This document shows positions 1-64,000 of a DNA stretch of 64,000 bases, one piece after another (position 1 is the first letter of the stretch; each line of letters begins with the position of its first letter). The translations under genes were made by a program, and so were the position numbers. Below the pieces are notes generated by a model. That model did no database searches and was not told the DNA's origin. It saw only the letters and a list, made by a program, of their open reading frames with translations. The stretch lies in the IMG/VR virus record IMGVR_UViG_3300020492_000001, positions 12,305 through 76,304 of that record. The stretch is one strand, 5' to 3'. Source of the stretch: a virus (Duplodnaviria; Caudoviricetes).

Positions 1-268
1 TTCTAGCAAATATACTTCCACAATTAACATCGTGACTTCCTAAGATAGCACCTTCTACCTTAATAGCATTATCAGGTAATTGTGCCGTGCATCCGCAAAC
101 ATCAATAACTTTCCATTGTCTTTCGTATTGATAGTAACTTCCTATTTCCTTTTCCGCTTGGTAAGCCCAAGTCATAAATAACGGTCTGTGATTAGCGTGG
201 TCAACCGCCGCCAAATCCATCGCATTAATTATAGGATTGTTTATTGATATTAGTTTGTTTATTGACAT
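1..268 (-). CDS. Partial virion ring/connector-like protein (runs off window start)
   Basis: Not in the ORF track. ATG at 268 overlaps the end of 259..720; open frame MSINKLISINNPIINAMD...WAYQAEKEIG...AQLPDNA to the edge; W-x3-E-x2-IG pattern recalls crAss-like ring proteins. Confidence 0.5.
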   Translation of the reverse strand, partial: MSINKLISINNPIINAMDLAAVDHANHRPLFMTWAYQAEKEIGSYYQYERQWKVIDVCGCTAQLPDNAIKVEGAILGSHDVNCGSIFAR

Positions 269-720
269 TTTAGCCTTGTTATTAATGTTCCTTTTTTAAT
301 TCCTTCTGTAACAGCATCTCTTAAATCTTGATGTGGTTTAAAAAATATCTGTTTGTTCTTTTTGTATCTCTTAGTTTCTAATACTATTTTGTAAATATAC
401 TTAGAACTACTTAAATTCAACTTCGCTTTTGTTACTCGCCCTCCAACATACGTTAATCCTTTTTCTAGTAACGACATCATTCTTTTACTATCCGTTGTCT
501 TTGTTGCTTTAACCCAAATTTTAGTTTGACTATCTAAATTTATAATCGCTCCTAGTTTTAAGTTATTCAATATCTCTTCTTCTATGTAACTACTCCAAAT
601 ATCGTTAATATCCTTTGTAGTTATCTTTTGTTTAAATCTTCTTTTAAAGTCCCTTTTAATCAATCCATGTACTCTTGGAGTTGACCACTCTCCTAACTTC
701 TTATCTACTAATTTCTTCAT
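259..720 (-). CDS. IHF/HU-like DNA-binding protein
   Basis: Basic 153 aa with helical N-terminus, beta-arm region and terminal IFFKPHQDLRDAV, typical of HU/IHF; such genes sit in crAss-like structural modules. Confidence 0.55.
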   Translation of the reverse strand: MKKLVDKKLGEWSTPRVHGLIKRDFKRRFKQKITTKDINDIWSSYIEEEILNNLKLGAIINLDSQTKIWVKATKTTDSKRMMSLLEKGLTYVGGRVTKAKLNLSSSKYIYKIVLETKRYKKNKQIFFKPHQDLRDAVTEGIKKGTLITRLKCQ

Positions 721-1562
721 TTAGTTACTACATCATCCGCCGAATCATTTAAAACATCCACCACTTGCTGTTTCTCTATTTGAAACTCAGTTGTTAAGAT
801 AGATATTACAATTTGTCTAGCTAAGTGTGACGATACAGGATATGGGTCATTCTCAGTCATCTCTACTTCATAGTTAGTATAGAATACTTGTGAGTTTCCG
901 CTAGCTGTAAAAGTAGCTGTAGCCGTTCCTGTGAACGTATCATTAGGTAAATAATTAACTCCATTGTAAATTACTAATCCTGTTGTTCCTTTTACCGTAT
1001 ATGAGTAACCTGATTTAATTCCACCACTAATAACAGGTAATGTTTTCTTAATCATTAATCCTTCTGTGGTAGTAGGTATTCCAAAAAATCTTAGGTTTTG
1101 TACAATTTTATTAATATAAATAGTAGTACCAAATCTTTGATAGTAATGAAACATACTTCTAACGTGTTCTTTAGGTATCATTCTCCACGTTTCAATAGGA
1201 TAGAAAGTGTAAGTAGTCTTTCCGCAAGCAGATATAACCCTTAACCCTAAATCTAAGTTTCCGTCTCCTAAGTAAGTTAAATTGATTACTTCGGGTATTT
1301 CAGCCTTCATAATATCACAAGCGCAAAAGTCTACGTTTGGATCATCAGAGAAATTTACCTTAGTTAACGAGTGAATACCAAAGTCCACTAACCAATTTTG
1401 GTCAATAACCTTAGTAATGTTGTATTCTTTAAGAATTTCAGAAACTCTTGCTTGCTCTACTTTATATCCAACCCAATCTTCATCAATCCTAGATTCATCA
1501 GTGCGAGAAAATCTTTCAGCTAAAATTAAAATATCGTCTATGATTTGTTTTTTAGTTGGCAT
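717..1562 (-). CDS. Virion ring (head-tail connector)-like protein
   Basis: 281 aa; C-terminal YPVSSHLARQIVISIL motif resembles that of 9866..10675; structural operon context. Confidence 0.5.
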   Translation of the reverse strand: MPTKKQIIDDILILAERFSRTDESRIDEDWVGYKVEQARVSEILKEYNITKVIDQNWLVDFGIHSLTKVNFSDDPNVDFCACDIMKAEIPEVINLTYLGDGNLDLGLRVISACGKTTYTFYPIETWRMIPKEHVRSMFHYYQRFGTTIYINKIVQNLRFFGIPTTTEGLMIKKTLPVISGGIKSGYSYTVKGTTGLVIYNGVNYLPNDTFTGTATATFTASGNSQVFYTNYEVEMTENDPYPVSSHLARQIVISILTTEFQIEKQQVVDVLNDSADDVVTK

Positions 1563-1688
1563 ATTCTACTTATTTATACCTCAAATGTAACGAAAATAAT
1601 TAATTGTTTTTAACTCAAAGTTGAATTAAAAAAGCCTCACATTTCTGTAAGGCTAGTTGTAATTAAATTCAAGATTGCGACCCTAGAT

Positions 1689-2351
1689 TTATTTCAAAGC
1701 AAATATAGTTAAAACTTCTGTAATTGATGCAACTATAATAGCGCCTATTGTTTTAATCTTTTGTTTTCTTAAAGCTTTTTTAGACTCCTTTTCAAGAGTT
1801 TTATAGTCCTCTGCTTGATTTTTAATTATTGTTTGCGCCGTCACAACCATTCCTTTACTTATAACTAACTCTTCTTTTACTGTACTTAATTCTTCATTAA
1901 CACTTTTATTAGTAGAATCTTTCTGAGCAAGTAAATTGTTTTTTGATTTAATAGTACTATCGCAATCATTCATGGCAATCTTTATCAATATAGTATCGCA
2001 AATACCTCTAGCAAGTAATTCTCTCACTCTTTTAGATGAACTTCTATATAACTTCTCATTCTTATCAGCAATTACCTTAATCGAGTCTTCTGAGCGTTTT
2101 GAAGCTATTGTATTTAAGCTGTCTTGATACCTCTCTTGCATTAAACTAACAATTATCATACTATCTGACTTCATTTTAGCAAAGTATTGACTATTATCAG
2201 TTTTAGCTACTTCAATTTTATTCTCGCATCCGCCACAATATCTAAATACAAATAAACAAGCAAGTAATATTACTATGCCTCTGCCTATTACCCCTAACCA
2301 ATATTTAACTACCGAAACTTCCATTAGTTTTTTTCTTCTAAATATAAACAA
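1689..2351 (-). CDS. Spanin-like membrane-anchored coiled-coil protein
   Basis: N-terminal TM, long coiled coil, C-terminal hydrophobic segment; next to lysis genes. Confidence 0.4.
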   Translation of the reverse strand: MFIFRRKKLMEVSVVKYWLGVIGRGIVILLACLFVFRYCGGCENKIEVAKTDNSQYFAKMKSDSMIIVSLMQERYQDSLNTIASKRSEDSIKVIADKNEKLYRSSSKRVRELLARGICDTILIKIAMNDCDSTIKSKNNLLAQKDSTNKSVNEELSTVKEELVISKGMVVTAQTIIKNQAEDYKTLEKESKKALRKQKIKTIGAIIVASITEVLTIFALK

Positions 2352-2539
2352 GCTAATAACGTATCTAATATAACACCTCCTATACCTACATAAATAGCAT
2401 AAGTAGCATTAGATTCATACCATGTCATTCCTGCAATGGCACTTACTATACCTTTTGCGTATTGCTGTAATTTTACAATCTCTGATTGGGTATTCCCGAA
2501 TAAATTAAATACCGAGAAATATACTTTATACTTTTTCAT
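2324..2539 (-). CDS. Small membrane protein, holin candidate
   Basis: Two hydrophobic segments; lysis cluster. Confidence 0.35.
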   Translation of the reverse strand: MKKYKVYFSVFNLFGNTQSEIVKLQQYAKGIVSAIAGMTWYESNATYAIYVGIGGVILDTLLACLYLEEKN

Positions 2540-2550
2540 ATCTTAATTTT

Positions 2551-3165
2551 TTAAATTATATGTTTAGATTCGATGATTGTTCCAGTAACCTTATTCCCAT
2601 AAATACCACACGATATTCTTGTAATAGGTAATATCTTTTCAAATTCAGGCTCTGGACTTCCCATACATCCCAAACTCCAATTATTAACTAATCCACTTCC
2701 ATAAGTATTATTTTGACTCATTCTGTGCCAATGTGTGCCAAATATCTTTGCTATTTGCCTTTGAACTTTATCAATAAAAGTGTCTTTATTTCCATCTCTC
2801 CAATAATTAACCTTACCAACTTGTCTGAAATAAGGATATGAACTAAATTCTTTTGTAGTATCCCTAAATTCCCATCCACCTAATACTTGCTGAGGACTTT
2901 CTATAACCGCTGTTCCTTTAATGCCTTCAACCGTTGTAGGTTCTAATAACGAACCTTTTAATCCTGGTTTTGTTGTTGCTGGAATTGTTAATATCACTTT
3001 ATCTCCATGATTTCCTTGATAACAAATATGTAAATAATCAGTAAATTTATTTGTGGCTTCAAATGAAGTTCTTTCCCAAACATAATTTAAAGAATGTGGT
3101 GCTGTAAACCATTTATATCCAAGTGATCTAACAGCTTGTTCTATTTGATTATAAGTTCTATTCAT
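2551..3165 (-). CDS. Putative endolysin (YkuD/L,D-transpeptidase-like catalytic motif)
   Basis: H-x(n)-W-S-x-G-C motif (THWHR...NWSLGC); flanked by TM proteins. Confidence 0.55.
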   Translation of the reverse strand: MNRTYNQIEQAVRSLGYKWFTAPHSLNYVWERTSFEATNKFTDYLHICYQGNHGDKVILTIPATTKPGLKGSLLEPTTVEGIKGTAVIESPQQVLGGWEFRDTTKEFSSYPYFRQVGKVNYWRDGNKDTFIDKVQRQIAKIFGTHWHRMSQNNTYGSGLVNNWSLGCMGSPEPEFEKILPITRISCGIYGNKVTGTIIESKHII

Positions 3166-3284
3166 GCTACTAATTTTTTAATATTAAACTTCTTTCTTTG
3201 ACATTAATGTTTTACAAGCATCACCGCGTACTTGCGGATGCTTTTCTTTCTAATCCTTTCAGTTATTAGTTTTTGTATTCTGAA

Positions 3285-3683
3285 CTAGATATTTTTGGCT
3301 TTTAAATAACCTGTTAGTTCAGCTAAATTATTACTAATGTTTTGCTGCATCTTTTCTACAGTGTCTAACTTGTTCCATAACTTATTGTGAGCTACTTCTT
3401 GCTCACTTTTTATTTCAGTTATTTTACTGTAAATTAAATTCTCTTTTTTTTCTACTGTATCCATGATATATTCTACTGTTGCTTTTTTTGTATTTTTAGA
3501 ATGTAAAAACTTCTCATTTACAACTTTTTTAAATTCATCTAATTCATCATTAACTTCAGATATTTTAATGTTAGCTTTTTCTGAACTTGATTTTATAACA
3601 TAAACAAAACTAACTATAGAGCCTAATCCTATGATAATTGCTACTACGTCTTTTATTCCAAATATTAATTCTGAGGCATTCAT
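3285..3683 (-). CDS. Holin-like protein (N-terminal TM plus coiled coil)
   Basis: Single N-terminal TM, charged coiled coil, directly upstream of the lysin candidate. Confidence 0.4.
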   Translation of the reverse strand: MNASELIFGIKDVVAIIIGLGSIVSFVYVIKSSSEKANIKISEVNDELDEFKKVVNEKFLHSKNTKKATVEYIMDTVEKKENLIYSKITEIKSEQEVAHNKLWNKLDTVEKMQQNISNNLAELTGYLKAKNI

Positions 3684-3763
3684 AGTCTTTTAAGTTCTTT
3701 TATTTTAAAGCAATTATTAATTCGTATATTGTTTTATGGTTATATTCTGAAATTTTAATATCA

Positions 3764-3982
3764 TTAGTTAATAATATAATTAATTAATTCACTATCTGTA
3801 ACTAAAATAATATCATCTTTTTTTAAATCTAATTCTAATACCCTTGTATTGTTTTCTGATTTGGCTAAAATAACATCATCAAAAATATTATCATTAATTT
3901 TCACAATACTATTAACATCTAAATTATTTGAAATAGTTAATACTATTTTACAGTCTTTTAATGCTTTATAAATTTCTTTCAT
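3764..3982 (-). CDS. Hypothetical protein
   Basis: ORF tightly packed in operon. Confidence 0.55.
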   Translation of the reverse strand: MKEIYKALKDCKIVLTISNNLDVNSIVKINDNIFDDVILAKSENNTRVLELDLKKDDIILVTDSELINYIIN

Positions 3983-3984
3983 AA

Positions 3985-5448
3985 TTATTTTTCTATTATT
4001 ACTGTAAAATAAACAGCCTTTGTTCCTAGACTTGCAAACACAGCACCAGCAGCAGTTGCTCTAAAATCAACGATATTGCTACCTTCCCAAACAAAACACC
4101 TAGCAAAAATATTTGTACCGTTATTTATTGCAAACCTACAATCATCTAATTGCACTCCATTATTTGTAAAAGGAAGTACAACTTGCGTATTTGAACTATT
4201 AGATATTCCTGTTACTTGTCCGTTTACAATATAATATGAACCCATATCTACAGATTTTATTTTATTAATTGAATAAGAAAGCCAACCAATTATTGTACAA
4301 CTTGCCGTTATATCTACCCAGCTATTACTTTGCTTGTTTTTCCACAAACTTGTAGCACTATCGTATGTTAATACATCGTTGTTTGCTACTCCATTTATTA
4401 AAACATTATGAAGTTCATTTAATTCATAACCATTGTCAACTTTAACAAATATAGTTCCTTGAGTTATATGAGCATGTACTACATAACCAATAATAACTAT
4501 ATGATTTGGTGCAATAGGTTTTATATTTGTAATATTACCAGCAGTTGTTGGACTTAAATATAAAATATCTCCATCCGCCCAAGTTTCGCTTTGTAAAGAA
4601 CCAGTTGTATTAATACCTCTTACTAATCCGCTTGTAGTAATAAATCCTTCTTGATTATTCGCTATTGTTTCCGTTACTAAACCAATTGTTTCAGCACTTA
4701 ATAAATCACTTGTCGCTAAAGCTAAATCTACTTTTAATCTTTGACCTTGCGCCCCTGTAACTCGTACAGCTTGATAGTTAGATTCTAATAAAGTAATGTT
4801 TGTTGCTGTTTTATTAACTACTCTTGATACTTGCTCTTGTCCGATTTGTAAAGTAACATTGCCACCTTTTAATTTTAAATCTAAAGTTCCATCTGTATCA
4901 TTCCAAACTACACTACCAGCAGTTGTTGGTATATTAGTTGGTGTATTATCAAACTCTAAATTACCTAATTGTATTCCAAACTCGCCTAAATTAACATCAC
5001 TTATTGCACCTACATAAGGTACATAACCATTAGCATCCATTTGCATGATGTTAGTCATGTTTAGATTAGGCAAATCAATAGCTTTAATTTTAAATATGTA
5101 GACTAATGCTACAGGATAAGCGGAAGGAGTACCACTAAGGACATAATTCCCACTAGTATCAAAACTAGTAACCGATACCACTGTACCACCAATGGTAAGC
5201 GGAGATTGTCCAGTTGGTTGCCCATTACTAAGTGTTTCAACAAGAGCATCGCCACCACTATAAAATTGGTCCAAAAGTATTGTCGCACCTGTGGGTTTCG
5301 TGATTGTGCCTGTTGCTGAACTGATGGTCTGGAAGTAAAGGATTTTATATTCATTATTTTCTAAATTTGTTACACGATTATTTAATGCAGGGTCTGCCCC
5401 AGCTTGACTGAATATTTTTCTAGGATTCTTTACTGCTGACTGTCCCAT
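3985..5448 (-). CDS. Tail fibre-like protein
   Basis: G/T/N-rich beta character; fibre-type segments ELNELHNVLINGVANNDVLTYDSATSLWKN. Confidence 0.65.
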   Translation of the reverse strand: MGQSAVKNPRKIFSQAGADPALNNRVTNLENNEYKILYFQTISSATGTITKPTGATILLDQFYSGGDALVETLSNGQPTGQSPLTIGGTVVSVTSFDTSGNYVLSGTPSAYPVALVYIFKIKAIDLPNLNMTNIMQMDANGYVPYVGAISDVNLGEFGIQLGNLEFDNTPTNIPTTAGSVVWNDTDGTLDLKLKGGNVTLQIGQEQVSRVVNKTATNITLLESNYQAVRVTGAQGQRLKVDLALATSDLLSAETIGLVTETIANNQEGFITTSGLVRGINTTGSLQSETWADGDILYLSPTTAGNITNIKPIAPNHIVIIGYVVHAHITQGTIFVKVDNGYELNELHNVLINGVANNDVLTYDSATSLWKNKQSNSWVDITASCTIIGWLSYSINKIKSVDMGSYYIVNGQVTGISNSSNTQVVLPFTNNGVQLDDCRFAINNGTNIFARCFVWEGSNIVDFRATAAGAVFASLGTKAVYFTVIIEK

Positions 5449-5453
5449 ATTTA

Positions 5454-5714
5454 CTAATTTTCACTAATTGGTGGAAAAGGATTTTCTTTAGGTACATATA
5501 GTATTAAAGGTAAATCTTTAACCCACATATAATTTGGATTTATGTTATTAGCCATCTCCTCAACACTAATAACCCAATTATCTGCATTATCCATTATAGG
5601 ATTAAAAAAACAGTCTGGAGCATACATCTGCCCTACTAATTCATCTTTTTGTTCTACTGTTAGAAGTCCTACATAAGTAGTGTATTCTGCTCTTGTTATA
5701 TCTGTTAGTTTCAT
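5454..5714 (-). CDS. Hypothetical protein (possible fibre chaperone)
   Basis: 86 aa between two fibre-like genes. Confidence 0.5.
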   Translation of the reverse strand: MKLTDITRAEYTTYVGLLTVEQKDELVGQMYAPDCFFNPIMDNADNWVISVEEMANNINPNYMWVKDLPLILYVPKENPFPPISEN

Positions 5715-5737
5715 AGTTTATATTGTTGTTTAAGTTT

Positions 5738-7348
5738 TTAAACTTGGCGATTTAAAGTTGTGTTAAAAGTTTGAACTGCATTGTAAAAAGCTAAGGCTTC
5801 AGCATCGGTTAATCCATCACCTATTGATGCAAAGGCACATTGTCTATTTGAAAAACTTACCGCAATTCCTTGACTATTTGAAGCACCTAAAAAAAGATTT
5901 AAATTTTGCAAAGAACCGCTTGCACCTGTATTAGTAGCACCTATTTGAGCAGAATTTTTAAATAATTTATGAATAGCACTTGTTGTTCTTGATGTAATAT
6001 AAAAACCTTGTGAGTTTGCGTTAGCAATTATAATTCTTCCAGTTGTTGAATTATATTGGTCACTAATACAACCTACCGCTGTGTATCTAAGTGCTAATAA
6101 TAATTGACCTCCAGAACCATTTGAATTACTTAAGTCAATTCCAAGATTTTCATTATTTGTTCTTGAATAATAAGAGGCGTGAGTATTGTTTAAAGTGCTT
6201 TGAGTTGATGTATTAAAAAAAGTATCTGCAAAAGCATTGGTTCCATTAGGTAAGTAGCCATTTGCACTAAACGTACCTCCACCACTAAACACTAATCTAT
6301 AAGCAGCATTAGTATCTTGTGCATTAACTAAGTTAAACTTACAAGTAGTAGCTGTTCCACCAACCATAGGGTAGATAGCTTTCATTTTAGTAAAGATATT
6401 AGCAGTCTTTAAATCACTAACTAAAGTGTTTGTAGCAGTTTGAATAGTGTTATCTGTTATTTGTGTACTAAATAAGAAAGCATTAGTTTCATTGTTGTAT
6501 GCAGGATTGTAGTAGAATGATTGAGTAGCATTTATATTTCTACCTAAAGCTACTTGATACTTTTCAGTTATTTGATAGAATAGTTGAGATTCTAAATCAG
6601 TAAGCCCATCTCCTATTGTTGAAAAAGCACATTCTCTTGGACTAAAATATGCTGAACCTACAGGTGGACCAGAATTATTCCATGCACTTATAAATATACT
6701 ACGATTACTTAACCCTTGTGAATTAACAGAAAAACTACTAATTGTTGTATTTTTTACAAGTTTTTGAACAGTAGCTGATGTTCTTGAAAGCAAATATAAA
6801 CCTGTTGTATTAGTATTAGAAACTAAAGATTGAACATTTGAATTTACAACACCATAATATGAATTACTGAAAAAAGGACAAATATAAATTGAATTTGTTA
6901 CTAATGATGAGTTTACATTAGTTCCCATGTCAAAATAAGTACCAGAAATATCATTAGTTCTTGAATAAAAACTAACATGAGTATTATTTAATGATAAAGT
7001 AGTACTTGGCAATAAAAAAGTATCTGCATAAGAATTGATACCATTAGGCTTATAGCCATTAGAACTATGAGTTCCGCCACCTATAAAACTTAGTCTAAAG
7101 GCTGCATTAGTATCTAAAGGATTTTTAAGGTTAAATTTATGAGAAGTTGCAGTACCACCTACCATTGGATAAACTGCTTTAAACTTAGTCCATATACCTA
7201 CTGCTTTGCTATCTACTACCCATTGATTAACTGCATCTTTTTCAGTAGTAGTAAGAGTTACTCCTGCTGCTGTTTGAGCATTAAAAAATAGTTGAGCATC
7301 TGGGTCATAGGTAGATGCAACTCCATATATGTACGGATTTATTATCAT
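5738..7348 (-). CDS. Virion fibre/receptor-binding-like protein with tandem duplicated ~250-aa domain
   Basis: Two halves share KAxYPMVGGTAT-x-xKFNL, SxNGYxPNGxNxxADTF, SFYSRTN and CAFxxIGDGLTD; lectin/ConA-like fold inferred. Confidence 0.6.
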   Translation of the reverse strand: MIINPYIYGVASTYDPDAQLFFNAQTAAGVTLTTTEKDAVNQWVVDSKAVGIWTKFKAVYPMVGGTATSHKFNLKNPLDTNAAFRLSFIGGGTHSSNGYKPNGINSYADTFLLPSTTLSLNNTHVSFYSRTNDISGTYFDMGTNVNSSLVTNSIYICPFFSNSYYGVVNSNVQSLVSNTNTTGLYLLSRTSATVQKLVKNTTISSFSVNSQGLSNRSIFISAWNNSGPPVGSAYFSPRECAFSTIGDGLTDLESQLFYQITEKYQVALGRNINATQSFYYNPAYNNETNAFLFSTQITDNTIQTATNTLVSDLKTANIFTKMKAIYPMVGGTATTCKFNLVNAQDTNAAYRLVFSGGGTFSANGYLPNGTNAFADTFFNTSTQSTLNNTHASYYSRTNNENLGIDLSNSNGSGGQLLLALRYTAVGCISDQYNSTTGRIIIANANSQGFYITSRTTSAIHKLFKNSAQIGATNTGASGSLQNLNLFLGASNSQGIAVSFSNRQCAFASIGDGLTDAEALAFYNAVQTFNTTLNRQV

Positions 7349-7785
7349 GCCCTAGTTCCTTTTAATAATATCTTTAAACCTTTAGCAGTACCATCTCCTA
7401 TTTGGTCAATATCAATAGTTATTAAAGCATCATCTGCCAAAGCACTATCTGATATTACAGGAGGTGTTGCAGCAGTTACACTAGTTAATTCAGTATTATC
7501 TATTGTTAATAAAGTTGATAAAACACTAACTCCTGCTTCATTAATATCTACTGTAAATATAGTTCCACTTGCTTGAGCAGTAACTAAAGAAGCTCTAACT
7601 TCTGTTAAGGTCATAGCGTAAGGCATTCTAAAGCTAACCTTAGATGTACCTGTTGTTAAAGCAGTAGATTCATCACTTGCAGCTAATTGGATTTCACATG
7701 GAGAACCTACTAAGTTAACAGCAGCTCCACCACTTCCTCCATTTTGAGAAAATACTCTTTTTATATTTTTAATAGCTGAAATCAT
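7345..7785 (-). CDS. Structural protein
   Basis: Beta-rich, overlaps the next gene, structural operon. Confidence 0.5.
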   Translation of the reverse strand: MISAIKNIKRVFSQNGGSGGAAVNLVGSPCEIQLAASDESTALTTGTSKVSFRMPYAMTLTEVRASLVTAQASGTIFTVDINEAGVSVLSTLLTIDNTELTSVTAATPPVISDSALADDALITIDIDQIGDGTAKGLKILLKGTRA

Positions 7786-7791
7786 GTTTTA

Positions 7792-8130
7792 TTATTTATA
7801 GTATTGTATATGTAATGTGTGGGAGCCGCTAACTGCAATAACTCTAAAGTTTCTCACATTATCTCCATTTGTAATATCAAAGAAATCTAAATAAGATAAT
7901 GCCATACCATCTGTAGTTGTCGGAGGAGTTGTAGCTCCTAGCATTAAATATCTCATAATTACACCACTAGTAGTAGCTGATTCAACTCTAACCTCTGCAT
8001 AAACAGCAGATGTTGGAACGGTTAAAGATTGAGCAGCTCCACCTGTTACAGTTAACTTCTCGTAACCTACAGCTATTAACTCTTTTTTCTGTTTAATTGC
8101 CCTTACTATAGCGCCTGAGTTTTCATTCAT
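7792..8130 (-). CDS. Structural protein
   Basis: Beta-rich small ORF in structural operon. Confidence 0.5.
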   Translation of the reverse strand: MNENSGAIVRAIKQKKELIAVGYEKLTVTGGAAQSLTVPTSAVYAEVRVESATTSGVIMRYLMLGATTPPTTTDGMALSYLDFFDITNGDNVRNFRVIAVSGSHTLHIQYYK

Positions 8131-8161
8131 TTTATTAAATTTTTATGTATCAAAAATAAAT

Positions 8162-8196
8162 AAAAAAAGGCTTAGTTTTTTACACCAAGCCTTTTT
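8162..8196 (-). terminator. Intrinsic terminator
   Basis: AAAGGCTT/AAGCCTTT stem flanked by A and T runs, after 8216..9802. Confidence 0.65.
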
Positions 8197-8215
8197 AATT
8201 GTAATTAATTTATTA

Positions 8216-9802
8216 TTATGCTTTCCAAGTTGAAGTAGGAAGAGCAGCAAACTCATTTAACACTAAATCAGGGTCTCCACCAGAGATGTTTACAGACCTT
8301 ACATAAGGTATCATAATAGTTCCAGCAGCAAAAACTAATGGAGTTGTACCTACTGAGTAAACAGGATAAGTTACATCATTTACTTTACAGGTTACAGCAC
8401 CAGCCTTGTTAACTAATACTTCTACAGTTAAGTAAGCAGCATCCACAGGAGCAATAGCATTTGTAGATACAAGTGTTGCAGAAGCTAAAATTCCATTAGT
8501 AACAATTTGATCGCCAGCTCCAGCTAATGTACCAACAGATGCTAAATTTGAGTAAGCAAAAGTTGAACTATGCGCAGCTTTAGTGTGAAATCCTATTTGC
8601 CAAGCAGCATCAGTCCAATCAGCAGCTACTAAACGAGCAAATACAGAGAAATCAGTTTTACCAACAACAAACTCTTCTGGAGCTAATGTTAATAAACTTG
8701 GAGTAAATTCTGCTCCAATAGCATTAGTAAGAGTCATGTCTAAAACAAGTCCCGTATTACCTGGAGTTGGAACTGGAGTTGCGTTTGTACCAATTTGGTT
8801 ATAAACCCACTTAGCGTCAGATACCATTTTATTTTCACCTGTAGTTGTTGGAACAGCTCCAGCAGCACCTTGGAATAAAATAACGTTATCTAAGAAGTCA
8901 ATTTGAGAAGATGGGTCAGCAGCGTACTGTCCTAACAATCCTCTGTGAGCAGCTCTTTCAAAAGCAATATATCCAGCTAAGTTAGCAGTAGAAGCACCAG
9001 CTCCATTATCTACATAAGCAGTTTGGTTTTTAACTAAATACACTCTTGATGTTCCGTTAAATGCAGTTGGCAAAGCAACTAAATCTAAGTAAGAAATGTT
9101 GAACATATTGTATTTTTGACCACTTACAGCACTTAATCCAGCAGCAGTTAATGGAGTTTCAATTTCACCTGAAATTAAGTTTCCTGTCATAAAGTCGTAA
9201 ACAGGAGCATTGTTTAACAAGTTTAATCCTGTACCGAACTCATAAACAGCCGCAGTTGTTAATACGAAGTTAGAAGCAGCAAATCCTGTTCCGTCTGTAT
9301 TAGTTGTTGGACGAACTACAGAAGCACCTTGACGACCATTATTGCCTTGACGGTTATAAGGGAAGTATCCTGCTTTGTCTGTTACTGTAAATCCGTTACC
9401 TAATGTTAAGGTAGCAGCAGTTACGAATGGAGAACCTGCGTTAATATCAGCTACTAATTTTAATGTAATAGCCTCACGCTGTAAAGCAGCAGAAGCTCCT
9501 AATGTAGTAATATCATCTGGAGTAGTATAAGTAAACTTCTTTAAAGAAGAAGTGTACCCATGGTCTCTTACGTTTACATCTCCAATTTCAACCGAATAAG
9601 CTGTTGAAGCTGTAGGAGTGTAAGCTGTTGCTCCGATTGTGATTACTTGTGCTACTTCAGCACGATAATTGATTTGAGAGAAATTAATCACTCTTGATAA
9701 TTTGACAGCGTCTAATCCAGCAATTAGGATTTCACCGCCACTGTATTGTACATCGCTTCCTGCTGATGTATTAAACAATACTGATTTGTTTTTCTGTGAC
9801 AT
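8216..9802 (-). CDS. Auxiliary capsid/decoration-like protein
   Basis: 528 aa, A/T/G-rich; position after capsid and ring genes as in crAss-like phages. Confidence 0.5.
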   Translation of the reverse strand: MSQKNKSVLFNTSAGSDVQYSGGEILIAGLDAVKLSRVINFSQINYRAEVAQVITIGATAYTPTASTAYSVEIGDVNVRDHGYTSSLKKFTYTTPDDITTLGASAALQREAITLKLVADINAGSPFVTAATLTLGNGFTVTDKAGYFPYNRQGNNGRQGASVVRPTTNTDGTGFAASNFVLTTAAVYEFGTGLNLLNNAPVYDFMTGNLISGEIETPLTAAGLSAVSGQKYNMFNISYLDLVALPTAFNGTSRVYLVKNQTAYVDNGAGASTANLAGYIAFERAAHRGLLGQYAADPSSQIDFLDNVILFQGAAGAVPTTTGENKMVSDAKWVYNQIGTNATPVPTPGNTGLVLDMTLTNAIGAEFTPSLLTLAPEEFVVGKTDFSVFARLVAADWTDAAWQIGFHTKAAHSSTFAYSNLASVGTLAGAGDQIVTNGILASATLVSTNAIAPVDAAYLTVEVLVNKAGAVTCKVNDVTYPVYSVGTTPLVFAAGTIMIPYVRSVNISGGDPDLVLNEFAALPTSTWKA

Positions 9803-9865
9803 GGTTTTTTTTGGTTTTTTATTGGTTTATAATGATGTAAATGTAAATATTATTTTAATATGATT

Positions 9866-10675
9866 TTACTTAGTTTCTTTTTCTGCAAAAGCCGAATTTT
9901 CAAAAGCACTTGTTACTCCTAATAAGATACTTGCTGCCAACTTAGCTAATTCATCTTGACACTTCTCAGGCATATCAGTAGTAGTTGTATTAGATGCTAA
10001 TATTACTTGTCCGCTTGCTAGTGTTGTTGTAACCGCCGCCGTAAACTGAGTTCCTATTTGATAAGTAACACCGTTTTGAACACTTAACTCTGTAGCTATG
10101 TAAGAAGCACCAATAGTCACTACACCTACTCCTGCATTAATATATTGACTCTCATCTCCCATATTAAATACTGCTGGCTGCTTAATATAGTCTAGTTTAC
10201 ACGATGTGATAGCACTAGAATCTCCTTTATAAATAAGTAATCCTGTTGAATCTTCTAAGAAGTAAGGTTTTTTATTTGTAGGTTTTCTGAAAGAACATTC
10301 TAGTAATGGCCCACGCTTGTTATAAGTAGTTTCTCTTCCATAAGTAGTATTTCCACCTACGGTTAATGTTAAAGCGGCAAATGTTTGGTAATCTATTGGA
10401 TAGTCTACATGGTTAATGTAAACATCTGTATTATAAGTACCTATGTTTGTCGGCGCAGTTGAGCTTGTTTTAAGTAAGGTATATAACTCATCTCTATACT
10501 TTTGGATTCTATCTATGCCTGTTAATTGATTAGAATTGATTGTATCTGTTATACTATCTATCTTTTTCATAATAGCATCATTCATAGCTTTATTCTTTTC
10601 TATGTTGTAAAATCTTGATGCGTGGGTAAGATTTGTATAAAAGTCTATTGCGTAACCTATTTGTATAGCATTCAT
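9866..10675 (-). CDS. Virion ring protein (crAss-like conserved capsid-module gene)
   Basis: N-terminal helix EKNKAMNDA, LDYIKQP, C-terminal DMPEKCQDELAKLAASILL; synteny. Confidence 0.55.
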   Translation of the reverse strand: MNAIQIGYAIDFYTNLTHASRFYNIEKNKAMNDAIMKKIDSITDTINSNQLTGIDRIQKYRDELYTLLKTSSTAPTNIGTYNTDVYINHVDYPIDYQTFAALTLTVGGNTTYGRETTYNKRGPLLECSFRKPTNKKPYFLEDSTGLLIYKGDSSAITSCKLDYIKQPAVFNMGDESQYINAGVGVVTIGASYIATELSVQNGVTYQIGTQFTAAVTTTLASGQVILASNTTTTDMPEKCQDELAKLAASILLGVTSAFENSAFAEKETK

Positions 10676-10702
10676 TATGTTAAATTTTTAATAAAAGTAA
10701 AT

Positions 10703-10734
10703 AAAAAAAGGGCAAGTTTTATCTCGCCCTCTTT
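10703..10734 (-). terminator. Intrinsic terminator
   Basis: AGGGC/GCCCT stem with U-tract on the minus strand. Confidence 0.55.
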
Positions 10735-10754
10735 CGTTTTGTGTTTAGTTATAG

Positions 10755-11936
10755 TTATGCTAGTTTACTTTCTGCTTCTTCTATGGCAGCTACTAATTTA
10801 GCTTCTGTCATGTGAGGTAGTCCGAATCCTTTAATACCTAATTCTTTAGCTCTTGCTTTTAAATCAGCCATTACTTCAGCGCTATCTTTTTTAGTCTCTT
10901 CCGAAACCACCGATTCCATACTTGCAAATGGTGACTTAAACTCTTCTGTTGGTTTATTCTTAGCTAATTCAGCTTCTAATTCCATAATCTTTTTCTGCAT
11001 TTCTGCTTCTTTAGATTGTGATTGAACTGTATCTTGCTGAACTTCCATAGATTTTCTTGACTCAGCATCTTGCATATCGCATTTAGCATTTAAAGTAGTA
11101 GCCATTCCTGTATTATCTACTAAGAACTTAATAGCCATTTCTTTATTATGTCCTAATGGAATATTACCATAGATATAATTACCTGTAACCACATCGTTTA
11201 TAATAAATCCTTTAGCAACAGCCTTATTAAATACTGAAATATATTCTCTCTCAGGATTGTTATGTAATTCTATAAACTTCTTAGGATCTAACTCCATTAC
11301 TCGGTAAATCTCATTAGTCATCATAAATACACTTCTGTTAGCATCTACATTAACACCTAAATTAATTGCAGCTTCTTCTAAAGCACCTCCACTTAATGAC
11401 TCGATAATAGCCTCCGCTTGTCTTCTTAAAGTACGTTTATTAATCTCTTTATGAGCTAACACTTCTTTGTCAATTACTTTCCATAAGCTTCTACCTTGTT
11501 GGTTAGGGCTTCCTTCTATGTATTGACTGTTTAAAATGATAGCGCAAGCCATCGCTTGATCAGGAATTGACAAATCGAATAACATCTTATTGTCTATCCA
11601 AATTGCTTTAAACTGTAACTCTTTAGTTTCTGTGTTAATTCCTGTTGGAATACCATAGAATAAGTTAGTTTTCTTGTCCCGAATTTTTCTAATCATTTTA
11701 ACATTTTCATGTTTATTAGATTTTCTCATAGCTTCAATTTCAATAAATCCCTTGCGAGGACAATATTTCTCATTAGCTAAATTGACGATTTTTGTTTCTG
11801 CACCATTGCCGTCTTTTACAATGATGTAATCTACGCCCTCTTTAAGCATCTCGCTTACGTTGTTGTTGGCTGTTAAATTAAATACATTCATTTTTATTTG
11901 GTTTAAATTTAAGACAAATATATAAAAATAACTCAA
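10755..11936 (-). CDS. Conserved protein downstream of major capsid gene (true start probably ~11890, MNVFNL)
   Basis: Synteny with crAss-like capsid module; Rho-N/HeH-like C-terminus (DLKARAKELGIKG). Confidence 0.55.
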   Translation of the reverse strand: MSYFYIFVLNLNQIKMNVFNLTANNNVSEMLKEGVDYIIVKDGNGAETKIVNLANEKYCPRKGFIEIEAMRKSNKHENVKMIRKIRDKKTNLFYGIPTGINTETKELQFKAIWIDNKMLFDLSIPDQAMACAIILNSQYIEGSPNQQGRSLWKVIDKEVLAHKEINKRTLRRQAEAIIESLSGGALEEAAINLGVNVDANRSVFMMTNEIYRVMELDPKKFIELHNNPEREYISVFNKAVAKGFIINDVVTGNYIYGNIPLGHNKEMAIKFLVDNTGMATTLNAKCDMQDAESRKSMEVQQDTVQSQSKEAEMQKKIMELEAELAKNKPTEEFKSPFASMESVVSEETKKDSAEVMADLKARAKELGIKGFGLPHMTEAKLVAAIEEAESKLA

Positions 11937-11953
11937 AGTTGCGTTAAAAAACT

Positions 11954-11988
11954 AAAAAACCCCTAACAAATTAATGCTAAGGGTTTTT
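11954..11988 (-). terminator. Intrinsic terminator after major capsid gene
   Basis: AAACCC-CTAA/CTAA-GGGTTT stem with A/T runs. Confidence 0.6.
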
Positions 11989-12004
11989 ATTATTATAAAT
12001 CTAA

Positions 12005-13480
12005 TTAAGCTGATTTACGGATGATACACCATCTTTTAGTGTTGTAGATAACAAGTAAATCTTGTTTCAACATTGCCATTTTCCAAGCGTCCTCTTCTGA
12101 AATAGCATCTCCAGGTAAACCTGTCATACCATTAATAGTAGTTTTAACGTCAGAACGATTAACACCGTAAGCGCCTTTAGGTATAATTTCGATATTAGAA
12201 TCCATAAACGAACCTAAATCTCCACCAATATAAGTACTTGACATGATTAATTGACCGTCATTACCTCTCTCTGGGAAACGTAACTCATCATCAAATAAAG
12301 GATGTTGTACAAAACATACTGAACTTCCTGCGAAATTCATACGTGTGATATGGTATCCTACTTCGATTTCAGCACCACCTTGTACTTGTTGCATTAATTG
12401 AGCGTTTTGCGCTAATACGAAACGAGCCATTTTACGTTGTGCATTGTAATATCCATCAATACCTGTCATAAACACGATATTAACAGAAGACGTAGATGAA
12501 TCAGATTGCTTAGTTAATAATTTCATTGCATCAATAAAATCATCTTCTGTAGCTTCTCCGTTTACACCTGAACCATATAATTCGTTACCGCCAGAGATTT
12601 GCTCTTCGATACCGTCACCCATGATAATACCATTACCTGTTTCGTTATCAACTAAGTTAGCTACAGCAGCACGAGAGCCATCTGTGTTTTTCATAGTAGA
12701 GATACCGAAGATTTTAGCATATTCATTCTCCATAGCCCATTGAGCTTCTGCTTGACGAACTTTCTCGAATTTCCATCCTTTAACTGGACCGTTAGAAGAC
12801 ATATACTCATACCATAATACATCTGTTGCAGCATCTCCAGAGATAGCAACTGTTTTACGTTGAGTAGTCATATCTACGATAAAAGTATCAGGGAATTGGT
12901 CACGACCATATCCTTTTAAAGATTTCTCACCATAACCTGTTGTAGATGGGAAGAAAGTATAAGTACCTGTACCTTGAGCTGCAACGTGTGTAGCAAAAGA
13001 GAATACTTCTTTTTGTGGATGTTGGAAGCTATATAACCAACCTGCTGCTACCTTAGTAGGCTCAGCCATAACCATTGCAGAATAACGATTTCCGTAGAAA
13101 ACACACATTTGTCCTTTGTACGCGTAGTTATCTTTAGCGATTAATTGGAAAGTACCATCTGAACCTGAACTACCTACTTGAGAGATAATTGTTGCAGCTT
13201 TTTGAATACGACCCATAACGTTGAAACGGTAAGAGTTATCTCCAATAGCTTGGCTTTCTTTTACTTTACCAAATTTAGTTGGCTTACTTAAATTAATACC
13301 ATAAGGGCCTACTGCTCCAGATGTTAATAAAGTAGTTAATTGTCTTTGATCCACACGTTCTAACATTTGACGGATAGCAGGGAATTTTTGCTGATTTCTA
13401 ATTAAATCAGACTCTAAAGTACAGTCTGCTGAGAATGTACCTCTTACTAGGTTTGTTTGACCTGGGTTTACTGTTGGCAT
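12005..13480 (-). CDS. Major capsid protein (crAss-like)
   Basis: 491 aa after portal and scaffold; size, composition and gene order of the crAss-like head module; followed by a terminator. Confidence 0.8.
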   Translation of the reverse strand: MPTVNPGQTNLVRGTFSADCTLESDLIRNQQKFPAIRQMLERVDQRQLTTLLTSGAVGPYGINLSKPTKFGKVKESQAIGDNSYRFNVMGRIQKAATIISQVGSSGSDGTFQLIAKDNYAYKGQMCVFYGNRYSAMVMAEPTKVAAGWLYSFQHPQKEVFSFATHVAAQGTGTYTFFPSTTGYGEKSLKGYGRDQFPDTFIVDMTTQRKTVAISGDAATDVLWYEYMSSNGPVKGWKFEKVRQAEAQWAMENEYAKIFGISTMKNTDGSRAAVANLVDNETGNGIIMGDGIEEQISGGNELYGSGVNGEATEDDFIDAMKLLTKQSDSSTSSVNIVFMTGIDGYYNAQRKMARFVLAQNAQLMQQVQGGAEIEVGYHITRMNFAGSSVCFVQHPLFDDELRFPERGNDGQLIMSSTYIGGDLGSFMDSNIEIIPKGAYGVNRSDVKTTINGMTGLPGDAISEEDAWKMAMLKQDLLVIYNTKRWCIIRKSA

Positions 13481-13520
13481 AATTGTTTTTTTATTTTAAG
13501 GTTAGTTGTTTTTTAATTTG

Positions 13521-14672
13521 TTAACCATTCAAATGTGGGTCGTTTTCTAATAACTCAAAATTTCCTGTTTTTTGTAATGTCATACTTTTTGATGCTCCTC
13601 CTTTTTCCAAAGGCGGTGTGTTGTGCATCTTGTTTGCGTATTCAAGTTTGCCTTTAGTGTAGCTCTTAGCTTCAATATTTTTTACGGCTTTCTCTCCTAA
13701 CTCTACAAATGCTATAAACTTACTTACCATACTTGGGTCTTTCATTAGTTGGTCGTACTTACCACTATTATACCTTTCTGTTAAGCCTTTCTTTACTTCT
13801 GGTGCAAGTGGCTGATTCATAAAGACTGACAATTCATTCAGTGCTTTTGTTACTGATTCAGATTCCGCTTTGCGCGCTTGTAGTAAACTATTTTCTCTAT
13901 TCGCTTTGTATTTTTCAATTATCTCTGAGCGTTGTGAAACAATTTGTTTCTCCGCAGCATCTAATTCTAATCTAATTCTAGTAGCCTCATGTTCTACCTC
14001 TCCACTTTCAACTTTTCTTTCAATCTCTTGGTCAATCCAAGCTACGTCTGTATCTGTTAGTGGTCTTATTTGTTCAATCTTAATAGTTAAATCTTCTCTA
14101 TATAAAGCTACAGAATCCATTGATTTGTACTTGTCTATATTTTTAAGAGGGTTAACTATCTCATCGTGTGAGTATCCTGCATCCGCCAACTCCATATACA
14201 TTCTTTGTTCTGGAGCTAGTTCTGAGAATAAAGATTCTTTAGTTAATGACTTAGCCCTTTCAATCTCTTCTATTAAAGGAGCTGTTTTAGCTTCTATATA
14301 AGCCTCTACAGAATTTTCTGCAATTTCTAAACCTTCTGATTTAGCATATACAATCCAATCTCCTTCTTCTTCTTGAGTAGAATCATCATCTAATGTTAGT
14401 GGTGCGTTCTCATCAATTACCTCTTCTTTTACCTCTTCTGTTAATTCCTCTTTAACTTCTTCAGATGCTTTTTCTTCATCTAATTTTATTTCAGATTCAA
14501 TAACTTCTTCTGGCTTTTCAGATTTAACTTCTTCTTTTACCTCTTCTTTTGCTGCTACTGGAACTTCACCGTTAATAAATGAGTCAGTTGACAACAAATC
14601 GAAATTAGGCTTTACGGCAGTCTCAACATCTCGTTGAGTATTTTCTGCTACTATTTCAGCTTGGTTTTCCAT
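13521..14672 (-). CDS. Capsid scaffolding-like protein
   Basis: Highly acidic, helical, between portal and MCP. Confidence 0.65.
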   Translation of the reverse strand: MENQAEIVAENTQRDVETAVKPNFDLLSTDSFINGEVPVAAKEEVKEEVKSEKPEEVIESEIKLDEEKASEEVKEELTEEVKEEVIDENAPLTLDDDSTQEEEGDWIVYAKSEGLEIAENSVEAYIEAKTAPLIEEIERAKSLTKESLFSELAPEQRMYMELADAGYSHDEIVNPLKNIDKYKSMDSVALYREDLTIKIEQIRPLTDTDVAWIDQEIERKVESGEVEHEATRIRLELDAAEKQIVSQRSEIIEKYKANRENSLLQARKAESESVTKALNELSVFMNQPLAPEVKKGLTERYNSGKYDQLMKDPSMVSKFIAFVELGEKAVKNIEAKSYTKGKLEYANKMHNTPPLEKGGASKSMTLQKTGNFELLENDPHLNG

Positions 14673-14697
14673 TTTGTTGTATTTTTAGTCAAATATA

Positions 14698-16917
14698 TTA
14701 AATATTTGTATTGTTTATATTTTCGTTATCGAATTTATTTTGATTTAAAATTAATTGGTCAGACATCTTATTTTGGGAAACACGTATATCAGTGTCACCT
14801 TGCAAAATAATATTATCTTTTTCATTTAACTGTCTGTCCTCGCGGTCCTCTCTAGCTAACTGTAATTGTTGTTCAAGTTGAGCCGCTTGCATTTGTTGTT
14901 GATTTTGCATTTGAGCTTGTTGACTTTGTCCTTCAAGTTCTTTAATCTTAGCCCACCCTTCTTTTAATATAGCTTTCTGCTCTGATGCAATATCTGACCA
15001 TACAAAAGCTAAAGCATCTTCAGGACGTATCTCTTTAGCATTTAAAGAAGCGTTTAATTGGTCTCTCATAAATTGTTTAACCTCTGCGTATTTACCCGAG
15101 TCTTCTAAATGAACACCGTAATCCTTGTATCCTATCTCTTGAGATACTTTTAAGAACTTAAATTTACTTACTCCTAATATCTGCTCACCCTTTTCTAATT
15201 TATAGAATGCCCAAGTAATCTTAGTACTTTCTACAATTTTAGTTAAAGTCTTATTAATATACATATAAACACCATAAAAGAATGGCTCTGTCATTGTCCT
15301 AGAAGCTTGAATAGCTGAATTAGTATTAGTTGCAGTTGCACTAGCCGATATTTGACCTTCTCTATCATTGTTAATACCTGTCATTCTGTCCATCATAACT
15401 AGAATGTCGTTTTTAAATTGAACTAATGCTCCGAATGATTGACTTAATCCTAAATCATGTGTTTGTAATATGTTATTTAAACTTACATCTCTACCGTGAA
15501 AGTTACCGCTTGCTGAAGTATCATAAGTTACAAATCCATCGTTTACTATATCGTAATTTATTTTCTTTACTGTATTTTTTGCTCCTAGCGCCGCCGTATT
15601 GAATCCTAAAATTGTTCCTTTGTGCTTGTTAATATCTTTCAATATCTGATACATTACAATATCAAATATGTTGGACCAATTCTCCATTTCATTCATTAAA
15701 GAGATACGCTTACCGTCAACTGTGCCACACAAGAATCCTGTATAAGATGAACTTAATACTTTTCCTGGCTCGTCAACACTTCTCATAATAAAATAAGAAC
15801 GTCTCATATTAATATCTAATTTCTCTAATCCTCCGATACGAGTTGCTTCCCATAAATCTTCTGCATATCTTACTTCTATCTCATATTTACCTTTCTGAAC
15901 TTGTGAATCGTGCCACTCTTTATTATCCTCGTAGTTTTTAGCGTCAATTTCTGTGTAAATGAATTTCTCTGATGGGTCGAATATTAATTGAGTTACAGTT
16001 TTAGGCATTTTCTTAAAATAAGAAGCTGTTACTGATTTCCACTCTATATGAATAACCTCTACTACTAATCCGCCATTAGGGCTATATCTAATTCTGTTAT
16101 TAGAAGCGTTAGCGTAACTTTGTGGATTGTTAGATATATCTTTTAACATATCTAATTGCTTAGTGTCAAAGTTATATCTACGCATTACATCGTGAATAGA
16201 CATCCATTGTCTACATCCCATGATAGGACTTTTCTCTAAGAAAGTATCTCCATCAATTTCTTCGTAAATAGCATCGCGTGGGTCAATACTAATATATCTT
16301 GTTTCACCCTCTTCATCTCTCTCTACCTTTCCGTAAATCATAGATGCTATTGAGCAATTTAATAAGTCATTTGAAAATTTTTGTTTTAAATCTAAAGAAG
16401 GTATTTGCTCATTTAAGATAATCTGCATAATACTCTCTTCTTTGTCTTTAGGAGACATCTTTTGAAATATCGGGTCTTCTTCTCCATCAGGTATCGGCGC
16501 ACCTTCCATTATATCTACACCAACCTTGTTTTTTAAATCAAGTATTTCTTGTTTAGCTTCCATAGCACCATACATAAAATCAAGTTGATCCATCTTTGCA
16601 GATTTAGCATCTCTATTTATAGTTGTTACGGTTGCATTTAATGGCCTTGTAAGAAACTCTCCAACCATTAATTTAATCTTAGTTGAATGTGCGCGGTAAG
16701 GTATAAACTTTGCTCTATTCTGTATTCCGTAAGTTTTTGTAAGATACAATATACTCTCAGGAGTCTTTATTCCATTATATGATTTAAAAGATTCATCCAT
16801 AAGCGACCTATTATAGTCGCTACTTCTTAATAAATCTTGAGAATAATCTAGGAATAGCTTACACCACTCAGGTGTTTTTTCTTTCTCTAAAACATTTGTT
16901 TGTGGATATGAACGCAT
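14698..16917 (-). CDS. Portal protein
   Basis: 739 aa after TerL; LVGEFLTRP, WEATRIG, GINNDREGQ motifs and Q-rich C-terminal coil. Confidence 0.85.
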   Translation of the reverse strand: MRSYPQTNVLEKEKTPEWCKLFLDYSQDLLRSSDYNRSLMDESFKSYNGIKTPESILYLTKTYGIQNRAKFIPYRAHSTKIKLMVGEFLTRPLNATVTTINRDAKSAKMDQLDFMYGAMEAKQEILDLKNKVGVDIMEGAPIPDGEEDPIFQKMSPKDKEESIMQIILNEQIPSLDLKQKFSNDLLNCSIASMIYGKVERDEEGETRYISIDPRDAIYEEIDGDTFLEKSPIMGCRQWMSIHDVMRRYNFDTKQLDMLKDISNNPQSYANASNNRIRYSPNGGLVVEVIHIEWKSVTASYFKKMPKTVTQLIFDPSEKFIYTEIDAKNYEDNKEWHDSQVQKGKYEIEVRYAEDLWEATRIGGLEKLDINMRRSYFIMRSVDEPGKVLSSSYTGFLCGTVDGKRISLMNEMENWSNIFDIVMYQILKDINKHKGTILGFNTAALGAKNTVKKINYDIVNDGFVTYDTSASGNFHGRDVSLNNILQTHDLGLSQSFGALVQFKNDILVMMDRMTGINNDREGQISASATATNTNSAIQASRTMTEPFFYGVYMYINKTLTKIVESTKITWAFYKLEKGEQILGVSKFKFLKVSQEIGYKDYGVHLEDSGKYAEVKQFMRDQLNASLNAKEIRPEDALAFVWSDIASEQKAILKEGWAKIKELEGQSQQAQMQNQQQMQAAQLEQQLQLAREDREDRQLNEKDNIILQGDTDIRVSQNKMSDQLILNQNKFDNENINNTNI

Positions 16918-16956
16918 TGAATGTATTTTTACTCAAAAATAGTAAAAATTAAGTAA

Positions 16957-18972
16957 CTAACTACCAAAATATTCATGGTCCTCTTCAGGATTAGTTGGAC
17001 GCTTAAAATCTCCAGCAGGAATTACGTTACCATTTTTATCAGTTATCCAATTTCCTAAACTAAAAGGGTCTTCTGATTCTTTAGTATTATCATCTCTTGG
17101 AGCCGCCACTACACTGATAGATTGCATTAAAGCAATACCATAAGCATCCGCCAAGTCATTATCACTTCCTATCTCCACTTCATCAAAGTTACCTAATTGA
17201 TTAATTAATTCAGGAAACCATATATTTTGACAGTAATCATGTATAGATGTTTGCATAGCTCCAACCATTAATGGACGGCTATAAGTATTTAATGAAACCC
17301 AAAATTCATGTGACTGCTCACTATTCATACTCTCAAATTTCTTAGGTCTCGGCGCTAAGTATCTCATACAATTATGGTTTTCATACCATTTTATAATACC
17401 TGAACTACCAGCCTTATCTCCTAATGTATTACCAACTAAATCATAATAAACAGATAGTTTTAAACACATATCAAAGAATATCTCTTTTCTTTTAGGACGA
17501 GTACATATAACCGCCACTGGCATATTAAATGGAATACCAAAAGTATTAGGACGAGACATTACACACATAGCTCCTAGAGATTTAGACACACCTTTATCTT
17601 GATCGTAAGGGTCAATTCCTCCAACATAAAGATTCTTATACTTTTTATCAGGATGGTATTCATCAAGTATTAATATACAATCTCCTTCGTCATCAGTATC
17701 TTTTGCAGGAATAGCTTTTATTCTTAATGGATTTACTCTTTCTAATGTTCCTTCTTTAGTTACCCATTCTAATTTCCACTTTGAATACTTATTCTTATTT
17801 ACTGTTATCTCGTCTTGTTGGGAATTTATCTTCTGTATATCGAAGTTATTACTAAACATCTTTCTAAATATCTCCGCCTCGTTTATTGGATTATTCTGTA
17901 AATGCTCCATGTATTTCTTTAAATCCCCTTTCTTTAACCTCTCTCTCTCTTCCATAATATTCTCCATGGCAGCTTCAGTGTCTTCCATTCCTATTATTTG
18001 GTATGGTTTATACTTCTTTAAAAGATTAGGTGTTACCGATACGTCTTTACCAAAACGAGTAGCGCCACCATAAAATGGTTTCTTAAATCTATCTCCTGTA
18101 ATAAGATATTTAACAGCATTGTAATCATTAGGATTCTCCCATACTTTCTTAAAATCTTTAGAGCCTTTGTTAATATTACCTCCTGTTCCATAAATCATAA
18201 ACATTCCAACTTGTGTATCTCCATCTATTAAACAATCATTAGTAGCACTAATAAACTCACAAAGATTCTCAAATTCTCCTGATTCTTCCGCCACAACATC
18301 ATTTAAGAATAAACCCTTAAACATATTTGGGTTGTTGTGCATGGTTCTTACAAATATCTTACAAGCGTTATTTTTTAGAGTTGTCTTACCGCCGTCCATT
18401 AACTCGTATCCCGAAACTACTTCATCAGGGTTGTTTAATAGAGAGTTTACTCTAAATTCACTCTGTAACAAAGCTTCAGAATCCTCCCACTTTGTCATAA
18501 AATCCTCTGCATACTTCTTTTGTCCTGCCGCTATACCAGCTTGGTAAGACTCACTAAATCTATATCCGTGGTCAATAACAGCCTTTTGAGTAAACTCAGA
18601 TATACCTGCCCTTCGTTTCTTTCCTATTATTAAATTCTTTCCATTTGCTTTACACCACTCTATTATGTAACATAATTCTAAGTGCATATCGCAAAAGTCA
18701 GGAGTAATAATACCGTGAACCGTATTCATATTATTAAAATTCATGTAGTAGTAGAATCTTCCTGGTATAAATATTCCTCCTGTTTGGTATCCGTTTATAC
18801 ATCTGTAAAGTTGTTCCGCCCAAAATGTTTCGTATTCAGTAGTCCCTATCACTTTAGTATTCTTTGCTCCATCAGCATAATCAGGAATGCCGTTAACAAC
18901 TAAAGGATTGGGCAAAAAATTTTTCCCCTTAACATAAGGCGCGAGTAATATAGGTAGTTCTTTATAGTCCAT
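16957..18972 (-). CDS. terL: Terminase large subunit
   Basis: ATPase motifs GKKRRAGIS, VVAEESGE, YGTGG; nuclease GIDPYD and terminal DLADA. Confidence 0.9.
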   Translation of the reverse strand: MDYKELPILLAPYVKGKNFLPNPLVVNGIPDYADGAKNTKVIGTTEYETFWAEQLYRCINGYQTGGIFIPGRFYYYMNFNNMNTVHGIITPDFCDMHLELCYIIEWCKANGKNLIIGKKRRAGISEFTQKAVIDHGYRFSESYQAGIAAGQKKYAEDFMTKWEDSEALLQSEFRVNSLLNNPDEVVSGYELMDGGKTTLKNNACKIFVRTMHNNPNMFKGLFLNDVVAEESGEFENLCEFISATNDCLIDGDTQVGMFMIYGTGGNINKGSKDFKKVWENPNDYNAVKYLITGDRFKKPFYGGATRFGKDVSVTPNLLKKYKPYQIIGMEDTEAAMENIMEERERLKKGDLKKYMEHLQNNPINEAEIFRKMFSNNFDIQKINSQQDEITVNKNKYSKWKLEWVTKEGTLERVNPLRIKAIPAKDTDDEGDCILILDEYHPDKKYKNLYVGGIDPYDQDKGVSKSLGAMCVMSRPNTFGIPFNMPVAVICTRPKRKEIFFDMCLKLSVYYDLVGNTLGDKAGSSGIIKWYENHNCMRYLAPRPKKFESMNSEQSHEFWVSLNTYSRPLMVGAMQTSIHDYCQNIWFPELINQLGNFDEVEIGSDNDLADAYGIALMQSISVVAAPRDDNTKESEDPFSLGNWITDKNGNVIPAGDFKRPTNPEEDHEYFGS

Positions 18973-18973
18973 C

Positions 18974-19519
18974 TTATCCTCGTTTAGCGGTTACTGATTT
19001 AAACATCTTTTGATTAGACTTCATCTTCTCAAGGAAACTAAGTTCTGTTTTACCTTTAAGCTCTCCATCAAGCAACTTTTCTTCCACCACTTCTCTCTCT
19101 ATTGCTTGGATTGCTTTTCTGAACTTATCTATTGAGTCCATAGCATTCTTAATACCTGTTGTAGAATTATCGTGGTCTAATATATTAAGAAGTTCGTCTA
19201 TTTTCTTATTATACATTTCTACTAATTCAATATTTCTATTGTATTGCAAAGACTTGTATGCTTCAATAGCCGCCGATATGCGTTTTGGACGCTTATCTTC
19301 GTTTAGTAATTCAGGTTTATTGTCCTGCCAAACGTGAAATATAGCCTTAGATACTCTTTGTCTTTCGGGAAACTGTCTGTAAATTGAATTGTAGTCGTAA
19401 GCCAAAATTATGAATAGAACTTCCTTATCTGTTAATAAGGCTAGTTGTGGCTCCAATTTTACTACATCGGGATGAAGAACTTTATTGTTCTTTTGGTCAA
19501 TAAAAAATAAATAACTCAT
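18974..19519 (-). CDS. Terminase small subunit candidate
   Basis: Helical 181 aa directly upstream of and translationally coupled to terL. Confidence 0.4.
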   Translation of the reverse strand: MSYLFFIDQKNNKVLHPDVVKLEPQLALLTDKEVLFIILAYDYNSIYRQFPERQRVSKAIFHVWQDNKPELLNEDKRPKRISAAIEAYKSLQYNRNIELVEMYNKKIDELLNILDHDNSTTGIKNAMDSIDKFRKAIQAIEREVVEEKLLDGELKGKTELSFLEKMKSNQKMFKSVTAKRG

Positions 19520-19536
19520 AATAAATTGTTTTTCGC

Positions 19537-19570
19537 AAAAAAGCGATAGGTAACATCTCGTTCCTATCGC
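19537..19570 (-). terminator. Intrinsic terminator
   Basis: GCGATAGG/CCTATCGC 8-bp stem, U-tract on the minus strand. Confidence 0.6.
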
Positions 19571-19589
19571 CTAAATTAATAAATTTTCT

Positions 19590-19775
19590 TTAATGTTTGT
19601 GATTGTTCTTATAAACTACACTTGTACTTATGTATCTCTTGTAATATAAAGGAGTGTCTTGGAACTGTTTATTGTAGTCTTTTATAAGAGTCTTTTTATC
19701 TTTATTAGCTACAACTACTACTATTATACATCCTCCGATACTGAAAAACAAAACTAAGGTTGCTAGAAATTTCAT
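19590..19775 (-). CDS. Small membrane protein
   Basis: N-terminal TM. Confidence 0.45.
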   Translation of the reverse strand: MKFLATLVLFFSIGGCIIVVVVANKDKKTLIKDYNKQFQDTPLYYKRYISTSVVYKNNHKH

Positions 19776-19777
19776 AC

Positions 19778-19996
19778 TTAATCGGTCGTAAAAACATCAA
19801 CTATTTCACAGTTTTTAAAGTGAATATTCTTATCTCCACCTAAATTTACAACTTGAGGTTTACACCCTCCTTTTGAACTATCCCATTCGATTATACCTTT
19901 TTCTAAGGCGTCTTTAGATATTTCTTTCATTGTTTTTGAACCTGGTAACGACTTTACGTCATAACCTAAAATCCATCCTTTTTCTTTATTTTCCAT
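19778..19996 (-). CDS. Hypothetical protein
   Basis: A-rich leader, operonic. Confidence 0.55.
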   Translation of the reverse strand: MENKEKGWILGYDVKSLPGSKTMKEISKDALEKGIIEWDSSKGGCKPQVVNLGGDKNIHFKNCEIVDVFTTD

Positions 19997-20011
19997 TTTT
20001 TTACGTTTTTT

Positions 20012-20470
20012 TTATTTAAATATACCAATCATTTCTAATACAGACGCTAATTCAGATTTATTTTTAATGTCACCATTAAATAAATACGCTGGACGCTCGT
20101 TAATTCCCATAGTTTCTTTATTATAAATTGATATAATGACCTTGTTAATATCTTTAGTTATTCCTTGTAGATTCTCTATAAAATAAATTAAATGTTTTTT
20201 CTCTAATTGATAAACTTTATGTTGTCCATTAAACATCATTCTCTCATCGTAAAAATGTATTGTCTCATTTATTTTAAATCCAAAACTTTTTATATCATCT
20301 TCATTTAAACACTTAACTCTAATCAACCCTTTAAATAATTTGTCTTCTAAGATTTCAAAAGTATCATAAAATTCAAACATGCCGTTAAGCCATTCGACAC
20401 AAAACTCTTCGTATTCAAATCCAATATAAAACTCTGTTGCTACAGGCGTGTAATATTTTTCTTTTTCCAT
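20012..20470 (-). CDS. Hypothetical protein
   Basis: A-rich leader, operonic. Confidence 0.6.
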   Translation of the reverse strand: MEKEKYYTPVATEFYIGFEYEEFCVEWLNGMFEFYDTFEILEDKLFKGLIRVKCLNEDDIKSFGFKINETIHFYDERMMFNGQHKVYQLEKKHLIYFIENLQGITKDINKVIISIYNKETMGINERPAYLFNGDIKNKSELASVLEMIGIFK

Positions 20471-20513
20471 TTTTTTATTTTTTACGTTTTTTAATTCAAT
20501 TTTGAGTTATTTT

Positions 20514-21326
20514 TTAAAATATTTCTTCATCATCCGCCGATACATCCACAAAATCTGCTTTTACAGTATTATCTAACATATCCTTTATTTCGTCTTGGAA
20601 AGTTTCTAATAGTATCTTAATATCATTCTTTAAATACATTGTCGGTACAACTTCGTTCTTATAGCTTATTAATTTATTATTAGAATCAAATACAGGAGTG
20701 ATTAAATCTATAAATACTTTCTCGCACTTTCTCCCAGTCAATTCCTCGAATAAATGGCTATAATAAGATAATTGTAGGCTGATTTTAGTAAACTTTGTAT
20801 TAGACAAGTGTTCAAATGGAGCGTTTAAGAAAGGTTGGCCACTAACAGTAAATAGAGAATCGTATCCTTTAACAAAGCATTTAAAGTCAGATAACACAAA
20901 CTTACTATCTTTACGATTAGAAGTTAAACTTAATTTATCCCAACTCCCCGCTACTCTGTATTTCTTAGAGTAGGGGATTCCTTGCTCAAATGTTTTCGAG
21001 TAGTTTCTGTACTTATACAATACATCTACAACGCAAGTTCTTAAATCTTCATCACTTTCATCTAAAGTAGCCGTTTGAGCATATCTTTCTAAAGCAGCAT
21101 CTACTCTTGATCCGTTTACAGCAGTTTGTTCCCATCCTTGTCTTATCTCGCTTGCAGACTTGTCTCCGTGTTTACTTACTAGCTTACTGATACCTACTGC
21201 GTCAAACTTCTTTACAAGTTTACCATATAGTGCCGAAAATGAGATGTATTGATTACCTTCTGAATCAAAATACTTGTGTTCGTTAGGTTCTAAATACACC
21301 TCATTTGGAAATAGATTATGAATCAT
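20514..21326 (-). CDS. PD-(D/E)xK exonuclease (RecB/Cas4-like)
   Basis: Motifs GSRVDAALE, FEQ, AGSWDK, SDFK, LQLSYY. Confidence 0.75.
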   Translation of the reverse strand: MIHNLFPNEVYLEPNEHKYFDSEGNQYISFSALYGKLVKKFDAVGISKLVSKHGDKSASEIRQGWEQTAVNGSRVDAALERYAQTATLDESDEDLRTCVVDVLYKYRNYSKTFEQGIPYSKKYRVAGSWDKLSLTSNRKDSKFVLSDFKCFVKGYDSLFTVSGQPFLNAPFEHLSNTKFTKISLQLSYYSHLFEELTGRKCEKVFIDLITPVFDSNNKLISYKNEVVPTMYLKNDIKILLETFQDEIKDMLDNTVKADFVDVSADDEEIF

Positions 21327-21328
21327 AT

Positions 21329-22117
21329 TTATTTTTTAAGTTTAATTGGTTCTGCTATTTTTAATTCTAAAGGCTCAATTTCATCTTCTTGTGGCATAGT
21401 AGCTTCCCATACTTCTTGAGATTCATCACTCATTGGGTCCATATCTAACATCAATGGTTCTATATTAGTTTCTAAAGATACTTCTTCCACTTCTCCTTCT
21501 TCATATACTTCATCAGGACGAATAACTAAACATCCTAGTTTCTCAAGGATAGATTGACAGTAATCCGCTTTCTCTTCCGCCGACATCTCATTTAACTTAT
21601 CTAAATCCATACTCTTATCCTTACCATGACGGATATAGCTTATCATTAAGTCTTCATCACTAATCTGCTTTAACCCCTTCTCATACTGCTCAACTTCTTC
21701 TAATAATGACTCTACTACATTCATAACTGTATCAAAATACTCATAATCATCGCTAGAATCTGTCTTTGGAGTACTTAATGTAATAGTCTTAGTATCAAAT
21801 ACTCGGCTTGCTACCTTAATCTTAAAGTAACCAGTAACACCCTTCTCAAACTCAATAGATAATACATCGCATCCGTCAAGCAACATTAGTTTTTCATTCT
21901 TAGTTGTACTATCTGTTATTAAACCACAAATATTTAAAGCAAAAAAACGAAACTCTTTAAGTTTGTCTTCTAAGTCTCTTGAAATAGGATGCTTTTTAGT
22001 TAACTTGAAGCCGTCTTCAGTAATCTTGTTGTTCTTAGCCACATCTTCGCGACCCTCTAGGATTAATCCCTTTAAACCTCCTGAATTAACAGTGATTTTA
22101 CTAATTGTTCTTTTCAT
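21329..22117 (-). CDS. Hypothetical protein, acidic C-terminus
   Basis: 262-aa ORF. Confidence 0.65.
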   Translation of the reverse strand: MKRTISKITVNSGGLKGLILEGREDVAKNNKITEDGFKLTKKHPISRDLEDKLKEFRFFALNICGLITDSTTKNEKLMLLDGCDVLSIEFEKGVTGYFKIKVASRVFDTKTITLSTPKTDSSDDYEYFDTVMNVVESLLEEVEQYEKGLKQISDEDLMISYIRHGKDKSMDLDKLNEMSAEEKADYCQSILEKLGCLVIRPDEVYEEGEVEEVSLETNIEPLMLDMDPMSDESQEVWEATMPQEDEIEPLELKIAEPIKLKK

Positions 22118-22239
22118 ATATTTATTTGGTTTTTAATTAAATCTGTAATAAATTAATAAATCTCCTTCTTCATTTATAAATAAGCTTCCTGTACTATTCA
22201 TAAAGTAATTTCTATGAGTACTATAACTATATGTTTGAT

Positions 22240-22581
22240 TTATAAATCTATCCATGTTCTTTCTCCGTTTTCATACCATAAGTAATCATCAATGTTATTA
22301 AATACAATAATAGTAACCGTAACTCTCTGACTACATCTCACAACCCTCTTATCCATATCCTCAAGTAAGTGTTTACTTCTATCTAAGTACTGAGCGTTTA
22401 ATCCTACTTGTATGCTAAAAGGAAGTTTATTACCACTCGGATCAAAAGCTAAATTATCGTCAGCATAAACAGAAGCATCAACCACAGGATCTCTTTCACT
22501 ACCACTATACAGTTCCATATACTGTAAATCATATACACTATCGTATATCGCGTAAGGCTTTATCTTATTAATTGACACCAT
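22240..22581 (-). CDS. Hypothetical protein
   Basis: 113-aa ORF. Confidence 0.55.
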   Translation of the reverse strand: MVSINKIKPYAIYDSVYDLQYMELYSGSERDPVVDASVYADDNLAFDPSGNKLPFSIQVGLNAQYLDRSKHLLEDMDKRVVRCSQRVTVTIIVFNNIDDYLWYENGERTWIDL

Positions 22582-22617
22582 GCTAAATTAATTACTTTTT
22601 TATTAATTACCTATTTT

Positions 22618-22854
22618 TTAACTCAAAGTTGAGTTACTTTTTAAATACCATTCATAAATATCATCATTTATTCTCTCTATCGGGCCATAAGGAAATGGAC
22701 TCTTATTCCATAATATAAAGTCTATATCTTCTTCATCCGCCTTAGGGAAGTAATACAACACTAATTCATGTGGCATCATATCTTCTATTAATGTTAACTT
22801 CTGCATATCTGTCTTTCTATCCACCATTTCGGCGGAACTCTTATCTTCTCCCAT
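22618..22854 (-). CDS. Hypothetical protein
   Basis: ORF directly after the promoter motif at 22861-22889. Confidence 0.55.
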   Translation of the reverse strand: MGEDKSSAEMVDRKTDMQKLTLIEDMMPHELVLYYFPKADEEDIDFILWNKSPFPYGPIERINDDIYEWYLKSNSTLS

Positions 22855-23062
22855 ATACCCTTATACTTAATTATCTTTTAAAAGGTTACAACTAAATTAA
22901 ACTATTTACTAAAATCTTTAATCACTACCGTCCACTTACTAAACCTCTTAACCTTATCCAAATCCCCTACAATCCACCTCTCATCCACCCAATCCCACAT
23001 CAACACCTTTCCTGCCCTCGCCTTCTTTACTTGTCTCAGAAACCCCTTACTTGCCGTTATTC

Positions 23063-23269
23063 TCATCTCCAACTTATTTTACATATAATATACAAATCAA
23101 ACACCTCTTCATCAGATAACTTATCCAAACTCCCCCAACTAGTCCTCCCATATTGGTCACTATAACTATGCCCAGCTTTCTTAACTAATCCATTACTAAA
23201 CTCAGAGTAATTAACCCCAATACCCATAACCAAGGCTTCCAAATCTTTTCTATCTAATTCTACTTGCAT
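23063..23269 (-). CDS. Hypothetical protein
   Basis: ORF directly after the promoter motif at 23286-23315. Confidence 0.55.
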   Translation of the reverse strand: MQVELDRKDLEALVMGIGVNYSEFSNGLVKKAGHSYSDQYGRTSWGSLDKLSDEEVFDLYIICKISWR

Positions 23270-23659
23270 ATCTCTTTTTTACTGCTTATACGCAAGTACT
23301 TTCCTAAAGGTTACGTTATACCTCAAATATTTTATTGATTATTTAAACAACGAATTTTTTTTATTTTTAAAATTATTTTTATGGTACTATATAGGTTGAA
23401 TTTCCGAATAGAAAGTAAAGTCGGGGGTACGGGGGATAAGAGAAAGCCATAAGGATAAACAGATAATTGAAATTAGGATTTTTACAGGTTAGTAAATTAG
23501 GATTTATATATAGTAAATTGGTTTATACTATGCTAGTAGTAAATGATATAAATTAGTAATGTGATATATATAAAATTATTATTTTAATATAGCCGCCGCC
23601 TTGCATAATCATTTTACACAGCCACCAACATACAACACACTAACCAAGGAACAACACAC

Positions 23660-24140
23660 GTTTATAACTCAAACTTGAGTCAGAATAACCGACAACAAAC
23701 GGATAATAAACGACAACAAACGGATAAATAGCCCTTACCGTTCATCAAGCTATACAACCGTTCATGTAATAGATCCTTTTTTAACATATTTATAGTAAGT
23801 TTGGCACACGATTAAACGACAACAAACGGCTATTTAAGCAATTACCGTTAATCCTGGATTATTACCACTTATGTAATAAATTAAATTTATGTGATTTTGG
23901 CACGATATTATTTAAAACTATCATTTTTGGGCTGAGTATAAAGGTTAAGTAAATAGGGTAAATTAAAACTAAATTTTAACACACTATTTTTACATACTGT
24001 TTACCGCTCATCAAATAGGTAGTTCATATTGATAGTTTGGCACACTTTTAGATTTTTGTAAAGCCCCTATTTATAGGCTTTTTGAGGCATTCCATTTGTT
24101 GTCGATTAAGTTTAGTTATTTACTTACCGTTCATGTAGTA
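23660..24140. repeat. Non-coding region with interspersed short repeats (origin/terminus candidate)
   Basis: CGACAACAAACGG at 23690, 23711, 23817 (inverted partial ~24096); ACCGTTCAT-like about 6 times; TTTGGCAC 3 times; at the divergence point of transcription. Confidence 0.6.
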
Positions 24141-24218
24141 TTCACATAGTGAGTTTAAAGTATTTGTACATTTGAATAAGGAAACAAACTAATATAAACC
24201 CTTTAATAAATAGAAATT

Positions 24219-24638
24219 ATGAAAAACCCAACTAAAAAAGAACTAATGTATAATAACATTAAAAGACACGGCGAAAACCTAAATACTATTTTTAACACTG
24301 GTATTGAACCAATAGAACTATGTAAAAAACTGTTTAGAGTAGAAAGAAAAGCCCACCACGCAACAACATGTTTATTAAATACTAATACTTTACATTTATT
24401 AGAACTAAACAAATTAACAGGATACGACGTAAAACAAACAACCGAAGAAGAACAAGAGAAGTTTTTTAACGGTATTGAAAAGCAAATTGTTAAGATATTA
24501 GGCGACAAAGCGAAAGATTTAGTATATATCAATTTTGACGCTAGAGGATACGCTTTAAAGATTAAAAGCGAAAAAGCAATAGATTTAAACATTTATAAAG
24601 ATTTTGGCGGATACGGTATAATTGCACCCGAATTTTAA
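24219..24638 (+). CDS. Hypothetical early protein
   Basis: First gene of the rightward cluster; TACATTTG (Bacteroidota -7 type) upstream at ~24167. Confidence 0.65.
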   Translation: MKNPTKKELMYNNIKRHGENLNTIFNTGIEPIELCKKLFRVERKAHHATTCLLNTNTLHLLELNKLTGYDVKQTTEEEQEKFFNGIEKQIVKILGDKAKDLVYINFDARGYALKIKSEKAIDLNIYKDFGGYGIIAPEF

Positions 24639-24721
24639 ACACAAAATGCGTTTTGTCCACCGAGTGAATACCAATGTTTACAGGCTTTTAACATTTTTAA
24701 CCCCCTTAAAAAACTAATCCC

Positions 24722-24970
24722 ATGAAAAACCCACAAATAACCTTAAAACTTCGCGACCTAATGAATAGAGAAAGACAAGCGAAAAACGACCTAATTGGTT
24801 GTATATTAGACAATTACAGAGAAACAGCGCCACATTTAGTTAATGGTGACACATTTAACCAGTTGTATGATATGGAAATGTACCAACTAAATGACATTTT
24901 AAGCGACTTAATTAGTGAATTATACGCAAATATTGAACAACAACTAGAGAGATTTAAACAACGTAACTAA
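24722..24970 (+). CDS. Hypothetical early protein
   Basis: ORF with A/C-rich leader. Confidence 0.6.
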   Translation: MKNPQITLKLRDLMNRERQAKNDLIGCILDNYRETAPHLVNGDTFNQLYDMEMYQLNDILSDLISELYANIEQQLERFKQRN

Positions 24971-25108
24971 TTGATTTTTAAGTTGTTGGAAGTATAAGAA
25001 TTATATAATACACATTACAATATGCTTATATACTATCCGACAACAAACGACTACCAACGTATTAAGGTTAAGTATTAAAGGTAAATTAACAATTTAAAAT
25101 ATAAAGAC

Positions 25109-25408
25109 ATGAAAAACGAAGTTAAGACAATAGATATTCAAGCTAAAGAGTGGTTTGATAAGTTAAACGGCAATAGTTACTTTTCGGGCTTAGTAACGGT
25201 TAACTATGGAATGGCAGATGCTAAAGAATTTATAATGCCGTTTCAATATGGTTACGGTAGTAGTTACGAGAGTACAGGATTAAGTATAATAAGAAAGGCT
25301 TATAAATTAGATAGTGTGTATACTAGTGATTTAAGAGATAATGGTATTATAGTACGTTCTAATATAGAAAGAAAGTGTAAACAAAGAGAGTTAAAAGAGT
25401 ATAAATAG
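25109..25408 (+). CDS. Hypothetical early protein
   Basis: 99-aa ORF. Confidence 0.65.
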   Translation: MKNEVKTIDIQAKEWFDKLNGNSYFSGLVTVNYGMADAKEFIMPFQYGYGSSYESTGLSIIRKAYKLDSVYTSDLRDNGIIVRSNIERKCKQRELKEYK

Positions 25409-25505
25409 ATACAGCCGCCGAAGTGTAAAAACGATTTTTAAATCCTAATTAATAAACGGAATTATAACGCAAACTTGAGTTAAAAACAATCTAAAATTTA
25501 AGAAA

Positions 25506-25709
25506 ATGATAAGCTATTTAAACCATACAGAAACAGAAAGTACAAAAGCCCATACAGATATAATGTTAAATGGTGAATATATAGGATACTATATTAAAGA
25601 TAATGAAGTTTTAACCGCATTCATTGAGATAGATAGAGAAATGTACGCAGGCGACTTCAAAAACACTAAACAATTAGAAATAACAATCAAAAACATAATA
25701 AACCCCTAA
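25506..25709 (+). CDS. Hypothetical early protein
   Basis: 67-aa ORF. Confidence 0.55.
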   Translation: MISYLNHTETESTKAHTDIMLNGEYIGYYIKDNEVLTAFIEIDREMYAGDFKNTKQLEITIKNIINP

Positions 25710-25722
25710 AAACCCAAAAACC

Positions 25723-25932
25723 ATGAAAACAGTAATTTTAACACTAGCAAGCACAATTTTATTAAATAGCTGCACACTACACAAATTTAACGTTGACGCC
25801 TGCCCGAAATGGACAAACAACATTAAAAACCCTGACAATTTAGAATTTATCGAAGAAGTAGCCTTTAATCTTAATAAAGCACCTCAACAAGTAACACAGA
25901 CAGAATTTAACGCTAGATATGCAAACAACTAA
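25723..25932 (+). CDS. Putative lipoprotein
   Basis: Signal peptide with lipobox-like LLNSC. Confidence 0.5.
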   Translation: MKTVILTLASTILLNSCTLHKFNVDACPKWTNNIKNPDNLEFIEEVAFNLNKAPQQVTQTEFNARYANN

Positions 25933-25977
25933 TAAAAACCCCTAAACAATAAATAAACCCCTTAATAATTAGAAACC

Positions 25978-26223
25978 ATGGTAAGTAAAGCAACAATAAA
26001 AGGATTAGATTTTAATACTATTGAAGAATATTTTGAATATATTTTAGATAGTAGGACCAACGGCCAACGCAAGCAAGCCCAGGAATTATATAAAAAACTA
26101 AGTACAAGACAGAAAAACGATTTCGAAAATTGGTTTGACGTTTATACATACTATGATAGAGCAGATGAGGACCAAACAACAAGCGAAAGTATAAATGATA
26201 TGCTTGCATATTTAAAAGATTAA
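25978..26223 (+). CDS. Hypothetical early protein
   Basis: 81-aa ORF followed immediately by the GGAACTATAAT motif. Confidence 0.6.
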   Translation: MVSKATIKGLDFNTIEEYFEYILDSRTNGQRKQAQELYKKLSTRQKNDFENWFDVYTYYDRADEDQTTSESINDMLAYLKD

Positions 26224-26261
26224 AGGAACTATAATTTAAAACCCCTAAAAACATAAAAGCC

Positions 26262-26459
26262 ATGAAAACATTAAATAATAATACTATCCAAGAAAATAAA
26301 AGAGCTTTTTTAGCAACTTGTAACGGCGCCACAGTGAAAGAAACAGACAAAACACTATATAAATTTTGTTATATGTTTGGCCCAAAGACATTAATTTTTT
26401 GGAAAGATACAGGCAGGATAAGTGTAAGAATTCGATTTAATGATAAAGGACTCAATTAA
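26262..26459 (+). CDS. Hypothetical early protein
   Basis: 65-aa ORF bounded by motifs. Confidence 0.55.
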   Translation: MKTLNNNTIQENKRAFLATCNGATVKETDKTLYKFCYMFGPKTLIFWKDTGRISVRIRFNDKGLN

Positions 26460-26525
26460 TTAAGGGAACTATAATGTAACCTTTGTATAAATAAATTAGT
26501 ATAAATATTCTAAAACCTTAAAATT

Positions 26526-26675
26526 ATGTTATTCGATACGCCAATAAGTAAAACAAAAGTAAGAAACGGGATTTTTGCATACAAATATGCAAACGGCTGC
26601 ATTAATATTAATGGAGAAAAGTTTTTTGACTACTCAGTTAAAGACGCTATTAAAATTTGGAGAAGTAAACATTAA
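26526..26675 (+). CDS. Small hypothetical protein (49 aa, not in ORF track)
   Basis: MLFDTPISKTKVRNG...IWRSKH; follows the promoter motif at 26476. Confidence 0.5.
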   Translation: MLFDTPISKTKVRNGIFAYKYANGCININGEKFFDYSVKDAIKIWRSKH

Positions 26676-26687
26676 AACCTTAAAGCC

Positions 26688-26828
26688 ATGAAATACGAAA
26701 TAAAACTATTGACACCGCGCGGACCAATAACAGAAATTTACACAGATACGCAAGACTTAACAGAGTTTAATAAGCAAATGATAGACAAACACGGACAGTT
26801 TATAATGCTATCATCTAACCCAATTTAA
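26688..26828 (+). CDS. Small hypothetical protein (46 aa, not in ORF track)
   Basis: MKYEIKLLTPRGP...; followed by the GGAACTATAAT motif. Confidence 0.5.
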   Translation: MKYEIKLLTPRGPITEIYTDTQDLTEFNKQMIDKHGQFIMLSSNPI

Positions 26829-26866
26829 TAAAGGAACTATAATATAAACCATTAATACTAAAAACC

Positions 26867-27094
26867 ATGGCAAATTTAACCAAAGCAGAAAGACATAACA
26901 GAATGTTAAATAATACATTCGATACATACCGCAAGCAACAAGCAGAGAAAAGAGATTTTTTACCAACCGTTAACGAGTATTCACACTTCCTGGATGAAGC
27001 AGTTAAGCGACTTAAAATAACAAGAGATGAAGCGAGGAACCAATACGGCAAGTTTACACACGGCCAATGGAAAGAACTGTTACAACTATTTTAA
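26867..27094 (+). CDS. Hypothetical early protein
   Basis: 75-aa ORF bounded by motifs. Confidence 0.6.
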   Translation: MANLTKAERHNRMLNNTFDTYRKQQAEKRDFLPTVNEYSHFLDEAVKRLKITRDEARNQYGKFTHGQWKELLQLF

Positions 27095-27135
27095 AAAGGA
27101 ATTATAATCAATTTTAACCCTTAATACATACAACT

Positions 27136-27426
27136 ATGAAAAACTTAACTAAATCCGACCTGGTAAACATTGAAGCATTAAAAGCAGTATTAATAATGCT
27201 GAGTAATGATATTAAAGACGTAAAGGCAAAAGTAGATATACCCTCAAACAAGGCTGAAAAGATATTCAGTTTATACAGACATAAAGCCCAATTAATTAAC
27301 AGCGCCGCCGACAAGTACCCTCATATTAATTGGCTAAATGTAGCATTAGGAGAGGAAACAAACTCAGAAAGAAGTTTAAAAGATACAGTAAGGATCAAAA
27401 TAGAGACACGTTTAAACCTTAATTAA
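27136..27426 (+). CDS. Hypothetical early protein
   Basis: 96-aa ORF bounded by motifs. Confidence 0.6.
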   Translation: MKNLTKSDLVNIEALKAVLIMLSNDIKDVKAKVDIPSNKAEKIFSLYRHKAQLINSAADKYPHINWLNVALGEETNSERSLKDTVRIKIETRLNLN

Positions 27427-27466
27427 TAAACGGAAGTATAATATTAATCACTTAAAATTAGAAATT

Positions 27467-27691
27467 ATGGATATGTTCGCTCAATCAAAATTAAATAAAT
27501 GGTACAGAAAAGCCATTAAAGAGTTAAAAAGTGATATAAAACACTACTTAAACCTAAAAAATACGGATAACTTAAACAGAACTGTTTTGGCTGATGTTTT
27601 AAGACGTAAAAGAACTGAACTACTTAATGTGATGACAGACGCTCAAAACGACTTTAATACAGTTAATTGGATTGAATTATATAACAAGTAA
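27467..27691 (+). CDS. Hypothetical early protein
   Basis: 74-aa ORF. Confidence 0.55.
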   Translation: MDMFAQSKLNKWYRKAIKELKSDIKHYLNLKNTDNLNRTVLADVLRRKRTELLNVMTDAQNDFNTVNWIELYNK

Positions 27692-27694
27692 GCT

Positions 27695-27928
27695 ATGATA
27701 CACACGATATTACCACAGAACGGAGTTATAATTTACATGAAGTACAGTAATGAAGTGATAACAATAGGCTTTAAAAAGGCTAAAGGAGTAATACAGGAGC
27801 GTAGTTATTTTTGTGACAAAGAAACCGCATACAGATTTTTTTACAGCAAAACCGCCGAACAGACTTTATCATTTTTTAGTAATAATATTAAAGGAAAATT
27901 GAAACTAATTGACGTAAATTTGCGTTAA
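27695..27928 (+). CDS. Hypothetical early protein
   Basis: 77-aa ORF. Confidence 0.5.
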   Translation: MIHTILPQNGVIIYMKYSNEVITIGFKKAKGVIQERSYFCDKETAYRFFYSKTAEQTLSFFSNNIKGKLKLIDVNLR

Positions 27929-27954
27929 ACAGTTAAATTAAAAAAGGAATTATA

Positions 27955-28533
27955 ATGGAAAATGAAGTTTGGATTGATATAAAAGGATATGAAGGGCAGT
28001 ATCAAATATCTAATTTAGGTAGAGTTAAAAGCCTTGAAAGAGAAGTATTAAGGCCTTTAAATTCCTATACTATACCTACCAAGATATTAAAACATGGTAA
28101 AAACAAAAAAGGGTATGAATATGTTAATTTGTGTAAATACTCAAAAGTAAAACTAAACGTAATTCACAGATTAGTGGCAATACATTTTATTCCTAATACA
28201 GAAAATAAAGCAACTGTTAATCACAAAAACGGCATAAAAATAGATAATAGAGTTGAAAATTTAGAGTGGAATACTGTATCTGAAAACACAAAACACGCTC
28301 ATAAAAATGGGCTATCCAATATAAGTGAACTAAATAGACAAATGTCAAGAGATAGACTTTATAAAAAAGTAATACATACCGAAACAAATAAAATATTTAA
28401 TTCAGTACAATCCGCCGCCGAGTTTTTTAAAATAAACAAACAGAATCTATCATCTAAATTAAACGGAAAAAAGAAAAACAATACTGGATTAATATTTTAT
28501 GAAGAAAATAACTCAAACTTGAATTATAAATGA
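27955..28533 (+). CDS. NUMOD4-HNH homing endonuclease
   Basis: EVWIDIKGYEGQYQISNLGRVKS (NUMOD4), VIHRLVA...VNHKNGIKIDNRVENLEW (HNH), C-terminal IENR1-like FNSVQSAA. Confidence 0.9.
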   Translation: MENEVWIDIKGYEGQYQISNLGRVKSLEREVLRPLNSYTIPTKILKHGKNKKGYEYVNLCKYSKVKLNVIHRLVAIHFIPNTENKATVNHKNGIKIDNRVENLEWNTVSENTKHAHKNGLSNISELNRQMSRDRLYKKVIHTETNKIFNSVQSAAEFFKINKQNLSSKLNGKKKNNTGLIFYEENNSNLNYK

Positions 28534-28723
28534 TAATTTATAAGTGGAAGTATAATGCAAACTAATAAGTTGATATTAAAATCAAATTCTACTTATCAAA
28601 TTTCAATCCTGCTGATACTTTATAACAAATCTAATACAATATACCATAAATACATTTAACCTCATTAAAATCAAATTAAATCAATATTAAGCCGCCGAGT
28701 GATATTTTACCATTAAGGGGTTA

Positions 28724-29035
28724 ATGGTTCATGGGTTCATTAAAATACATAAGGCGGCTTTACTTAACTTTACTACTATGATAAAAGAACTTGACATAAC
28801 AATAGACAGCGCCGAGCTTAATTGCTCAGTAAACTTTGAATATTTTAAAGACTCAGATGAAGTAGATATTAGAATCTATGATATTAAAAATGGATCAATA
28901 GAAATATCGGAACTACTCAGCGCCGAGCAAATAGAAGATATTAAATGGAAGTGCCAGGTGCATTATGAAAATACTGCATTTGAATATTGGGAGCAACGAT
29001 ACGAGGAACGTAACTCAGGGCTTGCTAGAGATTAA
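28724..29035 (+). CDS. Hypothetical protein (start probably 28778)
   Basis: Acidic ORF, last of the rightward cluster. Confidence 0.5.
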   Translation: MVHGFIKIHKAALLNFTTMIKELDITIDSAELNCSVNFEYFKDSDEVDIRIYDIKNGSIEISELLSAEQIEDIKWKCQVHYENTAFEYWEQRYEERNSGLARD

Positions 29036-29048
29036 TTTATAAAGGGAA

Positions 29049-29387
29049 CTATAATGGTTTTTTGAATACTATTGAATCTATATTTTCGAGTCCCCTAAAA
29101 GCTACATTAACATATACATTCTTTCCATTCCTTGCTATTATACCTGACTTTATTAGTCGGGTTATAGCTGTTCCTAATGTTGTGTAAGGTACATTCATCT
29201 CTTTCTGTATCCTCCTTCTGATATGCTTATCGAGATTAAACGGATTAAAGAGGTCGAATTTAATAAGGACTTTGATTAAGTTTATTTCCATATCCGCCGT
29301 GGTCCCGAATTGAGATGCTAAGAGTCTTATGAAAGCATCCTCTCCTTTTAATCTTATTACTTTGGACTTACGCTTACCAGTTTCCAT
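29049..29387 (-). CDS. Winged-helix DNA-binding protein
   Basis: LGTAITRLIKSGII...VYVN winged-HTH pattern. Confidence 0.5.
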   Translation of the reverse strand: METGKRKSKVIRLKGEDAFIRLLASQFGTTADMEINLIKVLIKFDLFNPFNLDKHIRRRIQKEMNVPYTTLGTAITRLIKSGIIARNGKNVYVNVAFRGLENIDSIVFKKPL

Positions 29388-29919
29388 ATTTCTTTGTATA
29401 TTCTTTAAATACTTTCTCTATATCATTACAATATTCTGTTAATTCTCCTGCTAGTTTATCCGCCGAACTGTATTCTATAATATCTAAATACTCCTTATGT
29501 CTGGATGCTCTTGCAAACTTTCTAGGATTACTTGAATATACCATATAAGGATTGATCATAAATCTATTCTTACCTTTTATTCTTATTAATAGTCCTTTCT
29601 CTACTAAAGATATAAATGTCATCCGCGCATTGTCCCTCGAAGTTTTATACTTTACTTTATCTACTCCGTATATCTCCATAGCTCTATCAGAAGCTTTGTC
29701 AAACTGTTGTAATAGAGTAGTAGAGTAAGTTAATACGTTTACTTGGTCGCTATATCCTACAAGCCATGTGAATAAGGCACACTCTGTTGGGTCTAAATAT
29801 AGGAATATGTTACACCAATGACGAGTGAAGGCTTTATTACAAGATTGGTCCGCTAACTCCTGTTTAGGTAGAAGTTCTTTTAAGGTTATAGACTCTATTA
29901 GTTTAGTGTTGCCTGCCAT
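29374..29919 (-). CDS. RepL-like winged-helix protein
   Basis: SLVEKGLLIRIKGKNRFMINP resembles the RepL/wHTH wing motif. Confidence 0.5.
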   Translation of the reverse strand: MAGNTKLIESITLKELLPKQELADQSCNKAFTRHWCNIFLYLDPTECALFTWLVGYSDQVNVLTYSTTLLQQFDKASDRAMEIYGVDKVKYKTSRDNARMTFISLVEKGLLIRIKGKNRFMINPYMVYSSNPRKFARASRHKEYLDIIEYSSADKLAGELTEYCNDIEKVFKEYTKKYGNW

Positions 29920-30033
29920 TTATAATTCAAATTTGCATTATTTTATTCATATAATTACTATAAACTTATATATTTTGTTTTATGGGTGGTTTTTACCTAT
30001 TATTCTTTATTATGCTCAGTGGTGTTTTAGAGT

Positions 30034-30663
30034 TTAGATTATAACTAGCTTAGTATGGTTTTGATTGACTCCTTTTATCCAAACACAGTGCATATATTCT
30101 ATGCTATCTGTTGCTCCTTTTAAGAAACTTATACGCTTTCTATGAACAAAGGTTACTGATGGCATATTATCTTTCCAAAATTCAGCGCGTTCTTTTGAAC
30201 CAAAGAAGTTTAATCTAAGTAACATAATTACATAGCCTCCATCTTTTACTTCTAACTGAGCTTTTTTGATAATAGGCACGGCTACATTAAATGGAGGATT
30301 AGTAATAATTATATCTGCGCGGTTCAAAATAGGTTCACTAGCTATATAGTCTGATTTAACCTTAGCTAAACTATCTTCTCTAATATCAATAGATTGAATA
30401 TTGTTATCATCCACTCCGTGCTTATTTAAGCAATAAGGATAGCTTGGTGGATTATATCCTTTATCATTACTTGATGGATTTCCTCCCGCACAAGGATCTA
30501 AAAACTTTAAATCGTCTCTAAATGTTCCGTCTTGTAAAAACAAGTGTGTTAATTCGTTTGAATTATACATTTCTTTAAATAAATCAAAAATTGCCGCTGG
30601 TGGTGTTACATAATAATCACTTACATGGTTATCTCTCGCGTTACTTCTGTTTGTACTACTCAT
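30034..30663 (-). CDS. DNA methyltransferase (amino-MTase, probably N6-adenine)
   Basis: Motif I LDPCAGG and motif IV ITNPPF. Confidence 0.8.
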   Translation of the reverse strand: MSSTNRSNARDNHVSDYYVTPPAAIFDLFKEMYNSNELTHLFLQDGTFRDDLKFLDPCAGGNPSSNDKGYNPPSYPYCLNKHGVDDNNIQSIDIREDSLAKVKSDYIASEPILNRADIIITNPPFNVAVPIIKKAQLEVKDGGYVIMLLRLNFFGSKERAEFWKDNMPSVTFVHRKRISFLKGATDSIEYMHCVWIKGVNQNHTKLVII

Positions 30664-31012
30664 CTATCTTAGTTAAGGTTATTTCAAATTTATCTATGAA
30701 CTTACTACTGTCCTTCTTGTATTCTTTTATTAGTTGTCCGATTACTATTAAATCATCCGCCGATACCGAAGTAAGATTTTCTACTAAATCCTTATACTCT
30801 CTCATTAGATTAACAGTGAACATCTCATCTACTTGGAATATCTTAGGAAGTTCTGTTTTAAGCATCTTTTCTAACTCAGTGGATAGATTACCTGACAAAT
30901 GCTTTATCTGCTGTCTATACACAGGAGTTTCCTTTAATTCCTCAAGATAGTTAGATAGTAACTCGGCACATATTACAGTATTAGTGTAAGTGAATAGTTG
31001 TTTCTCAGTCAT
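30656..31012 (-). CDS. Hypothetical protein
   Basis: 118-aa helical ORF overlapping the MTase start. Confidence 0.6.
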   Translation of the reverse strand: MTEKQLFTYTNTVICAELLSNYLEELKETPVYRQQIKHLSGNLSTELEKMLKTELPKIFQVDEMFTVNLMREYKDLVENLTSVSADDLIVIGQLIKEYKKDSSKFIDKFEITLTKIDE

Positions 31013-31014
31013 AA

Positions 31015-31209
31015 TTAAATATTAGATTCATCATTAACATCCTCACTGCTATAATGGTCATCAATAGATTCATATTCACTCTCTTCATTAAACCATATCC
31101 AAAATAAAGGAATAGATATAAATCCCATTATTAAAGCTATTGGCCATATCTGACACAACACCTCCCATATATAAATTAGCGTTTCCATCTTATTAATTAT
31201 TAAGTGCAA
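31015..31209 (-). CDS. Small membrane protein
   Basis: One TM and acidic tail. Confidence 0.45.
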   Translation of the reverse strand: MHLIINKMETLIYIWEVLCQIWPIALIMGFISIPLFWIWFNEESEYESIDDHYSSEDVNDESNI

Positions 31210-31312
31210 TACATATCAATACTAATATTCCTAATCCTATTACTATATTGGACTCTCTACCAGATATAATCTCTATAAACTTATCTCTAATCATTTATAA
31301 TTCAAGTTTGAG

Positions 31313-31498
31313 TTAAATTGTAGGTTCTTTTGAAGTTGGAATTAAGTCTAAAATAATATAAGTGTGACAGATATTACGAAGATAATTAGACACATCAGAT
31401 AATTGATGTGTTGCAGGAAATATCAACTCATGTGTTTGGTCGTATGCCTTGAATATTACTTTTATTGATTTATTTACTCCCATATTATTTTGTTCCAT
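31313..31498 (-). CDS. Hypothetical protein
   Basis: 61-aa ORF. Confidence 0.45.
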   Translation of the reverse strand: MEQNNMGVNKSIKVIFKAYDQTHELIFPATHQLSDVSNYLRNICHTYIILDLIPTSKEPTI

Positions 31499-32054
31499 AA
31501 GTTAATGCTATTTTCTTTTGTAAGTAGCTAATATACAAGTTAAGATTGAAATTATCCCAATACGCTGATTTAATTAATGTTTCTTCCATAGTTTTTATAC
31601 GTTCTATTTATTTAAAAGGTTACGTTCTGCTAATAATAATCCAAAATAACTTTTATCAAAAGCTTCTTTATTTTTCTTTTGCACATCGCGCGGATGTAAT
31701 TTAGGAAATCTCTTTTTCCTATCTCTCACTTCACTCTTAGAATATTTAATTGATAATTCTTTCATAATTCGAGAATGTTTTAAATTGTTTTAAAATTAAT
31801 TACTCTTTTTATTTTATTTGCATTATCAACAGTTGTTTGTAACATACTTCCCGAATAAGAACCAAACTTTATTTCTTTCCATAAAGATGAATATAAGTCA
31901 ATCCATTGTACTTTTGTCATTGCTGGCATTCCGTCTAATATTTTTACTTTATTTTCCATGATTGTTATTGTTTGATTTATACACTTATACTATTAATCTA
32001 TTAATAAGGTTACAATTAATTATTTAATTATTTACTTGTTAGTTAAGTTTGTTT

Positions 32055-32300
32055 GTTGAGCCTTTACTGCTAGCGTAAGATTCGAGCTTGTGAGCTAGGT
32101 AAAGGTAGGTGTTTGACGACCTACTTTTACTCATCTGCTGTGGTTGAGTTCTCGCCCATCGCTTTTGGCTGACTAGCGGAAAGTGTTTTACATCCACTCT
32201 AATCATTTAAAAAGTTTTATTATTTATACTCGGGGCAACCTACTATTAGCCACCTACCTTTCGACATAAACTAATCGCACCCCGATTGTATCTCTATTTC
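32055..32300. ncRNA. Candidate structured non-coding RNA (unassigned)
   Basis: GC-elevated ORF-free stretch with several stems (CCTTTAC/GTAAAGG, CTAGC/GCTAG, GTAGGT/ACCTAC, TCGGGG/CCCCGA). Confidence 0.35.
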
Positions 32301-32356
32301 ACTATACGAAGCTATATTAAGGTTTAATAGCACACAACCACTTATGTAGTTGCCGT

Positions 32357-32671
32357 TTAGCCATCCGTTCTATTTAAGTGTTCTTTAATAATATTTACCA
32401 TTATAGGAATAAACTCGATAGGATATGAATTAACAGAACATCCATTAGGAGTTGATGCAAACATTCCTGCTTGTCTAACTTTTTTCGGTTTTGATCCTCC
32501 GAGTTGATAATAAAAAGTAGAAATTTTATTACATAGTAAAATCCATTTATTATAATCGTCTTCAAGTTCTAATGAGACTGAACGGTAAACCCTTAATACA
32601 GTTGGATTGTATTCTAAACTTTCTCTAAGTGGCTTTAATTGAATCATAATAAAATAAAAAAAATCTACCAA
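32357..32671 (-). CDS. Antirepressor-like DNA-binding domain protein (start probably 32647)
   Basis: KKVRQ...SVNSYP pattern recalls phage antirepressor C-terminal domains; own TAAATTTG promoter at ~32768-32775. Confidence 0.4.
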   Translation of the reverse strand: MVDFFYFIMIQLKPLRESLEYNPTVLRVYRSVSLELEDDYNKWILLCNKISTFYYQLGGSKPKKVRQAGMFASTPNGCSVNSYPIEFIPIMVNIIKEHLNRTDG

Positions 32672-32968
32672 TTTACGCCCTGCAAGCTATTGATAGATTT
32701 TCTTTTTAACGAGGAGGTTTTATATTCCTCAAGATTTTATATTGCTTTGCAGGGCAAATATCGTGTTCAAATTTACAAATAATTTCTTTACTACCAAATA
32801 ATTATTAAAAAATAATTCAACTTTGAGTTAAAAATATTAAATTTACACTAGCTTTCAAATAGTTTGTGTTGCTTTTTGACTGATTATTTCTTGTTTTTGT
32901 CCAGCAGAACTCTCGATAATTCGGGAGTTTTGTTTTTTTTGTAACCTTTTTATTTTATTTACGTTAAA

Positions 32969-35900
32969 GTGTATAAATTAAACAATATGAAAACTAAAGA
33001 AGAAATAGAACAGTTATTTAAAAAATGGTGTAATAATGTATCATCATCTGAAAGACTTGCGTATATAGATGGCTACACTCAATGCCAAGAAGATATGGCT
33101 GATATTTCAAAAGTAACAAGGGTTGAAGTTATTGATGAATATGGTAGAAGATATACAAAACATAATTGTAAAGTAGAACTATCTTACCAAGATGATGGCA
33201 GAACTTTAAAAGTATTTATCAACTCACTAAACAAACAAGACTAATATGGACATACTAATATGCATACTAATACAACTTTTGACTTTTATACCTTTTTATT
33301 TAATTTGGAGAAAAGATTGCAAGGAAATAGGAAAAGATAATTTAGCCGTAAGTTTATCAGAAAGATTTTTTTATTGGTTAATTCTTTGTCCTATTTGGAT
33401 ATTAGGTTTTATAAAATAATAACAACTAAAAACAACTAAAAACAAATAAAAATGACACCAAAAGAAAAAGCAATGGAATTAGTGGATAAATTTTATCAAT
33501 CAACTCCTAATGAAAGTTGGATTAATCAACCAATAGGATTAAAAAAAGAATATAAAGCATGGGAACAAGCCAAACAATGCGGTTTAATAGCAGTTGATGA
33601 GATAATAAAACAAGAATCAACTTATGATCCATCAATAAGCGACATCTTATTTTGGAAATTAGTTAAAGAAGAAATAAATCAAATTAATAATTAAAAACAA
33701 ATAAAAAAATGGAAACACCAGAAATTAAACAGTTAAAAAAACAAATAGAGTATTTAGAAAATGACTTAGAATTAGCAGATAAAAAAGTAATAACATCATC
33801 TTATTGGTATTTTGCAAAAGGCTTATTACTTGGTGCTATTATTATGTACTTATTAATTAATTAACCAATAAAAATAAATAAAATGACAAAAAGAACAATT
33901 AAAATTAAAGAACTAATAAGTGGACAAGTTGATATGGGAACATTTGGACTTGTAGAACTTGAGTTACTTGCTATTGAAAAAGAAATTGAAGAATTAAAAA
34001 CCAATAATTCAAAAATCATTTGGGAAAATGCTTGTAAAGCACAAATGGAATTAGTTTATGAACATTGTACACATTCACCACAAGGAACTAATGGACATGC
34101 TATTAAACATTGGGTAAAAAAAGCAGAATTTAAACAAGACTAATATTAACAACTAAAAACAAATAAAATGGAAACAAACAATTTAACACCAGTACAATGG
34201 TTTGCGTCAAAATCGGAGGATTTAAGAGGTAAACTTACATTAGGGGCTATTTCTCCTATTGAATATTATGAAGAATTAAATAATGTTCTTAAAGTAGCAT
34301 TGGAAATGGAACAACAAAACATTAACAACTAAAAACTATGAAAACTATAATATCTTATATAATTTATTTTTTTGTGTGCAGAAAAAATGGACATACAATA
34401 CGAAAAATACATCCTAAATACCCATCAAGATTTTGTTCTAAATGTCTTCAAGAAATTAACAAATAAAAACATGAAAATTAACAAAAAGATTAAAATCAAA
34501 GGCTGTGCTTGTTATGGTGTTAATTCTATACACCCTTGCTTTTGCAGTTTTTATGTGAATAAAACAATTGAAAAAAAAAATAAACTTAAAGAAAAACTAA
34601 CAACTAAAAACAAATAAAATGACACCAAAAGAAAAAGCAATAGAATTAGCAGATAAATATTTTCCTGTAGTAGGCGATATTGATAGAATGAAATGTAACT
34701 CTCCAAGAATATATATGGGTTTTGTTGTACAATGTGCTTTAATAGCAGTTGATGAAATATATAATGGTGGCTTGAATTTACGTTATGGAGCTTATTTAGA
34801 TGAATTTGAAGATAAACAAAACTATTATTCTTATTGGGAAGATGTTAAAAAAGAAATAAATCAATTAATAACTAAAAACAAATAAAAAATGGAAACAAAT
34901 GCAAAAATTAAAGCAGAACAAATTTTAAAAGATTTGTGTAAAATAATAACTGCTCCAAGTGGTCAAGATGCAAGGGTGTCAAATATTGATAAACTTGTTG
35001 CTAAAAATTGTGCAATTTATATGATTGATAAATTGTGTGAAGAGTTAGATTTTACTGATGGCAGAAATGAATTAATGGCAAATATTGCCTATGAGATTAA
35101 TAATAACAACTAACAATTAAATGAAAACAAGGGAAGAGATAGAAAATATAATACCGAATACTGGGTATGGGTTATCATATAATTATGATGATGGTTTTAT
35201 TGATGGCTACACTCAATGCCAAGAAGATATAAAGGGATATATTTTTGAAGTAGCATTTCAATTTCATAGATTAGGCAAATATAGTGGCAATACAAGCGAT
35301 ACTCATTTTACTGATATTTATGAAGAAACAATTAACTCACTAAACAAATAAAAATGGAAAAGAAACAAACAGCAGTAGAATGGTTTTATCAAAGAATATT
35401 AGCAAAAGATATTGAATCAGTATTTGAACAAGCCAAAGAAATGGAAAAGCAACAGATAATAGATGCTAATATGGCAGGACAAAAGTTTATAGGAGCAGTC
35501 CCAGGTCATTATAAAAATGATGCAGAACAATACTACAATGAAACATTTAAAAAAGACTGACATGAAAAGATTTTGGAATATAATACATAATTGTATAGCA
35601 CATCCATTACTTATTACAAACAAAAAATGGGCTGATAGATTTCATGATTGGACAGCTGAAAAAATGTAAATAAATAAAAACTAATAACTTAAAATCAATT
35701 AATATGAGTGAAATAGATTTAAAAATAATAAATGAAATACAGGTCATCCTTGAAAAACTTAATGCTAATACTGAATTATTAAGCATCATTAATAGCTGGA
35801 AAGATACTTTAAATGATGAACAGATTTTGAATGAATTAGTAAGAATAAATAATTCAATAGAAGTCAAAATAACTGAACATGAAGATTTATTTAAATCAAT

Positions 35901-36447
35901 TATGATTCTTTATAATGATTGTGTAAGAATAAGAGGAAATGCAATTACACAAAAAGAAGCAAATATTATAATTGAAAATAAATATGACGCTGGTTTTTTT
36001 GCTGGAGTAGAAAAAACATATCAAAATACTGAAAGATTATTGTATGATATTATAAATGATTATAATTTTAGATTATTTATAAAAAGAATATGAAAAAAAC
36101 AAAATGGAATCCTTATAATGTTGATATAACAGTAAGTGATATGCACCAAATAGCTAAATTCTTTAAAATAGTTAAGAATTACATTAAAATAAAAACATTA
36201 ACAACTAAAAACAAATAAAAAAATGGAAAAAGTAAATTTAAATGATGCAATCAATAGAGTTTGTGTAGAAATTATAAACGACAAAAGTTACAGAATTGGT
36301 TGGGAAGCTAATATTGCAATGGCTTTTAAAGATGCATTTTATTTTTCAGGACATAAGCATAACAATGAAATTGTGCATGAAGTTGCTAATAAAGCTGCTG
36401 CTAATTTTCTTGACCAATTAATTAGCAAAGATGTGGAAAAAGACTAA
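32969..36447 (+). other. Cluster of about 14 short mosaic hypothetical genes with repeated leaders
   Basis: ORFs 32969-33244, 33452-33694, 33883-34143, 34619-34885, 34889-35113, 35121-35351, 35354-35560, 35704-36093, 36223-36447 plus shorter ones (starts 33709, 34168). Leader ACTAAAAACAAATAAAA repeated; paralogous TPKEKA and DGYTQCQED families. Confidence 0.7.
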
Positions 36448-36468
36448 TAACTAAAAACAAACAAGACA

Positions 36469-36681
36469 ATGAAAACTAAACTAGACGTAATAAGCACTCA
36501 AATAAAGTCATTAGAGTACGATACAGAAACTAATATTCTTATAGTAACCTTTATGCAAGATAAAAAGTATGAATACTCTGATGTGTCCGCAGAAGAGTTT
36601 AGAAAGTTGATTGAGGCTGAGAGTATTGGACGACACTTCAATTTATATTTTAAAGGAGTATATCCTTACAAACAGATATAA
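36469..36681 (+). CDS. KTSC domain protein
   Basis: STQIKSLEYD...LIVTF...YEYSDV...AESIGRHFN matches the KTSC pattern. Confidence 0.85.
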   Translation: MKTKLDVISTQIKSLEYDTETNILIVTFMQDKKYEYSDVSAEEFRKLIEAESIGRHFNLYFKGVYPYKQI

Positions 36682-36806
36682 TTTATTACTTTTACAATCA
36701 GGGAAACCTATCGTTCTTTATATTGTTTGTTTAACAACTATCAGCAGACCTCGTAAAACTACTTAACGGTGGATTTATTAAAACAACGAGTAATCTGCTG
36801 ATAACC

Positions 36807-36880
36807 GTGGAAGTAAGTCTCAGTGGCTAGAGCTTGGGGAAAAACCCGCCAGTGCATAGGTTCGAATCCTATCTTCTACA
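36807..36880 (+). tRNA. Degenerate tRNA-like element, anticodon undetermined
   Basis: Acceptor GTGGAAG/CTTCTAC, D-loop AGTGG, T-arm ATAGG-TTCGAAT-CCTAT; anticodon arm non-canonical (GGGG-AAAAA-CCC). Confidence 0.55.
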
Positions 36881-36885
36881 CAAAT

Positions 36886-36958
36886 TGTCTGATGGTGTAA
36901 CTGGCAACACGACTGATTTTGGTTCAGTAGAGTCTAAGTTCGAGCCTTAGTCAGACAA
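36886..36958 (+). tRNA. trnQ: tRNA-Gln (anticodon TTG)
   Basis: Acceptor TGTCTGA/TCAGACA, D-stem GTGT/ACAC, anticodon arm ACTGA-TTTTGGT-TCAGT, T-arm CTAAG-TTCGAGC-CTTAG. Confidence 0.9.
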
Positions 36959-36986
36959 CGAGCTAGTTCGAGTCTAGTCGCTAACC

Positions 36987-37228
36987 GAGCGTCATAATGA
37001 CGGCAGGGACATAAAAAATCCTACAAGGCAGGTTTGACTGATGGAAAGACATCAAATATTAAAGCCCGTTTGACGACTCGGCGGATGAAGAAGAAAGACT
37101 GCAATACCTAGGTAAGTTGTAGTAATAGAGTCGTAGTATTAAAACCATGGCGGTGGTAAAAATAATAGGTGCCAAGACACTCAGTTTAAACATTGGTAAA
37201 TGAAGGACGTTCAGCCTATTGTTTTTTT
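36987..37228 (+). ncRNA. Candidate structured RNA downstream of tRNAs
   Basis: ORF-free; stems CGTCA/TGACG, TGATG-GAAAGA-CATCA, ACGACTC/GAGTCGT, ACTGCAA/TTGTAGT, AATAGG/CCTATT followed by a U-run. Confidence 0.35.
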
Positions 37229-37308
37229 TAACTCAACTTTGAATTATTTTCTATAATAATTGTAACCTTTCTTATTCTATTATCGTATAACCTTTTAAAT
37301 TAATAATC

Positions 37309-37809
37309 ATGGAAAAGTATAAACACAAGAAAACAGGAATCATTGTAGAAATTGGAGTAAGTAACAAGAACTATTACTATGCTTATAAAGAATGTGAAGC
37401 TATTGCTAAATGGGTAGTAGAAGATTCTTTAGATTGGGAAGAAGTAAAAGAAGAATCTAATCCATGGCATATAGAAAAGAAACCTAAAATATACACTACT
37501 ACTGACGGTGTGGATATATTTGAAAAGAATTTTACTGTATTATATTTACTAAGTAAAGAATTAACTATTCCATCACAAAATATTGTTGTTGTTCACAGTT
37601 TCTCTAAACAAGATAAGGAAGTGGCGGATAGATACTTAACGTTCACTTCAGAAGAAAACAGAGCTAAATATGTAGACGAAAACAATCCTAAATATAGTTT
37701 GGCGGACATTGAAAACTGCTACCCTCATGCTAATGTTACAGGAAACAGAATTAAAGATATTCCTGTAGTAGCAGCCTTATTCAGTAATCTTAAAAAATTA
37801 GGTAAGTAG
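37309..37809 (+). CDS. Hypothetical protein
   Basis: 166-aa ORF after the promoter motif at 37262. Confidence 0.65.
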   Translation: MEKYKHKKTGIIVEIGVSNKNYYYAYKECEAIAKWVVEDSLDWEEVKEESNPWHIEKKPKIYTTTDGVDIFEKNFTVLYLLSKELTIPSQNIVVVHSFSKQDKEVADRYLTFTSEENRAKYVDENNPKYSLADIENCYPHANVTGNRIKDIPVVAALFSNLKKLGK

Positions 37810-37812
37810 TAT

Positions 37813-39378
37813 ATGATAAAGAACTTGCGTGGATACCAACAAGAAGTAATATGTAAAGTAGAAGATGCTTTAAAATCAGGAGTTAGCCGCCAGCTTGTTT
37901 GTATGGCAACTGGTTTAGGTAAAACTTTTACGGCAGTCAAGATAGTTGAGAAGCTACAATTCAAGCGTATTTTATGGATTACACATAACGAGGAGTTAAT
38001 CCAACAATCTGGACTTGCATTCCTTAAAGATAAGTTTGACGATACATTTGCTAAACACGTTCAAGATATAGGCTTCTTAGATTGGGTTGATAAACATAAC
38101 TGTAATTTCGGAAACCATACAGGAACGTTTAAAATGGGTGCAATTAAAGCCTCTGTATTTAAGATTAATGCAGAAGTTACTATGGCATCAGCACAAACTC
38201 TCTACAGAAGACTAGATAAGATTCCATTTGATTATTTCGATTGCATCGTAGTTGATGAATGTCACCTCTTCATGGCCAAGACGTTCCTACAGCCATTAGA
38301 ATACTTTAAGCCTAAATTACTACTTGGACTTACCGCCACGCCGCATCGTATGGACGGCTTATCTCTAGGCAACATATTTGAGCAAATAACCTATGAGTAT
38401 AATATAGGACAAGGTATTAAAGATGGTTACTTATGTGAGTTAGACGGAATAAGAGTACAAACTAATGTGTCATTAGATAACGTAAGAACAACCGCAGGAG
38501 AACTTAATCAGAAGGATTTAGCAGATGAAGTAAATATTCCTAGACGTAACCAATTAATTATAGATAAATACAAGGAATACGCTGATGGAAGACAAGGAAT
38601 ATTCTTTTGTGTAGACATTCAACACGCTTGCGATTTAGCGGATATGTTTATTGAAAATGGTATTAGCTGTAAACCTATTGTTGGAGATGAAGAATTTACT
38701 CCTGATAGAGTTGGTACTATACAAGATTTTAAAGATAGAAAGATACAAGTCCTTACTAATTGCCAGATACTTACTACTGGTTTTGATGAGCCAAACGTAG
38801 GGGTAATCGGTAATGCTTCTCCAACAAAGTCTTTAACTAAGTATATGCAGTCTGTTGGGCGCGGATCAAGATTAAAAGATAAAGAGTTCGTAGATAGATT
38901 TGGACAAAACTGTGTAATCCTAGACTTTGTAGATTCAAGTTCAAGACATAAGTTAATCAATACATGGACACTAGATCAAGGAAAGAACTTAGAGGATAGA
39001 GTATTCTTAACTCAGGATAAGAGAGACTATATATTAGAAGAAAGAGCTAGAAAGTCTGCTAAAGTTGAAAATTTAACTGATAAGGATGAGAGAATAAAGC
39101 TAATTGAATTACCTCCTGCTAAACAATTTGGATGGAAGAAAATGCAAGAAGCGGCAACATCCGCACAATTAAAATACATATCTGATTTAGGACACGATAT
39201 TCAAAACAATACTTACACTAAACAGCAATGCGCGGATATTATATCTTTAGAGCCTTGTAATAAAAAAGAGATAGAATATTTGAAATCTAAAGGATATGAC
39301 ACTACATTTGCCACAAAGGGCCAATACGGCACAATTTACTACGAATTAGAAATGAAAAACAAATGGAAAAAGAAGTAG
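37813..39378 (+). CDS. Superfamily 2 (DExH) helicase
   Basis: LRGYQ Q-motif, ATGLGKT, DECH, TAT, TGFDEP, QSVGRGSR. Confidence 0.9.
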   Translation: MIKNLRGYQQEVICKVEDALKSGVSRQLVCMATGLGKTFTAVKIVEKLQFKRILWITHNEELIQQSGLAFLKDKFDDTFAKHVQDIGFLDWVDKHNCNFGNHTGTFKMGAIKASVFKINAEVTMASAQTLYRRLDKIPFDYFDCIVVDECHLFMAKTFLQPLEYFKPKLLLGLTATPHRMDGLSLGNIFEQITYEYNIGQGIKDGYLCELDGIRVQTNVSLDNVRTTAGELNQKDLADEVNIPRRNQLIIDKYKEYADGRQGIFFCVDIQHACDLADMFIENGISCKPIVGDEEFTPDRVGTIQDFKDRKIQVLTNCQILTTGFDEPNVGVIGNASPTKSLTKYMQSVGRGSRLKDKEFVDRFGQNCVILDFVDSSSRHKLINTWTLDQGKNLEDRVFLTQDKRDYILEERARKSAKVENLTDKDERIKLIELPPAKQFGWKKMQEAATSAQLKYISDLGHDIQNNTYTKQQCADIISLEPCNKKEIEYLKSKGYDTTFATKGQYGTIYYELEMKNKWKKK

Positions 39379-39517
39379 ATAAAACAAAAGTATGTTATAT
39401 CTGTAAGAAACCTACAGAGTATAGCCTACACCCAGTATTTACTTCTGACATGGTAATTATCAAAGGAATAAAACAATGCTTTAAATGCCTATCAAATAAC
39501 TATAAAAACAAATAAAT

Positions 39518-39874
39518 ATGAAAAACAATCCAACAACAGGAAAACGCAAAGAGGCGGATGCTCCAACAAACTTAGTAATAGAAGGTTCTATTGACTATAA
39601 ACTAACTATATCTAAAAAAGGATATGAATTAGAAACTAAGAATAGTATTGATAATGATTTAGCTGCCATGTTACACGCAAGAGGAATAATAGAAATGTAT
39701 AAAAAAGACTCTGAGATGACTAAAGCTCATCCTATTTATAAAATGATGAAGCCTGACAAAAGAAAAGAATTTAATAGTAAGTACGATAAACTAATTCACG
39801 CATCTTATATTATAGAGAAATTATCTGGAAAATTATTAGAAAATGCTATGATAGCTATTAACAAAAAAGATTAA
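39518..39874 (+). CDS. Hypothetical protein
   Basis: 118-aa ORF. Confidence 0.6.
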   Translation: MKNNPTTGKRKEADAPTNLVIEGSIDYKLTISKKGYELETKNSIDNDLAAMLHARGIIEMYKKDSEMTKAHPIYKMMKPDKRKEFNSKYDKLIHASYIIEKLSGKLLENAMIAINKKD

Positions 39875-39878
39875 TGCC

Positions 39879-40124
39879 ATGAAACATAAACGCGAACTTA
39901 AAATTTATAACGGAAGAGTAAAAGTATATGTAGATGGATACGTGATGTTTTCTTTTAATCAAATTGACTTCTTAGGTTATTATGCTTATAAGGACGATAC
40001 TTCACTCTACGGATTAGATATTTATTTATTAAGAGAAAAAGCGGGTGCGTCCACGATGGAAATTTACTTTAAAACTAAAGAGAATTGGCTCGAAATGCTT
40101 AAATTACTTGATACTCATTTGTAA
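39879..40124 (+). CDS. Hypothetical protein
   Basis: 81-aa ORF. Confidence 0.6.
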   Translation: MKHKRELKIYNGRVKVYVDGYVMFSFNQIDFLGYYAYKDDTSLYGLDIYLLREKAGASTMEIYFKTKENWLEMLKLLDTHL

Positions 40125-40180
40125 TTTAATTATTTTGAAAATAAACGTAACCTTTTAAATTTATATACGTTTAAATAGAT

Positions 40181-40310
40181 AGATAACGTTGAGTATATAT
40201 GTTCGGTTGCGATTAATAGCACGAACTTATCAATTTAAACAAAACTTAATAGAATGAACAAAATTTCAAATAAACACGAAACCGCAACTGACATATATAC
40301 TGTGTTATGT
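40181..40310. repeat. attC-like site E1
   Basis: GATAAC-GTTG-AGTATATATG...CATATATACT-GT-GTTATGT. Confidence 0.75.
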
Positions 40311-40706
40311 GCTGCCTTTTGTGGTGCTGGTAAAACATTTATTTGTGATAAAACAGATATAAAGGCAGTTGAAGTTGAATATTGGAAGTATAAAGAAAAA
40401 GGACTGTTCAAAGAATATATTGAAGATGTTAAGAAGTATATCGGTAAGGTAGATTACATCTTTATTGCAACAGAGCCAGAAGGAATGAAATTGCTACATG
40501 ATGAAGGATTTGAAATAACTCTTGTTTACCCAAAAAATGAACTCCGAAACGAATATTTGGATAGATACATTGAGCGTGATAGTCCTTATGATTTTATTGG
40601 AACATTTATGAAGCATTGGCATATATGGATTGATGAACTTAAAGAGCAAAAATATTGTAAGCATATTATTTTGGATTCAGGACAATACTTGCAGAATGTT
40701 CTTTAA
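40254..40706 (+). CDS. Cassette 1: small P-loop NTPase/kinase-like protein
   Basis: Walker A-like AFCGAGKT; starts inside E1. Confidence 0.65.
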   Translation: MNKISNKHETATDIYTVLCAAFCGAGKTFICDKTDIKAVEVEYWKYKEKGLFKEYIEDVKKYIGKVDYIFIATEPEGMKLLHDEGFEITLVYPKNELRNEYLDRYIERDSPYDFIGTFMKHWHIWIDELKEQKYCKHIILDSGQYLQNVL

Positions 40707-40710
40707 GGTT

Positions 40711-40807
40711 GCACATAACGTTTTGCGGCTTGGCGAAGGCTGCCTAACGGATGCTCAATTTTCGCACAAATTTCAATGGCAGCTTTTGCCAAACCGCTGT
40801 TACCTGC
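40711..40807. repeat. attC-like site E2
   Basis: GCACATAAC-GTTTT-GCGGCTTGGCGAAGGCTGCC...GGCAGCTTTTGCCAAACCGC-T-GTTACCTGC. Confidence 0.85.
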
Positions 40808-41114
40808 TGGGCGGTTTATCAGTAGGAACTTAAAAATAATATTCAAAATGTTGCCAAAAGAAAAAGCACAGGAACTTGTAAGCAAGTTTAAAGATTACGT
40901 TCACGGATATGTTGGTAGCTCAATGCTTACCAACCATGAATACCCTGAACAAATTTTATCACAAGCAAAGAAAGTAGCAATTATTGTTGCAGATGAAATG
41001 CTCCATCAATACACTACTTTAAATGCTGATTTAATAAACGCATTGTATCGAACAGAAAAGGTTGTCTTTTGGCAACAGGTCAAAATAGAAATTGATTATG
41101 TGTCGGAATTGTAG
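40776..41114 (+). CDS. Cassette 2: hypothetical protein (PKEKAxEL family)
   Basis: MLPKEKAQELVSKF resembles 33452 and 34619. Confidence 0.6.
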   Translation: MAAFAKPLLPAGRFISRNLKIIFKMLPKEKAQELVSKFKDYVHGYVGSSMLTNHEYPEQILSQAKKVAIIVADEMLHQYTTLNADLINALYRTEKVVFWQQVKIEIDYVSEL

Positions 41115-41118
41115 CCTT

Positions 41119-41255
41119 GCAGGTAACGTTTCGCAGCTATATTTAGTTGCGATTTTGAAAAACAAAAGTTTAATTAATAAATAAAAGTAAATATGAAAAA
41201 CAAAGTTGAAAATAAGAGCAATAATAAGCAATTGAATATACTAGCTGTTAGGCGT
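41119..41255. repeat. attC-like site E3
   Basis: GCAGGTAAC-GTTTC-GCAGCTATATTTAGTTGC...GCAATTGAATATACTAGC-T-GTTAGGCGT. Confidence 0.8.
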
Positions 41256-41636
41256 AGTTTTTTTAACTTCAAGTATAAATGGCCATTAAGAAAATACTGG
41301 CTTAATTGGTTTAAAAGAGATGTTAAGAGATGGTATTATTCTAAAATACACGGTTTTAAAATGGGTGTATTTGATGGAACTATGATTCCAACTACTGGTA
41401 AAGGTAAATATGTATCTGTTTATTCTAAAGGTGAAATAATCCAAATTAAACATGAAAGCGGTTATGAACATTTAGAGTATGATGAAATTAGAATAATACC
41501 ATGTCAAGAAAATCACGGTGTAATGGTTGAAAGATTTAAAACAGGAAAAATGTGCGATAGAAACCACATGGATTTAAAGCAATTTAATAAAGGTATAATT
41601 TTCGCTTCCAATGTTGAACAGTTGGCTGGTCGTTAA
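41193..41636 (+). CDS. Cassette 3: hypothetical protein
   Basis: Starts in the E3 loop. Confidence 0.6.
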   Translation: MKNKVENKSNNKQLNILAVRRSFFNFKYKWPLRKYWLNWFKRDVKRWYYSKIHGFKMGVFDGTMIPTTGKGKYVSVYSKGEIIQIKHESGYEHLEYDEIRIIPCQENHGVMVERFKTGKMCDRNHMDLKQFNKGIIFASNVEQLAGR

Positions 41637-41640
41637 AATT

Positions 41641-41780
41641 ACGCCTAACGTTTTGCAACTTGCATTAGTGCCTTGCAAAAATACGAGTAGCTTCGGATTA
41701 AAAAAGAACACAACAAATAAAAAACAAACATTAAATTAACAACCAAGCCAAAGGCATTGATGCAAATTGCTGTTATGCGC
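41641..41780. repeat. attC-like site E4
   Basis: ACGCCTAAC-GTTTT-GCAACTTGCATTAGTGCCTT...AAGGCATTGATGCAAATTGC-T-GTTATGCGC. Confidence 0.85.
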
Positions 41781-41803
41781 TGGCAAAAAAAAAATTAAAA
41801 ATT

Positions 41804-42118
41804 ATGAGTACAATTATCGAAGACATTCAGTTTATGAAATCAATTTTGCCTGAACACTATGAGGTAAAAGAAAGTAAAAAATCAGGTTCAATTCATTGTA
41901 AATCAAGTATTGGATTAAGAAAAACGCCATACAATAGTTTTGATAGTTTTAAACGACCAATTATTGTTGATGATGCGGAAGATGAAGAACAATGGTTTTA
42001 TATCGTTGAAGCTATTAAAGCAAAGTTTGGCGAAAGGTTACAGGAAATTGACCATAACACTTGTTTTTGCCACGTCGATTTCACGATTTATCTGCGGTTT
42101 TCCGTTGCTTGCGCATAA
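41804..42118 (+). CDS. Cassette 4: hypothetical protein
   Basis: Stop TAA lies within GCGCATAAC. Confidence 0.6.
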   Translation: MSTIIEDIQFMKSILPEHYEVKESKKSGSIHCKSSIGLRKTPYNSFDSFKRPIIVDDAEDEEQWFYIVEAIKAKFGERLQEIDHNTCFCHVDFTIYLRFSVACA

Positions 42119-42247
42119 CGGTTTGCAGCTAAACGAGGTGGCTGATTAATACCTCGAAACTTAATTAAAAGAACAAAATTATGAACACAGACAAAAGTTT
42201 ATTAGAAGAACAAAGCAAGCCATCTTTTTTAGGTGCTGTTATGTGCC
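42111..42247. repeat. attC-like site E5
   Basis: GCGCATAAC-GGTTT-GCAGCTAAACGAGGTGGCT...AGCCATCTTTTTTAGGTGC-T-GTTATGTGCC. Confidence 0.85.
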
Positions 42248-42387
42248 GTTTTTTATTCCAATACAGAAGTATGGATAAAGATTTAATGGTACATATTGAA
42301 GCAAGTAGTTTAAATTATGCAATGGTGAAATTTGCAACTCACTACCATTTAATTGATGAAGTGTATGAGATTGCAAGGGTGTCCTAA
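42181..42387 (+). CDS. Cassette 5: hypothetical protein
   Basis: Starts in the E5 loop. Confidence 0.55.
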   Translation: MNTDKSLLEEQSKPSFLGAVMCRFLFQYRSMDKDLMVHIEASSLNYAMVKFATHYHLIDEVYEIARVS

Positions 42388-42390
42388 AAT

Positions 42391-42545
42391 GGCACATAAC
42401 GGAAAATAATAAACGTATGTGTTGGTGTGTGGTTAAAGTGTTCCTCTGGCTAATGGACAAGTACCATAACCGTAAGTGCCTAAAACTTACCATACCACGC
42501 TACGGGCGGAACACGCCAACATTACGTTTATTTATTGTTAGCAAA
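42391..42545. repeat. attC-like site E6 (long structured loop; precedes an ORF-less cassette)
   Basis: GGCACATAAC-GGAA-AATAATAAACGTATGTGTTGG...CCAACATTACGTTTATTTATT-GTTAGCAAA. Confidence 0.75.
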
Positions 42546-42556
42546 TCGTTTTAATG

Positions 42557-42638
42557 TTTGCTAACGGCATCAAGCTAAAAGCTGACCGCCTAATAAGCGG
42601 TTAGTATATGGCGGTTTGATTTTAGGTTGTGTTATGTT
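42557..42638. repeat. attC-like site E7
   Basis: TTTGCTAAC-GGCAT-CAAGCTAAAAGCTGACCGCC...GGCGGTTTGATTTTAGGTTG-T-GTTATGTT. Confidence 0.8.
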
Positions 42639-42699
42639 GGTGCGATGGCAAGTGTGTGAGGCAGTTTTATTTTATTAATTTTTAAAAAAGCGGAGGAAA

Positions 42700-42912
42700 A
42701 TGGAAAACTTATACTTTAGAAAAAAACTTATATGGGCTGAAATTGAGCGATTAAAACACGAACTTGAAAAGAATCAAGAGTTTATTAACTTATTTCAAAA
42801 ACAAAACAATGATTTGCTAAAACAGATTGAAAAGCAATTTAAAGAAATAGAAATTGTTGGAGAGCAATTACTAAAAATAGAAACAGAACAATTAATAAAA
42901 CATGATTTATGA
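42700..42912 (+). CDS. Cassette 7 gene a: coiled-coil hypothetical protein
   Basis: 70-aa ORF. Confidence 0.55.
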   Translation: MENLYFRKKLIWAEIERLKHELEKNQEFINLFQKQNNDLLKQIEKQFKEIEIVGEQLLKIETEQLIKHDL

Positions 42913-43178
42913 CAACAGAAAAACCACTTAGAAAAACAGGCAGTTATATAGTAATTGCCAAACGTTGGAGCAGCGAACAATCACATAATTACATTGTAGA
43001 TTTATGCTCAGGAATTGATTCAGCTAAAGAAATTGCAGAAAATGAAATGCGAGAGCGTGGCGGTAAATATGGGATACAGATAATTGCTTTTAGAGAAGAT
43101 AACAACGAGCAAGAAATTGTTTTTGAAATTGAAAGCCCATATAAGAATAAGGTAAATATACCTACTGATAACGCTTAG
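42909..43178 (+). CDS. Cassette 7 gene b: hypothetical protein
   Basis: ATGA overlap with gene a. Confidence 0.55.
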   Translation: MTTEKPLRKTGSYIVIAKRWSSEQSHNYIVDLCSGIDSAKEIAENEMRERGGKYGIQIIAFREDNNEQEIVFEIESPYKNKVNIPTDNA

Positions 43179-43214
43179 GTGCGTAGGCTTTTAAAAATTA
43201 ATAAAATAAAATTG

Positions 43215-43303
43215 AACATAACGGTTTGCAGCTAATAGAAGGCTGTAATTACACAAAAATATATGAGCTGTTAACTCAGCTTTTTATTAGGTGCTGTTAG
43301 TAC
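43215..43303. repeat. attC-like site E8
   Basis: AACATAAC-GGTTT-GCAGCTAATAGAAGGCTG...CAGCTTTTTATTAGGTGC-T-GTTAGTAC. Confidence 0.85.
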
Positions 43304-43351
43304 CAGTAGCCAAATTAAAATTTAAAAACAATAACAATTAAAAACTAAAAT

Positions 43352-43630
43352 ATGAAAAACAACAAAGAACAATCGTACCAATACGCTGCAATTATACAAG
43401 GCGCAATAGCAGAAATGTTAAATGAAGATAGTGATAGCGATTATAGAATATCGTTAAGCGATTTTGATGATGAGGATAAAGCAACTGCATTTTTGCACGC
43501 ATTAGCTAATATAGTGCCTTGTAATATCTATAAAAAATTAACTCAAGATGATACTGACATTTTAGGTTTTAATCATATCGCTAATAGATTAGTATATCAA
43601 TTTACAAAGCAGGACGAAGCCGAAGATTAA
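43352..43630 (+). CDS. Cassette 8: hypothetical protein
   Basis: 92-aa ORF between E8 and E9. Confidence 0.6.
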   Translation: MKNNKEQSYQYAAIIQGAIAEMLNEDSDSDYRISLSDFDDEDKATAFLHALANIVPCNIYKKLTQDDTDILGFNHIANRLVYQFTKQDEAED

Positions 43631-43646
43631 ACATCAAAGGCTATTA

Positions 43647-43780
43647 GTACTAACGGTTGGTGCTTTATTTAGTGCCGACTTAACAGATAAAATTTAATTG
43701 AAACACAAATGAAAAATAAAAAGACAAAAGTAAAATCGAAGCCGAAAACTAAGGCATTGAATAAAGCACTTGTTAGCAGT
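43647..43780. repeat. attC-like site E9
   Basis: GTACTAAC-GGTT-GGTGCTTTATTTAGTGCC...GGCATTGAATAAAGCACT-T-GTTAGCAGT. Confidence 0.85.
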
Positions 43781-43966
43781 AGTGCCTATGTGCGTTACCG
43801 CTACTCAGGTAAATCTTCTTCAATATTTTGGGATATAGTAAATTCATTACCAAAAGATGCAGACAGACAAGAGATGTATGCTTTAGGATGCGTTTTGCAA
43901 AATGTTGAAGAAGATGTGTTGAGAACACTAAGGAATATTAACAGCAAGTATGTGCGTGGCAAATAG
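43709..43966 (+). CDS. Cassette 9: hypothetical protein
   Basis: Starts in the E9 loop. Confidence 0.6.
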   Translation: MKNKKTKVKSKPKTKALNKALVSSSAYVRYRYSGKSSSIFWDIVNSLPKDADRQEMYALGCVLQNVEEDVLRTLRNINSKYVRGK

Positions 43967-43971
43967 GCATT

Positions 43972-44110
43972 ACTGCTAACGTTCTGGCGGTTGGCGTTCG
44001 TTGCCGACTTTGGAACACTAAACTTTCACTTTTAAAATAAATTTGATATGGAACACAAAACTTCAATAAACCACGAAAACGGCAATGACGCCAACCGCTT
44101 GTTACCAGCA
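43972..44110. repeat. attC-like site E10
   Basis: ACTGCTAAC-GTTCT-GGCGGTTGGCGTTCGTTGCCG...CGGCAATGACGCCAACCGCT-T-GTTACCAGCA. Confidence 0.85.
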
Positions 44111-44275
44111 GTTAGTTGGTATAAATCATTATCGCTCAACCAAAAGATGGCGCTCAAAGAAGTATCAGCATTAATTTGTGGAATGAAATGGGAAGATTTC
44201 AATATTCTATTCAGTCCACGAGAAAGACTTGAGATATTGCACAACAAATTAATATTGGAAGGTTTCCTTGTCTAA
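44048..44275 (+). CDS. Cassette 10: hypothetical protein
   Basis: Starts in the E10 loop. Confidence 0.55.
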   Translation: MEHKTSINHENGNDANRLLPAVSWYKSLSLNQKMALKEVSALICGMKWEDFNILFSPRERLEILHNKLILEGFLV

Positions 44276-44276
44276 T

Positions 44277-44379
44277 TGCTGGTAACGTTTTGCAGCTAAT
44301 AGAAGTGGCTGCTTGTAAGAACTTCTGAATTATAAACAAATGCTTGTAGCAGCCATTTTTGTTAGGTGCTGTTATAAGC
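44277..44379. repeat. attC-like site E11
   Basis: TGCTGGTAAC-GTTTT-GCAGCTAATAGAAGTGGCTGCT...AGCAGCCATTTTTGTTAGGTGC-T-GTTATAAGC. Confidence 0.85.
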
Positions 44380-44396
44380 TGTAAAAATTACGACTT

Positions 44397-44603
44397 ATGA
44401 AAACGTATTTATCATTTTACGGAGATTGTTATTACCCAAGCGGTGGTATGGGTGATTTTATTGGAGATTACGACACCAAAGAAGAAGCGATACAAGCTAT
44501 TGAAGAAGCTCACAAAAAGAACCGCCCTGATGATTTAGAATGGGAGTGGGCTTGGGCTAATGTTTGGAGTGCACATGACCGAATCGAAGTGTACACTAAG
44601 TAA
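44397..44603 (+). CDS. Cassette 11: small phage-type protein (YYPxGGxxDF family)
   Basis: YLSF...YYPSGGMGDFIGDYDTKEEA motif familiar from phage hypotheticals. Confidence 0.6.
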   Translation: MKTYLSFYGDCYYPSGGMGDFIGDYDTKEEAIQAIEEAHKKNRPDDLEWEWAWANVWSAHDRIEVYTK

Positions 44604-44611
44604 TTTTTATT

Positions 44612-44679
44612 GCTTATAACGGATGAAGCCTTACCCAGCGAAGGTGTCGACCGAGTTGGGTAAGGGTTGGGTTATAAGC
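44612..44679. repeat. attC-like site E12 (shortest, 68 bp)
   Basis: GCTTATAAC-GGAT-GAAGCCTTACCCAGC...GTTGGGTAAGGGTTG-G-GTTATAAGC. Confidence 0.8.
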
Positions 44680-44728
44680 TGACGGTTACTAATGTTACTA
44701 TGAAAAACAATTTAAAAAAAATAACGAT

Positions 44729-44914
44729 ATGATTGAAATAGAAGAATTATTTGGTGGAAATGATGCCGAAGAACACAATGTTTTATACACTATTATTAAA
44801 AATAGAGGATATAAATATTTTGAAGAAACACCCAAAACAAGTATGACTTGCGGATTAATTAAAGATTTACACGAACTAAATTACGAGATTGTAAAAAAAA
44901 ACGTTTCAAAGTAG
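44729..44914 (+). CDS. Cassette 12: hypothetical protein
   Basis: 61-aa ORF between E12 and E13. Confidence 0.55.
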   Translation: MIEIEELFGGNDAEEHNVLYTIIKNRGYKYFEETPKTSMTCGLIKDLHELNYEIVKKNVSK

Positions 44915-44923
44915 CTACCGTTT

Positions 44924-45051
44924 GCTTATAACGGTTCGCAGATAAACGCAGTTTTATGAAACAGAAATTAGATATAGAAAAAATTAGAGAGTTGGAAACC
45001 ATAGCTAAAGAATTAGATGCTGAAAAATTGCGTTTATCTGCTGTTAGCAAA
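44924..45051. repeat. attC-like site E13
   Basis: GCTTATAAC-GGTTC-GCAGATAAACGCAGTTT...AAATTGCGTTTATCTGC-T-GTTAGCAAA. Confidence 0.85.
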
Positions 45052-45153
45052 TCGGTTTGCGACCACTCTTGGATGAACACAGGATTATCAGTACAAGGCA
45101 AAAGTTTGATGGTATGCACCAAATGTAGGGAAACCAAGCAAACTGTTTGCTAA
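44956..45153 (+). CDS. Cassette 13: small putative Zn-ribbon protein
   Basis: CDHSW...CTKC; starts in the E13 loop and stops within TTTGCTAAC. Confidence 0.55.
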   Translation: MKQKLDIEKIRELETIAKELDAEKLRLSAVSKSVCDHSWMNTGLSVQGKSLMVCTKCRETKQTVC

Positions 45154-45200
45154 CTATTATATGTAAACTACCCTTTAAACTAACAGCAAAATCAATACTC
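45146..45200 (-). other. attI-like half-site
   Basis: Core GTTAGCAAA on the minus strand with no palindromic partner arm; second GTTAG about 30 bp away; lies just 5' of the recombinase start. Confidence 0.55.
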
Positions 45201-45221
45201 TTTAATTAAAAAATCGAAAAT

Positions 45222-46055
45222 ATGAATTTAGAAAAGTGGATAAATAGATATAAAACTGATTGTGCTTTAAAGTATAATAGTGATGCAACCAAAGAAAATT
45301 ACACTTCTGGAGTTAAATCTTTTCTTATAAAATTCGATAAATATTCTGAGCCTAAAGAAATACCGACTCAGGAAATTAAAGAGTATTTATTGACTTTTAA
45401 AACGATAAATACACGAAAGCATAACCTTTGCTCTATTAAATCTTTCTATAAATTAACTGTAGGTATGCCAAGCAAGATTGATAAGATTCCTTATCCTAAG
45501 TCTGATAAGAAACTACCTATCGTTCTTTCTGTAAACGAAATTCAAAGAATGTTTAATGTCTGCCAAAATAAGAAGCATAAAGCAATTTTAGCTTTACTGT
45601 ACTCTTGTGGATTACGTGTATCGGAACTTATAAATTTGAAATGGAAAGATATTGATAGAAGTAGAATGGTAATTAATATAATCCAAGCTAAGGGAAATAA
45701 GGATAGGCAAGTCCCATTATCTCAAGATTTGATTAATGTATTAGAAAGTTACTGGAATGAGTACAAGTCCGCCGAGTATGTTTTTAATGGACAAAAATCA
45801 CTGCAATACACAGATAGAAGTGTAGGAGAAGTAATTAAACAGTTGGCAGATAAAGCAGGAATATGTAATAAAAGGGTTTACACACACCTTATGCGTCATT
45901 GCAGCTTTACGCACATGGTTGAGAACGGAACTGATATTTCGCTTATCCAAAGACTCGCTGGACATTCTAGTGTAAAAACGACTAATATCTACCTCCATAT
46001 CAGCCATAATCACATAAGTAAAATCCAAAGTCCACTAAGTAATATTAAATTATAA
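45222..46055 (+). CDS. Tyrosine recombinase, integron-integrase-like (lacks IntI-specific insertion)
   Basis: SAM-like N-terminal domain; KLPIVLS; complete catalytic set GLRVSE, KGNKDR, THLMRH, LAGH, TNIY. Confidence 0.9.
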   Translation: MNLEKWINRYKTDCALKYNSDATKENYTSGVKSFLIKFDKYSEPKEIPTQEIKEYLLTFKTINTRKHNLCSIKSFYKLTVGMPSKIDKIPYPKSDKKLPIVLSVNEIQRMFNVCQNKKHKAILALLYSCGLRVSELINLKWKDIDRSRMVINIIQAKGNKDRQVPLSQDLINVLESYWNEYKSAEYVFNGQKSLQYTDRSVGEVIKQLADKAGICNKRVYTHLMRHCSFTHMVENGTDISLIQRLAGHSSVKTTNIYLHISHNHISKIQSPLSNIKL

Positions 46056-46075
46056 CTCAAACTTGAATTAAAAAC

Positions 46076-46450
46076 ATGGTAAAACTAGAAGTAATAGAAG
46101 AAGGAGATTTATTCCTATATAATTTCACTTTGGCAGACGGATCAAAGAAGCAGCAGAAATACACTAAAGCTACACATGAAGCTATTAAAAGTTATTTTAG
46201 TAAGCCTAAGAAGGAGAAAAAGAAGCCTGCAACCGCGCCGACATTAGAAGAAGTAAAGGAGTATTTTAAGAAAGAAGGCTACCAAGAGGATGCTGCTATC
46301 AGATTCCATAAGTATTACGAGGCACTAGATTGGTATGATAATCAAGGTCGCCCTGTATTAAGATGGAAAGGAAAGGCTATCGCAACTTGGTTTAAGCCTG
46401 AAATGAAATTAAAAGTAGAAGTTAAAAATACATCATCATTTTTTCAATAA
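46076..46450 (+). CDS. Replication initiator/helicase-loader-like protein
   Basis: PTLEEVKEYF...FHKYYEALDW...G..V.RWK, a C-terminal domain type of phage replication initiators; directly before dnaB. Confidence 0.55.
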   Translation: MVKLEVIEEGDLFLYNFTLADGSKKQQKYTKATHEAIKSYFSKPKKEKKKPATAPTLEEVKEYFKKEGYQEDAAIRFHKYYEALDWYDNQGRPVLRWKGKAIATWFKPEMKLKVEVKNTSSFFQ

Positions 46451-46453
46451 CAC

Positions 46454-47821
46454 ATGGACTTAAAACAAAAAGAAAGAGAAGTACTTAATCTATTTGCGGA
46501 TAATGCTGATTTATTTGTTAATTGTGAACACTTGGTATTTGAAAACTTATGGTCCACAAACTTTAATAAGGTTAAATTCAAAATTATAACTTATAATCAT
46601 AGTAAAGGTAAGAAATCTGACATTTACCTGCTCTCTAATATGCTTATTAAGGCAGGTTGTAACAAAAAAGAAATCGGACTTGAAGTGTCTGAGCCTAATT
46701 ATAAAATCGCTAAGAATGTAGATGAGTATGTTAAGGATATTTTTGATGAGTATTCTAAGCGACAATTAACTCCATTACTTCAAAGAGTTCACTCAGAGCT
46801 TAGTTCTGAATTAGGAGATGTAAATAGCTGTTTAGAAGATTTAAAGACGGCAGTGAACGATATAGAGAGTATTAAGAATAATCTTTCTGTAGATAAAAAA
46901 GCAACTGATATTTTTGATCAAGCATTTAACGAGTTAATGGAAGCTCAGAATAATATAAAAGAGATAGTTGGTTATTCTACAGGGCTTAAAGATTTAGATA
47001 AGATGTGTGGTGGACTAAAACAAGAGGTTATTGTTATTGGAGCGCCTCCTGGTTCTGGTAAAAGTTCATTAATGGTAAACATCGTTGATAATGTAGCTAT
47101 CAAACAAGGTAAGCCTGTTGCTGTGTTTTCTTTAGAGATGCCTGCTACTCAATTAATGAAGAATATGTGGGCCAACAACCTTACAATTAATTCTTATGCG
47201 ATACGTGGCGGAGGATTGTTAGATGAAGATTTAGTAAAAGTAAAGAAGTACAAGCAAAGATTAAAAGATAATTTAGTCATAGATGACACCCCAGGAATTA
47301 CTTGGCAGTATATGGAGACTAGAATAAGAAAGATGCGTAAAACAGTTCCTATGAATGAATTGATAGTTGTTATGGTAGACTATATTCAAATTATGAGAAA
47401 TACTATTGAGGAGACAAGAGGGATTAGTAGTGAAGAGCAATTAGGATTAAGAAGTAACGGCTTAATGGAACTTTCTAAGAAATATAATCTTTGCATGATG
47501 GAATTATCTCAATTATCTAGGGAAGTTGGTAAGAGAGAGAATAAAAAGCCTGTAATGGGAGATTTAAAAGGCTCAGGAGCTATTGAAGCAAACGCTGTAC
47601 AGATATGGTTACTCTATAGGCCAGACTACTTTGAAACCGATCCTATGGAGAATGGAATGTCTTTAAAAGGACTCTGCGAGATTAATATGGCTAAGAATAG
47701 ATATGGAGAGACAGGTAGAAGATATGTAAGATTTGAAGGTAAATACTCAGCATTTAAAGATTTTGATATTAATGAAGTTAATGGATTAGTAACAGGAAGT
47801 AGCAATGGAGATGAGTTCTAA
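46454..47821 (+). CDS. dnaB: Replicative DnaB-like helicase
   Basis: GAPPGSGKS, FSLEM, VDYIQ, LSQLSR, DLKGSGAIE, KNRYG. Confidence 0.92.
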   Translation: MDLKQKEREVLNLFADNADLFVNCEHLVFENLWSTNFNKVKFKIITYNHSKGKKSDIYLLSNMLIKAGCNKKEIGLEVSEPNYKIAKNVDEYVKDIFDEYSKRQLTPLLQRVHSELSSELGDVNSCLEDLKTAVNDIESIKNNLSVDKKATDIFDQAFNELMEAQNNIKEIVGYSTGLKDLDKMCGGLKQEVIVIGAPPGSGKSSLMVNIVDNVAIKQGKPVAVFSLEMPATQLMKNMWANNLTINSYAIRGGGLLDEDLVKVKKYKQRLKDNLVIDDTPGITWQYMETRIRKMRKTVPMNELIVVMVDYIQIMRNTIEETRGISSEEQLGLRSNGLMELSKKYNLCMMELSQLSREVGKRENKKPVMGDLKGSGAIEANAVQIWLLYRPDYFETDPMENGMSLKGLCEINMAKNRYGETGRRYVRFEGKYSAFKDFDINEVNGLVTGSSNGDEF

Positions 47822-48224
47822 AGTAGATTTTAAATCCCAAATAGGATTAGCTTTATCCGCTATATGCCTAAAAGAGTTCTATAACCTTTACGATAATGAA
47901 GGTTGTGGGATAATAACAAATACACACTCAGGAGCCATGCTTTACGATTTACTTAAATGGGCAGGTAATGATATGTCTATTGATGAAAATATCAAGAAAG
48001 AAGTATTAGAGAATTGTAAAGCAGACTACTTAGTCATCCAAGATAGAAGTATTAAAGATAAAGATAAGCATAAGAAGATATACCAAGACTACTGTAAATG
48101 TAAGATGGCGGAGATATGGCTTAATATTAAAGCAGACTTAGATAAAAGAGTGTTCCCTGATGAGATACCTATTCCTAAATTAGATGCTCAATACCATAAG
48201 TTTAGGCTTAATAGAGAAGAATAA
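47805..48224 (+). CDS. Hypothetical protein
   Basis: Overlaps the end of dnaB. Confidence 0.55.
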   Translation: MEMSSKVDFKSQIGLALSAICLKEFYNLYDNEGCGIITNTHSGAMLYDLLKWAGNDMSIDENIKKEVLENCKADYLVIQDRSIKDKDKHKKIYQDYCKCKMAEIWLNIKADLDKRVFPDEIPIPKLDAQYHKFRLNREE

Positions 48225-48300
48225 AAAATAATTTGAATAAATAATCAATTTTTTGTAACCTTATTTATTTTTATACGTTTAACTATTAAAATTACACATT

Positions 48301-48639
48301 ATGAATACATATTATAATCCTTGGTATTATTACAACGCTGGAGTTTTAGTTAAGAATAAGAAGCCTTGCATTCCAGGAAGTCAAGTTCACATATCTGATA
48401 TGGAAGGTTGCTTTACTGTATTGGATGTAAAAATAGATCACTTTGTGGTTATGAAGAAGAAAAAAGAAGTTAAGATACCTTGGGACAGATTTATCTGTTT
48501 AAAAGGAGACGGAACTAGCCTTGAGGCTCAAACTAAAAGAGGATTAAAAAGTGCTTTATATCAAATAGAATCCGCGCAATATAATTCAGCTATGTTAGCT
48601 AAAGAATTAACTAATTTTCTAAAATCACTAAAAAAATAA
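48301..48639 (+). CDS. Hypothetical protein
   Basis: After the promoter motif at 48255. Confidence 0.6.
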   Translation: MNTYYNPWYYYNAGVLVKNKKPCIPGSQVHISDMEGCFTVLDVKIDHFVVMKKKKEVKIPWDRFICLKGDGTSLEAQTKRGLKSALYQIESAQYNSAMLAKELTNFLKSLKK

Positions 48640-48642
48640 ACC

Positions 48643-49500
48643 ATGGCAAAGAAAGAAAAAGTAACACTACAAAAATTGATAGTACAAACTCCTGAGTTAA
48701 AGTCATCTCTTCTTAAATTCGAGAATGTAAAATTACAACTCGACAAAGCGGCTGAAACTTGTCTACAAATCAAAGTAACTGATGAGAACAGTCTAGCTGT
48801 TTGCGAGAATCAAATGGGTAAAGTGAACGAACTTATCAAAGCAGTAGAGTCTGTTAGAGTAGCTGAAAAGAAACCACACTTTGAGAGAGGTAAGGCTGTT
48901 GATGCGGCGGCGGCTTATGTATCAGAATCTTCAGAAGAAGCATTAAAGCATCTTAAAAATGAAAAGATAGCTTGGATTAGATTAGTTGAGACTGAGAATA
49001 AGCGTAAGCAAGATATTCAAGATAGTATTGAAAAAACTAAGCATTGGTGCCAATCAAGATTAGAAATGATTAAGGATTATGATAATTGTGATTATTGTAT
49101 TGTAAAGCTTAATGAATTATTAGGTAAACCCGAATCTTACCAAGAGTTTTATACTCAATTAGAAGAGATTGCAAGTAGTTATATCAGATTATTTAATCTA
49201 AAGAAACAAGAGTTTGCCGCTGAAAGCCCTGATGAATTAGAAGCTATTAAAGAAGTCCAAGCAGAAATAAAACAAAATATCGAATCAGCGGACGTTCCTA
49301 AAGTTGAAGTAGAAGTTATATCTAAAATTCGCAGACCATGGTGCTTTGAAATAGTAGATATTAACCTAGTTCCTAAAGAGTTCTTAATGGTAGACGAGAG
49401 TAAAGTAAAAGAGTATTTAAAAGCTAATTCTGAGTCATTAGAAGATGGTAAAATAGTAAATGGTATTAAGTATTACAAAGATTTAAAAGTAACCGTGTAA
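48643..49500 (+). CDS. Coiled-coil protein (Gp157/Gam-like C-terminal motif)
   Basis: Long coil ending in WCFEIVDINLVPKEFLMVDESKV...VNGIKYY. Confidence 0.55.
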   Translation: MAKKEKVTLQKLIVQTPELKSSLLKFENVKLQLDKAAETCLQIKVTDENSLAVCENQMGKVNELIKAVESVRVAEKKPHFERGKAVDAAAAYVSESSEEALKHLKNEKIAWIRLVETENKRKQDIQDSIEKTKHWCQSRLEMIKDYDNCDYCIVKLNELLGKPESYQEFYTQLEEIASSYIRLFNLKKQEFAAESPDELEAIKEVQAEIKQNIESADVPKVEVEVISKIRRPWCFEIVDINLVPKEFLMVDESKVKEYLKANSESLEDGKIVNGIKYYKDLKVTV

Positions 49501-49766
49501 TGCTAAACGCTCAACTAATACATAAACTAAAAGATAAGCATCCTAAGTACACTGAGGAACAGATAAGACTTGTTATTATGCGACACGTTGGCGCTATGAA
49601 TATCATGTTTTCTAAATCTGAGACGTTCAAAATAACTATTAATAAATTAGGAACTATCCACACGCACGGTAATGCAGTAAGCAGAGCTAAAATAGTAGAT
49701 AGAAAGTACCACAGGAAGAATATGAATAAGTTAAGTAATTTCACAGATAGAGCATTATTATTTTAA
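49500..49766 (+). CDS. HU/IHF-like small basic protein
   Basis: Helix-helix then ITINKLGT pattern. Confidence 0.4.
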   Translation: MLNAQLIHKLKDKHPKYTEEQIRLVIMRHVGAMNIMFSKSETFKITINKLGTIHTHGNAVSRAKIVDRKYHRKNMNKLSNFTDRALLF

Positions 49767-49850
49767 ATTCCTTGCATATTTTAATCAAAGTGTGTAACTT
49801 TACATCAAGAAATTAAGTATAAATAGTATAAACCATAAAAACAAAAACAA

Positions 49851-50609
49851 ATGTCAAGAAGTAATCCAACAAACAACGCCGTAAACCCATCTTCAAAATT
49901 TATCGAATGGAGTGGCTCGGAAGGAAAATTTAAGTACTACGATAAAGAAAAGAAGGAAAATGTATTCATTGAATTACCTTTCTACTTTCTGCCGTTAGAT
50001 CAATTATCTACAACTAAAGGTTATGATGAGAAAGCAGGATTAGGATTCTATTCAAATGAAATTCGTAACACTAAAACTGATATGCTAACAGTTCGTACAA
50101 AGAACGGAGTAGTTATGACAGGCTTATACGAAAACGTAAAAGAGAAGTTGTCATCTCGTGGACTTGACTACGTTCAATCTGTATATGTAGCTATTAAAGA
50201 AGGCAAGAATTATGTATTAGCTAACTTACAATTAAAAGGTTCTGCATTAGGACCATACATTGAGTTCTGCAAAGGTAAAAAGATGAGTGAGATTGGAGTA
50301 TCTGTTAAAAAAGCTAATCCAATGAAGAAAGGAGCTACTAAGTATTTTGAGCCAGTGTATGAGATTTTAAAAGTATCTGAAGAAGCTAATGATGCGGCTG
50401 TAGAATTAGATAGAGAGCTACAAGAATACTTAACTCCTTATTTAGCTAAGAATGCTTCTACGGTAGCGGCAGGTGAAGTTGTGGATGCTAATCAAGACAA
50501 TGGATTAAACTCTAAATCTAAGTCTGCTCCTAAGTCAGAAGTTAAGATTGAAGCTGAAAAAGATATTGTTTTCAATCCAGCAGATGAAGACGATGATGAA
50601 GCGTTCTAA
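49851..50609 (+). CDS. ssDNA-binding protein-like
   Basis: Beta-rich core, acidic tail ending DEDDDEAF. Confidence 0.55.
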   Translation: MSRSNPTNNAVNPSSKFIEWSGSEGKFKYYDKEKKENVFIELPFYFLPLDQLSTTKGYDEKAGLGFYSNEIRNTKTDMLTVRTKNGVVMTGLYENVKEKLSSRGLDYVQSVYVAIKEGKNYVLANLQLKGSALGPYIEFCKGKKMSEIGVSVKKANPMKKGATKYFEPVYEILKVSEEANDAAVELDRELQEYLTPYLAKNASTVAAGEVVDANQDNGLNSKSKSAPKSEVKIEAEKDIVFNPADEDDDEAF

Positions 50610-50747
50610 TTTAATCTATCCGTTCTAAAGGCGGAAACACTTTGCGAGGGCTAACTCGTTTACTAGTGTAGATTTGATAGCAAGTAGCCCGAAACATATT
50701 TTAACCGAAACGAGTTGGCTGCTTGTAAAAACCATAGATAAATTAGA

Positions 50748-51215
50748 ATGGCAAATATTACCATAAAACATTTCGGACGCGTCCTTCCAAACGGAAACAT
50801 TAGTTTTTACAATGTAGATTTATGGCAAGAGCAAAGAGAATCCTTAGCAGGAAAAGAGTTTGAGTTAACTATTAAAGAGCGCCATAAGCGTCCTAGTGTA
50901 TCTCAATTCGGATATTATTGGGGAGCTATACTAAAGACTTGTTTACAGAATGAATCTTTTAGTCACTATACAACAGTTGAGGAACTACATAAAGAAGTAA
51001 TGGCTCCAATGTTTTTGTGCTATCAAATAAGAGTAGTAGTAGGTAAAAAGAAATACGATAAGCACATGGTTAAGAGTTTAACAGAGTTGAATAAGAAAGA
51101 AACATCTGAATTTATCGACAATGTTCTCAACTTTGTGGCTCAAGAAGGAGTGATAGTATTATCTCCTGAGTCTTATACAGACCGCTATTACAGAGAAATT
51201 ACAATAAAAGAATAG
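50748..51215 (+). CDS. NinB/YbcN-like recombination protein
   Basis: RPSVSQFGYYWGAI...ELHKEV...SLTELNKKETSEFIDNV. Confidence 0.6.
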   Translation: MANITIKHFGRVLPNGNISFYNVDLWQEQRESLAGKEFELTIKERHKRPSVSQFGYYWGAILKTCLQNESFSHYTTVEELHKEVMAPMFLCYQIRVVVGKKKYDKHMVKSLTELNKKETSEFIDNVLNFVAQEGVIVLSPESYTDRYYREITIKE

Positions 51216-51217
51216 AT

Positions 51218-51400
51218 ATGAAAGAAACTTGCACAATAGAAAAAGTATTATGGGGCAACACTAATAATACATGGAAGCCAACATCTTATTACAGCTTTGA
51301 TTCATTTGAAAAAGCAAAAGAGTTTTTAAATAATGATAAAGATTATTTATTTTCAAAACTACATACTTATAACGTATCAGTAAAAATAATTAACTATTAA
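51218..51400 (+). CDS. Hypothetical protein
   Basis: 60-aa ORF. Confidence 0.45.
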   Translation: MKETCTIEKVLWGNTNNTWKPTSYYSFDSFEKAKEFLNNDKDYLFSKLHTYNVSVKIINY

Positions 51401-51412
51401 ACCAAAACATAT

Positions 51413-51676
51413 ATGAAACCAACAGCATCAATCGCTAAAGAAGCAAAAACAAAAGACGGAAGAAACATCATTGTTACTATTGATACTTTCAAAGAACCAA
51501 TAGGGAGAAACGCCGATGGAGAATTTTTTAACCTCCAAACATTTGTTGATCGTAAAACTAAATTAGAAATCGGAAGACTTACTTTTCCTAAAACTACAAA
51601 TGATTTACTAGAGAAACAATTAGATATAGCTATTAACAACATAGATGAATACTTAGATGTCATTAGTAAAGGATAG
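51413..51676 (+). CDS. Hypothetical protein
   Basis: 87-aa ORF. Confidence 0.55.
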   Translation: MKPTASIAKEAKTKDGRNIIVTIDTFKEPIGRNADGEFFNLQTFVDRKTKLEIGRLTFPKTTNDLLEKQLDIAINNIDEYLDVISKG

Positions 51677-51968
51677 TAAAGTCTTAAAGAAGCATATCCA
51701 CGATAGGCTGAAAGAGTTATATCCGTCCAATGTAGGATTTGGATTTAAGAACTCGGCGGTTGTGTTAGATGCTTCTGAAAGACGATTCAAGATAGCTCCA
51801 GAGCAGTTATCAAGATACTTTAGTGATAAGCCTCAAAAGAATACACTAAGTGAAGCTCAGATTATATGGTTAGCAGTAAGATATGGTATTAATATACAAT
51901 TACTTGTTACTTCTCCTAAATTTGATGAAGCAGAGGCTCTTAAAAAACTTAAATTAATATTTGGATAA
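51657..51968 (+). CDS. Hypothetical protein (possible HTH)
   Basis: IAPEQLSRYF helix-turn-helix-like segment. Confidence 0.5.
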   Translation: MSLVKDSKVLKKHIHDRLKELYPSNVGFGFKNSAVVLDASERRFKIAPEQLSRYFSDKPQKNTLSEAQIIWLAVRYGINIQLLVTSPKFDEAEALKKLKLIFG

Positions 51969-52531
51969 TGGCTAAGAAACTAGGTTTTACAATAGAGAGA
52001 TTAGAAGCTATGGGACTTACTCGTAACGAAGATGGAACTTATAGTAAAAAGAAAGCTGCATCTGTTAGTGGAATTGAAGTAAAAGAACCTATCTCTATTG
52101 TCCGACAAAAGGTAAATGATAGTCCTGATTTTGAACATAAGATAAATACTGAGTGGTTTATTACTTACAACGTTCCATCTAAAAAGAATAGCCGAATAAA
52201 CTTTGTTAGAAATGGAAAGCAGATTAGTTTACCTAGTGCAAATCATAAGAAGTATAAAGATGTGACTAAAATGCAATACAATATCTTTGGAATTGAATTT
52301 AGGAATGCTATTGAACATTATGGATTAAAACCACCATTTAAAGTTGAATTTACATTTGTAAGGGGAAGCAAGCATAGGTTTGATTATTGTAATGCGGCTC
52401 AAACTTGCGAAGATTTATTCACTGAAAATAATTGGATTGAAGATGATTCTGCGGATTTTCTGATTCCATCTTTTAAGCCATATCAATACGATAAAAATAA
52501 TCCAGGAGTTCACATTAAACTTTTAAAATAA
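51968..52531 (+). CDS. RusA-like Holliday junction resolvase
   Basis: VPSKKNS, RFDYCNAAQTCEDL, IEDDS. Confidence 0.65.
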   Translation: MAKKLGFTIERLEAMGLTRNEDGTYSKKKAASVSGIEVKEPISIVRQKVNDSPDFEHKINTEWFITYNVPSKKNSRINFVRNGKQISLPSANHKKYKDVTKMQYNIFGIEFRNAIEHYGLKPPFKVEFTFVRGSKHRFDYCNAAQTCEDLFTENNWIEDDSADFLIPSFKPYQYDKNNPGVHIKLLK

Positions 52532-52532
52532 T

Positions 52533-53003
52533 ATGTTTCAACCACATCACGGAATTTGCGTAAAATGCGATAAAGAAGGTATTATAGCTGTTAAAAAAGG
52601 CTATTGTCAAAGATGTAATTACGAACTTAAACAAGCTAAAAAGAAATCGGAAGGTAAATCAGTAGCTAAAAAACAAGTATTTAAAGCTACAGGAGAAAAA
52701 GATGTATTCCAAGTTATATTAGATTCATTTGAGGATAATCCTATTACTTGCTTTGTGTGCGGAAAAAGACTTAGCCTTGTGACTCATTCAAACTTTGCTC
52801 ATATACTCAGAAAAGGCAGGTATGAGAGATTTAGACTTAATCTTGATAATATCAGAATAATGTGTTATAATATACAAGGAACTGGGTGTCATAGTATTTT
52901 CGATAACAATCCGCGAAGTGAAATAATCAATAAACCTGAGTGGCAGAAAGTATTTGAATTAGAAGATAGATTAAAACAAGAATATAATTCAAAAATGAAT
53001 TAA
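52533..53003 (+). CDS. NinG/HNH-like nuclease
   Basis: CxxC pairs, FAHIL, FRLNLDNIRIMC...CH. Confidence 0.6.
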   Translation: MFQPHHGICVKCDKEGIIAVKKGYCQRCNYELKQAKKKSEGKSVAKKQVFKATGEKDVFQVILDSFEDNPITCFVCGKRLSLVTHSNFAHILRKGRYERFRLNLDNIRIMCYNIQGTGCHSIFDNNPRSEIINKPEWQKVFELEDRLKQEYNSKMN

Positions 53004-53059
53004 AAATGTAACCTTTTGAATTAATATTCGTACAAATACTTAAATCAAAACTAAACATC

Positions 53060-53263
53060 ATGAATAACGTTGGTCTTATAATAAAAAACTCTTACTGTAA
53101 TGGATTCTTTGGAAGAAGATATGATCTTTGTGATTCAGTTATAGAATCAGAAGGTAAAGATTGGGTTGTGATAAGGATAAATGAGCAAGAGTGCGAATTT
53201 GCATTTTTTAAACATGGAGATAAGCAAGAATGTATTGATAGTTGGTGTGAAGAATTTGAATAA
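53060..53263 (+). CDS. Hypothetical protein
   Basis: After the promoter motif at 53008. Confidence 0.55.
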   Translation: MNNVGLIIKNSYCNGFFGRRYDLCDSVIESEGKDWVVIRINEQECEFAFFKHGDKQECIDSWCEEFE

Positions 53264-53282
53264 TAACTAAAACCAAATAAAC

Positions 53283-53576
53283 ATGAAACAAACAATCGAA
53301 AAAGTAGTACAATGGGCTAAGGATAAAGACCTATTGAAAAAAGAAAATTCATTTGCACAAATGGCAAAGGTAACCGAGGAAGTAGGAGAAGTAGCATCTG
53401 CTTTATTGAAGAAGAATACCCCTAAATTAATTGATGGCATAGGTGATGTAATGGTTACTTTAATTATACTCGCAGAGCAGAATCAATTAAGAATAGAAGA
53501 CTGTTTGGAAGCTGCATGGGTAGAAATATCTAATAGAAGTGGAAAGACTGTAGACGGTACATTTATCAAAGATTAG
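53283..53576 (+). CDS. MazG-like nucleotide pyrophosphohydrolase
   Basis: KVTEEVGEVA...DGIGDVMVTLI...CLEAAWVEI. Confidence 0.85.
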   Translation: MKQTIEKVVQWAKDKDLLKKENSFAQMAKVTEEVGEVASALLKKNTPKLIDGIGDVMVTLIILAEQNQLRIEDCLEAAWVEISNRSGKTVDGTFIKD

Positions 53577-53657
53577 TTTAAACAATTAAAATGATTGATT
53601 AATTTGTAACCTTTTATATTAAGTATCGTATAAACTTTAAATCAAAAACAAATAATT

Positions 53658-53903
53658 ATGAAACACTTATTAATTTTAGTCCTATTTGTAGGATGTCAAA
53701 AGAAAACTACTGCTCCAAGCAGCACAACACAAACAACAACTTCAAAAGTATATTGTTGGTATCAAATGGGTTTCAACAACTCTTTTATATTCTATAAATG
53801 CACCTCAACGGATGCAGAATATCAAGCCACTTCAAACTATGGAGCAACTAATCAAATGAACCTAACTGTTATAGAAAAAAACAGTTGCAATGAATGTCAA
53901 TAA
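53658..53903 (+). CDS. Putative lipoprotein
   Basis: Lipobox LFVGC; Cys-containing. Confidence 0.55.
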   Translation: MKHLLILVLFVGCQKKTTAPSSTTQTTTSKVYCWYQMGFNNSFIFYKCTSTDAEYQATSNYGATNQMNLTVIEKNSCNECQ

Positions 53904-54184
53904 TGATAAACATAATACATCCTTCAGCCGATAAAGACATTAACAAAGAAATCTTAGAAAACAAAACAAATGATAGTTCTGAGTTAATCTATGTTAAAGA
54001 ACCTTATCCATTCTCTACTACTAAGCAGTTAGATTGGATACTAGCTGATGATATTCAGCAAGTCCGTAATTGGAAAAACAAAGTAATAGAAATCCGAGAT
54101 AAACACAAAGGAGATTATCTTTATGAAATATGGGATTCAGAAGCAAAGCGAATAGTGGATTTTCTAAATAGATTTTACGCTTAA
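53894..54184 (+). CDS. Hypothetical protein
   Basis: 96-aa ORF. Confidence 0.5.
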   Translation: MSIMINIIHPSADKDINKEILENKTNDSSELIYVKEPYPFSTTKQLDWILADDIQQVRNWKNKVIEIRDKHKGDYLYEIWDSEAKRIVDFLNRFYA

Positions 54185-54343
54185 TATTTTGATAATAAAT
54201 ACAAATAGTTTAATTTTATAACCAAACAAAAACAGAAAAAATGAGTAAATTAAAAATGTCAAAACGAGCCGATTGCTTAAAAGCATGGATGACAGAAAAC
54301 AAATTCCCAAAAGTTAAATTAACAACAACACAGCCAACTACTT

Positions 54344-54877
54344 ATGGAAAGTATTAATCAGCAATTAGCAAAAAGAATCCAAGCAATAAAAGTACCATTG
54401 GATTTAGTTAAAAGTAATGTAAACGTTATTCCATTAGGTAAATCAGTTTTATTACAGCGCGTTAAAGGCGGAGAAAGAAAGTCTGAAACAGGATTAATCA
54501 TTCCTGATGCAGTTAGTACTCAAGAGTTCACTGCTAGAATCATAGCATTAGGCCCTGAGTGTTCTGATTATCTTAAAGTAGGATTATTAGTGATTTACAA
54601 TTCAATGGCTAACCTAGAGTCTATTATCAATGGTAAGCCTTATTTAATGACACATGAGAGTTCTATTTATTACATTGTATTAGATGAAGAGGCTCAAGTA
54701 AAAGCAGCTCCAGAGTCATCGGAACAGAAACGTAGAAATGCTAAAATACAAACGCAAGCAGCCACATTAAAACGTGTAGATAAAGCTCAAGCTAACCAAG
54801 AAGATGCTTATGAAGAGAAGTTGAAAGCTAGAAAAAAGACAATTTTCGCAGTTACTAAACAATCTAAAAAGAAGTAA
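54344..54877 (+). CDS. GroES-like co-chaperonin with C-terminal extension
   Basis: IPLGKSVLLQR, SETGLIIPD, IIALGP. Confidence 0.75.
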   Translation: MESINQQLAKRIQAIKVPLDLVKSNVNVIPLGKSVLLQRVKGGERKSETGLIIPDAVSTQEFTARIIALGPECSDYLKVGLLVIYNSMANLESIINGKPYLMTHESSIYYIVLDEEAQVKAAPESSEQKRRNAKIQTQAATLKRVDKAQANQEDAYEEKLKARKKTIFAVTKQSKKK

Positions 54878-55273
54878 ATGAGCAAAATATCTGCTGAAGA
54901 ACTAGCAAAACAATTAAATGGATTTGACGTAGATGATAGCTTTACTAAAAGTGTTATTAACTCAGCTAAATACAGTAATCTAGTCATAGTGTCTGCTATT
55001 GGTGATGATACTATAATTTTTAGTGGTTCTTTAAAAGATGAGTTTGATTTACTTCACGGCGGACAGATATTCATGGCTAAAGAAGGAGATGAGTTCGTCC
55101 CTTATACTAAGCAGTGTCCTAATAAGTCAAGAAAGGTAATAGAAGTATTTTGGGATAAGCATAGTATATTCAAATGGAAGTTTTTAACTACTATAAAGCA
55201 CGTTCAATATGATTTAAAAAAAGACGGTAAAAGCTTTTGTAAAGGAATTATATTTAGCCTAAATGATGTTTAA
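54878..55273 (+). CDS. Hypothetical protein
   Basis: 131-aa ORF, last of the rightward block. Confidence 0.6.
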   Translation: MSKISAEELAKQLNGFDVDDSFTKSVINSAKYSNLVIVSAIGDDTIIFSGSLKDEFDLLHGGQIFMAKEGDEFVPYTKQCPNKSRKVIEVFWDKHSIFKWKFLTTIKHVQYDLKKDGKSFCKGIIFSLNDV

Positions 55274-55375
55274 AACATTGGTCACAGACGTGTGAATCGT
55301 AAAAATGAGATGCGTTTAATCTATTCCTAAATAAATTAAAGCCCACTAGCTCATCTGAATCGTAAGTCAGTAATT

Positions 55376-55402
55376 AACCCTCCCTAAAAAAGAGGGTTTT
55401 TT
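55376..55402 (+). terminator. Intrinsic terminator between convergent blocks
   Basis: AACCCTC/GAGGGTT stem plus T-run. Confidence 0.7.
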
Positions 55403-55491
55403 ATTATTCTATAGCTAACTATTATTCAGTCCATTTATTAATATAATTCATGGCTGATTTTAACGATTCTATACTTTCATTCATTAACCTA

Positions 55492-56100
55492 CTACAAGGA
55501 GTCTTCTATAAACTCTATTGAAATAGATATAGCGTTACCCGCATTAGTTCTGCCATTGTAATTTAAACATAAACATTGGTCGGCTCCTCTTAAAACAATA
55601 GCTTTAGAAGCTCTATCTCCAAATAACATTTTTAATGCGTATGGTTGAGTTTTTGATGTACTTAAAAATAATTTATGAGAAATTATATCACCAACAGATG
55701 TACCTAATTTTTTTGAGTCAGCAGTATAAGCTTTTATAACTGATGTAGCTGGTTCATCTGAACTATCGTGAGGAACACTTGTTAAAGTTGTTGATGTTCC
55801 TTCTTCATTTAATGTAGACCGCTTTACAACTGTAATATCTGTAACTGCATCTCCATTAGCTGTACCTATCACTTCTATTTTAGTTACACGGATTGTTTTA
55901 GTAGCACTTCCTGTTATCATAATAAAATCAGTAGCCGCTGCCGCAACAACAAGTCCTGTTATAGAAGCTGAATATGTTTTAGAAACGCCATCAATAGTTT
56001 TAACTAAAGAAGCATCTGTATTATATTGTGTAACTCTACCTGCTTGAGAAGTTTGGTCTATTTTCCAAATATATCCTAATAAGTCTTTAATAATTGCCAT
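55492..56100 (-). CDS. Structural (tail-associated) protein
   Basis: T/A/G-rich beta protein at the end of the structural operon. Confidence 0.5.
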   Translation of the reverse strand: MAIIKDLLGYIWKIDQTSQAGRVTQYNTDASLVKTIDGVSKTYSASITGLVVAAAATDFIMITGSATKTIRVTKIEVIGTANGDAVTDITVVKRSTLNEEGTSTTLTSVPHDSSDEPATSVIKAYTADSKKLGTSVGDIISHKLFLSTSKTQPYALKMLFGDRASKAIVLRGADQCLCLNYNGRTNAGNAISISIEFIEDSL

Positions 56101-56105
56101 AATAT

Positions 56106-56633
56106 TTAATTTATTGAGTAGTTAATTTTAAATTTTCCTTCTAATGGACTTCCATCTGCTGCCGTTATAAACAAGTTAAATGTTTCTTCAGATGATACTC
56201 CTGCTTTAATTATTAAATCATCCATCTCTAATTCATCTAAATCTTTATCGGTTGGTTTAGAGTATGCTAATGATGCTAATATTAATGTATCTGATAATAT
56301 TCTACTGTCATATATAGTAAATTCTTTTTCAAATAATCCTTCGTTACCAAAATCAACCTCTACTTGTTTTATTTCAGATTTAGTATTTAATTCTGATACT
56401 TGACTAACTAATGACTCTACAGTTAATTGTTGTTGATATTCCTCTTGCTCAGCAGCCAACTGTTGCTTTCTTAACTCAGCCTTGTAATTATCTAAGTTGC
56501 CAGTAAGAATCCTTGTTAAAGCTCCGTTACTCACACCCTTATACATATAATTATCATCACAAAGATAAATTTTATCTAATGTGGCAGTTTTATCTTGCCA
56601 TATAGCATTTATCTGAGCTATTGTAAAAATCAT
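56106..56633 (-). CDS. Structural (tail-associated) protein
   Basis: Operonic, coil plus beta domain. Confidence 0.5.
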   Translation of the reverse strand: MIFTIAQINAIWQDKTATLDKIYLCDDNYMYKGVSNGALTRILTGNLDNYKAELRKQQLAAEQEEYQQQLTVESLVSQVSELNTKSEIKQVEVDFGNEGLFEKEFTIYDSRILSDTLILASLAYSKPTDKDLDELEMDDLIIKAGVSSEETFNLFITAADGSPLEGKFKINYSIN

Positions 56634-57211
56634 TGTAATAGTTTATGTAATACTTCATACATTTTAGGTAAATCAGAGTTATCTATACAGTTATAGCAAG
56701 GAGGTGTAGTTACTTCACATACTCCTACAACAGTATTGGTTAAAATAAATGTATTAGTTATTTCTGATTTAGTTATTGATGCTGTAATATTTTTAGTGTC
56801 ACAAGGCATGATTAAAGTAAATGTACTACTGTCGCCATTATTTACTAATACATAATCATAGTCTAAGTCATTTAATATTTGTGACCACGCTGTAGGTTTA
56901 GATATCCCATCTGGAGTTGTAACAGATGATACTTGAACACCATCAACTATTAATTGTAATACGGTTCCTGTTAAGTAATCATTATTAGCTACAGTAAAAG
57001 TAAACTCTGCTGACACGGCATTGTCATATACAGGAGTTTCAAAACAAAAACACTCAAGTCTTCCTATAAGTTTTTGAGCCAAGTAAAGTTTATTAATACA
57101 ACATGATACATCCTCTCCATAAGACATTTTTTTTTGTAAAATATCTACAGCGCAAACGTAATTACACTTTGCATTAAGTAAAGTTACTCTATGATTAGTT
57201 TGAATATCCAT
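56630..57211 (-). CDS. Cys-rich tail-associated protein
   Basis: Operonic, Cys clusters. Confidence 0.5.
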   Translation of the reverse strand: MDIQTNHRVTLLNAKCNYVCAVDILQKKMSYGEDVSCCINKLYLAQKLIGRLECFCFETPVYDNAVSAEFTFTVANNDYLTGTVLQLIVDGVQVSSVTTPDGISKPTAWSQILNDLDYDYVLVNNGDSSTFTLIMPCDTKNITASITKSEITNTFILTNTVVGVCEVTTPPCYNCIDNSDLPKMYEVLHKLLQ

Positions 57212-57678
57212 TATAAAGCTATAATCCTATAAGTTAAATAAATGTCTACTGAGCTATTTCCTGCCGTAGGATTTCCAACAAGCGCACTTACATTAACTGC
57301 TGCATTAGATATTAATTGAGTCTCAGATGCCGTAGAACCAATAGCTAACCCATTTTGTATTTTTGTAATAGATGCTCCTAATAAGCCAGTAATAGTTTCT
57401 TGACTAACTGATGCTGTTGGAGAGCCTATACCTAACACTAAATTTGTAGCATAAGGAACAGTATTATAATTAATTCTAGCAGAACTTTTTATTACTTGTA
57501 TAGCTAAATTTACGCCAGGAGCAGCCACTAATTGTATAGGGGTAGTAAATAAAGCTAATATTTGAGCTGTCGTCAATGTTACTTTAGTAGTTAACACACT
57601 CGTGTTTCCAGAATCACCTTTTTCTCCTTTTGTTGTTGATGTGATATTACAACCACATTTACCTGAACATTTACACAT
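57211..57678 (-). CDS. Short fibre-like protein
   Basis: Cys-rich N-terminus, collagen-like KGEKGDSG, beta head. Confidence 0.5.
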   Translation of the reverse strand: MCKCSGKCGCNITSTTKGEKGDSGNTSVLTTKVTLTTAQILALFTTPIQLVAAPGVNLAIQVIKSSARINYNTVPYATNLVLGIGSPTASVSQETITGLLGASITKIQNGLAIGSTASETQLISNAAVNVSALVGNPTAGNSSVDIYLTYRIIAL

Positions 57679-57696
57679 ATTTAATATTTTTAATTT

Positions 57697-58368
57697 TTAA
57701 CAATCTGTACAATTACTATCACAAATCTCAGCAGCCTTATCTAACATACCTTGAGCTTTACTATCTTGTCCTACATTCATGGCGTATTTAGCGCCTTGTA
57801 ATAATACTTCTGATAGAATTAAGTTTTTTAATTTATCGTCAAAGCATCCGCAAGATAAGTCCATTTCTACATATTTATTCTCTATGCAACAATTTACTGA
57901 ACAACTAGACAAAGCTTCATCTGAAGTAGTATAAGAGAAAGGTAATTCTCCAATCAATCCACTGATAGTGTAATCCCATTTAAAGATACCATCAGCCATT
58001 TCAGGTAAAGTAACTCCATAAGCAGCTAAAGTAACATCAAAGTTAGTCAAAGGGAATACTGTAGATTCTAATAAAGCAGTAATATCTGTTACTGTTCCGT
58101 TTAAATCAGTGAATAAACATTCTTTAATAACGTGACTAGAAATAGTGAAATCAAAAGTAATAGGAGTAGTCATCGAAGGATAATAGACGTTTAATTGCGC
58201 GGAAGTAACATCGTCTAATGCTGCTCCATCTGTTAATCCATATCCAAACTCATTATACTCATCATTACATAATGTAACAAGAAATCCAGTTATGTCTGAG
58301 AACAAAAGCTGCGTGCAACCTTTCTCTATTTCGATACAACCTGTTAAATCTATTCTTTCTATTGCCAT
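57697..58368 (-). CDS. Tail hub-like Cys-rich structural protein
   Basis: CSVNCC...CGC, C-terminal ICDSNCTDC; follows the cargo gene. Confidence 0.45.
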   Translation of the reverse strand: MAIERIDLTGCIEIEKGCTQLLFSDITGFLVTLCNDEYNEFGYGLTDGAALDDVTSAQLNVYYPSMTTPITFDFTISSHVIKECLFTDLNGTVTDITALLESTVFPLTNFDVTLAAYGVTLPEMADGIFKWDYTISGLIGELPFSYTTSDEALSSCSVNCCIENKYVEMDLSCGCFDDKLKNLILSEVLLQGAKYAMNVGQDSKAQGMLDKAAEICDSNCTDC

Positions 58369-58398
58369 TTTATTACTTTTATACTGTAAATATATAGA

Positions 58399-61300
58399 TT
58401 ATTTTATTTGATTTTCAACAAATGTTACAGCCTTACCTCCTGGTAAAATTCTCTTAGTTTTCTGCCAAGCATCTTCCTCAAATCCTACAAGTGCTTTAAA
58501 AGCATTTAACATATCTTTAATCTTACCTAAAACAGCAGCAGGGTTACTTACCATATACTTATCTTGTTCTAAATCAAAAATAAATAACACTTGACTTAAT
58601 GCGCTATCCCAATTTAATCCACCTTTTTTCTTATCATCATCGTCATCTCCTCCGTGTTTAAGAGCTAATAAAGCGCCGATAGTAGCCATTCCTTTTAAGT
58701 TTTGAACAAAAGCAGGATTAGTTAAAGCTTTTTTAATATCACCTTTCTTTAAATCGGTAGCCATTTCTTTAATTCCTACTCTTAACATCTTAGTATAAGA
58801 ACCTTCTTTCTCTTGGCCATAAGCATTAAAGTATCTAGCAGAGAATCTTTCTTTGAACCAATCTGGCATCCATACTTTAAATTGGAATAAAGCCTTACCA
58901 AACTCTCCGCGCATAATATTACGGCGGTCCTCGTCAGGATATTTACCTTGTATGTCTGTAACTCTATTCTTAATTTGAGTCATTTTAGACTTAATCTCAT
59001 CTTCAGTATATTTTCCGTTAGGTTTAACAGTTAATACATCGTTACCATACTTGTCTTTAGTAAACTCAAAGCTATCAAACTCTTCTTGACTAAGTAATCC
59101 TAATCCTAATGAACCTTGTATTTGATATTCACCTACTTGAGTACCCCACGTTGCTAACTTAGAAAATACACTACCTGCTTTAATTACAGGATGTGAGTCA
59201 AAGTCTTGGTTTACTAAGTTATACTTCTTAATAATAGCTAAAGCATAATCATTAACAATACCTATTTCTTTTCTACTTCCCTTACCTCCAAATAATCTAG
59301 CATTACCTCTAGCTAATGTTTCAGCATTCTCGGCTCTCCAATTATTGTAGTTACCTACAAATACGTTAATAGTATTAGCAGGAATATTAAACCACATAGT
59401 TGTACTTGCTACTAATTTTCTTAAAGATTTAATAGCAGCGTCAATAACAGGATCGTTCACGTATGGTTCTTTGAAAATCTGTAAAGCTTTCCAATCGTTA
59501 ATCCACTTAGATACATTCTTTTTAGGAACATATCCCTCTTCCATATAGCCATTCTTATTAAGATACTCTATAGCCTCCACTAATGGCATAATCTTACTAA
59601 TATGCTTAACGTGTGCTGACTCATCTATAAATTGATTCATAGCTTTATAGAAGTCTTTTGAGTAACCTCTATCCGCAGCTCTTGGCTTATCAAACTTACT
59701 TACTAATTGACCTTTCTCGTTTAATGAATACTCAGAATCTCCCTTTAATTCTAAAGGATTATCTTTCTCATCAATGTTTTGACCTTTCTTTAATTGGTAT
59801 CTAGCTTTAATGTTAGCTACAAGTAAATTGTATAAAGCCTTTGCTATACTCTTAATGTTTTTCTTATCAACGCCAGCGATAATCTCTTTTTCTATTTCAG
59901 AATAAGACATTACTTTACCATTATGTAAGATTCTTACTCTACCTAAATTAGTTGCTCCGCCGCCTAAGTAATAACTAAAAGCAGGGATTAAACCTTCTGA
60001 CTTATAAGCCTCTCTAAAGTTCTTATCAACTCTAATAGCACCCATCTTAACATTCTCATAGTCATTTGAAGACATAGATTCTCTATATCCTGCAACTGTT
60101 TCTCTATGGAAGTCTAAGTAGTCAAGTTTAGCCTTAGATAATCCTTTAGCTTTTGCTTCGTCTATTGTTAAGTAATCACCTTTTTCGTTAATCATCCACT
60201 CGAAGTACTTACTTGAGTCAGAACTAAATCTATTGGCGGCTTTACCTACAATACCTAATCTCTTATTCTCTTCTTGAATTACTTTTAATCCAAGTTTAGC
60301 ATGAGTATCTTTTAATGAATTAGCTTCAGTTATCTTGTCAATGATAGCTTTACCGTTTGCTAATGCTAAAGCTTGCATATCAGCGTTCTTTTCAGAGAAT
60401 TGAGAGTAGTGTAATATCTTACTTTGCAATGGACTAATATCACTTGTCTTACCTAAAGCCTCTATAAAGCCTTCGTTATCTTTATGTATCTCGTTTTGCT
60501 TAACAGTAACTAGATGTCCAAGTCTTTGATACGCTCTTTCTTTTACAGATTTAGCAGCTCTATCATTAAATGCGAATAGCTTAGTAATTAAATCATTAAG
60601 TTCTTCAATATTGTATTCATCTAAGTTATCATCTTCTAAGATAGCTTGTACTGCTCTAAAGTCTTTTTTATACTTCAAGTATCCTAAGTATCTTTTAGCT
60701 TTGATAGCAAACTCTTTACTAGCTTCTTTTAATAAAGCTCTTTGTTTCTCTAACTCAGCATCAGCAGCCTTAATTTCTTCATCAGTAACAGCTTCATCGG
60801 CGGCTATTGTAGCTAATTTCTCATCTTCTTTTACCTCTCTTAATTCTACAGTAGCTTGCTCGTATTTATCAAATTCTTTCTGAGCATCAAAGCCTTCTTC
60901 CATAGCATATTGATTATACTTTAATGCTTGCGCTGCGAATGGTTTTTTCTTTTCTTTATCAGTCTTTTGTAATTGTTCTTTCCCTGTAGCAACTCCTTCT
61001 AGGTTCTTAGTTTTAACACCTCCGATTATCTGTTTAGCAAGACTCTTAGCTACGTTTTTATCCATACCTAACTTCTGTTTTAACCAATCAAATATGTAGT
61101 CTAAGTAAGCTTTAAACTTACTTCTATCTTCAACTTTATCAAAGATGTCAGCGCCTTCTCTTCCGATTGCTTCTGCTAATACTTCTTTATCTAATTCTTG
61201 TTCACTTAATTCTTTGTAACGTTCTTTTGTTTCTGCATATAAAGGAGTTGTTCTTAGTTGTTTTACGGCTGCTTGTATAACTTTATTGTTATATCCCATA

Positions 61301-64000
61301 GCATCAATTAAAACGTGTCCTGCTTCATGTATAACGGTATCTAATCCTGCGTAATTAGGATTTAAGTAAATATTTTTACCGTCTGCCGATACCTTACCTG
61401 CAACCGTAGACTGACTCTCGTCAAATTTACCTGCATTTACTTCTACATTAATTTTAGGGAATGATGCAGCTATTTTATCCCTTACCTTAGTAATATCCCC
61501 TTTACGTTGAGATACTTTTTGGAATTGGTCAGGTCCATACTCACCTCTAACTATATCTTCTTCTCCACTTTTTTTGCTCTCAGTTTTAATAAAGACATCG
61601 TTAATTTCACCCTCATCTCCGAAGTAATCGGCTGAGATTTCTTTTGCGAGTTGTTCGTTTCTTTCGTTTTCATTTGTGTTTTCTATTTTTTCTGTTATTT
61701 GTATATATTCTTCCGCATTTACATTCTGGGATAGTTCCTTATCCTTTTCAAAATCAGATTCTTTTATATTATTCTCTTTAACATAAGCTTCTAATTCCTT
61801 AATCTCTTTATCAGTATATCCATCGTTAATTTCTCTTTCGTAAGCTTCAACAGCATAATCAATAGCTAAATCTCTGCCTCCTTCTGTTAAATATTCTTTT
61901 AAGAAGTTCATAGCTTCTAAGTTGAAATAAGATTCATCAACAGATTCATCATTTAAGTTAGCTCTGTTTTTATAACCTTGCAATAAAGACTCTAAATTAT
62001 ACCCTGTTTTAAAATCCTTCATCATAGAAGGAACGTCAGGAATATTTATAGTCACACTTTCTGCAAATTGACCTTTAGAACCTATAACCATAGCAAGGTA
62101 CTGAGGTATTGAAGTTGGAGTAGTATTTAAAGCATCTTTTCTTTTCTTAGCAATAGCTTTTTCAGCATCTATAACAGATTGTTCTCTTTTTACAGGAGCT
62201 TTCTTTACTTGCTTACCTTCGCTATCTAGTAATTGTATTTTACCTTTAAGTAAAGGTTTAAGTGAACCGCCAAACTCCTCAACTTCTTTTTGAATTTCTT
62301 TTCTAAGATTAACTCCAAATTCAGATTTCTTTTCATCACTACTTAATTGATTATAACCTTTTATTTTTCTTCTAAGACTTGAACTATCTTTTTTAGTAGT
62401 AGGTTCTTTTTTAGTAGATTCCTTTTCTGAACTAACTTCTTTCTTATTAGTTTCTTGTTTATTAATAATTTCTAATGCTCTTTCAGGCTTCATGTTATCC
62501 ACATTAACCTTACTATATCCTAAGTCAAATAATTGTTGTCTTACTGCTTTTGTAATAGTTAATGGAACTGACGCTTTTTGTTCTTTTACTTTAGCCTTTG
62601 CTTCTTCAACTATCTTATTAGTAGCTTCTTTAGCTTTCTCTGTAGGAGTTGGTTTAGGTTTAGGTTTAGTAAGTCTTTCTATAACATCACCGCCTTCAGG
62701 ATTTTCGTTATACATCTGTTGCTCTAAGGTTTTAAGTAAATCCTTTTGCTCTGCTGTATATAATTCATTGCCTGCTTTATCTAAAGACTCTGCGCTACCT
62801 AATTTAGTTTCTTTAGCCCATGATAAAAACTTGCCTGTTCTAGCATCAAATACTTTTAAAGCTATTTTGCCAGGCTTGTAATTAGGTCCTTTATCTTCAT
62901 TTAACGGATTGTTTAAGTCAACTGCGCGGATACCTACAGGTAATCCCTCTTCATTTCCTTGCGTTCTTTCACTTCTAAAGTGTCTTCTAAAAATATCATC
63001 CCATCTTACCGTCTTATCATTCTCATCTTTAAATTCTTGCTTAGAAGAGGCTACACGTATTTTCTTACCATCTTCCATAGTAACTTCTATAACATCACCC
63101 TTCATTCTATCTCCTTTATCATTAACATAAGAATATAATCTCTTAGTTAAGTTTCCGAATAGTTTTCTGTTAGGTTTATTATAAGCTTCTTTACGAACTA
63201 CTCTATGAATAGTCCGCGCATCAGTAGAAGGATTATTAAATTCTTCTGTATCTATTTCTTCATAAGTTCTTTTGTCGTCTTTCCAATAAGGTTTATTTTC
63301 AAGTTTAGGATATGTAATTACTTTTTCTTGACCTAAACCTTCAATATCGGGCTGTCTTGTTTTAGCTTTTTCAACTTCCTTTTCTTGACTCAACTTTGAG
63401 TTAGTTTCTTCTACCTTAATCTCCTTCTCTTTTTCTTTTTTAATACGCTCTTCTTCCTTTTTAGGAACTATTGGTTCACCTTTGATTTCTCCTTGGCGGA
63501 TAATATCATTTAATTCAGATTGAAGTTCTTTAGCTTGTTTCTGTTTACTCTCAACCTTTGCTCTAGCAATCGGATCAAGTTTAGAGATTTCATTCTCATT
63601 AGTTGGTATCTCAGTTTTAAGCCCTTGTATTTGGAATGATAATTCAAATGCTTTTTTCTCATCCTCTGGCTTTAAATTAACATCTTTAGTTTCTTCGTTA
63701 TACTTGCTATAAGCATCTATTTTAAAGTTAGCCTGCTCGTATTCTGGCGTAGTTATCTCTCCTTTATCTAAAGCATTATTTAAGTCAGTTCTTAAGGCAT
63801 TAACCGCTTCTGGACCTTCCTTAACTCTTTGGTAAGCATTAACAGATTGTCTATCATGGTTGTTTTTTAATACTTGAGATGGGATAGACATCATTCCTCC
63901 ACTAATAGCTCCTTGGGTAAAACTATTAACATAACTACCAAATGATTTAGCATCAAAGGCATCTGTTCCAAATTGTCCTCTCTCATCAGGAGTTAATTTA
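58399..64000 (-). CDS. Giant virion cargo/polyvalent protein with zincin-like motif; 5'-truncated by the window edge
   Basis: Frame stays open from 63894 to 63999 (KLTPDERG...QGAISGGMM), so >1866 aa; IHEAGH...EVLAEAIG metallopeptidase-like motif; K/E-rich coils. Confidence 0.7.
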   Translation of the reverse strand, partial: KLTPDERGQFGTDAFDAKSFGSYVNSFTQGAISGGMMSIPSQVLKNNHDRQSVNAYQRVKEGPEAVNALRTDLNNALDKGEITTPEYEQANFKIDAYSKYNEETKDVNLKPEDEKKAFELSFQIQGLKTEIPTNENEISKLDPIARAKVESKQKQAKELQSELNDIIRQGEIKGEPIVPKKEEERIKKEKEKEIKVEETNSKLSQEKEVEKAKTRQPDIEGLGQEKVITYPKLENKPYWKDDKRTYEEIDTEEFNNPSTDARTIHRVVRKEAYNKPNRKLFGNLTKRLYSYVNDKGDRMKGDVIEVTMEDGKKIRVASSKQEFKDENDKTVRWDDIFRRHFRSERTQGNEEGLPVGIRAVDLNNPLNEDKGPNYKPGKIALKVFDARTGKFLSWAKETKLGSAESLDKAGNELYTAEQKDLLKTLEQQMYNENPEGGDVIERLTKPKPKPTPTEKAKEATNKIVEEAKAKVKEQKASVPLTITKAVRQQLFDLGYSKVNVDNMKPERALEIINKQETNKKEVSSEKESTKKEPTTKKDSSSLRRKIKGYNQLSSDEKKSEFGVNLRKEIQKEVEEFGGSLKPLLKGKIQLLDSEGKQVKKAPVKREQSVIDAEKAIAKKRKDALNTTPTSIPQYLAMVIGSKGQFAESVTINIPDVPSMMKDFKTGYNLESLLQGYKNRANLNDESVDESYFNLEAMNFLKEYLTEGGRDLAIDYAVEAYEREINDGYTDKEIKELEAYVKENNIKESDFEKDKELSQNVNAEEYIQITEKIENTNENERNEQLAKEISADYFGDEGEINDVFIKTESKKSGEEDIVRGEYGPDQFQKVSQRKGDITKVRDKIAASFPKINVEVNAGKFDESQSTVAGKVSADGKNIYLNPNYAGLDTVIHEAGHVLIDAMGYNNKVIQAAVKQLRTTPLYAETKERYKELSEQELDKEVLAEAIGREGADIFDKVEDRSKFKAYLDYIFDWLKQKLGMDKNVAKSLAKQIIGGVKTKNLEGVATGKEQLQKTDKEKKKPFAAQALKYNQYAMEEGFDAQKEFDKYEQATVELREVKEDEKLATIAADEAVTDEEIKAADAELEKQRALLKEASKEFAIKAKRYLGYLKYKKDFRAVQAILEDDNLDEYNIEELNDLITKLFAFNDRAAKSVKERAYQRLGHLVTVKQNEIHKDNEGFIEALGKTSDISPLQSKILHYSQFSEKNADMQALALANGKAIIDKITEANSLKDTHAKLGLKVIQEENKRLGIVGKAANRFSSDSSKYFEWMINEKGDYLTIDEAKAKGLSKAKLDYLDFHRETVAGYRESMSSNDYENVKMGAIRVDKNFREAYKSEGLIPAFSYYLGGGATNLGRVRILHNGKVMSYSEIEKEIIAGVDKKNIKSIAKALYNLLVANIKARYQLKKGQNIDEKDNPLELKGDSEYSLNEKGQLVSKFDKPRAADRGYSKDFYKAMNQFIDESAHVKHISKIMPLVEAIEYLNKNGYMEEGYVPKKNVSKWINDWKALQIFKEPYVNDPVIDAAIKSLRKLVASTTMWFNIPANTINVFVGNYNNWRAENAETLARGNARLFGGKGSRKEIGIVNDYALAIIKKYNLVNQDFDSHPVIKAGSVFSKLATWGTQVGEYQIQGSLGLGLLSQEEFDSFEFTKDKYGNDVLTVKPNGKYTEDEIKSKMTQIKNRVTDIQGKYPDEDRRNIMRGEFGKALFQFKVWMPDWFKERFSARYFNAYGQEKEGSYTKMLRVGIKEMATDLKKGDIKKALTNPAFVQNLKGMATIGALLALKHGGDDDDDKKKGGLNWDSALSQVLFIFDLEQDKYMVSNPAAVLGKIKDMLNAFKALVGFEEDAWQKTKRILPGGKAVTFVENQIK

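Follow-up and report, generated by a model that had tools for sequence, protein, structure and literature searches.

An integron-like array of hairpin sites next to a candidate Xer-like cassette recombinase in a tailed Bacteroidota phage

A 13-site array precedes a tyrosine recombinase gene

The locus lies in the 76.3-kb genome of a tailed Bacteroidota phage with direct terminal repeats, of which a 64-kb stretch was analysed (the window). Thirteen imperfect palindromes (S1 to S13), all on the + strand between 40179 and 45051, separate short genes and stand next to an intact recombinase gene, which confirms what a first-pass annotation of this DNA had described. A DNA helicase gene upstream (37813..39378, +; PHROG 16, E 5.2e-79) places the array within the replication module. 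In each site, 5 variable bases come before an opening YAAC and a further 5 come after a closing GTTR, with 56-142 nt from AAC to GTT. The left AAC cores start at 40185, 40717, 41125, 41647, 42117, 42398 and 42563 (S1 to S7) and at 43220, 43652, 43978, 44284, 44618 and 44930 (S8 to S13). The window has 12 copies of the sequence YAACGKTYBG where 1.0 would be expected, and none of 100 shuffles reached 12; 9 of these copies are within the array on the + strand; in a scan of the whole 76-kb genome, the core pattern was confined to the array.

A custom covariance model had been proposed as a check. Built from 37 sites, 7 of them from the window, and run with filters off, it returned 13 full-length matches in the 64 kb, corresponding precisely to S1-S13 and all on the + strand. 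Six of these are sites outside the training set, and no other match had E<0.6, although the model is weak for three of the 13 sites (E 0.05-0.2). The left (distal) boundary of the variable region is at 40179..40187 (+), where the conserved flank ends in ATAGAT/AAC. Identity to the related phage loci L009, L010, L012, L036-L038 and L145 stops at 40190-40193, the junction with L010 having been read base by base. A phage-type promoter claimed at 40147-40174 found no support: neither sigma-70-like sites (25 found, 31.8 expected) nor the Bacteroidota -7 motif TAnnTTTG (100 found, 104 expected) were enriched, and terminator-like motifs were not enriched either.

The sites share a covarying fold

All 13 sites fold into an AAC(G)/(T)GTT closing box, a bulge of 4-5 nt on the 5' arm and a long stem. 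The hairpin of a cassette runs from G through the 4-5 nt bulge, a stem of 14-25 bp with conserved G-T wobbles, a variable loop and the return stem to T and GTT plus 6 bases; 0-2 small genes follow, then 6 bases and AAC. Across the 37 sites, drawn from the window and related genomes, 90.4% of cells are paired, a value inflated by the scanner's pre-selection of sites for stem pairing; shuffles give 65.5%, with none of 500 as high as the sites, and slid controls give 35-50%. The variety of pair types is unaffected by this selection, with 178 double-change cells against 62.7 in shuffles and a covariation score of 0.557 against 0.155.

The stems are also biased between strands. G-T exceeds A-C by 115 to 34 in phage sites and by 38 to 3 in bacterial sites on the same site strand. 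As the bias is kept on this strand although the bacterial genes lie on the opposite one, it is a feature of DNA and not of mRNA. The sense-strand fold is the more stable in 12 of the 13 window sites (RNA parameters), and no Rfam family matches the hairpin sites.

Content of the cassettes

Each cassette (c1 to c13, all on the + strand) opens with the site of the same number. By own-end match we mean that the 6 bases before the terminal AAC are the reverse complement of the 6 after the cassette's own GTT. S1 (40179..40312; AAC 40185-40187, GTT 40304-40306; 82.5 bits with the covariance model, own-end 6/6) opens c1 (40188-40719), whose ORF (40254-40706) encodes a P-loop protein and starts in the hairpin loop, the match to PHROG 4182 running from residue 16, within the right arm of S1. 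S2 (40711..40807; 53.5 bits, outside the training set, own-end 6/6) is followed in c2 (40720-41127) by an ORF from 40848, a start with which its PHROG 21441 match is consistent, and S3 (41119..41255; 100.3 bits, own-end 6/6) in c3 (41128-41649) by ORF 41193-41636. S4 (41641..41780), S5 (42111..42246), S9 (43646..43780) and S10 (43972..44109) were likewise recognized by fold, covariance model and own-end complementarity. Flavobacterium phage snusmum6-1 has a site that matches S4 at 88.7% identity across 139 nt; the ORF of c4 (41650-42119), at 41804-42118, takes its stop from the TAA of the next core. The cassette c5 occupies 42120-42400.

S6 (42392..42545; -45.3 kcal/mol with RNA parameters, 21.5 bits, E 0.047, own-end 6/6) makes up nearly all of c6 (42401-42565) as a hairpin of 142 nt, and no convincing gene was seen there. 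S7 (42557..42639; 17.9 bits, E 0.2, own-end 5/6) opens c7 (42566-43222) with ORFs 42700-42912 and 42909-43178, and S8 (43214..43304; 44.9 bits, outside the training set, own-end 5/6) opens c8 (43223-43654) with ORF 43352-43630. After c9 (43655-43980) and c10 (43981-44286), S11 (44278..44379; 64.7 bits, outside the training set, own-end 6/6) begins c11 (44287-44620), whose ORF 44397-44603 has the Pfam domain Phage_T4_Y07C. The shortest site, S12 (44612..44679, 56 nt core to core; 18.4 bits, E 0.17, own-end 6/6), leads c12 (44621-44932; ORF 44729-44914). Finally, S13 (44924..45051; 67.8 bits, own-end 6/6) leads c13 (44933-45154), in which ORF 44956-45153 ends on the TAA of the terminal core.

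The recombinase gene and the attI-like array end

Between the last core, which reaches to 45154, and the recombinase ATG at 45222 lie 67 nt, in agreement with the short distance reported earlier. The array end (45146..45221, +) is attI-like: a half-site TTTGCT/AAC is followed by non-hairpin DNA, a TAYTATATGTA motif and the recombinase start. From 45148-45151 onwards, the right flank again matches that of relatives. Of 27 aligned related loci, whose recombinases are 57-100% identical, most have the conserved sequence AAC-TAYTATATGTA at a distance of 55-70 nt before the recombinase ATG.

The gene itself (45222..46055, +) encodes a Xer-like tyrosine recombinase of 277 aa, the candidate cassette recombinase. 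The ORF is intact, as had been claimed, and carries the Pfam domains Phage_integrase (PF00589) and SAM_4 (PF13495). All catalytic residues are present (R132, K157, H222, R225, H248 and Y257) and invariant across 14 homologues. The protein scores below every curated cut-off: 198 bits against 220 for NCBIfam XerA_Arch, 175 against 330 for the XerC/XerD profiles, and 164.5 against 265, in two stretches, for the integron integrase TIGR02249. By sequence, the nearest solved structures are XerA (4a8e, 5hxy) and XerD. It is about 43 residues shorter than VchIntIA (2a3v) and lacks the IntI-specific insertion; with scores under the curated cut-offs, this indicates that it is not an IntI. The earlier description as an integron-like system holds in its central reading, a cassette platform, but not in all its details, since the enzyme is not IntI and the site geometry is not that of canonical attC. 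Downstream of the recombinase lies, as had been stated, a DnaB-like replicative helicase gene (46454..47821, +; PHROG 19, E 1.9e-72). Expression of the recombinase may coincide, as the first-pass annotation proposed, with abundant single-stranded DNA.

Cassettes are exchanged between related phages

The loci L010, L012 and L145 have the same flanks as the window and a recombinase gene 98.8-99.9% identical to it, while their backbone is only 84-94% identical. They carry c11, c10, c5 and c9 at 97.7-100% identity, reordered and together with novel units. Thus, c5 is 100% identical in the three loci at another array position; c9, 100% identical there and in L013, adjoins the recombinase; and c10 (97.7%) comes after c11 and not before it. 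The cassette c11 is 100% identical in L010/L145 and also in the different backbone of L147 and L149, with the junction right after AAC 44620. L147 equals the window at 100% for 2.7 kb, up to the C of this AAC, and is unrelated beyond. Moreover, L009 and L036-L038 hold about 1.7 kb of unrelated cassettes between flanks shared with the window. All breakpoints relative to these loci fall within the 5-nt core TAACG, and at the c11/c10 junction the arms of S12 and S10 are unrelated. Identical content and order in relatives, named beforehand as evidence against cassette shuffling, were thus the opposite of what we saw, and the proposal of shuffling at hairpin sites beside a dedicated tyrosine recombinase is borne out by the exchanged cassettes. 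Since the left AAC core is where crossover occurs, each mobile unit is hairpin first and gene second.

Own-end pairs match at 76 of 78 positions, whereas the array context gives 42 of 78. Permuted partners gave a mean of 39.9 and a maximum of 61, and none of 20000 permutations reached 76. Among the cassettes of 14 arrays whose sites were called automatically, 72% have at least 5 of 6 own-end matches, compared with 8% in the array context and 6% for random pairs. Of 20 sites in bacterial chromosomes, 14 have an exact 9-mer partner on their downstream side and none has one upstream. On this sequence evidence, own-end complementarity is the footprint of circular intermediates.

Distribution and cargo

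Sites and recombinase clade are linked in phages as well as in Flavobacteriaceae chromosomes. Most of the scanned related phage loci with upstream DNA (recombinase 57-100% identical) have same-strand sites ahead of the recombinase gene. In Flavobacteriaceae chromosomes the same sites adjoin related recombinases: they are present at 7 bacterial loci with a sister recombinase clade, whereas none were found at loci with more distant recombinases. The sister relation of the phage and bacterial clades is weakly supported (81/56), and the array-bearing bacterial genomes have separate housekeeping Xer-like genes, distinct from the array-adjoining clade. Sites are also plentiful without a nearby recombinase, in dispersed bacterial cassettes and in phages: 70 of 81 sampled Flavobacteriaceae genomes have them, many far from any array, and snusmum6-1 (at least 10 sites), P12002L and a 642-kb phage carry sites yet no close homologue of the recombinase. 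Among cultured phages, the best homologue is 32% identical.

DNA methyltransferases account for 13 of 91 ORFs in the arrays of relatives, where a homologue of Mu Gam and a TET-associated glycosyltransferase are encoded as well; several ORFs of these types are bounded by sites. Since relatives hold DNA-modification genes as cassettes, the array likely serves as a reservoir of counter-defence and host-takeover genes.

Proposed mechanism and alternative explanations

We propose, with a probability of about 80%, that this phage encodes an integron-like site-specific recombination platform with the Xer-like enzyme as likely catalyst. We infer that the recombinase acts at the S sites on a single-stranded substrate: most likely it would recognize the hairpin folded from the + strand, single-stranded in phage replication, and would cleave the 5' arm at its base, within the AAC triplet. 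Recombination of two neighbouring sites would release the cassette in circular form, with a perfect 9-bp closing box. For the reinsertion of circles, the recombinase would use either another hairpin or the attI-like site, which precedes its gene by 67 nt. In what is, to our knowledge, the only integrase-attC complex with a solved structure, extrahelical bases are bound by the IntI insertion; as the phage enzyme is without this insertion, recognition of the hairpin would need another mode.

The abundance of sites without a nearby recombinase, in the phages and Flavobacteriaceae genomes listed above, means that a trans-acting enzyme could act, possibly a host-encoded one such as the array-associated Xer-like enzyme, leaving the phage recombinase for lysogenic integration or the resolution of replication multimers; c11 also occurs in a backbone with no recombinase after the array. 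We regard this as unlikely, given that array and recombinase gene are direct neighbours on one strand in most of the scanned related phage loci with upstream DNA, that the non-hairpin site is conserved upstream of the start codon in most of the 27 loci and that chromosomal arrays abut the sister clade rather than housekeeping Xer-like genes. Much less probable is ordinary homologous recombination between regulatory repeats, with no site-specific step. Several sites, e.g. S5, S8 and S11, do have near-identical arms of 15-30 nt, and promoter-terminator stem-loops (PeSL) of T4-like phages offer a precedent (PMC2839356, PMC4122927). However, junction partners share only TAACG, one partner at the L147 junction is a site core and the other is non-site DNA, the structure covaries as the sequence diverges, and promoter-like and terminator-like motifs are not enriched; moreover, homologous exchange would neither create nor maintain a 6-nt own-end complementarity.

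We give even less weight to a bona fide integron with a diverged IntI and ordinary attC sites. Its AAC/GTT cores, cassette logic and attI-like site would fit, as would the C-terminal SPL tail shared with VchIntIA, the IntI profile among the top three NCBIfam matches and the calling of P12002L_attC1 as attC by HattCI (Qi et al. 2023, PMC9892861). That site has the architecture of the hairpin family, of which P12002L contains further members; in the same study, nevertheless, the Infernal attC model did not confirm it, and of six sites it alone was not recombined by IntI1. The missing insertion, the scores (164.5 against 265 and 86.4 against 435) and a spacer geometry unlike canonical attC also argue against it. 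The explanation to which we attach the least credence regards the hairpins solely as RNA-level elements, mRNA stabilizers or 5'-leader translation regulators, the cassette pattern being incidental. The hairpins of the phage do lie in 5' leaders and their sense fold is mostly the stabler, but the same G-T bias on the non-coding strand of bacterial arrays already contradicts this reading, breakpoints and own-end complementarity are DNA-level features, and Rfam gave no match. The hairpins may have an additional RNA role besides that in DNA.

Comparison with known systems

We found no publication describing an integron-like phage system of this kind. As in integrons, a tyrosine recombinase gene stands beside a non-hairpin attI-like site, each cassette has an imperfect-palindrome site closed by AAC/GTT with this triplet as the place of crossover, circularized cassettes have complementary ends, one strand folds better, and content and order vary among close relatives. 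The nearest types are sedentary chromosomal integrons and those with an inverted integrase, e.g. in Treponema denticola. Canonical attC sites have a roughly symmetric unpaired spacer of 5/6 nt with extrahelical bases on the other arm, whereas the bulge of the phage site, 4-5 nt long, is on the crossover arm, with only 1-2 nt opposite. The recombinase also differs, being without the IntI-specific insertion and failing the IntI cut-offs. Compared with a classical integron, the cassette genes are inverted, pointing towards the recombinase with a hairpin before each gene, and the attI-like site is at the 5' end of the recombinase gene. Moreover, the platform belongs to the phage genome and is not a captured host integron.

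In phages, Qi et al. 2023 (PMC9892861) described only small attC clusters without integrase, the examples shown having about 2-4 sites, and tested mobility only with IntI1 in E. coli. Those phages of environmental bacteria resemble ours in having attC-like sites between small genes and DNA methyltransferase genes, but the present phage has 13 sites, a dedicated recombinase and natural cassette exchange between relatives. The PeSL, for which homologous recombination and no recombinase was proposed (PMC2839356, PMC4122927), are likewise stem-loops between small genes of plastic regions, where relatives differ by insertion, deletion and replacement. In contrast, the phage array has breakpoints within a 4-5 nt core, a circle footprint and a linked recombinase gene. 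Recombination of the folded single-stranded attP hairpin of CTX phage, with its unpaired centre, by XerCD is a precedent for a Xer enzyme acting on such a substrate, and XerA/XerD are the closest solved relatives of the phage recombinase. However, its XerC/XerD scores are far under the cut-off, the locus has no dif-like site and no cell-division context, and array-bearing bacteria keep separate housekeeping Xer-like genes. The array is built like a bacterial integron, but with a different enzyme and site shape, and its cassettes are exchanged between close relatives.

Setting of the array in the phage genome

The full IMG/VR record is 76,304 bp long, has direct terminal repeats and is rated 100% complete. 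It represents a tailed phage, which carries the genes of the major head protein, portal, large terminase and exonuclease on the - strand and a replication module on the + strand, including a helicase (37813-39378) and a DnaB-like helicase (46454-47821). Two adjacent tRNA genes lie upstream of this module (36807-36958; Rfam scores of 59.7 and 30.9 bits). The Rfam search, at gathering and E-value thresholds, returned only these two tRNAs and one chance microRNA match, and no known RNA or attC family. Since homologues of the phage tyrosine recombinase (56-71% identical) are found on contigs of 68-156 kb binned with genomes of Flavobacteriaceae, Chitinophagaceae, Sphingobacteriaceae and Saprospiraceae, the phage almost certainly infects a host of the Bacteroidota.

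A family of folded sites on one strand

The first-pass annotation described a phage-encoded integron-like system made of a 13-cassette array and its own tyrosine recombinase. Its 13 imperfect palindromes are confirmed: the sites (S1-S13) are all located on the + strand between 40179 and 45051 and share one common fold. In each of them, a closing box pairs YAAC-G with T-GTTR, and the G after AAC is in wobble with T in 35 of 37 aligned sites. A bulge of 4-5 nt on the 5' (AAC) arm stands opposite 1-2 nt on the 3' (GTT) arm (4-6 nt versus 1-2 nt over 59 sites), the stem measures ∼14-25 bp and the loop length varies. The decamer YAACGKTYBG occurs 12 times in the window for 1.0 expected; genome-wide, a stricter core pattern was found at six positions, each within the array. 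In the class of ∼125-nt sites, the loops (alignment A2, columns about 95-120) are A-rich, often with a TTAAATTAA-like element just before the right arm.

A first hairpin scanner, set at 13/16, was too permissive (∼30 matches per shuffled genome), and its threshold was raised before we turned to a covariance model, an approach also proposed by the first-pass annotation. The model was trained on 37 sites of the commonest length class, seven of which come from the window. Run on the 64 kb with filters off, it returned 13 full-length matches, which are exactly the 13 sites of the array; six of them were outside the training set, and no other match was better than E 0.6.

Structure rather than sequence is conserved in these sites. 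Among 59 distinct sites from the phage and related genomes, all four Watson-Crick pair types occur at nearly every stem position, and compensatory double changes were found in 14 of the 19 consensus pairs of the 37-site alignment. In the same alignment, 90.4% of the cells are paired versus 65.5% after shuffling (0 of 500 shuffles reached 90.4%) and 35-50% in slid controls, with a covariation score of 0.557 versus 0.155; the sites were pre-selected by a scanner demanding stem pairing, which inflates the percentage paired and leaves the diversity of pair types unaffected. Non-canonical features of the stems return at fixed positions: a G-T pair near stem position 14 is present in 36 of the 59 sites. 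In total, there are 115 G-T versus 34 A-C pairs. Because of this G-T excess, the + strand folds better than its complement, the difference in stability (DNA parameters) being in the same direction in 13 of 13 sites.

Cassette exchange in phage relatives and position of the crossover

The first-pass annotation had put forward the comparison of relatives as its own refutation test. We used IMG/VR and other metagenome contigs that have the same flanks and a recombinase gene 98.8-99.9% identical to that of the window. Cassette content and order vary between the conserved flanks, and the reading survives this comparison. The arrays of three contigs (L010, L012 and L145) consist of two novel units, then c11, c10, c5, a novel unit and c9, where cn is the cassette opened by site Sn of the window. 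The cassettes in common with the window are 97.7-100% identical, versus only 84-94% for the surrounding backbone. Four other contigs (L009 and L036-L038) have ∼1.7 kb of unrelated cassettes inside the same flanks; one cassette is common to L009 and a further contig, L014, and the remainder differs. Natural cassette traffic is thus evident, as read from the sequences, in the phage relatives.

Identity of the flanks always ends at 40190-40193 and restarts at 45148-51. Base by base, each junction joins the bases before the TAAC of one site to the bases after the TAACG of another, and the c11/c10 junction obeys this rule although its two sites have nothing else in common. Over 2.7 kb, until the C of the AAC at 44620, the window is matched at 100% identity by a 77-kb contig of a different sample (L147), which is unrelated from the next base. 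Moreover, c11 is found 100% identical in a contig with a different replication-module backbone (L149). These junction positions indicate that the crossover takes place within TAAC, and this position would fit cleavage in the AAC triplet.

In L147 and L149, the junction next to c11 lies at 2724/2725 and 415/416, respectively. Small genes come after the array there, together with genes of a DnaA_C-like protein and a Prim-Pol primase, without an adjacent recombinase. Both junctions read TAAC/AATCTGC, possibly a different attI-like end. In another relative, whose recombinase is only 63% identical, 84 nt (L034 476-559) are 97.6% identical to 42616-42699 of the window; they comprise the right arm of S7 and the leader to the ATG of the first c7 gene, and the downstream genes differ.

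A footprint of the circular cassette

Because the crossover falls in the left core, a cassette extends from the base after one AAC through the next AAC, with its hairpin first. The six bases before the terminal AAC of a cassette are the reverse complement of the six bases after the GTT of its own hairpin, at 6/6 positions in 11 cassettes and 5/6 in the other 2, i.e. 76 of 78 positions in total. The two halves of a site as they stand in the array match at only 42 of 78, and permuted partners at 39.9 on average with a maximum of 61, so that none of 20000 permutations reached 76. The excess of own-end over array-context matches indicates that a perfect 9-bp closing box arises only when the two ends of a cassette are joined, that is, in a circle. 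In 14 related arrays whose sites were called automatically, at least 5/6 positions match in 72% of the cassettes; the corresponding shares are 8% for halves paired as in the array and 6% for random pairs. In bacterial chromosomes, 14 of 20 sites have an exact 9-mer partner on their downstream side, at a distance of 0.6-4.3 kb, and none has one upstream.

The recombinase and an attI-like region

The gene directly 3' of the array (45222-46055, + strand) encodes a 277-aa protein with the SAM-like and catalytic domains of tyrosine recombinases (Pfam PF00589, E 9.9e-39). Its catalytic set (R, K, H-x-x-R, H/W, Y) is intact, and R132, K157, H222, R225, H248 and Y257 are invariant among 14 homologues. 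The protein falls below every curated cut-off, those of the integron-integrase and XerC/XerD models included: XerA_Arch (198 bits, cut-off 220), XerD (175.3, cut-off 329.6), XerC (162.4, cut-off 335.15), the integron integrase TIGR02249 (164.5, cut-off 265, the match being split into two stretches that leave out the middle) and NF011946 (86.4, cut-off 435). In an alignment with VchIntIA (2a3v), residues 173-201 of the recombinase face residues 176-247 of the chain, leaving it ∼43 residues short, and the missing residues are the IntI-specific insertion, which contains the I2 helix of the catalytic domain. The C-terminal SPL tail is common to both proteins, and the closest solved relatives of the recombinase are archaeal XerA proteins.

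A tblastn search of cultured phages gave no close homologue, the best match being 32% identical (Polaribacter phage Leef_1). Metagenomes contain hundreds of recombinase clusters more than 70% identical, labelled, if at all, as XerD. Among related phage loci for which upstream DNA is available (recombinase 57-100% identical), most have sites of the family upstream on the same strand, and almost no such sites occur outside this recombinase-upstream array. A non-hairpin motif, AAC-TAYTATATGTA, is located 55-70 nt before the recombinase ATG, directly after the terminal AAC, in most of 27 aligned loci. We read this region (45146-45221 in the window) as a candidate attI-like site. It also contains two direct TAAACTA copies 12 nt apart (45163-45180), which recall the accessory direct repeats of attI1; relatives conserve TAYTATATGTA better than these repeats.

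Cassette genes and cargo

The cassette genes of the window are small and mostly without assigned function in Pfam and PHROGs. In one cassette, the coding region of a P-loop protein overlaps the right arm of S1, and the product of c11 belongs to the Phage_T4_Y07C family. In the arrays of relatives, 13 of 91 ORFs are DNA methyltransferases (C5, N4/N6 or Dam), and a TET-associated glycosyltransferase and a Mu Gam homologue were also found; several of these genes are bounded individually by sites. Such genes point to a cargo of anti-restriction and other counter-defence functions, as judged from the cassettes of relatives rather than from the window's own genes.

Some cassettes have peculiar gene boundaries. 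Cassette c6 (42401-42565) has 165 nt, nearly all of which form a 142-nt site (-45.3 kcal/mol, RNA parameters), and lacks a convincing gene; it is perhaps empty or perhaps codes for a small RNA. The genes of c4 and c13 stop at the TAA of the next core TAAC (42116-42118 and 45151-45153), and these cassettes, once moved, would keep a stop codon only since every core supplies one. Predicted ORFs that open in the loop of their own site and cross its right arm are present at 40254-40312, 42181-42246, 43709-43780, 44048-44109 and 44956-45051. For c1, a PHROG match shows that the reading frame is coding across the right arm of S1, and for c2 a family match favours a start past the site, at 40848.

The same sites in bacterial chromosomes and other phages

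Recombinases 35-49% identical to the phage enzyme adjoin arrays of same-family sites in chromosomes of Flavobacteriaceae and Parvicellaceae (for example NZ_CP159833, OZ253949 and OZ246014). These arrays have the classical gene-then-site order, with the recombinase upstream and in the same direction. The array-adjacent bacterial enzymes lack profile positions 185-238, i.e. the IntI insertion, and IntI above its cut-off was absent from the 14 control genomes and 3 bacterial genomes searched. In a phylogenetic tree, the phage enzymes form one clade (100/100) and the bacterial array-adjacent enzymes another (95/90). Both clades are weakly joined (81/56) and stand apart from the housekeeping Xer-like genes of the same Flavobacteriaceae genomes (98/95), in a tree that took in no IntI sequence and cannot place them relative to IntI.

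Of 81 sampled genomes belonging to the same family as NZ_CP159833, 70 are matched by the site model, and a single genome can give up to 26 scored matches. These are scattered over many loci, where some form clusters on one strand and others are single cassettes whose 9-mer partner lies distally. The model found no sites at loci with more distant recombinases. In the bacterial sites, G-T pairs outnumber A-C pairs by 38 versus 3 on the hairpin-first strand, and the genes are on the other strand. Because the excess is on the strand opposite the genes, the bias is a property of folded DNA and not of mRNA, and the favoured strand, judged by the crossover position, corresponds to the integron 'bottom' strand.

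The cultured Flavobacterium phage vB_FspS_snusmum6-1 (MN812234, 39 kb; record 1-7334) has at least 10 family sites, all on the same strand and interspersed with small genes and two DNA methyltransferase genes; one of these sites is 88.7% identical to S4. An uncultured 642-kb phage (LR756502) has two family sites (4300-4443 and 4998-5094), one of which has 87% identity to the region of S2 in the window.

A discarded regulatory reading and the proposed mechanism

A purely regulatory reading, in which the sites would act as promoters or terminators, was also considered. Counts are at chance level for sigma-70-like promoter sites (25 versus 31.8 expected; phage-specific promoters are outside the reach of this motif), for terminator-like sites (4 versus 3.4 expected) and for the Bacteroidota -7 motif TAnnTTTG (100 versus 104 expected). 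This reading was therefore dropped, and the promoter that the first-pass annotation had placed at 40147-40174 is left unsupported.

Recombination of folded DNA is the reading that we prefer. It builds on the observed sites, boundaries, exchange and linkage, and it proposes a catalyst, a strandedness of the substrate and a cleaved bond. The + strand, transiently single-stranded during replication, would fold at each site, and the recombinase, bound to the closing box, would cleave the AAC of the 5' arm. The cleaved strand would then have ∼6 nt (the C, the G and the bulge) before the stem and the opposite strand only 1-2 nt; a spacing of ∼6 nt is usual for the central region of tyrosine-recombinase sites. 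The asymmetry of the spacer would kink the site and could set the choice of strand and orientation without the IntI helix. Exchange between two sites would release a circle, and recombination of the circle with the attI-like site would insert it beside the recombinase gene.

Overall, we consider it probable, at roughly 60%, that these elements form a second hairpin-cassette lineage, based on short Xer-like recombinases without the IntI insertion and on a differently kinked site. This lineage would be present throughout the chromosomes of Flavobacteriaceae and other Bacteroidota and would have been adopted by a large phage family as an autonomous platform to gain, reorder and swap counter-defence genes during replication. 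If so, integron-type chemistry would be possible without the IntI-specific domain. Should the recombinase act as proposed, one could test directly whether folded-site recombination needs the IntI insertion, a large pool of so far hidden mobile cassettes would be revealed in Bacteroidota and their viruses, and the fast replacement of anti-restriction and other early genes in the plastic regions of phages would have a mechanism.

Comparison with known systems

Previously, the only integron-type elements known from phages were integrons captured from a host and very small attC clusters that lack an integrase (PMC9892861). In the screen of 10,705 phage genomes by Qi et al. (2023), the complete integrons were all pieces of a host integron carried by temperate phages, and 17 small clusters without integrase were also found (PMC9892861). 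One site of that study, P12002L_attC1, shares the architecture of the phage-site family; only HattCI called it, and among six sites it was the single one that IntI1 failed to recombine (PMC9892861). IntegronFinder surveys found essentially no integrons in Bacteroidetes beyond Salinibacter (PMC9024848). Our literature search turned up no account of a Xer-like cassette system in Bacteroidota or owned by a phage, which does not prove that none exists. The locus presents a phage that owns a complete candidate platform, and its site family reaches most sampled Flavobacteriaceae genomes.

The nearest phage analogue is PeSL shuffling in T4-like phages, which differs by its lack of a recombinase and of core-restricted junctions. 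PeSL-type cassettes have a repeat with a promoter and a terminator-like stem-loop, motifs that are not enriched in the present case. Housekeeping XerC/XerD reach curated scores that the phage recombinase does not, and the latter sits in a separate clade.

Integrons are usually seen as cellular gene-capture devices defined by IntI and attC. As in integrons, the phage cassettes are bounded by imperfect palindromes with RYYYAAC/GTTRRRY cores and a putative crossover in the AAC/GTT triplet, and their content and order vary between conserved flanks. Canonical attC sites have R and L boxes with a roughly symmetric unpaired spacer and extrahelical bases opposite the cleaved arm, a geometry that the phage sites do not match, with their spacer of 4-6 nt on the AAC side and 1-2 nt on the GTT side. 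Moreover, the integron integrase has the IntI-specific domain and a curated score, whereas the phage recombinase has neither. In integrons, genes are read away from attI, with the gene first and then attC, and the promoter is at the attI end; in the phage array, every gene comes after its own hairpin and points to the recombinase. Seen from the - strand, the array has the classical layout, with the recombinase directed away, the candidate attI-like site at its 5' end and hairpin-ended cassettes, and differs in that all genes are inverted. The integron-like reading is supported, with corrections, but that of a bona fide integron is not: the system works like an integron and is set apart from integrons by the missing IntI domain, the curated scores, the spacer geometry and the gene orientation. 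The phage platform, if it works as proposed, would be the viral counterpart of the chromosomal integrons that store anti-phage defences.

Follow-up and report, generated by a model that had tools for sequence, protein, structure and literature searches.

The question raised by this locus is what kind of system holds a row of small genes, each of which travels with its own pair of matching ends. The window, i.e., the whole stretch of 64,000 nucleotides that was analysed, belongs to a 76-kb freshwater phage and contains an integron-like array of 13 mobile gene cassettes beside its own small Xer-like recombinase gene. The carrier is a phage with terminal repeats. The array was interpreted as a phage-borne, integron-like cassette platform, the cassettes of which are probably moved at TAA|C by the neighbouring Xer-like recombinase.

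All features of the array were placed on the + strand. Each cassette is ordered as hairpin element, internal arm (GTTA and 11 nt), gene, and terminal arm (11 nt and TAAC). The hairpin loop often carries the ribosome site and the start codon of the gene, and six genes of the array start inside it. The fixed left border is a distal terminal arm, TAGATAGATAAC (40176-40187); left-flank homology of relatives stops at 40190-40193, and a contig loose end lies at 40188. Cassette 1 (40187-40718) has its hairpin element at 40188-40303, internal arm GTTATGTGC at 40304, terminal arm GCACATAAC ending at 40719, and a gene for a Walker-A-like protein of 150 aa (40254-40706, phrog_4182). Cassette 2 (40719-41126) comprises a hairpin element, arms GTTACCTGC at 40799 and GCAGGTAAC ending at 41127, and a gene of 88 aa (40848-41114, phrog_21441). 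Cassette 3 (41127-41648) has arms GTTAGGCGT at 41247 and ACGCCTAAC ending at 41649, and its gene (41193-41636, 147 aa) starts inside the hairpin loop. Cassette 4 (41649-42118; arms GTTATGCGC at 41772 and GCGCATAAC ending at 42119) encodes 104 aa at 41804-42118. Cassette 5 (42119-42399; arms GTTATGTGCC at 42238 and GGCACATAAC ending at 42400) encodes 68 aa at 42181-42387, with the start in the loop. Cassette 6 (42400-42564) is non-coding, i.e., a long hairpin element and a 29-bp body (GTTAGCAAA, 11 nt, TTTGCTAAC), with the GTT arm starting at 42537 and the AAC arm ending at 42565. Two genes (42700-42912 and 42909-43178) were found in cassette 7 (42565-43221; arms GTTATGTT at 42631 and AACATAAC ending at 43222).

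Cassette 8 (43222-43653) has its arm at 43296, a gene of 92 aa (43352-43630) and an arm end at 43654. In cassettes 9 (43654-43979; arm at 43772, arm end at 43980) and 10 (43980-44285; arm at 44101, arm end at 44286), the genes (43709-43966, 85 aa, and 44048-44275, 75 aa) start in the loop. The same internal arm, GTTATAAGC, is found at 44371 in cassette 11 (44286-44619; gene 44397-44603, 68 aa; arm end at 44620) and at 44671 in cassette 12 (44620-44931; gene 44729-44914, 61 aa), the latter ending with GCTTATAAC at 44932. Cassette 13 (44932-45153), which adjoins the recombinase, has arms GTTAGCAAA at 45043 and TTTGCTAAC ending at 45154, and a gene (44956-45153, 65 aa) that starts in the loop. 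The attI-like junction follows at 45151-45175, i.e., the last TAAC and then TATTATATGTAAAC, and right-flank homology of relatives begins at 45148-45151. The compact Xer-like tyrosine recombinase (277 aa) is encoded at 45222-46055.

The initial annotation had reported that each unit begins with GTT and ends with AAC, with matching sequences that differ between units. These pairs were found in all 13 cassettes, and the match counts were reproduced for cassettes 8 (14/16), 9 (14/15), 10 (14/15) and 11 (18/20). The match in cassette 9 continues to about 20/22, and the weakest own pair is that of cassette 7, with 8 bp only. When matches over the 12 nt beyond GTTA/TAAC were summed over own pairs, the score was 115 versus 49 ± 7.7 for shuffled pairings. 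Because none of 100,000 permutations reached the observed sum, chance is excluded as the source of the own-end match. The facing arms of linear sites match at only 1-6 of 12 positions versus 4-11 of 12 for own pairs. The rule was repeated in 44 independent cassettes of related phages, none of which is shared with the window (own 8.9/12 versus non-own 4.4/12; 0/20,000). A detector of the end signature, run on the whole window, returned nine pairs, all inside the array and on the + strand, and none on the - strand or in shuffled sequence.

Each cassette was circularised in silico, and folding energies were computed with DNA parameters. The mean was -26.3 kcal/mol for own sites, -18.7 for linear hybrid sites and -18.6 for other pairings; when the own ends are joined, the gain is about 7.6 kcal/mol. 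The own pairing ranked first of 14 in 11 of the 13 cassettes, and the summed energy was reached by 0/20,000 permutations. The pairing is longer than the 7-bp core, as had been proposed, but the extension is a constant stem of approximately 15 bp rather than a variable one of 15-20 bp. Stem positions 4-9 and 12-14 are Watson-Crick pairs, position 10 is free, and pairing decays after position 15. At position 11, 40 of 43 cassettes have a G·T wobble, which is confined to the + strand. All 13 sites carry TAACG and GTTA without variation. The sites have the attC-type organization of imperfect inverted repeats, R''-L''...L'-R', with conserved AAC and GTT. As in integrons, the two R arms of a cassette are complementary to each other, not to the facing arms. 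The L stem covaries, with 87.6% of cells paired, a level reached by 0/500 shuffles, and the hairpin elements inside one array share a mean column identity of only 48%.

The + strand folds more stably than the - strand in 13/13 sites. Because the strand with the G·T bias is also that of the mRNA, the pairing may act in RNA, i.e., transcript structures would set processing, stability or translation, and the cassette look would be secondary. As this explanation would have it, pairs other than Watson-Crick ones read as G·T on the sense strand (54 wobbles on the + strand versus 5 on the - strand), loops hold start codons and ribosome sites, and genes and sites all lie on one strand. Nevertheless, an RNA role is very unlikely. 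It leaves unexplained why units move between genomes from one TAAC to the next, why a half-site is joined to a conserved motif beside the recombinase gene, and why a non-coding cassette is either there or missing as a whole. An Rfam search, which gave no family match, also counts against it.

The mobile unit had been annotated as running from GTT to AAC, which is wrong; at either side of the unit, homology breaks off and contigs are joined at TAAC. Because the joints are at TAAC and the hairpin element is kept with the downstream gene, a cassette is delimited from one TAA|C to the next. The GTT arm sits 50-140 nt inside this unit, and the other matching arm ends it. The two arms are therefore "ends" only in the sense that the circle sets them on either side of the hairpin element.

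Cassettes with different neighbours, the search for which had been suggested, were seen in near-identical phages and in independent lake metagenomes. Both flanks are common to near-identical phages and four lake metagenomes, in which the sets and orders of cassettes differ and are joined exactly at TAAC. In phages whose flanks are 98.8-100% identical, divergence sets in at 40190-40193 and 45148-45151, and these phages carry cassettes 11, 10, 5 and 9 in another order, 100% identical from TAAC to TAAC. Contigs of the lake metagenomes join 44282 to 42116, 44616 to 43977, 42396 to 43651, and 43973 to 45148, and one contig of run X8 lacks exactly cassette 6 (joint 42396 to 42562). These joints fall exactly at 4-6 shared letters around TAAC. 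Each shared gene has one constant upstream hairpin element and two different downstream ones. Cassette 5 is 100% identical with other neighbours in L011, L013, L014 and run X12, and in the same four sources cassette 9 directly adjoins the recombinase. In L011, cassette 10 is followed by cassette 5 and cassette 11 by cassette 10, whereas in the window they are followed by cassettes 11 and 12, respectively. The array thus has the integron property of individually mobile cassettes with breakpoints at a conserved triplet, and one cassette also occurs on another phage backbone. The cassette 1 gene is a cassette with the same arms in a 325-kb phage contig (L124), and L123 and L125-127 have it as an ordinary gene that no sites accompany. 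L010 and L015 carry a twin of the cassette 6 mini-body with other arms, beside the recombinase. Since neither the shuffled pairings nor the neighbours of the cassettes refuted it, the best reading is a footprint of cassettes with a site that is fully paired only when their own ends are joined.

Exchange is not confined to TAAC, because some contigs keep the hairpin element and diverge just past the internal GTTA, with their loose ends lying at 40802, 43301 and 43786, and ORFs are swapped between the same hairpin element, leader and 3' arm. Cassette 2 shares its hairpin element, 5' leader and 3' arm with a 642-kb phage (L002), but the intervening ORF differs. In L035, the 5' leader and 3' end of cassette 7 enclose other content. 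These cases would suit homologous recombination alone, with hairpin elements serving as homology patches between co-infecting phages and the recombinase being a lysogeny integrase. Hairpin elements of about 88% identity across unrelated phages, e.g., 88.7% between that of cassette 4 and one in Flavobacterium phage snusmum6, and arrays without a recombinase also speak for it. However, homologous exchange neither creates nor maintains complementary arms within a cassette that differ between cassettes, nor does it create or maintain a G·T that is fixed at position 11. The elements share 48% column identity, yet the joints lie exactly at the few letters around TAAC, and array, motif and recombinase stay linked down to about 40% protein identity. 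Homologous recombination as the only agent is thus considered unlikely.

The recombinase was matched to PF00589 and PF13495, but its profile scores are below every NCBIfam cut-off. Identity as a XerA, XerD or XerC equivalog was rejected (XerA_Arch 198 vs 220, XerD 175.3 vs 329.6, XerC 162.4 vs 335). An IntI-type integrase was also rejected, i.e., TIGR02249 gave 164.5 bits against a cut-off of 265, with the match split in two stretches, and PRK15417 scored 86 vs 435. By score, the protein is closest to simple tyrosine recombinases of the XerA/XerD type. In the alignment to VchIntIA (2a3v), residues 172-202 of the recombinase face chain residues 175-248, so the IntI-specific insertion of approximately 43 aa is absent. 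The C-terminal SPLS tail is common to both proteins, and none of the catalytic residues (R, K, H, R, H and Y) varies among 18 homologues. Integron integrases hold the flipped-out bases of folded sites with the IntI insertion. Recognition of a folded strand by the phage enzyme would need another solution, because it has no such insertion. The recombinase could also, or instead, serve lysogeny.

At about 18 divergent loci, the last TAAC always abuts the conserved motif TAYTATATGTA, 53-68 nt before the recombinase start, and the motif is kept in loci with recombinase identity down to 57%. Because variable cassettes abut it, the junction is a putative insertion site. A covariance model of the sites gave 99 matches, all on the recombinase strand and, in every recombinase-bearing locus, upstream of the recombinase gene. 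In Bacteroidota genomes, the model also matched upstream of more distant homologues, and the chain rule applies there too. The linkage of array, junction motif and recombinase extends over protein identities from 100% to about 40%. A recombinase is missing from L001 and L002, two loci with covariance hits, and none lies within 6 kb at two very large phage loci; phage snusmum6 has a 10-site array and no tyrosine recombinase.

Integrase-less clusters of attC-like sites (CALINs) were reported in virulent phages by Qi et al. 2023 (PMC9892861), with two to few predicted sites per phage, which were called integrase-less and tested with bacterial IntI1. Those sites, attC-like as in the present array, are located between small genes and genes for DNA methyltransferases; the phages infect Flavobacteriia and other hosts. 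An orphan attC cluster from Bacteroidota hosts, served in trans by host IntI and with the phage recombinase unrelated, was therefore weighed. According to PMC9892861, a Polaribacter phage has such a cluster, and IntI1 recombines some of them; Polaribacter phage P12002L from that study carries the same end signature, and the snusmum6 array has no recombinase. The definition of a CALIN, at least two attC sites and no integrase of the IntI type nearby, formally fits, because the neighbouring recombinase falls outside that type. Against this, wherever a locus has the compact recombinase, its hits are found upstream of that gene and on the same strand, and the conserved motif closes the array. The bacterial loci with the same sites adjoin a recombinase of the compact type, not an insertion-bearing IntI, and the site is unlike canonical attC in its one-sided bulge, 15-bp R stem and fixed G·T. 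This explanation was judged very unlikely. The adjacent phage recombinase, junction site, 15-bp own-end pairing and natural reshuffling are not described in PMC9892861.

Integrons share with the array one-gene cassettes parted by imperfect inverted-repeat sites with ...AAC and GTT..., and crossover at a conserved triplet, which is proposed for the phage and in integrons is between G and TT of GTTRRRY (PMC8876359). In both systems, the arms of a cassette are complementary to each other and not to those of its neighbour, as the exchange of an arm at integration would make them. The insertion site, putative in the phage, lies beside a tyrosine recombinase gene that points away from the array. Genomes that are otherwise the same differ by reshuffling of their cassettes, and one strand folds better. 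Integrons recombine a folded single strand, with replicative resolution and a circular cassette intermediate; the strand asymmetry of the array bears on this only indirectly. The differences are the 277-aa recombinase without the IntI-specific insertion, array genes that run towards the recombinase and not away from it, an R stem of approximately 15 bp with a fixed G·T instead of a 7-bp core, a central unpaired region in the form of a one-sided bulge of 4-5 nt, and a carrier that is a phage with terminal repeats. The hairpin element is 5' of the gene, often with the start codon, so the cassettes are not promoterless ORFs followed by attC. Expression of such ORFs from a promoter near attI, in the style of integrons, was rejected, since the hairpin travels with the downstream gene and the genes face the recombinase.

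In Xer systems (dif, CTX-type attP), the precedent for folded single-stranded DNA as a Xer substrate is attP of the CTX phage. The phage recombinase differs from these in its link to an array of several cassettes, where Xer systems have one dif or attP site. Arms of E. coli dif may have counterparts in the 11-nt arm, which ends in ...CATAA, and in the TATGT of the junction motif, a resemblance that is a lead only. T4-type phages have promoter-stem-loop "mobile regulatory cassettes", for which movement by homologous recombination between repeats has been proposed. Like the array, these are small genes of unknown function in a plastic region, with a repeated stem-loop before each, shuffled between relatives. 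They are not known to have cassette-specific complementary arms, a conserved crossover triplet or a dedicated recombinase.

The terminal arm is the reverse complement of the internal arm of the same cassette, and for the phage platform a mechanism may be proposed in which recombination crosses over at TAA|C. An excised circle, or joined ends of single-stranded DNA, would then have its own arms flanking the hairpin element. These would fold, on the + strand, into one long imperfect hairpin. Its R stem would have 15 bp, with the G·T wobble at position 11, followed by a bulge of 4-5 nt on the 5' side, an L stem in which a mismatch recurs, and a loop that varies. In the array, the hairpin element is flanked by the terminal arm of the previous cassette, so only TAACG/TGTTA pairs. 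The earlier claim that the site becomes fully paired only in the circular form holds as far as joined own ends do pair fully. The restriction to the circle is less firm, because the arms could pair across the gene in single-stranded linear DNA. The contigs that were searched, all of them assembled, contained no circular junction. The 277-aa recombinase most likely inserts cassettes at TAAC|TAYTATATGTA upstream of its own gene and most likely excises them between TAAC sites. Labelling the array as a CALIN would hide this conserved, linked recombinase. The array is the known footprint of an integron, yet it is phage-borne, with a compact Xer-like recombinase and reversed genes.

The array of 13 cassettes, C1-C13, lies at approximately 40188-45154 on the + strand. 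The initial annotation held that each unit carries its own pair of matching ends at GTT and AAC, and all of the GTT/AAC pairs that it listed were recovered at their positions. Over the 12 nt past GTTA and TAAC, the own ends of a cassette showed 4-11 matches with a sum of 115, against 49 ± 7.7 for shuffled pairings, i.e., 0 of 100,000 permutations. The arms facing each other in the linear sites were mismatched as had been claimed, with matches at 1-6 of 12 positions. Circularization in silico with DNA energy parameters gave a mean of -26.3 kcal/mol for the own terminal arm, hairpin element, and internal arm. With the same parameters, the mean was -18.7 kcal/mol for linear hybrid sites, i.e., the hairpin element between the terminal arm of the neighbor and the own internal arm, and -18.6 for all other pairings. 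The own arm ranked best of 14 in 11 of the 13 cassettes, and the observed energy sum was attained by 0 of 20,000 permutations. The match was also found in 44 cassettes of relatives, none of them common to the window, where own ends matched at 8.9 of 12 positions and non-own ends at 4.4 of 12 (0 of 20,000).

The matching ends had been described as an extension of variable length, 15-20 bp, but a comparison of 43 matched-end cassettes, no two of them identical, showed a stem of fixed structure. Numbered from the G of GTT, positions 4-9 were Watson-Crick pairs in approximately 98%. Position 10 was paired in 28 cassettes and mismatched in 13. Position 11 was G in the internal arm and T in the terminal arm in 40 of 43, and Watson-Crick in none. 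Positions 12-14 were paired in 39-42 cassettes, position 15 in 31, and pairing was random from position 16 onward. The AAC-to-GTT stretch of each site, 50-140 nt long, is an imperfect hairpin in which TAACG pairs with TGTTA, followed by a 5'-side bulge of 4-5 nt with the consensus (G)TTTY. The L stem covaries among sites, with 87.6% of cells paired (matched by 0 of 500 shuffles), and past it a variable loop caps the hairpin. Workable wobble pairs numbered 54 on the + strand versus 5 on the - strand, and the + strand fold was more stable in 13 of 13 sites. Six cassettes have a gene start within the hairpin loop, from which the gene reads across the GTT arm. The cassette 1 protein has a Walker-A-like loop, and the residues encoded ahead of the arm and across it belong to the strand preceding that loop.

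Breakpoints were compared in 31 viral contigs encoding relatives of the recombinase. Phages with a recombinase flank 98.8-100% identical to that of the window shared the left flank up to 40190-40193, just beyond the first TAAC, and the right flank from 45148-45151, which is the last TAAC, with other cassettes in between. Contigs L011 and L013 carried window cassettes in the order 11, 10, 5, 9, plus three cassettes not in the window. From TAAC to TAAC, cassettes 11, 5, and 9 were 100% identical and cassette 10 was 97.7% identical. No window cassettes were found in L010, L015, and L037-L039. Logan contigs from four lake metagenomes showed the joints 44282 to 42116, 44616 to 43977, 42396 to 43651, and 43973 to 45148, and in one contig of sequencing run X8, precisely the non-coding cassette 6 was missing (joint 42396 to 42562). 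The loose ends of Logan contigs were mostly at TAAC sites. The lake runs, none of them RNA, were compared as assembled contigs, in which uncovered stretches carry no meaning. The same cassettes were thus found with different neighbors, as the initial annotation had expected, both in near-identical phages and in lake metagenomes. When hairpin elements and gene bodies were clustered separately, every shared body had one upstream hairpin element and two different downstream ones.

The flank limits, the TAAC joints, and the linkage of body and hairpin therefore define the mobile unit as hairpin element, GTT arm, gene, and AAC arm. The unit bounded by GTT and AAC was corrected accordingly to one running from TAAC to TAAC, and by these sequence comparisons the crossover is placed within TAAC. 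A main crossover at GTT, the classical top-strand reading by which the cassette would be a gene with its downstream hairpin, was rejected: the left flank stops at the first TAAC, short of the first GTT, the array terminates in a bare TAAC arm, and shared genes retain the upstream and not the downstream hairpin. The same flank, bare-arm, and upstream-hairpin evidence led to the rejection of a transposon or MITE with GTT...AAC terminal inverted repeats. With the TAAC-to-TAAC unit, the original reading of the ends stands in substance, and the circular form is what we infer from their match.

Some contigs retain the hairpin element and diverge right after the internal GTTA, with loose ends at 40802, 43301, and 43786. 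Cassette 2 (40719-41126) and a 642-kb phage (L002, 5990-6345) were alike in hairpin, 5' leader, and 3' arm, and had unrelated ORFs. Cassette 7 (42565-43221) and contig L035 (390-1160) showed the same pattern, and in both comparisons the hairpin, leader, and 3' arm were 90-98% identical. The pattern suggests a constant cassette frame that receives different genes. Exchange thus also occurs away from TAAC, where it could use the other strand, or could be homologous exchange within conserved parts. Mini-bodies of 29 bp, i.e., GTTA and 5 nt, TCGTTTTAATG, then 5 nt and TAAC, were found at 42537-42565 and just upstream of the recombinase in L010 and L015. They have the same central 11 nt and different arms, one is carried by cassette 6, and they may be empty cassette frames.

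In a 325-kb phage contig, the cassette 1 gene again formed a cassette between the same arms; in four other phages (L123 and L125-L127), it was a plain gene with no sites. In L123 (5860-6440) and L125-L127, the Walker-A-like protein was 68-86% identical to that of window 40254-40706, with no arms, and the L123 homologue has the same N-terminal extension. Such a pair with and without sites may show how a gene acquires its site. These pairs, and those with the same frame and different ORFs, offer concrete material on how cassettes are formed.

A helicase module lies on one side of the array, and the gene of a 277-aa tyrosine recombinase (45222-46055) on the other. The window covers 64 kb of a virus record that is 76,304 bp long and bears direct terminal repeats. 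Its GC content is approximately 0.32, Flavobacterium phages are closest to it at the DNA level, and the sequencing runs in which it occurs are lake-water metagenomes. Portal protein, large terminase, and major head protein genes are on the - strand, and the replication module, i.e., helicases and a DnaB-like helicase, is on the + strand. A tRNA-Gln gene (anticodon TTG) was found inside this module at 36886-36959. An ORF of more than 1,860 aa (58399-63999, - strand) continues past the window end.

The recombinase matched PF00589 and a SAM-like N-terminal domain, and its catalytic residues were invariant in 18 homologues. It scored under every curated cut-off, i.e., XerA 198/220, XerD 175/330, and IntI 164.5/265, and archaeal XerA proteins were its best solved relatives. 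The alignment to the Vibrio integron integrase (2a3v) was split, and approximately 43 IntI residues had no counterpart; therefore, the defining IntI insertion is absent. A C-terminal SPLS tail is common to both proteins. No close homologue was found in the cultured-phage database, where the best hit was 32% identical. Wherever a locus offered enough sequence, TAYTATATGTA or a variant close to it came directly after the last TAAC, 53-68 nt upstream of the start codon of the recombinase. The attI-like junction motif was kept where the recombinases were only 57-65% identical. Arms such as 42108-42118 (...TGCGCATAA), together with TATGT in the junction motif (45151-45175), may resemble the two arms of E. 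coli dif, which would fit an Xer-like recombinase.

Sites were searched by a covariance model built from the 13 sites of the window and by a detector of the own-end signature alone; a simple TAAC/GTTA and L-stem heuristic was dropped, with 12-18 false matches in shuffled sequence. The model gave 99 matches in 28 sources, every one on the recombinase strand, and upstream of the recombinase gene in every source encoding it. L001 and L002 had matches but no recombinase. The arrays of L024, L025, and L027 escaped the model, which also had no match in Polaribacter phage Freya_10. Across the full 64 kb, the detector returned nine pairs, each of them on the + strand inside the array; the - strand gave none, nor did shuffled sequence. 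Outside the window, it picked up pairs in L024 and L025 and in two cultured Polaribacter phages, Freya_10 and P12002L, and none in L027. L001 is Flavobacterium phage snusmum6-1 (MN812234), whose array of 10 sites (279-5297) follows the same end rule, includes two DNA methyltransferase cassettes, and ends with TAAC and then TACAATAT. No tyrosine recombinase is encoded in the 39-kb snusmum6 genome.

Beyond phages, sites of the same kind, with each cassette's own arms mutually complementary, were found upstream of 36-71% identical homologues in Bacteroidota MAG contigs and isolates, e.g., Pedobacter agri. The Pedobacter agri isolate (L090, 4110-8800) and a Melioribacteraceae MAG (L079, 1460-8600) encode recombinases of the compact type with 41-48% identity, and their upstream sites, on the recombinase strand, obey this chain rule. 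The Pedobacter hairpin elements are almost uniform, as in sedentary chromosomal integrons. The Freya integrase is 31% identical to the window recombinase; in Freya_10 (L041, 1-4150), it is closely preceded by two own-end pairs. Among ten Freya isolates, genomes vary from 43,978 to 48,920 bp, as does the distance from record start to integrase. Rfam gave no family for the array, with one chance-level miRNA match, and Pfam and PHROGs gave only families of unknown function for the window's cassette genes.

It is long established that the two core sites of an integron cassette match, six of the seven core bases at the cassette start coming from its own site. As a kind of observation, the own-end match is thus a known footprint. 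The integron crossover lies between bases 1 and 2 of GTTRRRY (PMC8876359). Read on the opposite strand, the array has the layout of a classical integron: the recombinase points away, the putative insertion site adjoins it, and each site has its crossover at G|TT. Unlike in a classical integron, all genes are reversed, and each has its own start signals. For phages, integron parts are on record as attC clusters that lack an integrase, among others in a Polaribacter phage that has methyltransferase cassettes (PMC9892861). The literature searched described no phage array to which a compact recombinase is linked or that has a junction site, no 15-bp arm stem in which a G·T is fixed, and no reversed genes starting inside their own site. 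The system belongs to the integron kind as a new form, not to the IntI family.

We give about even weight to a wider reading, in which a compact Xer-like recombinase lacking the IntI insertion forms the center of a self-contained integron analogue that evolved, or else persisted, around it. The + strand hairpins would be recognized via the 15-bp R stem, the fixed G·T wobble, and the one-sided bulge. Small genes with their own start signals would circulate among Bacteroidota chromosomes and unrelated Bacteroidota phages, freshwater as well as marine, whose sizes range from 39 kb (siphoviruses) to above 600 kb. If this is true, many arrays now labeled CALIN, i.e., attC clusters without an integron integrase, would have an overlooked dedicated enzyme.

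To our knowledge, integrons have been regarded as bacterial devices dependent on a special integrase insertion, and phages have been thought to hold stray pieces at most. Here, a complete platform, i.e., array, junction site, and linked recombinase, was found within a phage replication module. In natural populations its cassettes are reordered, lost, and common to very different phage backbones, and related phages have methyltransferase genes in cassettes of this type. Folded-site cassette recombination would be possible without the IntI insertion if the compact recombinase is what catalyzes it. Some 'integrase-less' attC clusters of Bacteroidota and their phages would then gain an enzyme, and phages would gain a dedicated exchange route for small accessory genes.

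Follow-up and report, generated by a model that had tools for sequence, protein, structure and literature searches.

Can a gene begin inside the site at which it is recombined? The question is raised by seven open reading frames in a 64,000-nt stretch of phage DNA (the window), which start at 40254, 40776, 41193, 42181, 43709, 44048 and 44956 inside attC-like hairpins and read on through the right arm and the GTTA core. An earlier, sequence-only reading had listed these frames and quoted the peptides encoded across the cores, and both agree with the translations. Its observation is confirmed here, and its interpretation is partly supported.

We read the region 40184–45154 as an integron-like array of 13 mobile gene cassettes in the 76-kb genome of a phage of a Flavobacterium-type host, and we give the explanation as a whole a probability of about 0.8. 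In this explanation, a cassette would consist of an attC-like hairpin (left core TAAC, two 20-nt arms, right core GTTA) followed by a cargo gene on the same strand. Crossover would take place within the left core, presumably by the adjacent 277-aa Xer-like recombinase, and therefore the hairpin would belong to the gene on its right, and a gene starting in the loop would never be split by recombination. Translation would begin at an ATG of the A-rich loop at 40254, 41193, 43709, 44048, 44956 and probably 42181, and the loop, right arm and right core would encode a hydrophilic leader of 17–30 residues, poorly conserved and predicted to be disordered. The frame from 40776 would be an accidental upstream extension of a gene starting at 40848. 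Since the site would hold the start codon and the first 17–30 codons, one DNA would act as hairpin, crossover site, translation start and protein-coding sequence. Expression would occur by read-through from upstream phage promoters.

Anatomy of the cassettes and the unit of mobility

In the 13 sites (S1 to S13, all on the + strand) the cores are YTAAC ... GTTAN, and every site has 20-nt arms of its own. The sites show the imperfect inverted repeats, inverse cores (RYYYAAC ... GTTRRRY) and single-strand folding of attC-type sites. The complementarity score averages 17.3 for a site's own arms and 8.4 for arms taken from different sites. The + strand gives the more stable fold in 63 of 72 sites (p = 1e-9). 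The better-folding strand has a bulge of 4–6 nt on its 5' arm, beside the core. Extra unpaired bases on that arm are unlike the canonical attC bottom-strand layout, and any assignment of the cleaved strand is therefore tentative. A search of Rfam with the sites returned no matching family. In every cassette, what follows GTT of one site can pair with what precedes AAC of the next.

Several cassette genes start past the core. S4 (41646–41775, 130 nt) is followed by a gene at 41804, 29 nt past the core, and S8 (43219–43299, 81 nt), S11 (44283–44374, 92 nt) and S12 (44617–44674, 58 nt) precede genes at 43352, 44397 and 44729. S7 (42562–42634, 73 nt) is followed by two ORFs (42700–42912 and 42909–43178), and S6 (42397–42540, 144 nt) by a 28-nt cassette without an ORF. 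Since some half of the long sites lack an in-site start, the gene start does not account for the length of a site.

The array ORFs run in the same direction as the recombinase gene (45222–46055, + strand), toward which they read. The array ends in a lone TAAC half-site (45151–45154, + strand). Between it and the start of the recombinase gene lies DNA without a hairpin, a putative attI region. The relative L004 has this right-hand sequence too, but there another last cassette abuts it at TAAC. Homologues of the recombinase were found at 31 IMG/VR loci, each at the end of a similar array. The enzyme scores 164.5 bits against the integron integrase model TIGR02249 (cutoff 265), in a match split into two stretches, and its best NCBIfam match is the XerA-type NF040815 (198 bits versus 220). 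Its match to VchIntIA (Protein Data Bank code 2a3v) ends at query residue 172, and among solved structures its best relatives are archaeal XerA and XerC-like proteins. The 277-aa recombinase has no counterpart of the extra domain, around patch III, that distinguishes IntI-type integrases (Messier and Roy 2001, as cited in PMC9668308).

Two relatives, L004 and L006, with recombinases 99.9–100% identical to that of this phage, define the unit that moves. They carry the blocks 44283–44621, 43969–44314, 42116–42402 and 43650–43980 at 100% identity and in another order, and every shared block runs from a left TAAC core to the next left TAAC core. Therefore the mobile unit is a hairpin plus its downstream gene, which supports the inverted model of the sequence-only reading, in which site and gene travel together. 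In relatives, the match to the conserved left flank stops at 40190, and the attI/recombinase block begins at 45148. The cassettes thus move as integron cassettes do, as units bounded within the core and with complementary ends.

In a canonical integron orientation, crossover would instead fall at the right core (G|TT, + strand) and the hairpin would belong to the gene on its left. The in-site frames would then be fusions across the recombination junction, and shuffling would give each gene a new leader. Such an arrangement would account for hairpins that occur with different downstream cargo and whose homology ends exactly at the right core, and the extra bases on the left (5') arm of the + strand lie where the canonical attC top strand has them. 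However, all recent rearrangements at 100% identity are bounded at left cores, and the recombinase-side end is a lone left core without a hairpin. S4 by itself is 89% identical to a site in Flavobacterium phage snusmum6-1, and S2 is also present in L002; in these two pairs homology continues for 13 and 36 nt past the right core and is lost at the left TAAC. Cassette 1 is also found with three unrelated hairpins while its 3' end and right core are unchanged. We regard the canonical orientation as very improbable.

The poorest candidate gives the hairpins a regulatory role of the PeSL type, with genes shuffled by homologous recombination between repeats and a recombinase that is unrelated to the process. 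Hairpins between small accessory phage genes, with circle-like complementarity of ends, do resemble PeSL modules (PMC2839356), and the folding bias toward the + strand would suit a role in RNA as well. But neither promoter-like sites (20 versus 25.9 +/- 5.8) nor terminator-like sites (4 versus 2.7 +/- 1.6) nor the Bacteroidota -7 motif (4 of 72 versus 5.7 +/- 2.4) are enriched, and a recombinase homologue always stands at the array end in the 31 loci. Because the arms differ between sites (8.4 versus 17.3), only 4–5 nt are common at the breakpoints.

Probable gene starts inside the sites

All seven frames begin between the left TAAC and the right GTTA. The ATG is in the open loop in S1, S3, S5, S9 and S10; that of S2 is at the edge of loop and right arm, and that of S13 comes immediately after the left arm. 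The right core is read GTT-first in S3, S5, S9 and S13 and as xxG-TTA in S1, S2 and S10, in agreement with the earlier count of four and three; a third frame, xGT-TAY, is in use among relatives. In 46 long sites from this phage and its relatives, an in-site ATG is open to the core in 54% of cases in the frame of the main gene, as against 26% in the two remaining frames (Fisher p = 0.001). At the DNA level, 19 of 19 hairpin-cargo junctions examined are in frame. Start-context scores of the loop ATGs are 2.4–9.5, comparable to true gene starts (mean 4.6), whereas alternative starts at or after the core score from -3.5 to -17. The arms covary while the frame stays open, with four compensated pairs in the cassette 10 set and 11 of 22 in the cassette 1 set, as a check proposed with the sequence-only reading had anticipated. 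Protein-level constraint on the leaders is weak (pooled pN/pS 0.54, from 48 differences in non-independent pairs).

These observations bear on an unlikely but more serious alternative, in which ribosomes begin at the right core or shortly past it and the loop frames are untranslated by-products of A-rich, stop-poor loops. The candidate starts would be GTG or TTG over the core (cassettes 1 and 10), the ATG within GTTATG (cassette 5) and later codons elsewhere. The variable leaders fit this alternative, as does the 26% of off-frames that are also open to the core. In the xxG-TTA frame, a GTG or TTG overlaps the core in every cassette of the cassette 1 and cassette 10 sets, so a near-core start is conceivable there. 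The frame from 40776 is probably such a case, likewise that at L019:8909. Against the alternative, the stretch from the core to the conserved portion of the protein contains no ATG, GTG or TTG in cassettes 3, 9 and 13, in L135 and L161, or at L010:5109 and L025:9252. The in-frame junctions also argue for in-site starts, and the loop ATG and in-frame leader survive in hairpins that have decayed. The near-core candidates stand in poor context, at the foot of a 20-bp stem. On the sequence evidence, the loop ATGs are probably the ones used for translation.

The sequence-only reading had all seven genes start in their sites, and the individual cassettes support this, with differing strength, for all but one. 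Judged from homologues, the in-site starts at 41193, 43709, 44048 and 40254 appear to be real. In cassette 3, S3 (41124–41250, 127 nt) contains the loop ATG of a 147-aa gene (41193–41636) with the leader MKNKVENK..QLNILAV. The conserved domain begins at residue 27, hairpin-free family members start with M-K-Y-K-W, and the stretch from the core to residue 57 has no ATG, GTG or TTG. The start-context score is 9.5. In cassette 9, S9 (43651–43775, 125 nt) lies in a block (43650–43980) that is 100% identical in L007 as well as in L004 and L006, and its loop ATG opens an 85-aa gene (43709–43966) with a Lys-rich leader. Seven homologues are conserved from V22, encoded by the core GTT, onward and have four different open leaders. 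In cassette 10, S10 (43977–44104, 128 nt) holds the loop ATG of a 75-aa gene (44048–44275). In L150 a homologue lacking a hairpin begins where residue 23 would be, and L143 has this cassette with a different hairpin in which four pairs are compensated.

For cassette 5, an in-site start is probable. S5 (42116–42241, 126 nt), whose block 42116–42402 is 100% identical in L004, precedes a gene of 68 aa when read from the loop ATG (42181–42387). A second ATG, within the core (42241), makes the start ambiguous. The context score is 3.6 for the loop ATG versus -11.0 for the core ATG, and a relative in L158 has another hairpin in frame. In cassette 13, S13 (44929–45046, 118 nt) is followed by a 65-aa gene (44956–45153) whose TAA stop codon forms part of the terminal TAAC. 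Its in-site start is taken as real on the sole basis that there is no alternative start, the next Met being residue 40, past the C-x-H half of a C-x-H...C-x-x-C motif. The ATG abuts the left arm in a mediocre context (-1.8), and a search for relatives found none.

The exception is cassette 2. S2 (40716–40802, 87 nt) contains the start of the flagged ORF (40776–41114), but most of 125 homologues align their own residue 1–3 to query residue 25–27. In L002 the S2 loop frame ends in TAA ahead of an unrelated gene. The start at 40776 is thus probably not real; the 24-codon extension is probably untranslated and the gene probably starts at 40848 (40848–41114, 88 aa).

Some cassettes of relatives encode recognisable enzymes, namely C5, N6_N4 and Dam methyltransferases and a PAPS-reductase-like protein. 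In these the Pfam domain starts 4–29 residues past the core, and the next Met is inside or after the domain N terminus in seven of eight, so that they would have to start in the site.

A protein junction in cassette 1 and a portable leader

Cassette 1 consists of S1 (40184–40307, 124 nt) and a gene for a P-loop protein of 150 aa, putatively kinase-like (40254–40706), with its ATG in the S1 loop. The sequence VLCAAF directly precedes GAGKT, as the sequence-only reading had pointed out, and in the A-x4-G-K-T motif G24, G26, K27 and T28 are invariant among 27 aligned homologues. The further claim, that the arm/core encodes the strand before Walker A, needs correction. The conserved V-L-C-A (V17–A20) is encoded by GTTATGTGC, the right core and its extension. 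In the AlphaFold model, residues 1–13 have a pLDDT below 50 and a strand spans residues 17–20, so that the arm proper would encode the variable leader, predicted to be disordered. The junction would thus fall in the first β strand of the protein, and the model has the hydrophobic β strand that precedes Walker A in P-loop NTPases. No match to Pfam or NCBIfam was found for the protein. The best Foldseek E value is 4e-3 and the model lacks a helix after the P-loop; the structural matches (VIA-align, Z 5.1–6.9) are all P-loop kinases (guanylate, shikimate, adenylate and polynucleotide kinases).

In this cassette GTTATGTGC would also have to pair with GCACATAAC at the 3' end. The synonymous change of Cys19 from TGT to TGC is matched 450 nt downstream by a change of GCACATAAC to GCGCATAAC. 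Together with the covariation of arms in an open frame, this supports the earlier proposal of a single DNA constrained at once by hairpin, crossover, translation start and protein sequence. Four hairpin types are joined to cassette 1, all in frame (this phage, L035, L039 and L092). In L054 and L038 the hairpin is lost, in L038 by an in-frame 12-nt deletion, and the loop ATG and leader are kept. One database homologue is annotated from MLCAAF, as a near-core start would have it.

Leaders of other cassettes also recur in frame on other cargo, for the S3 type in L134 and L135, which carry the same hairpin, for the S10 type in L151–L153 (three cargos), for the S5 type in L161 and for the S9 type in L139. 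In pairs with the same hairpin and unrelated cargo, homology breaks at the right core. The same cargo is seen with other hairpins, or without a hairpin and with a short native N terminus. By sequence comparison, then, the hairpin behaves as a portable 5' module rather than as the fixed partner of one gene. The sequence-only reading had named arbitrary arm-gene combinations as evidence against itself. Over longer time such combinations do occur, yet the swapped pairs do not refute in-site starts because every junction is in frame. The fusion of one hairpin and leader, in frame, to unrelated cargo in other phages is new here, and we found no paper describing in-site gene starts or portable hairpin leaders.

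Comparison with known systems

The array shares with integrons, especially the sedentary chromosomal ones with homogeneous attC families, its small single-gene cassettes and imperfect hairpins with inverse cores. Both have complementary cassette ends, crossover inside the core, a hairpin-less junction beside a tyrosine recombinase gene, related hairpin families on unrelated cargo and a cassette order that varies between near-identical genomes. There are also differences. The array has a 4–6-nt bulge beside the core on the 5' arm, where canonical attC sites have extrahelical bases. In an integron, attC lies 3' of an ORF that has no promoter of its own, depends on Pc for expression and points away from intI. 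Here the hairpin is 5' of the cargo gene on the coding strand, the cargo reads toward the recombinase gene, and the start codon and leader are often inside the site. The 277-aa recombinase is Xer-like and lacks the extra domain specific to IntI, and the host is a lytic-type phage genome.

Clusters of attC sites lacking an integrase (CALINs) have been described in phage genomes, as have classical IntI integrons in Vibrio, E. coli and Shewanella phages (Qi et al. 2023, PMC9892861). The CALINs resemble the present array in their attC-like sites, their small cassettes, often with DNA methyltransferases, and their occurrence in virulent phages, including Polaribacter phage P12002L, whose host is one of the Flavobacteriaceae. 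That paper makes no mention of a Xer-like enzyme, an inverted cargo orientation or in-site start codons. In the PeSL cassettes of T4-type phages, stem-loops likewise flank accessory genes and mark swaps, and circular intermediates have been proposed; the PeSLs are near-identical units of sigma-70 promoter and terminator that recombine by homology (Arbiol et al. 2010, PMC2839356). Unlike these, the sites here are dissimilar, carry no promoter or terminator signal and break at a 4-nt core, with a dedicated recombinase adjoining.

In the CTX phage, Xer recombinases act on folded single-stranded DNA, and the whole phage genome integrates at dif. It differs from the present locus in that it has no cassette array, but by analogy a Xer-family enzyme acting on a one-strand hairpin would offer a precedent for the proposed chemistry.

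Array, recombinase and unit of mobility

The window derives from one contig of 76,304 bp whose gene content is of phage type (helicases, a DnaB-like protein and structural genes); its DNA matches are few, and fall in Flavobacterium phages and a 642-kb uncultured phage. Thirteen hairpin sites (S1–S13), each running from a TAAC core on the left to a GTTA core on the right, lie between 40184 and 45154; no comparable site scores above background elsewhere in the genome. A blastn comparison of the whole array with 50,697 phage records matched just two individual sites. A tyrosine recombinase of 277 residues is encoded 3′ of the array (45222–46055). Its best scores are against XerA-type models; it does not reach the integron-integrase cutoff, and that alignment is broken around the position where IntI has its extra domain. 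A search with this recombinase returned 31 IMG/VR loci, most with similar arrays just upstream. Among GTDB genomes there were five matches, four on MAG contigs of 2–12 kb and a distant one (30% identity) on a 31.5-kb contig, so that this search revealed no bacterial chromosomal arrays. An Rfam scan of 38000–47000 gave chance-level matches only, and no Pfam or NCBIfam family was found for the cassette proteins.

The sequence-only reading had proposed that site and gene travel together, each hairpin belonging to the gene downstream of it. On the unit of mobility depends whether recombination would split a gene whose start lies in a site. The proposed unit is supported by two related loci, L004 and L006, whose recombinases are 99.9–100% identical to that of the window and which share four of its cassettes at 98–100% identity in a different order. 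Each shared block (44283–44621, 43969–44314, 42116–42402 and 43650–43980) runs from one left TAAC to the next. The same comparison shows that the conserved left flank stops at 40190 and that the attI-like region and recombinase begin at 45148. The two single-site matches agree with this: in Flavobacterium phage snusmum6-1 (S4) and in the 642-kb phage (S2), homology stops exactly at the left TAAC but continues past the right core, by 13 nt and 36 nt, respectively. Every cassette has complementary ends, GTT plus 5–19 nt at its start pairing with the 5–19 nt preceding AAC at its end, and the array terminates on the recombinase side in a lone TAAC without a hairpin. Taken together, the block boundaries, single-site matches, complementary ends and lone TAAC indicate, at the level of sequence comparison, that the mobile unit is a hairpin plus its downstream gene. 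Of 72 distinct sites, 63 fold better on the coding strand (p = 1e-9), a bias compatible with that strand folding either as single-stranded DNA or as mRNA.

The last cassette gene (44956–45154) takes its stop codon, TAA, from the terminal TAAC core, and a crossover between TAA and C would leave this codon within the cassette. Cassette 2 (40716–41127) and L002:4006–4330 of the 642-kb phage (LR756502) have in common the hairpin, the 36 nt that follow the right core and the terminal 16 nt (TAGCCTTGCAGGTAAC), but their ORFs are unrelated: a conserved cassette frame has had its cargo exchanged. The same phage has two copies of an ORF-less cassette of ~70 nt ending in GGCGCATAAC (L002:3941–4009 and L002:4336–4404), situated between hairpin cassettes. 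In the window, at 42397–42565, S6 measures 144 nt, has a GC-richer structured loop and is followed by a 28-nt cassette without an ORF; the ends of this cassette (GTTAGCAAATCG ... TGTTTGCTAAC) are identical to those of the last cassette, adjoining the recombinase. The S7 cassette (42700–43178) is the only two-gene cassette of the array, its ORFs of 70 and 89 residues overlapping by ATGA at 42909–42912.

Probable translation starts within the sites

All seven ORFs described by the sequence-only reading as starting inside the preceding site (40254, 40776, 41193, 42181, 43709, 44048 and 44956) exist, and the quoted peptides agree with their translations. The frame count is likewise correct, with the core read GTT-first in four ORFs and as xxG-TTA in three; relatives also use a third frame, xGT-TAY, which is possible only with GTTAY cores. 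In S1, S3, S5, S9 and S10 the ATG lies in the open loop, 58–71 nt past the left core and 53–66 nt short of the point where the right core ends. The ATG of S2 is at the edge of the right arm, and that of S13 directly follows the left arm.

Cassette 1 (40254) has 291 homologues, conserved from T-[VIL]-L-C-A-A-F-C-G-x-G-K-T and variable before it. Most are hairpin-free genes with short N termini, for example MLKTVLCAAF. The cassette forms carry four unrelated hairpins (one type in the window and L056, the others in L035, L039 and L092), each with the loop ATG in frame. In homologue L054 the left half of the site is gone but the upstream region of the loop, the ATG and the leader remain, and L038, which lost its hairpin through an in-frame 12-nt deletion, still starts with MNKLSN. 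The start-context score is 5.5 for the loop ATG versus −3.5 for a core-overlapping GTG, which could be an alternative start.

The site arm had also been claimed to encode the strand preceding Walker A of a P-loop fold. The right arm of S1 encodes residues 11–16, within the variable leader; the AlphaFold model of the protein has pLDDT < 50 at residues 1–13, and its predicted strand comprises residues 17–20 (VLCA). Alignment and model therefore place this strand on the right core and its extension GTTATGTGC, not on the arm. As a fold, a P-loop kinase is assigned with moderate confidence from the model, all structural matches being P-loop kinases (Z 5–7); the protein matched no Pfam or NCBIfam profile. 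GTTATGTGC has to pair with GCACATAAC, which lies 3′ of the stop codon and ends all cassette forms of this gene. In L072, a synonymous change of Cys-19 from TGT to TGC is matched by GCGCATAAC at the 3′ end of the cassette. Because this change is answered 450 nt away, the proposed layering of constraints on the same bases, as codons, hairpin pairing and long-range pairing of cassette ends, is shown directly.

For cassette 2, the start at 40776 was not borne out. In most of the 125 homologues the N terminus aligns with residue 25 of the ORF, and the loop frame of the same site in the 642-kb phage reaches TAA before an unrelated gene. The gene almost certainly begins at the ATG at 40848. In cassette 3 (41193), hairpin-free homologues begin M-K-Y-K-W at residue 27, and the varied leaders of the long forms are all open. 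No ATG, GTG or TTG occurs from the core to residue 57, which is within the conserved domain, and the start-context score of 9.5 is the best of the array. Cassette 5 (42181) has two candidate starts owing to an in-frame ATG within its core GTTATG, with scores of 3.6 for the loop ATG and −11.0 for the core ATG. Its cargo stands in frame behind another hairpin in L158, and its leader heads a 52-residue membrane protein without other start in L161. The seven homologues of cassette 9 (43709) are invariant from Val-22, encoded by the core GTT, and have four different Lys-rich leaders, all open.

A hairpin-free homologue of cassette 10 (44048) begins at the position of residue 23. In L143 the hairpin is a different one, in which four pairs are fully compensated, and the sole change in the right-arm peptide is GNDANR to GNEANT; the arms covary with the frame kept. 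For cassette 13 (44956) no relatives were found in IMG/VR or the phage collection, and its start is consequently argued from ORF logic: the context is mediocre, and a start at the next Met would delete half of a Cys/His motif. The leaders are rich in Lys, Asn, Leu and Glu, as expected from A-rich loops. Their pN/pS of 0.54, calculated from few, non-independent differences and confounded by the hairpin constraint, suggests that they are only weakly constrained as protein.

The pattern extends to relatives. Among 76 distinct sites from the window and L001–L033, ~30 have an ORF that runs from a loop ATG through the core. Site lengths are bimodal (48–98 nt and a tight class of 117–137 nt), and in the long class 54% of main-gene frames are ATG-open through the site, versus 26% of the other frames (p = 0.001). 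The long length as an outcome of in-site starts was rejected; about half of the 117–137-nt sites have no such start, so something other than the gene start sets that length. Eight recognisable enzymes have the start of their Pfam domain 4–29 residues past the core: three C5 methyltransferases, three N6_N4 methyltransferases, a Dam-type methylase and a PAPS-reductase-like protein. In seven of them the next Met falls within or after the N terminus of the domain; in the eighth (L001:4499) it lies eight residues ahead of the Pfam domain start, yet past the conserved GDCLE motif. One counter-example, L019:8909, resembles cassette 2.

The cargo of related arrays (L010:3371–6002, L001:4499–5296, L022:5123–5641 and L025:9252–9935) includes many orphan DNA methyltransferases (N6_N4, C5 and Dam), which makes it probable that the system trades anti-restriction genes among Bacteroidota phages. 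A single ORF at L021:133–1527 joins an N-terminal C5-methyltransferase fragment (Pfam residues 28–164) to a Phage_integrase domain (residues 290–448), and is either a cassette gene that continues into the recombinase homologue or the product of an assembly error or frameshift.

The hairpin as a portable 5′ module

The S3 hairpin and its leader MKNKVENK..KQLNILAV head three unrelated genes (in the window, L134 and L135), the S10 hairpin four (in the window and L151–L153) and the S5 hairpin two; the S9 leader likewise heads two. Where one hairpin precedes different genes, homology ends at the right core. All 19 junctions, whether of one hairpin with different cargo or of one cargo with several hairpins, are in frame. 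Arbitrary combinations of arm and gene, which the sequence-only reading had named as evidence that would refute it, thus do occur, but their meaning differs: the hairpin acts like a 5′ module that is portable and would supply a start codon and leader. In hairpin-free homologues of cassette 1, GTC-TTA-TGT-GCA stands where the cassette core has GTG-TTA-TGT-GCT, which suggests joining at a core-like sequence. New cassettes might accordingly form when an existing module (loop start and leader, right arm and GTT core) is fused in frame, at such a sequence, to the 5′ part of a gene, the site giving a start codon to genes that have lost theirs; we put the chance of this at roughly two in five. If true, it would be a concrete, testable route for cassette genesis, a problem that to our knowledge is unsolved in integrons. 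One leader on many genes, and one family in hairpin-free, hairpin-headed and decayed-hairpin forms, are rare natural snapshots of cassette birth and death.

Neither the sigma-70 consensus, the Bacteroidota TAnnTTTG (−7) motif nor terminators are enriched in or near the sites, and the array lies inside a long run of + strand genes. We therefore infer that transcription reads through from phage promoters upstream, and that each gene relies on the start region in its own loop.

Comparison with known systems

Clusters of attC sites in phages have been published, without this architecture (Qi et al. 2023, PMC9892861); our literature search found no paper describing it and nothing beyond that study. 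Identity with PeSL was rejected, there being no promoter or terminator enrichment here. Gene callers will misplace starts in such arrays, in both directions. The system resembles an integron in site shape, cassette logic and its attI-like junction, but departs from the definition in two respects: the IntI-specific domain is missing, and the cargo is placed and oriented differently relative to the site. In classical integrons, site and coding sequence are largely separate, and cassettes are expressed from one promoter at the integrase end. Here, in contrast, the site is at the head of the gene and often holds the translation start, and each cassette therefore brings its own start wherever it is inserted. 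This is a different solution to cassette expression, a phage operon able to gain new genes without breaking them.
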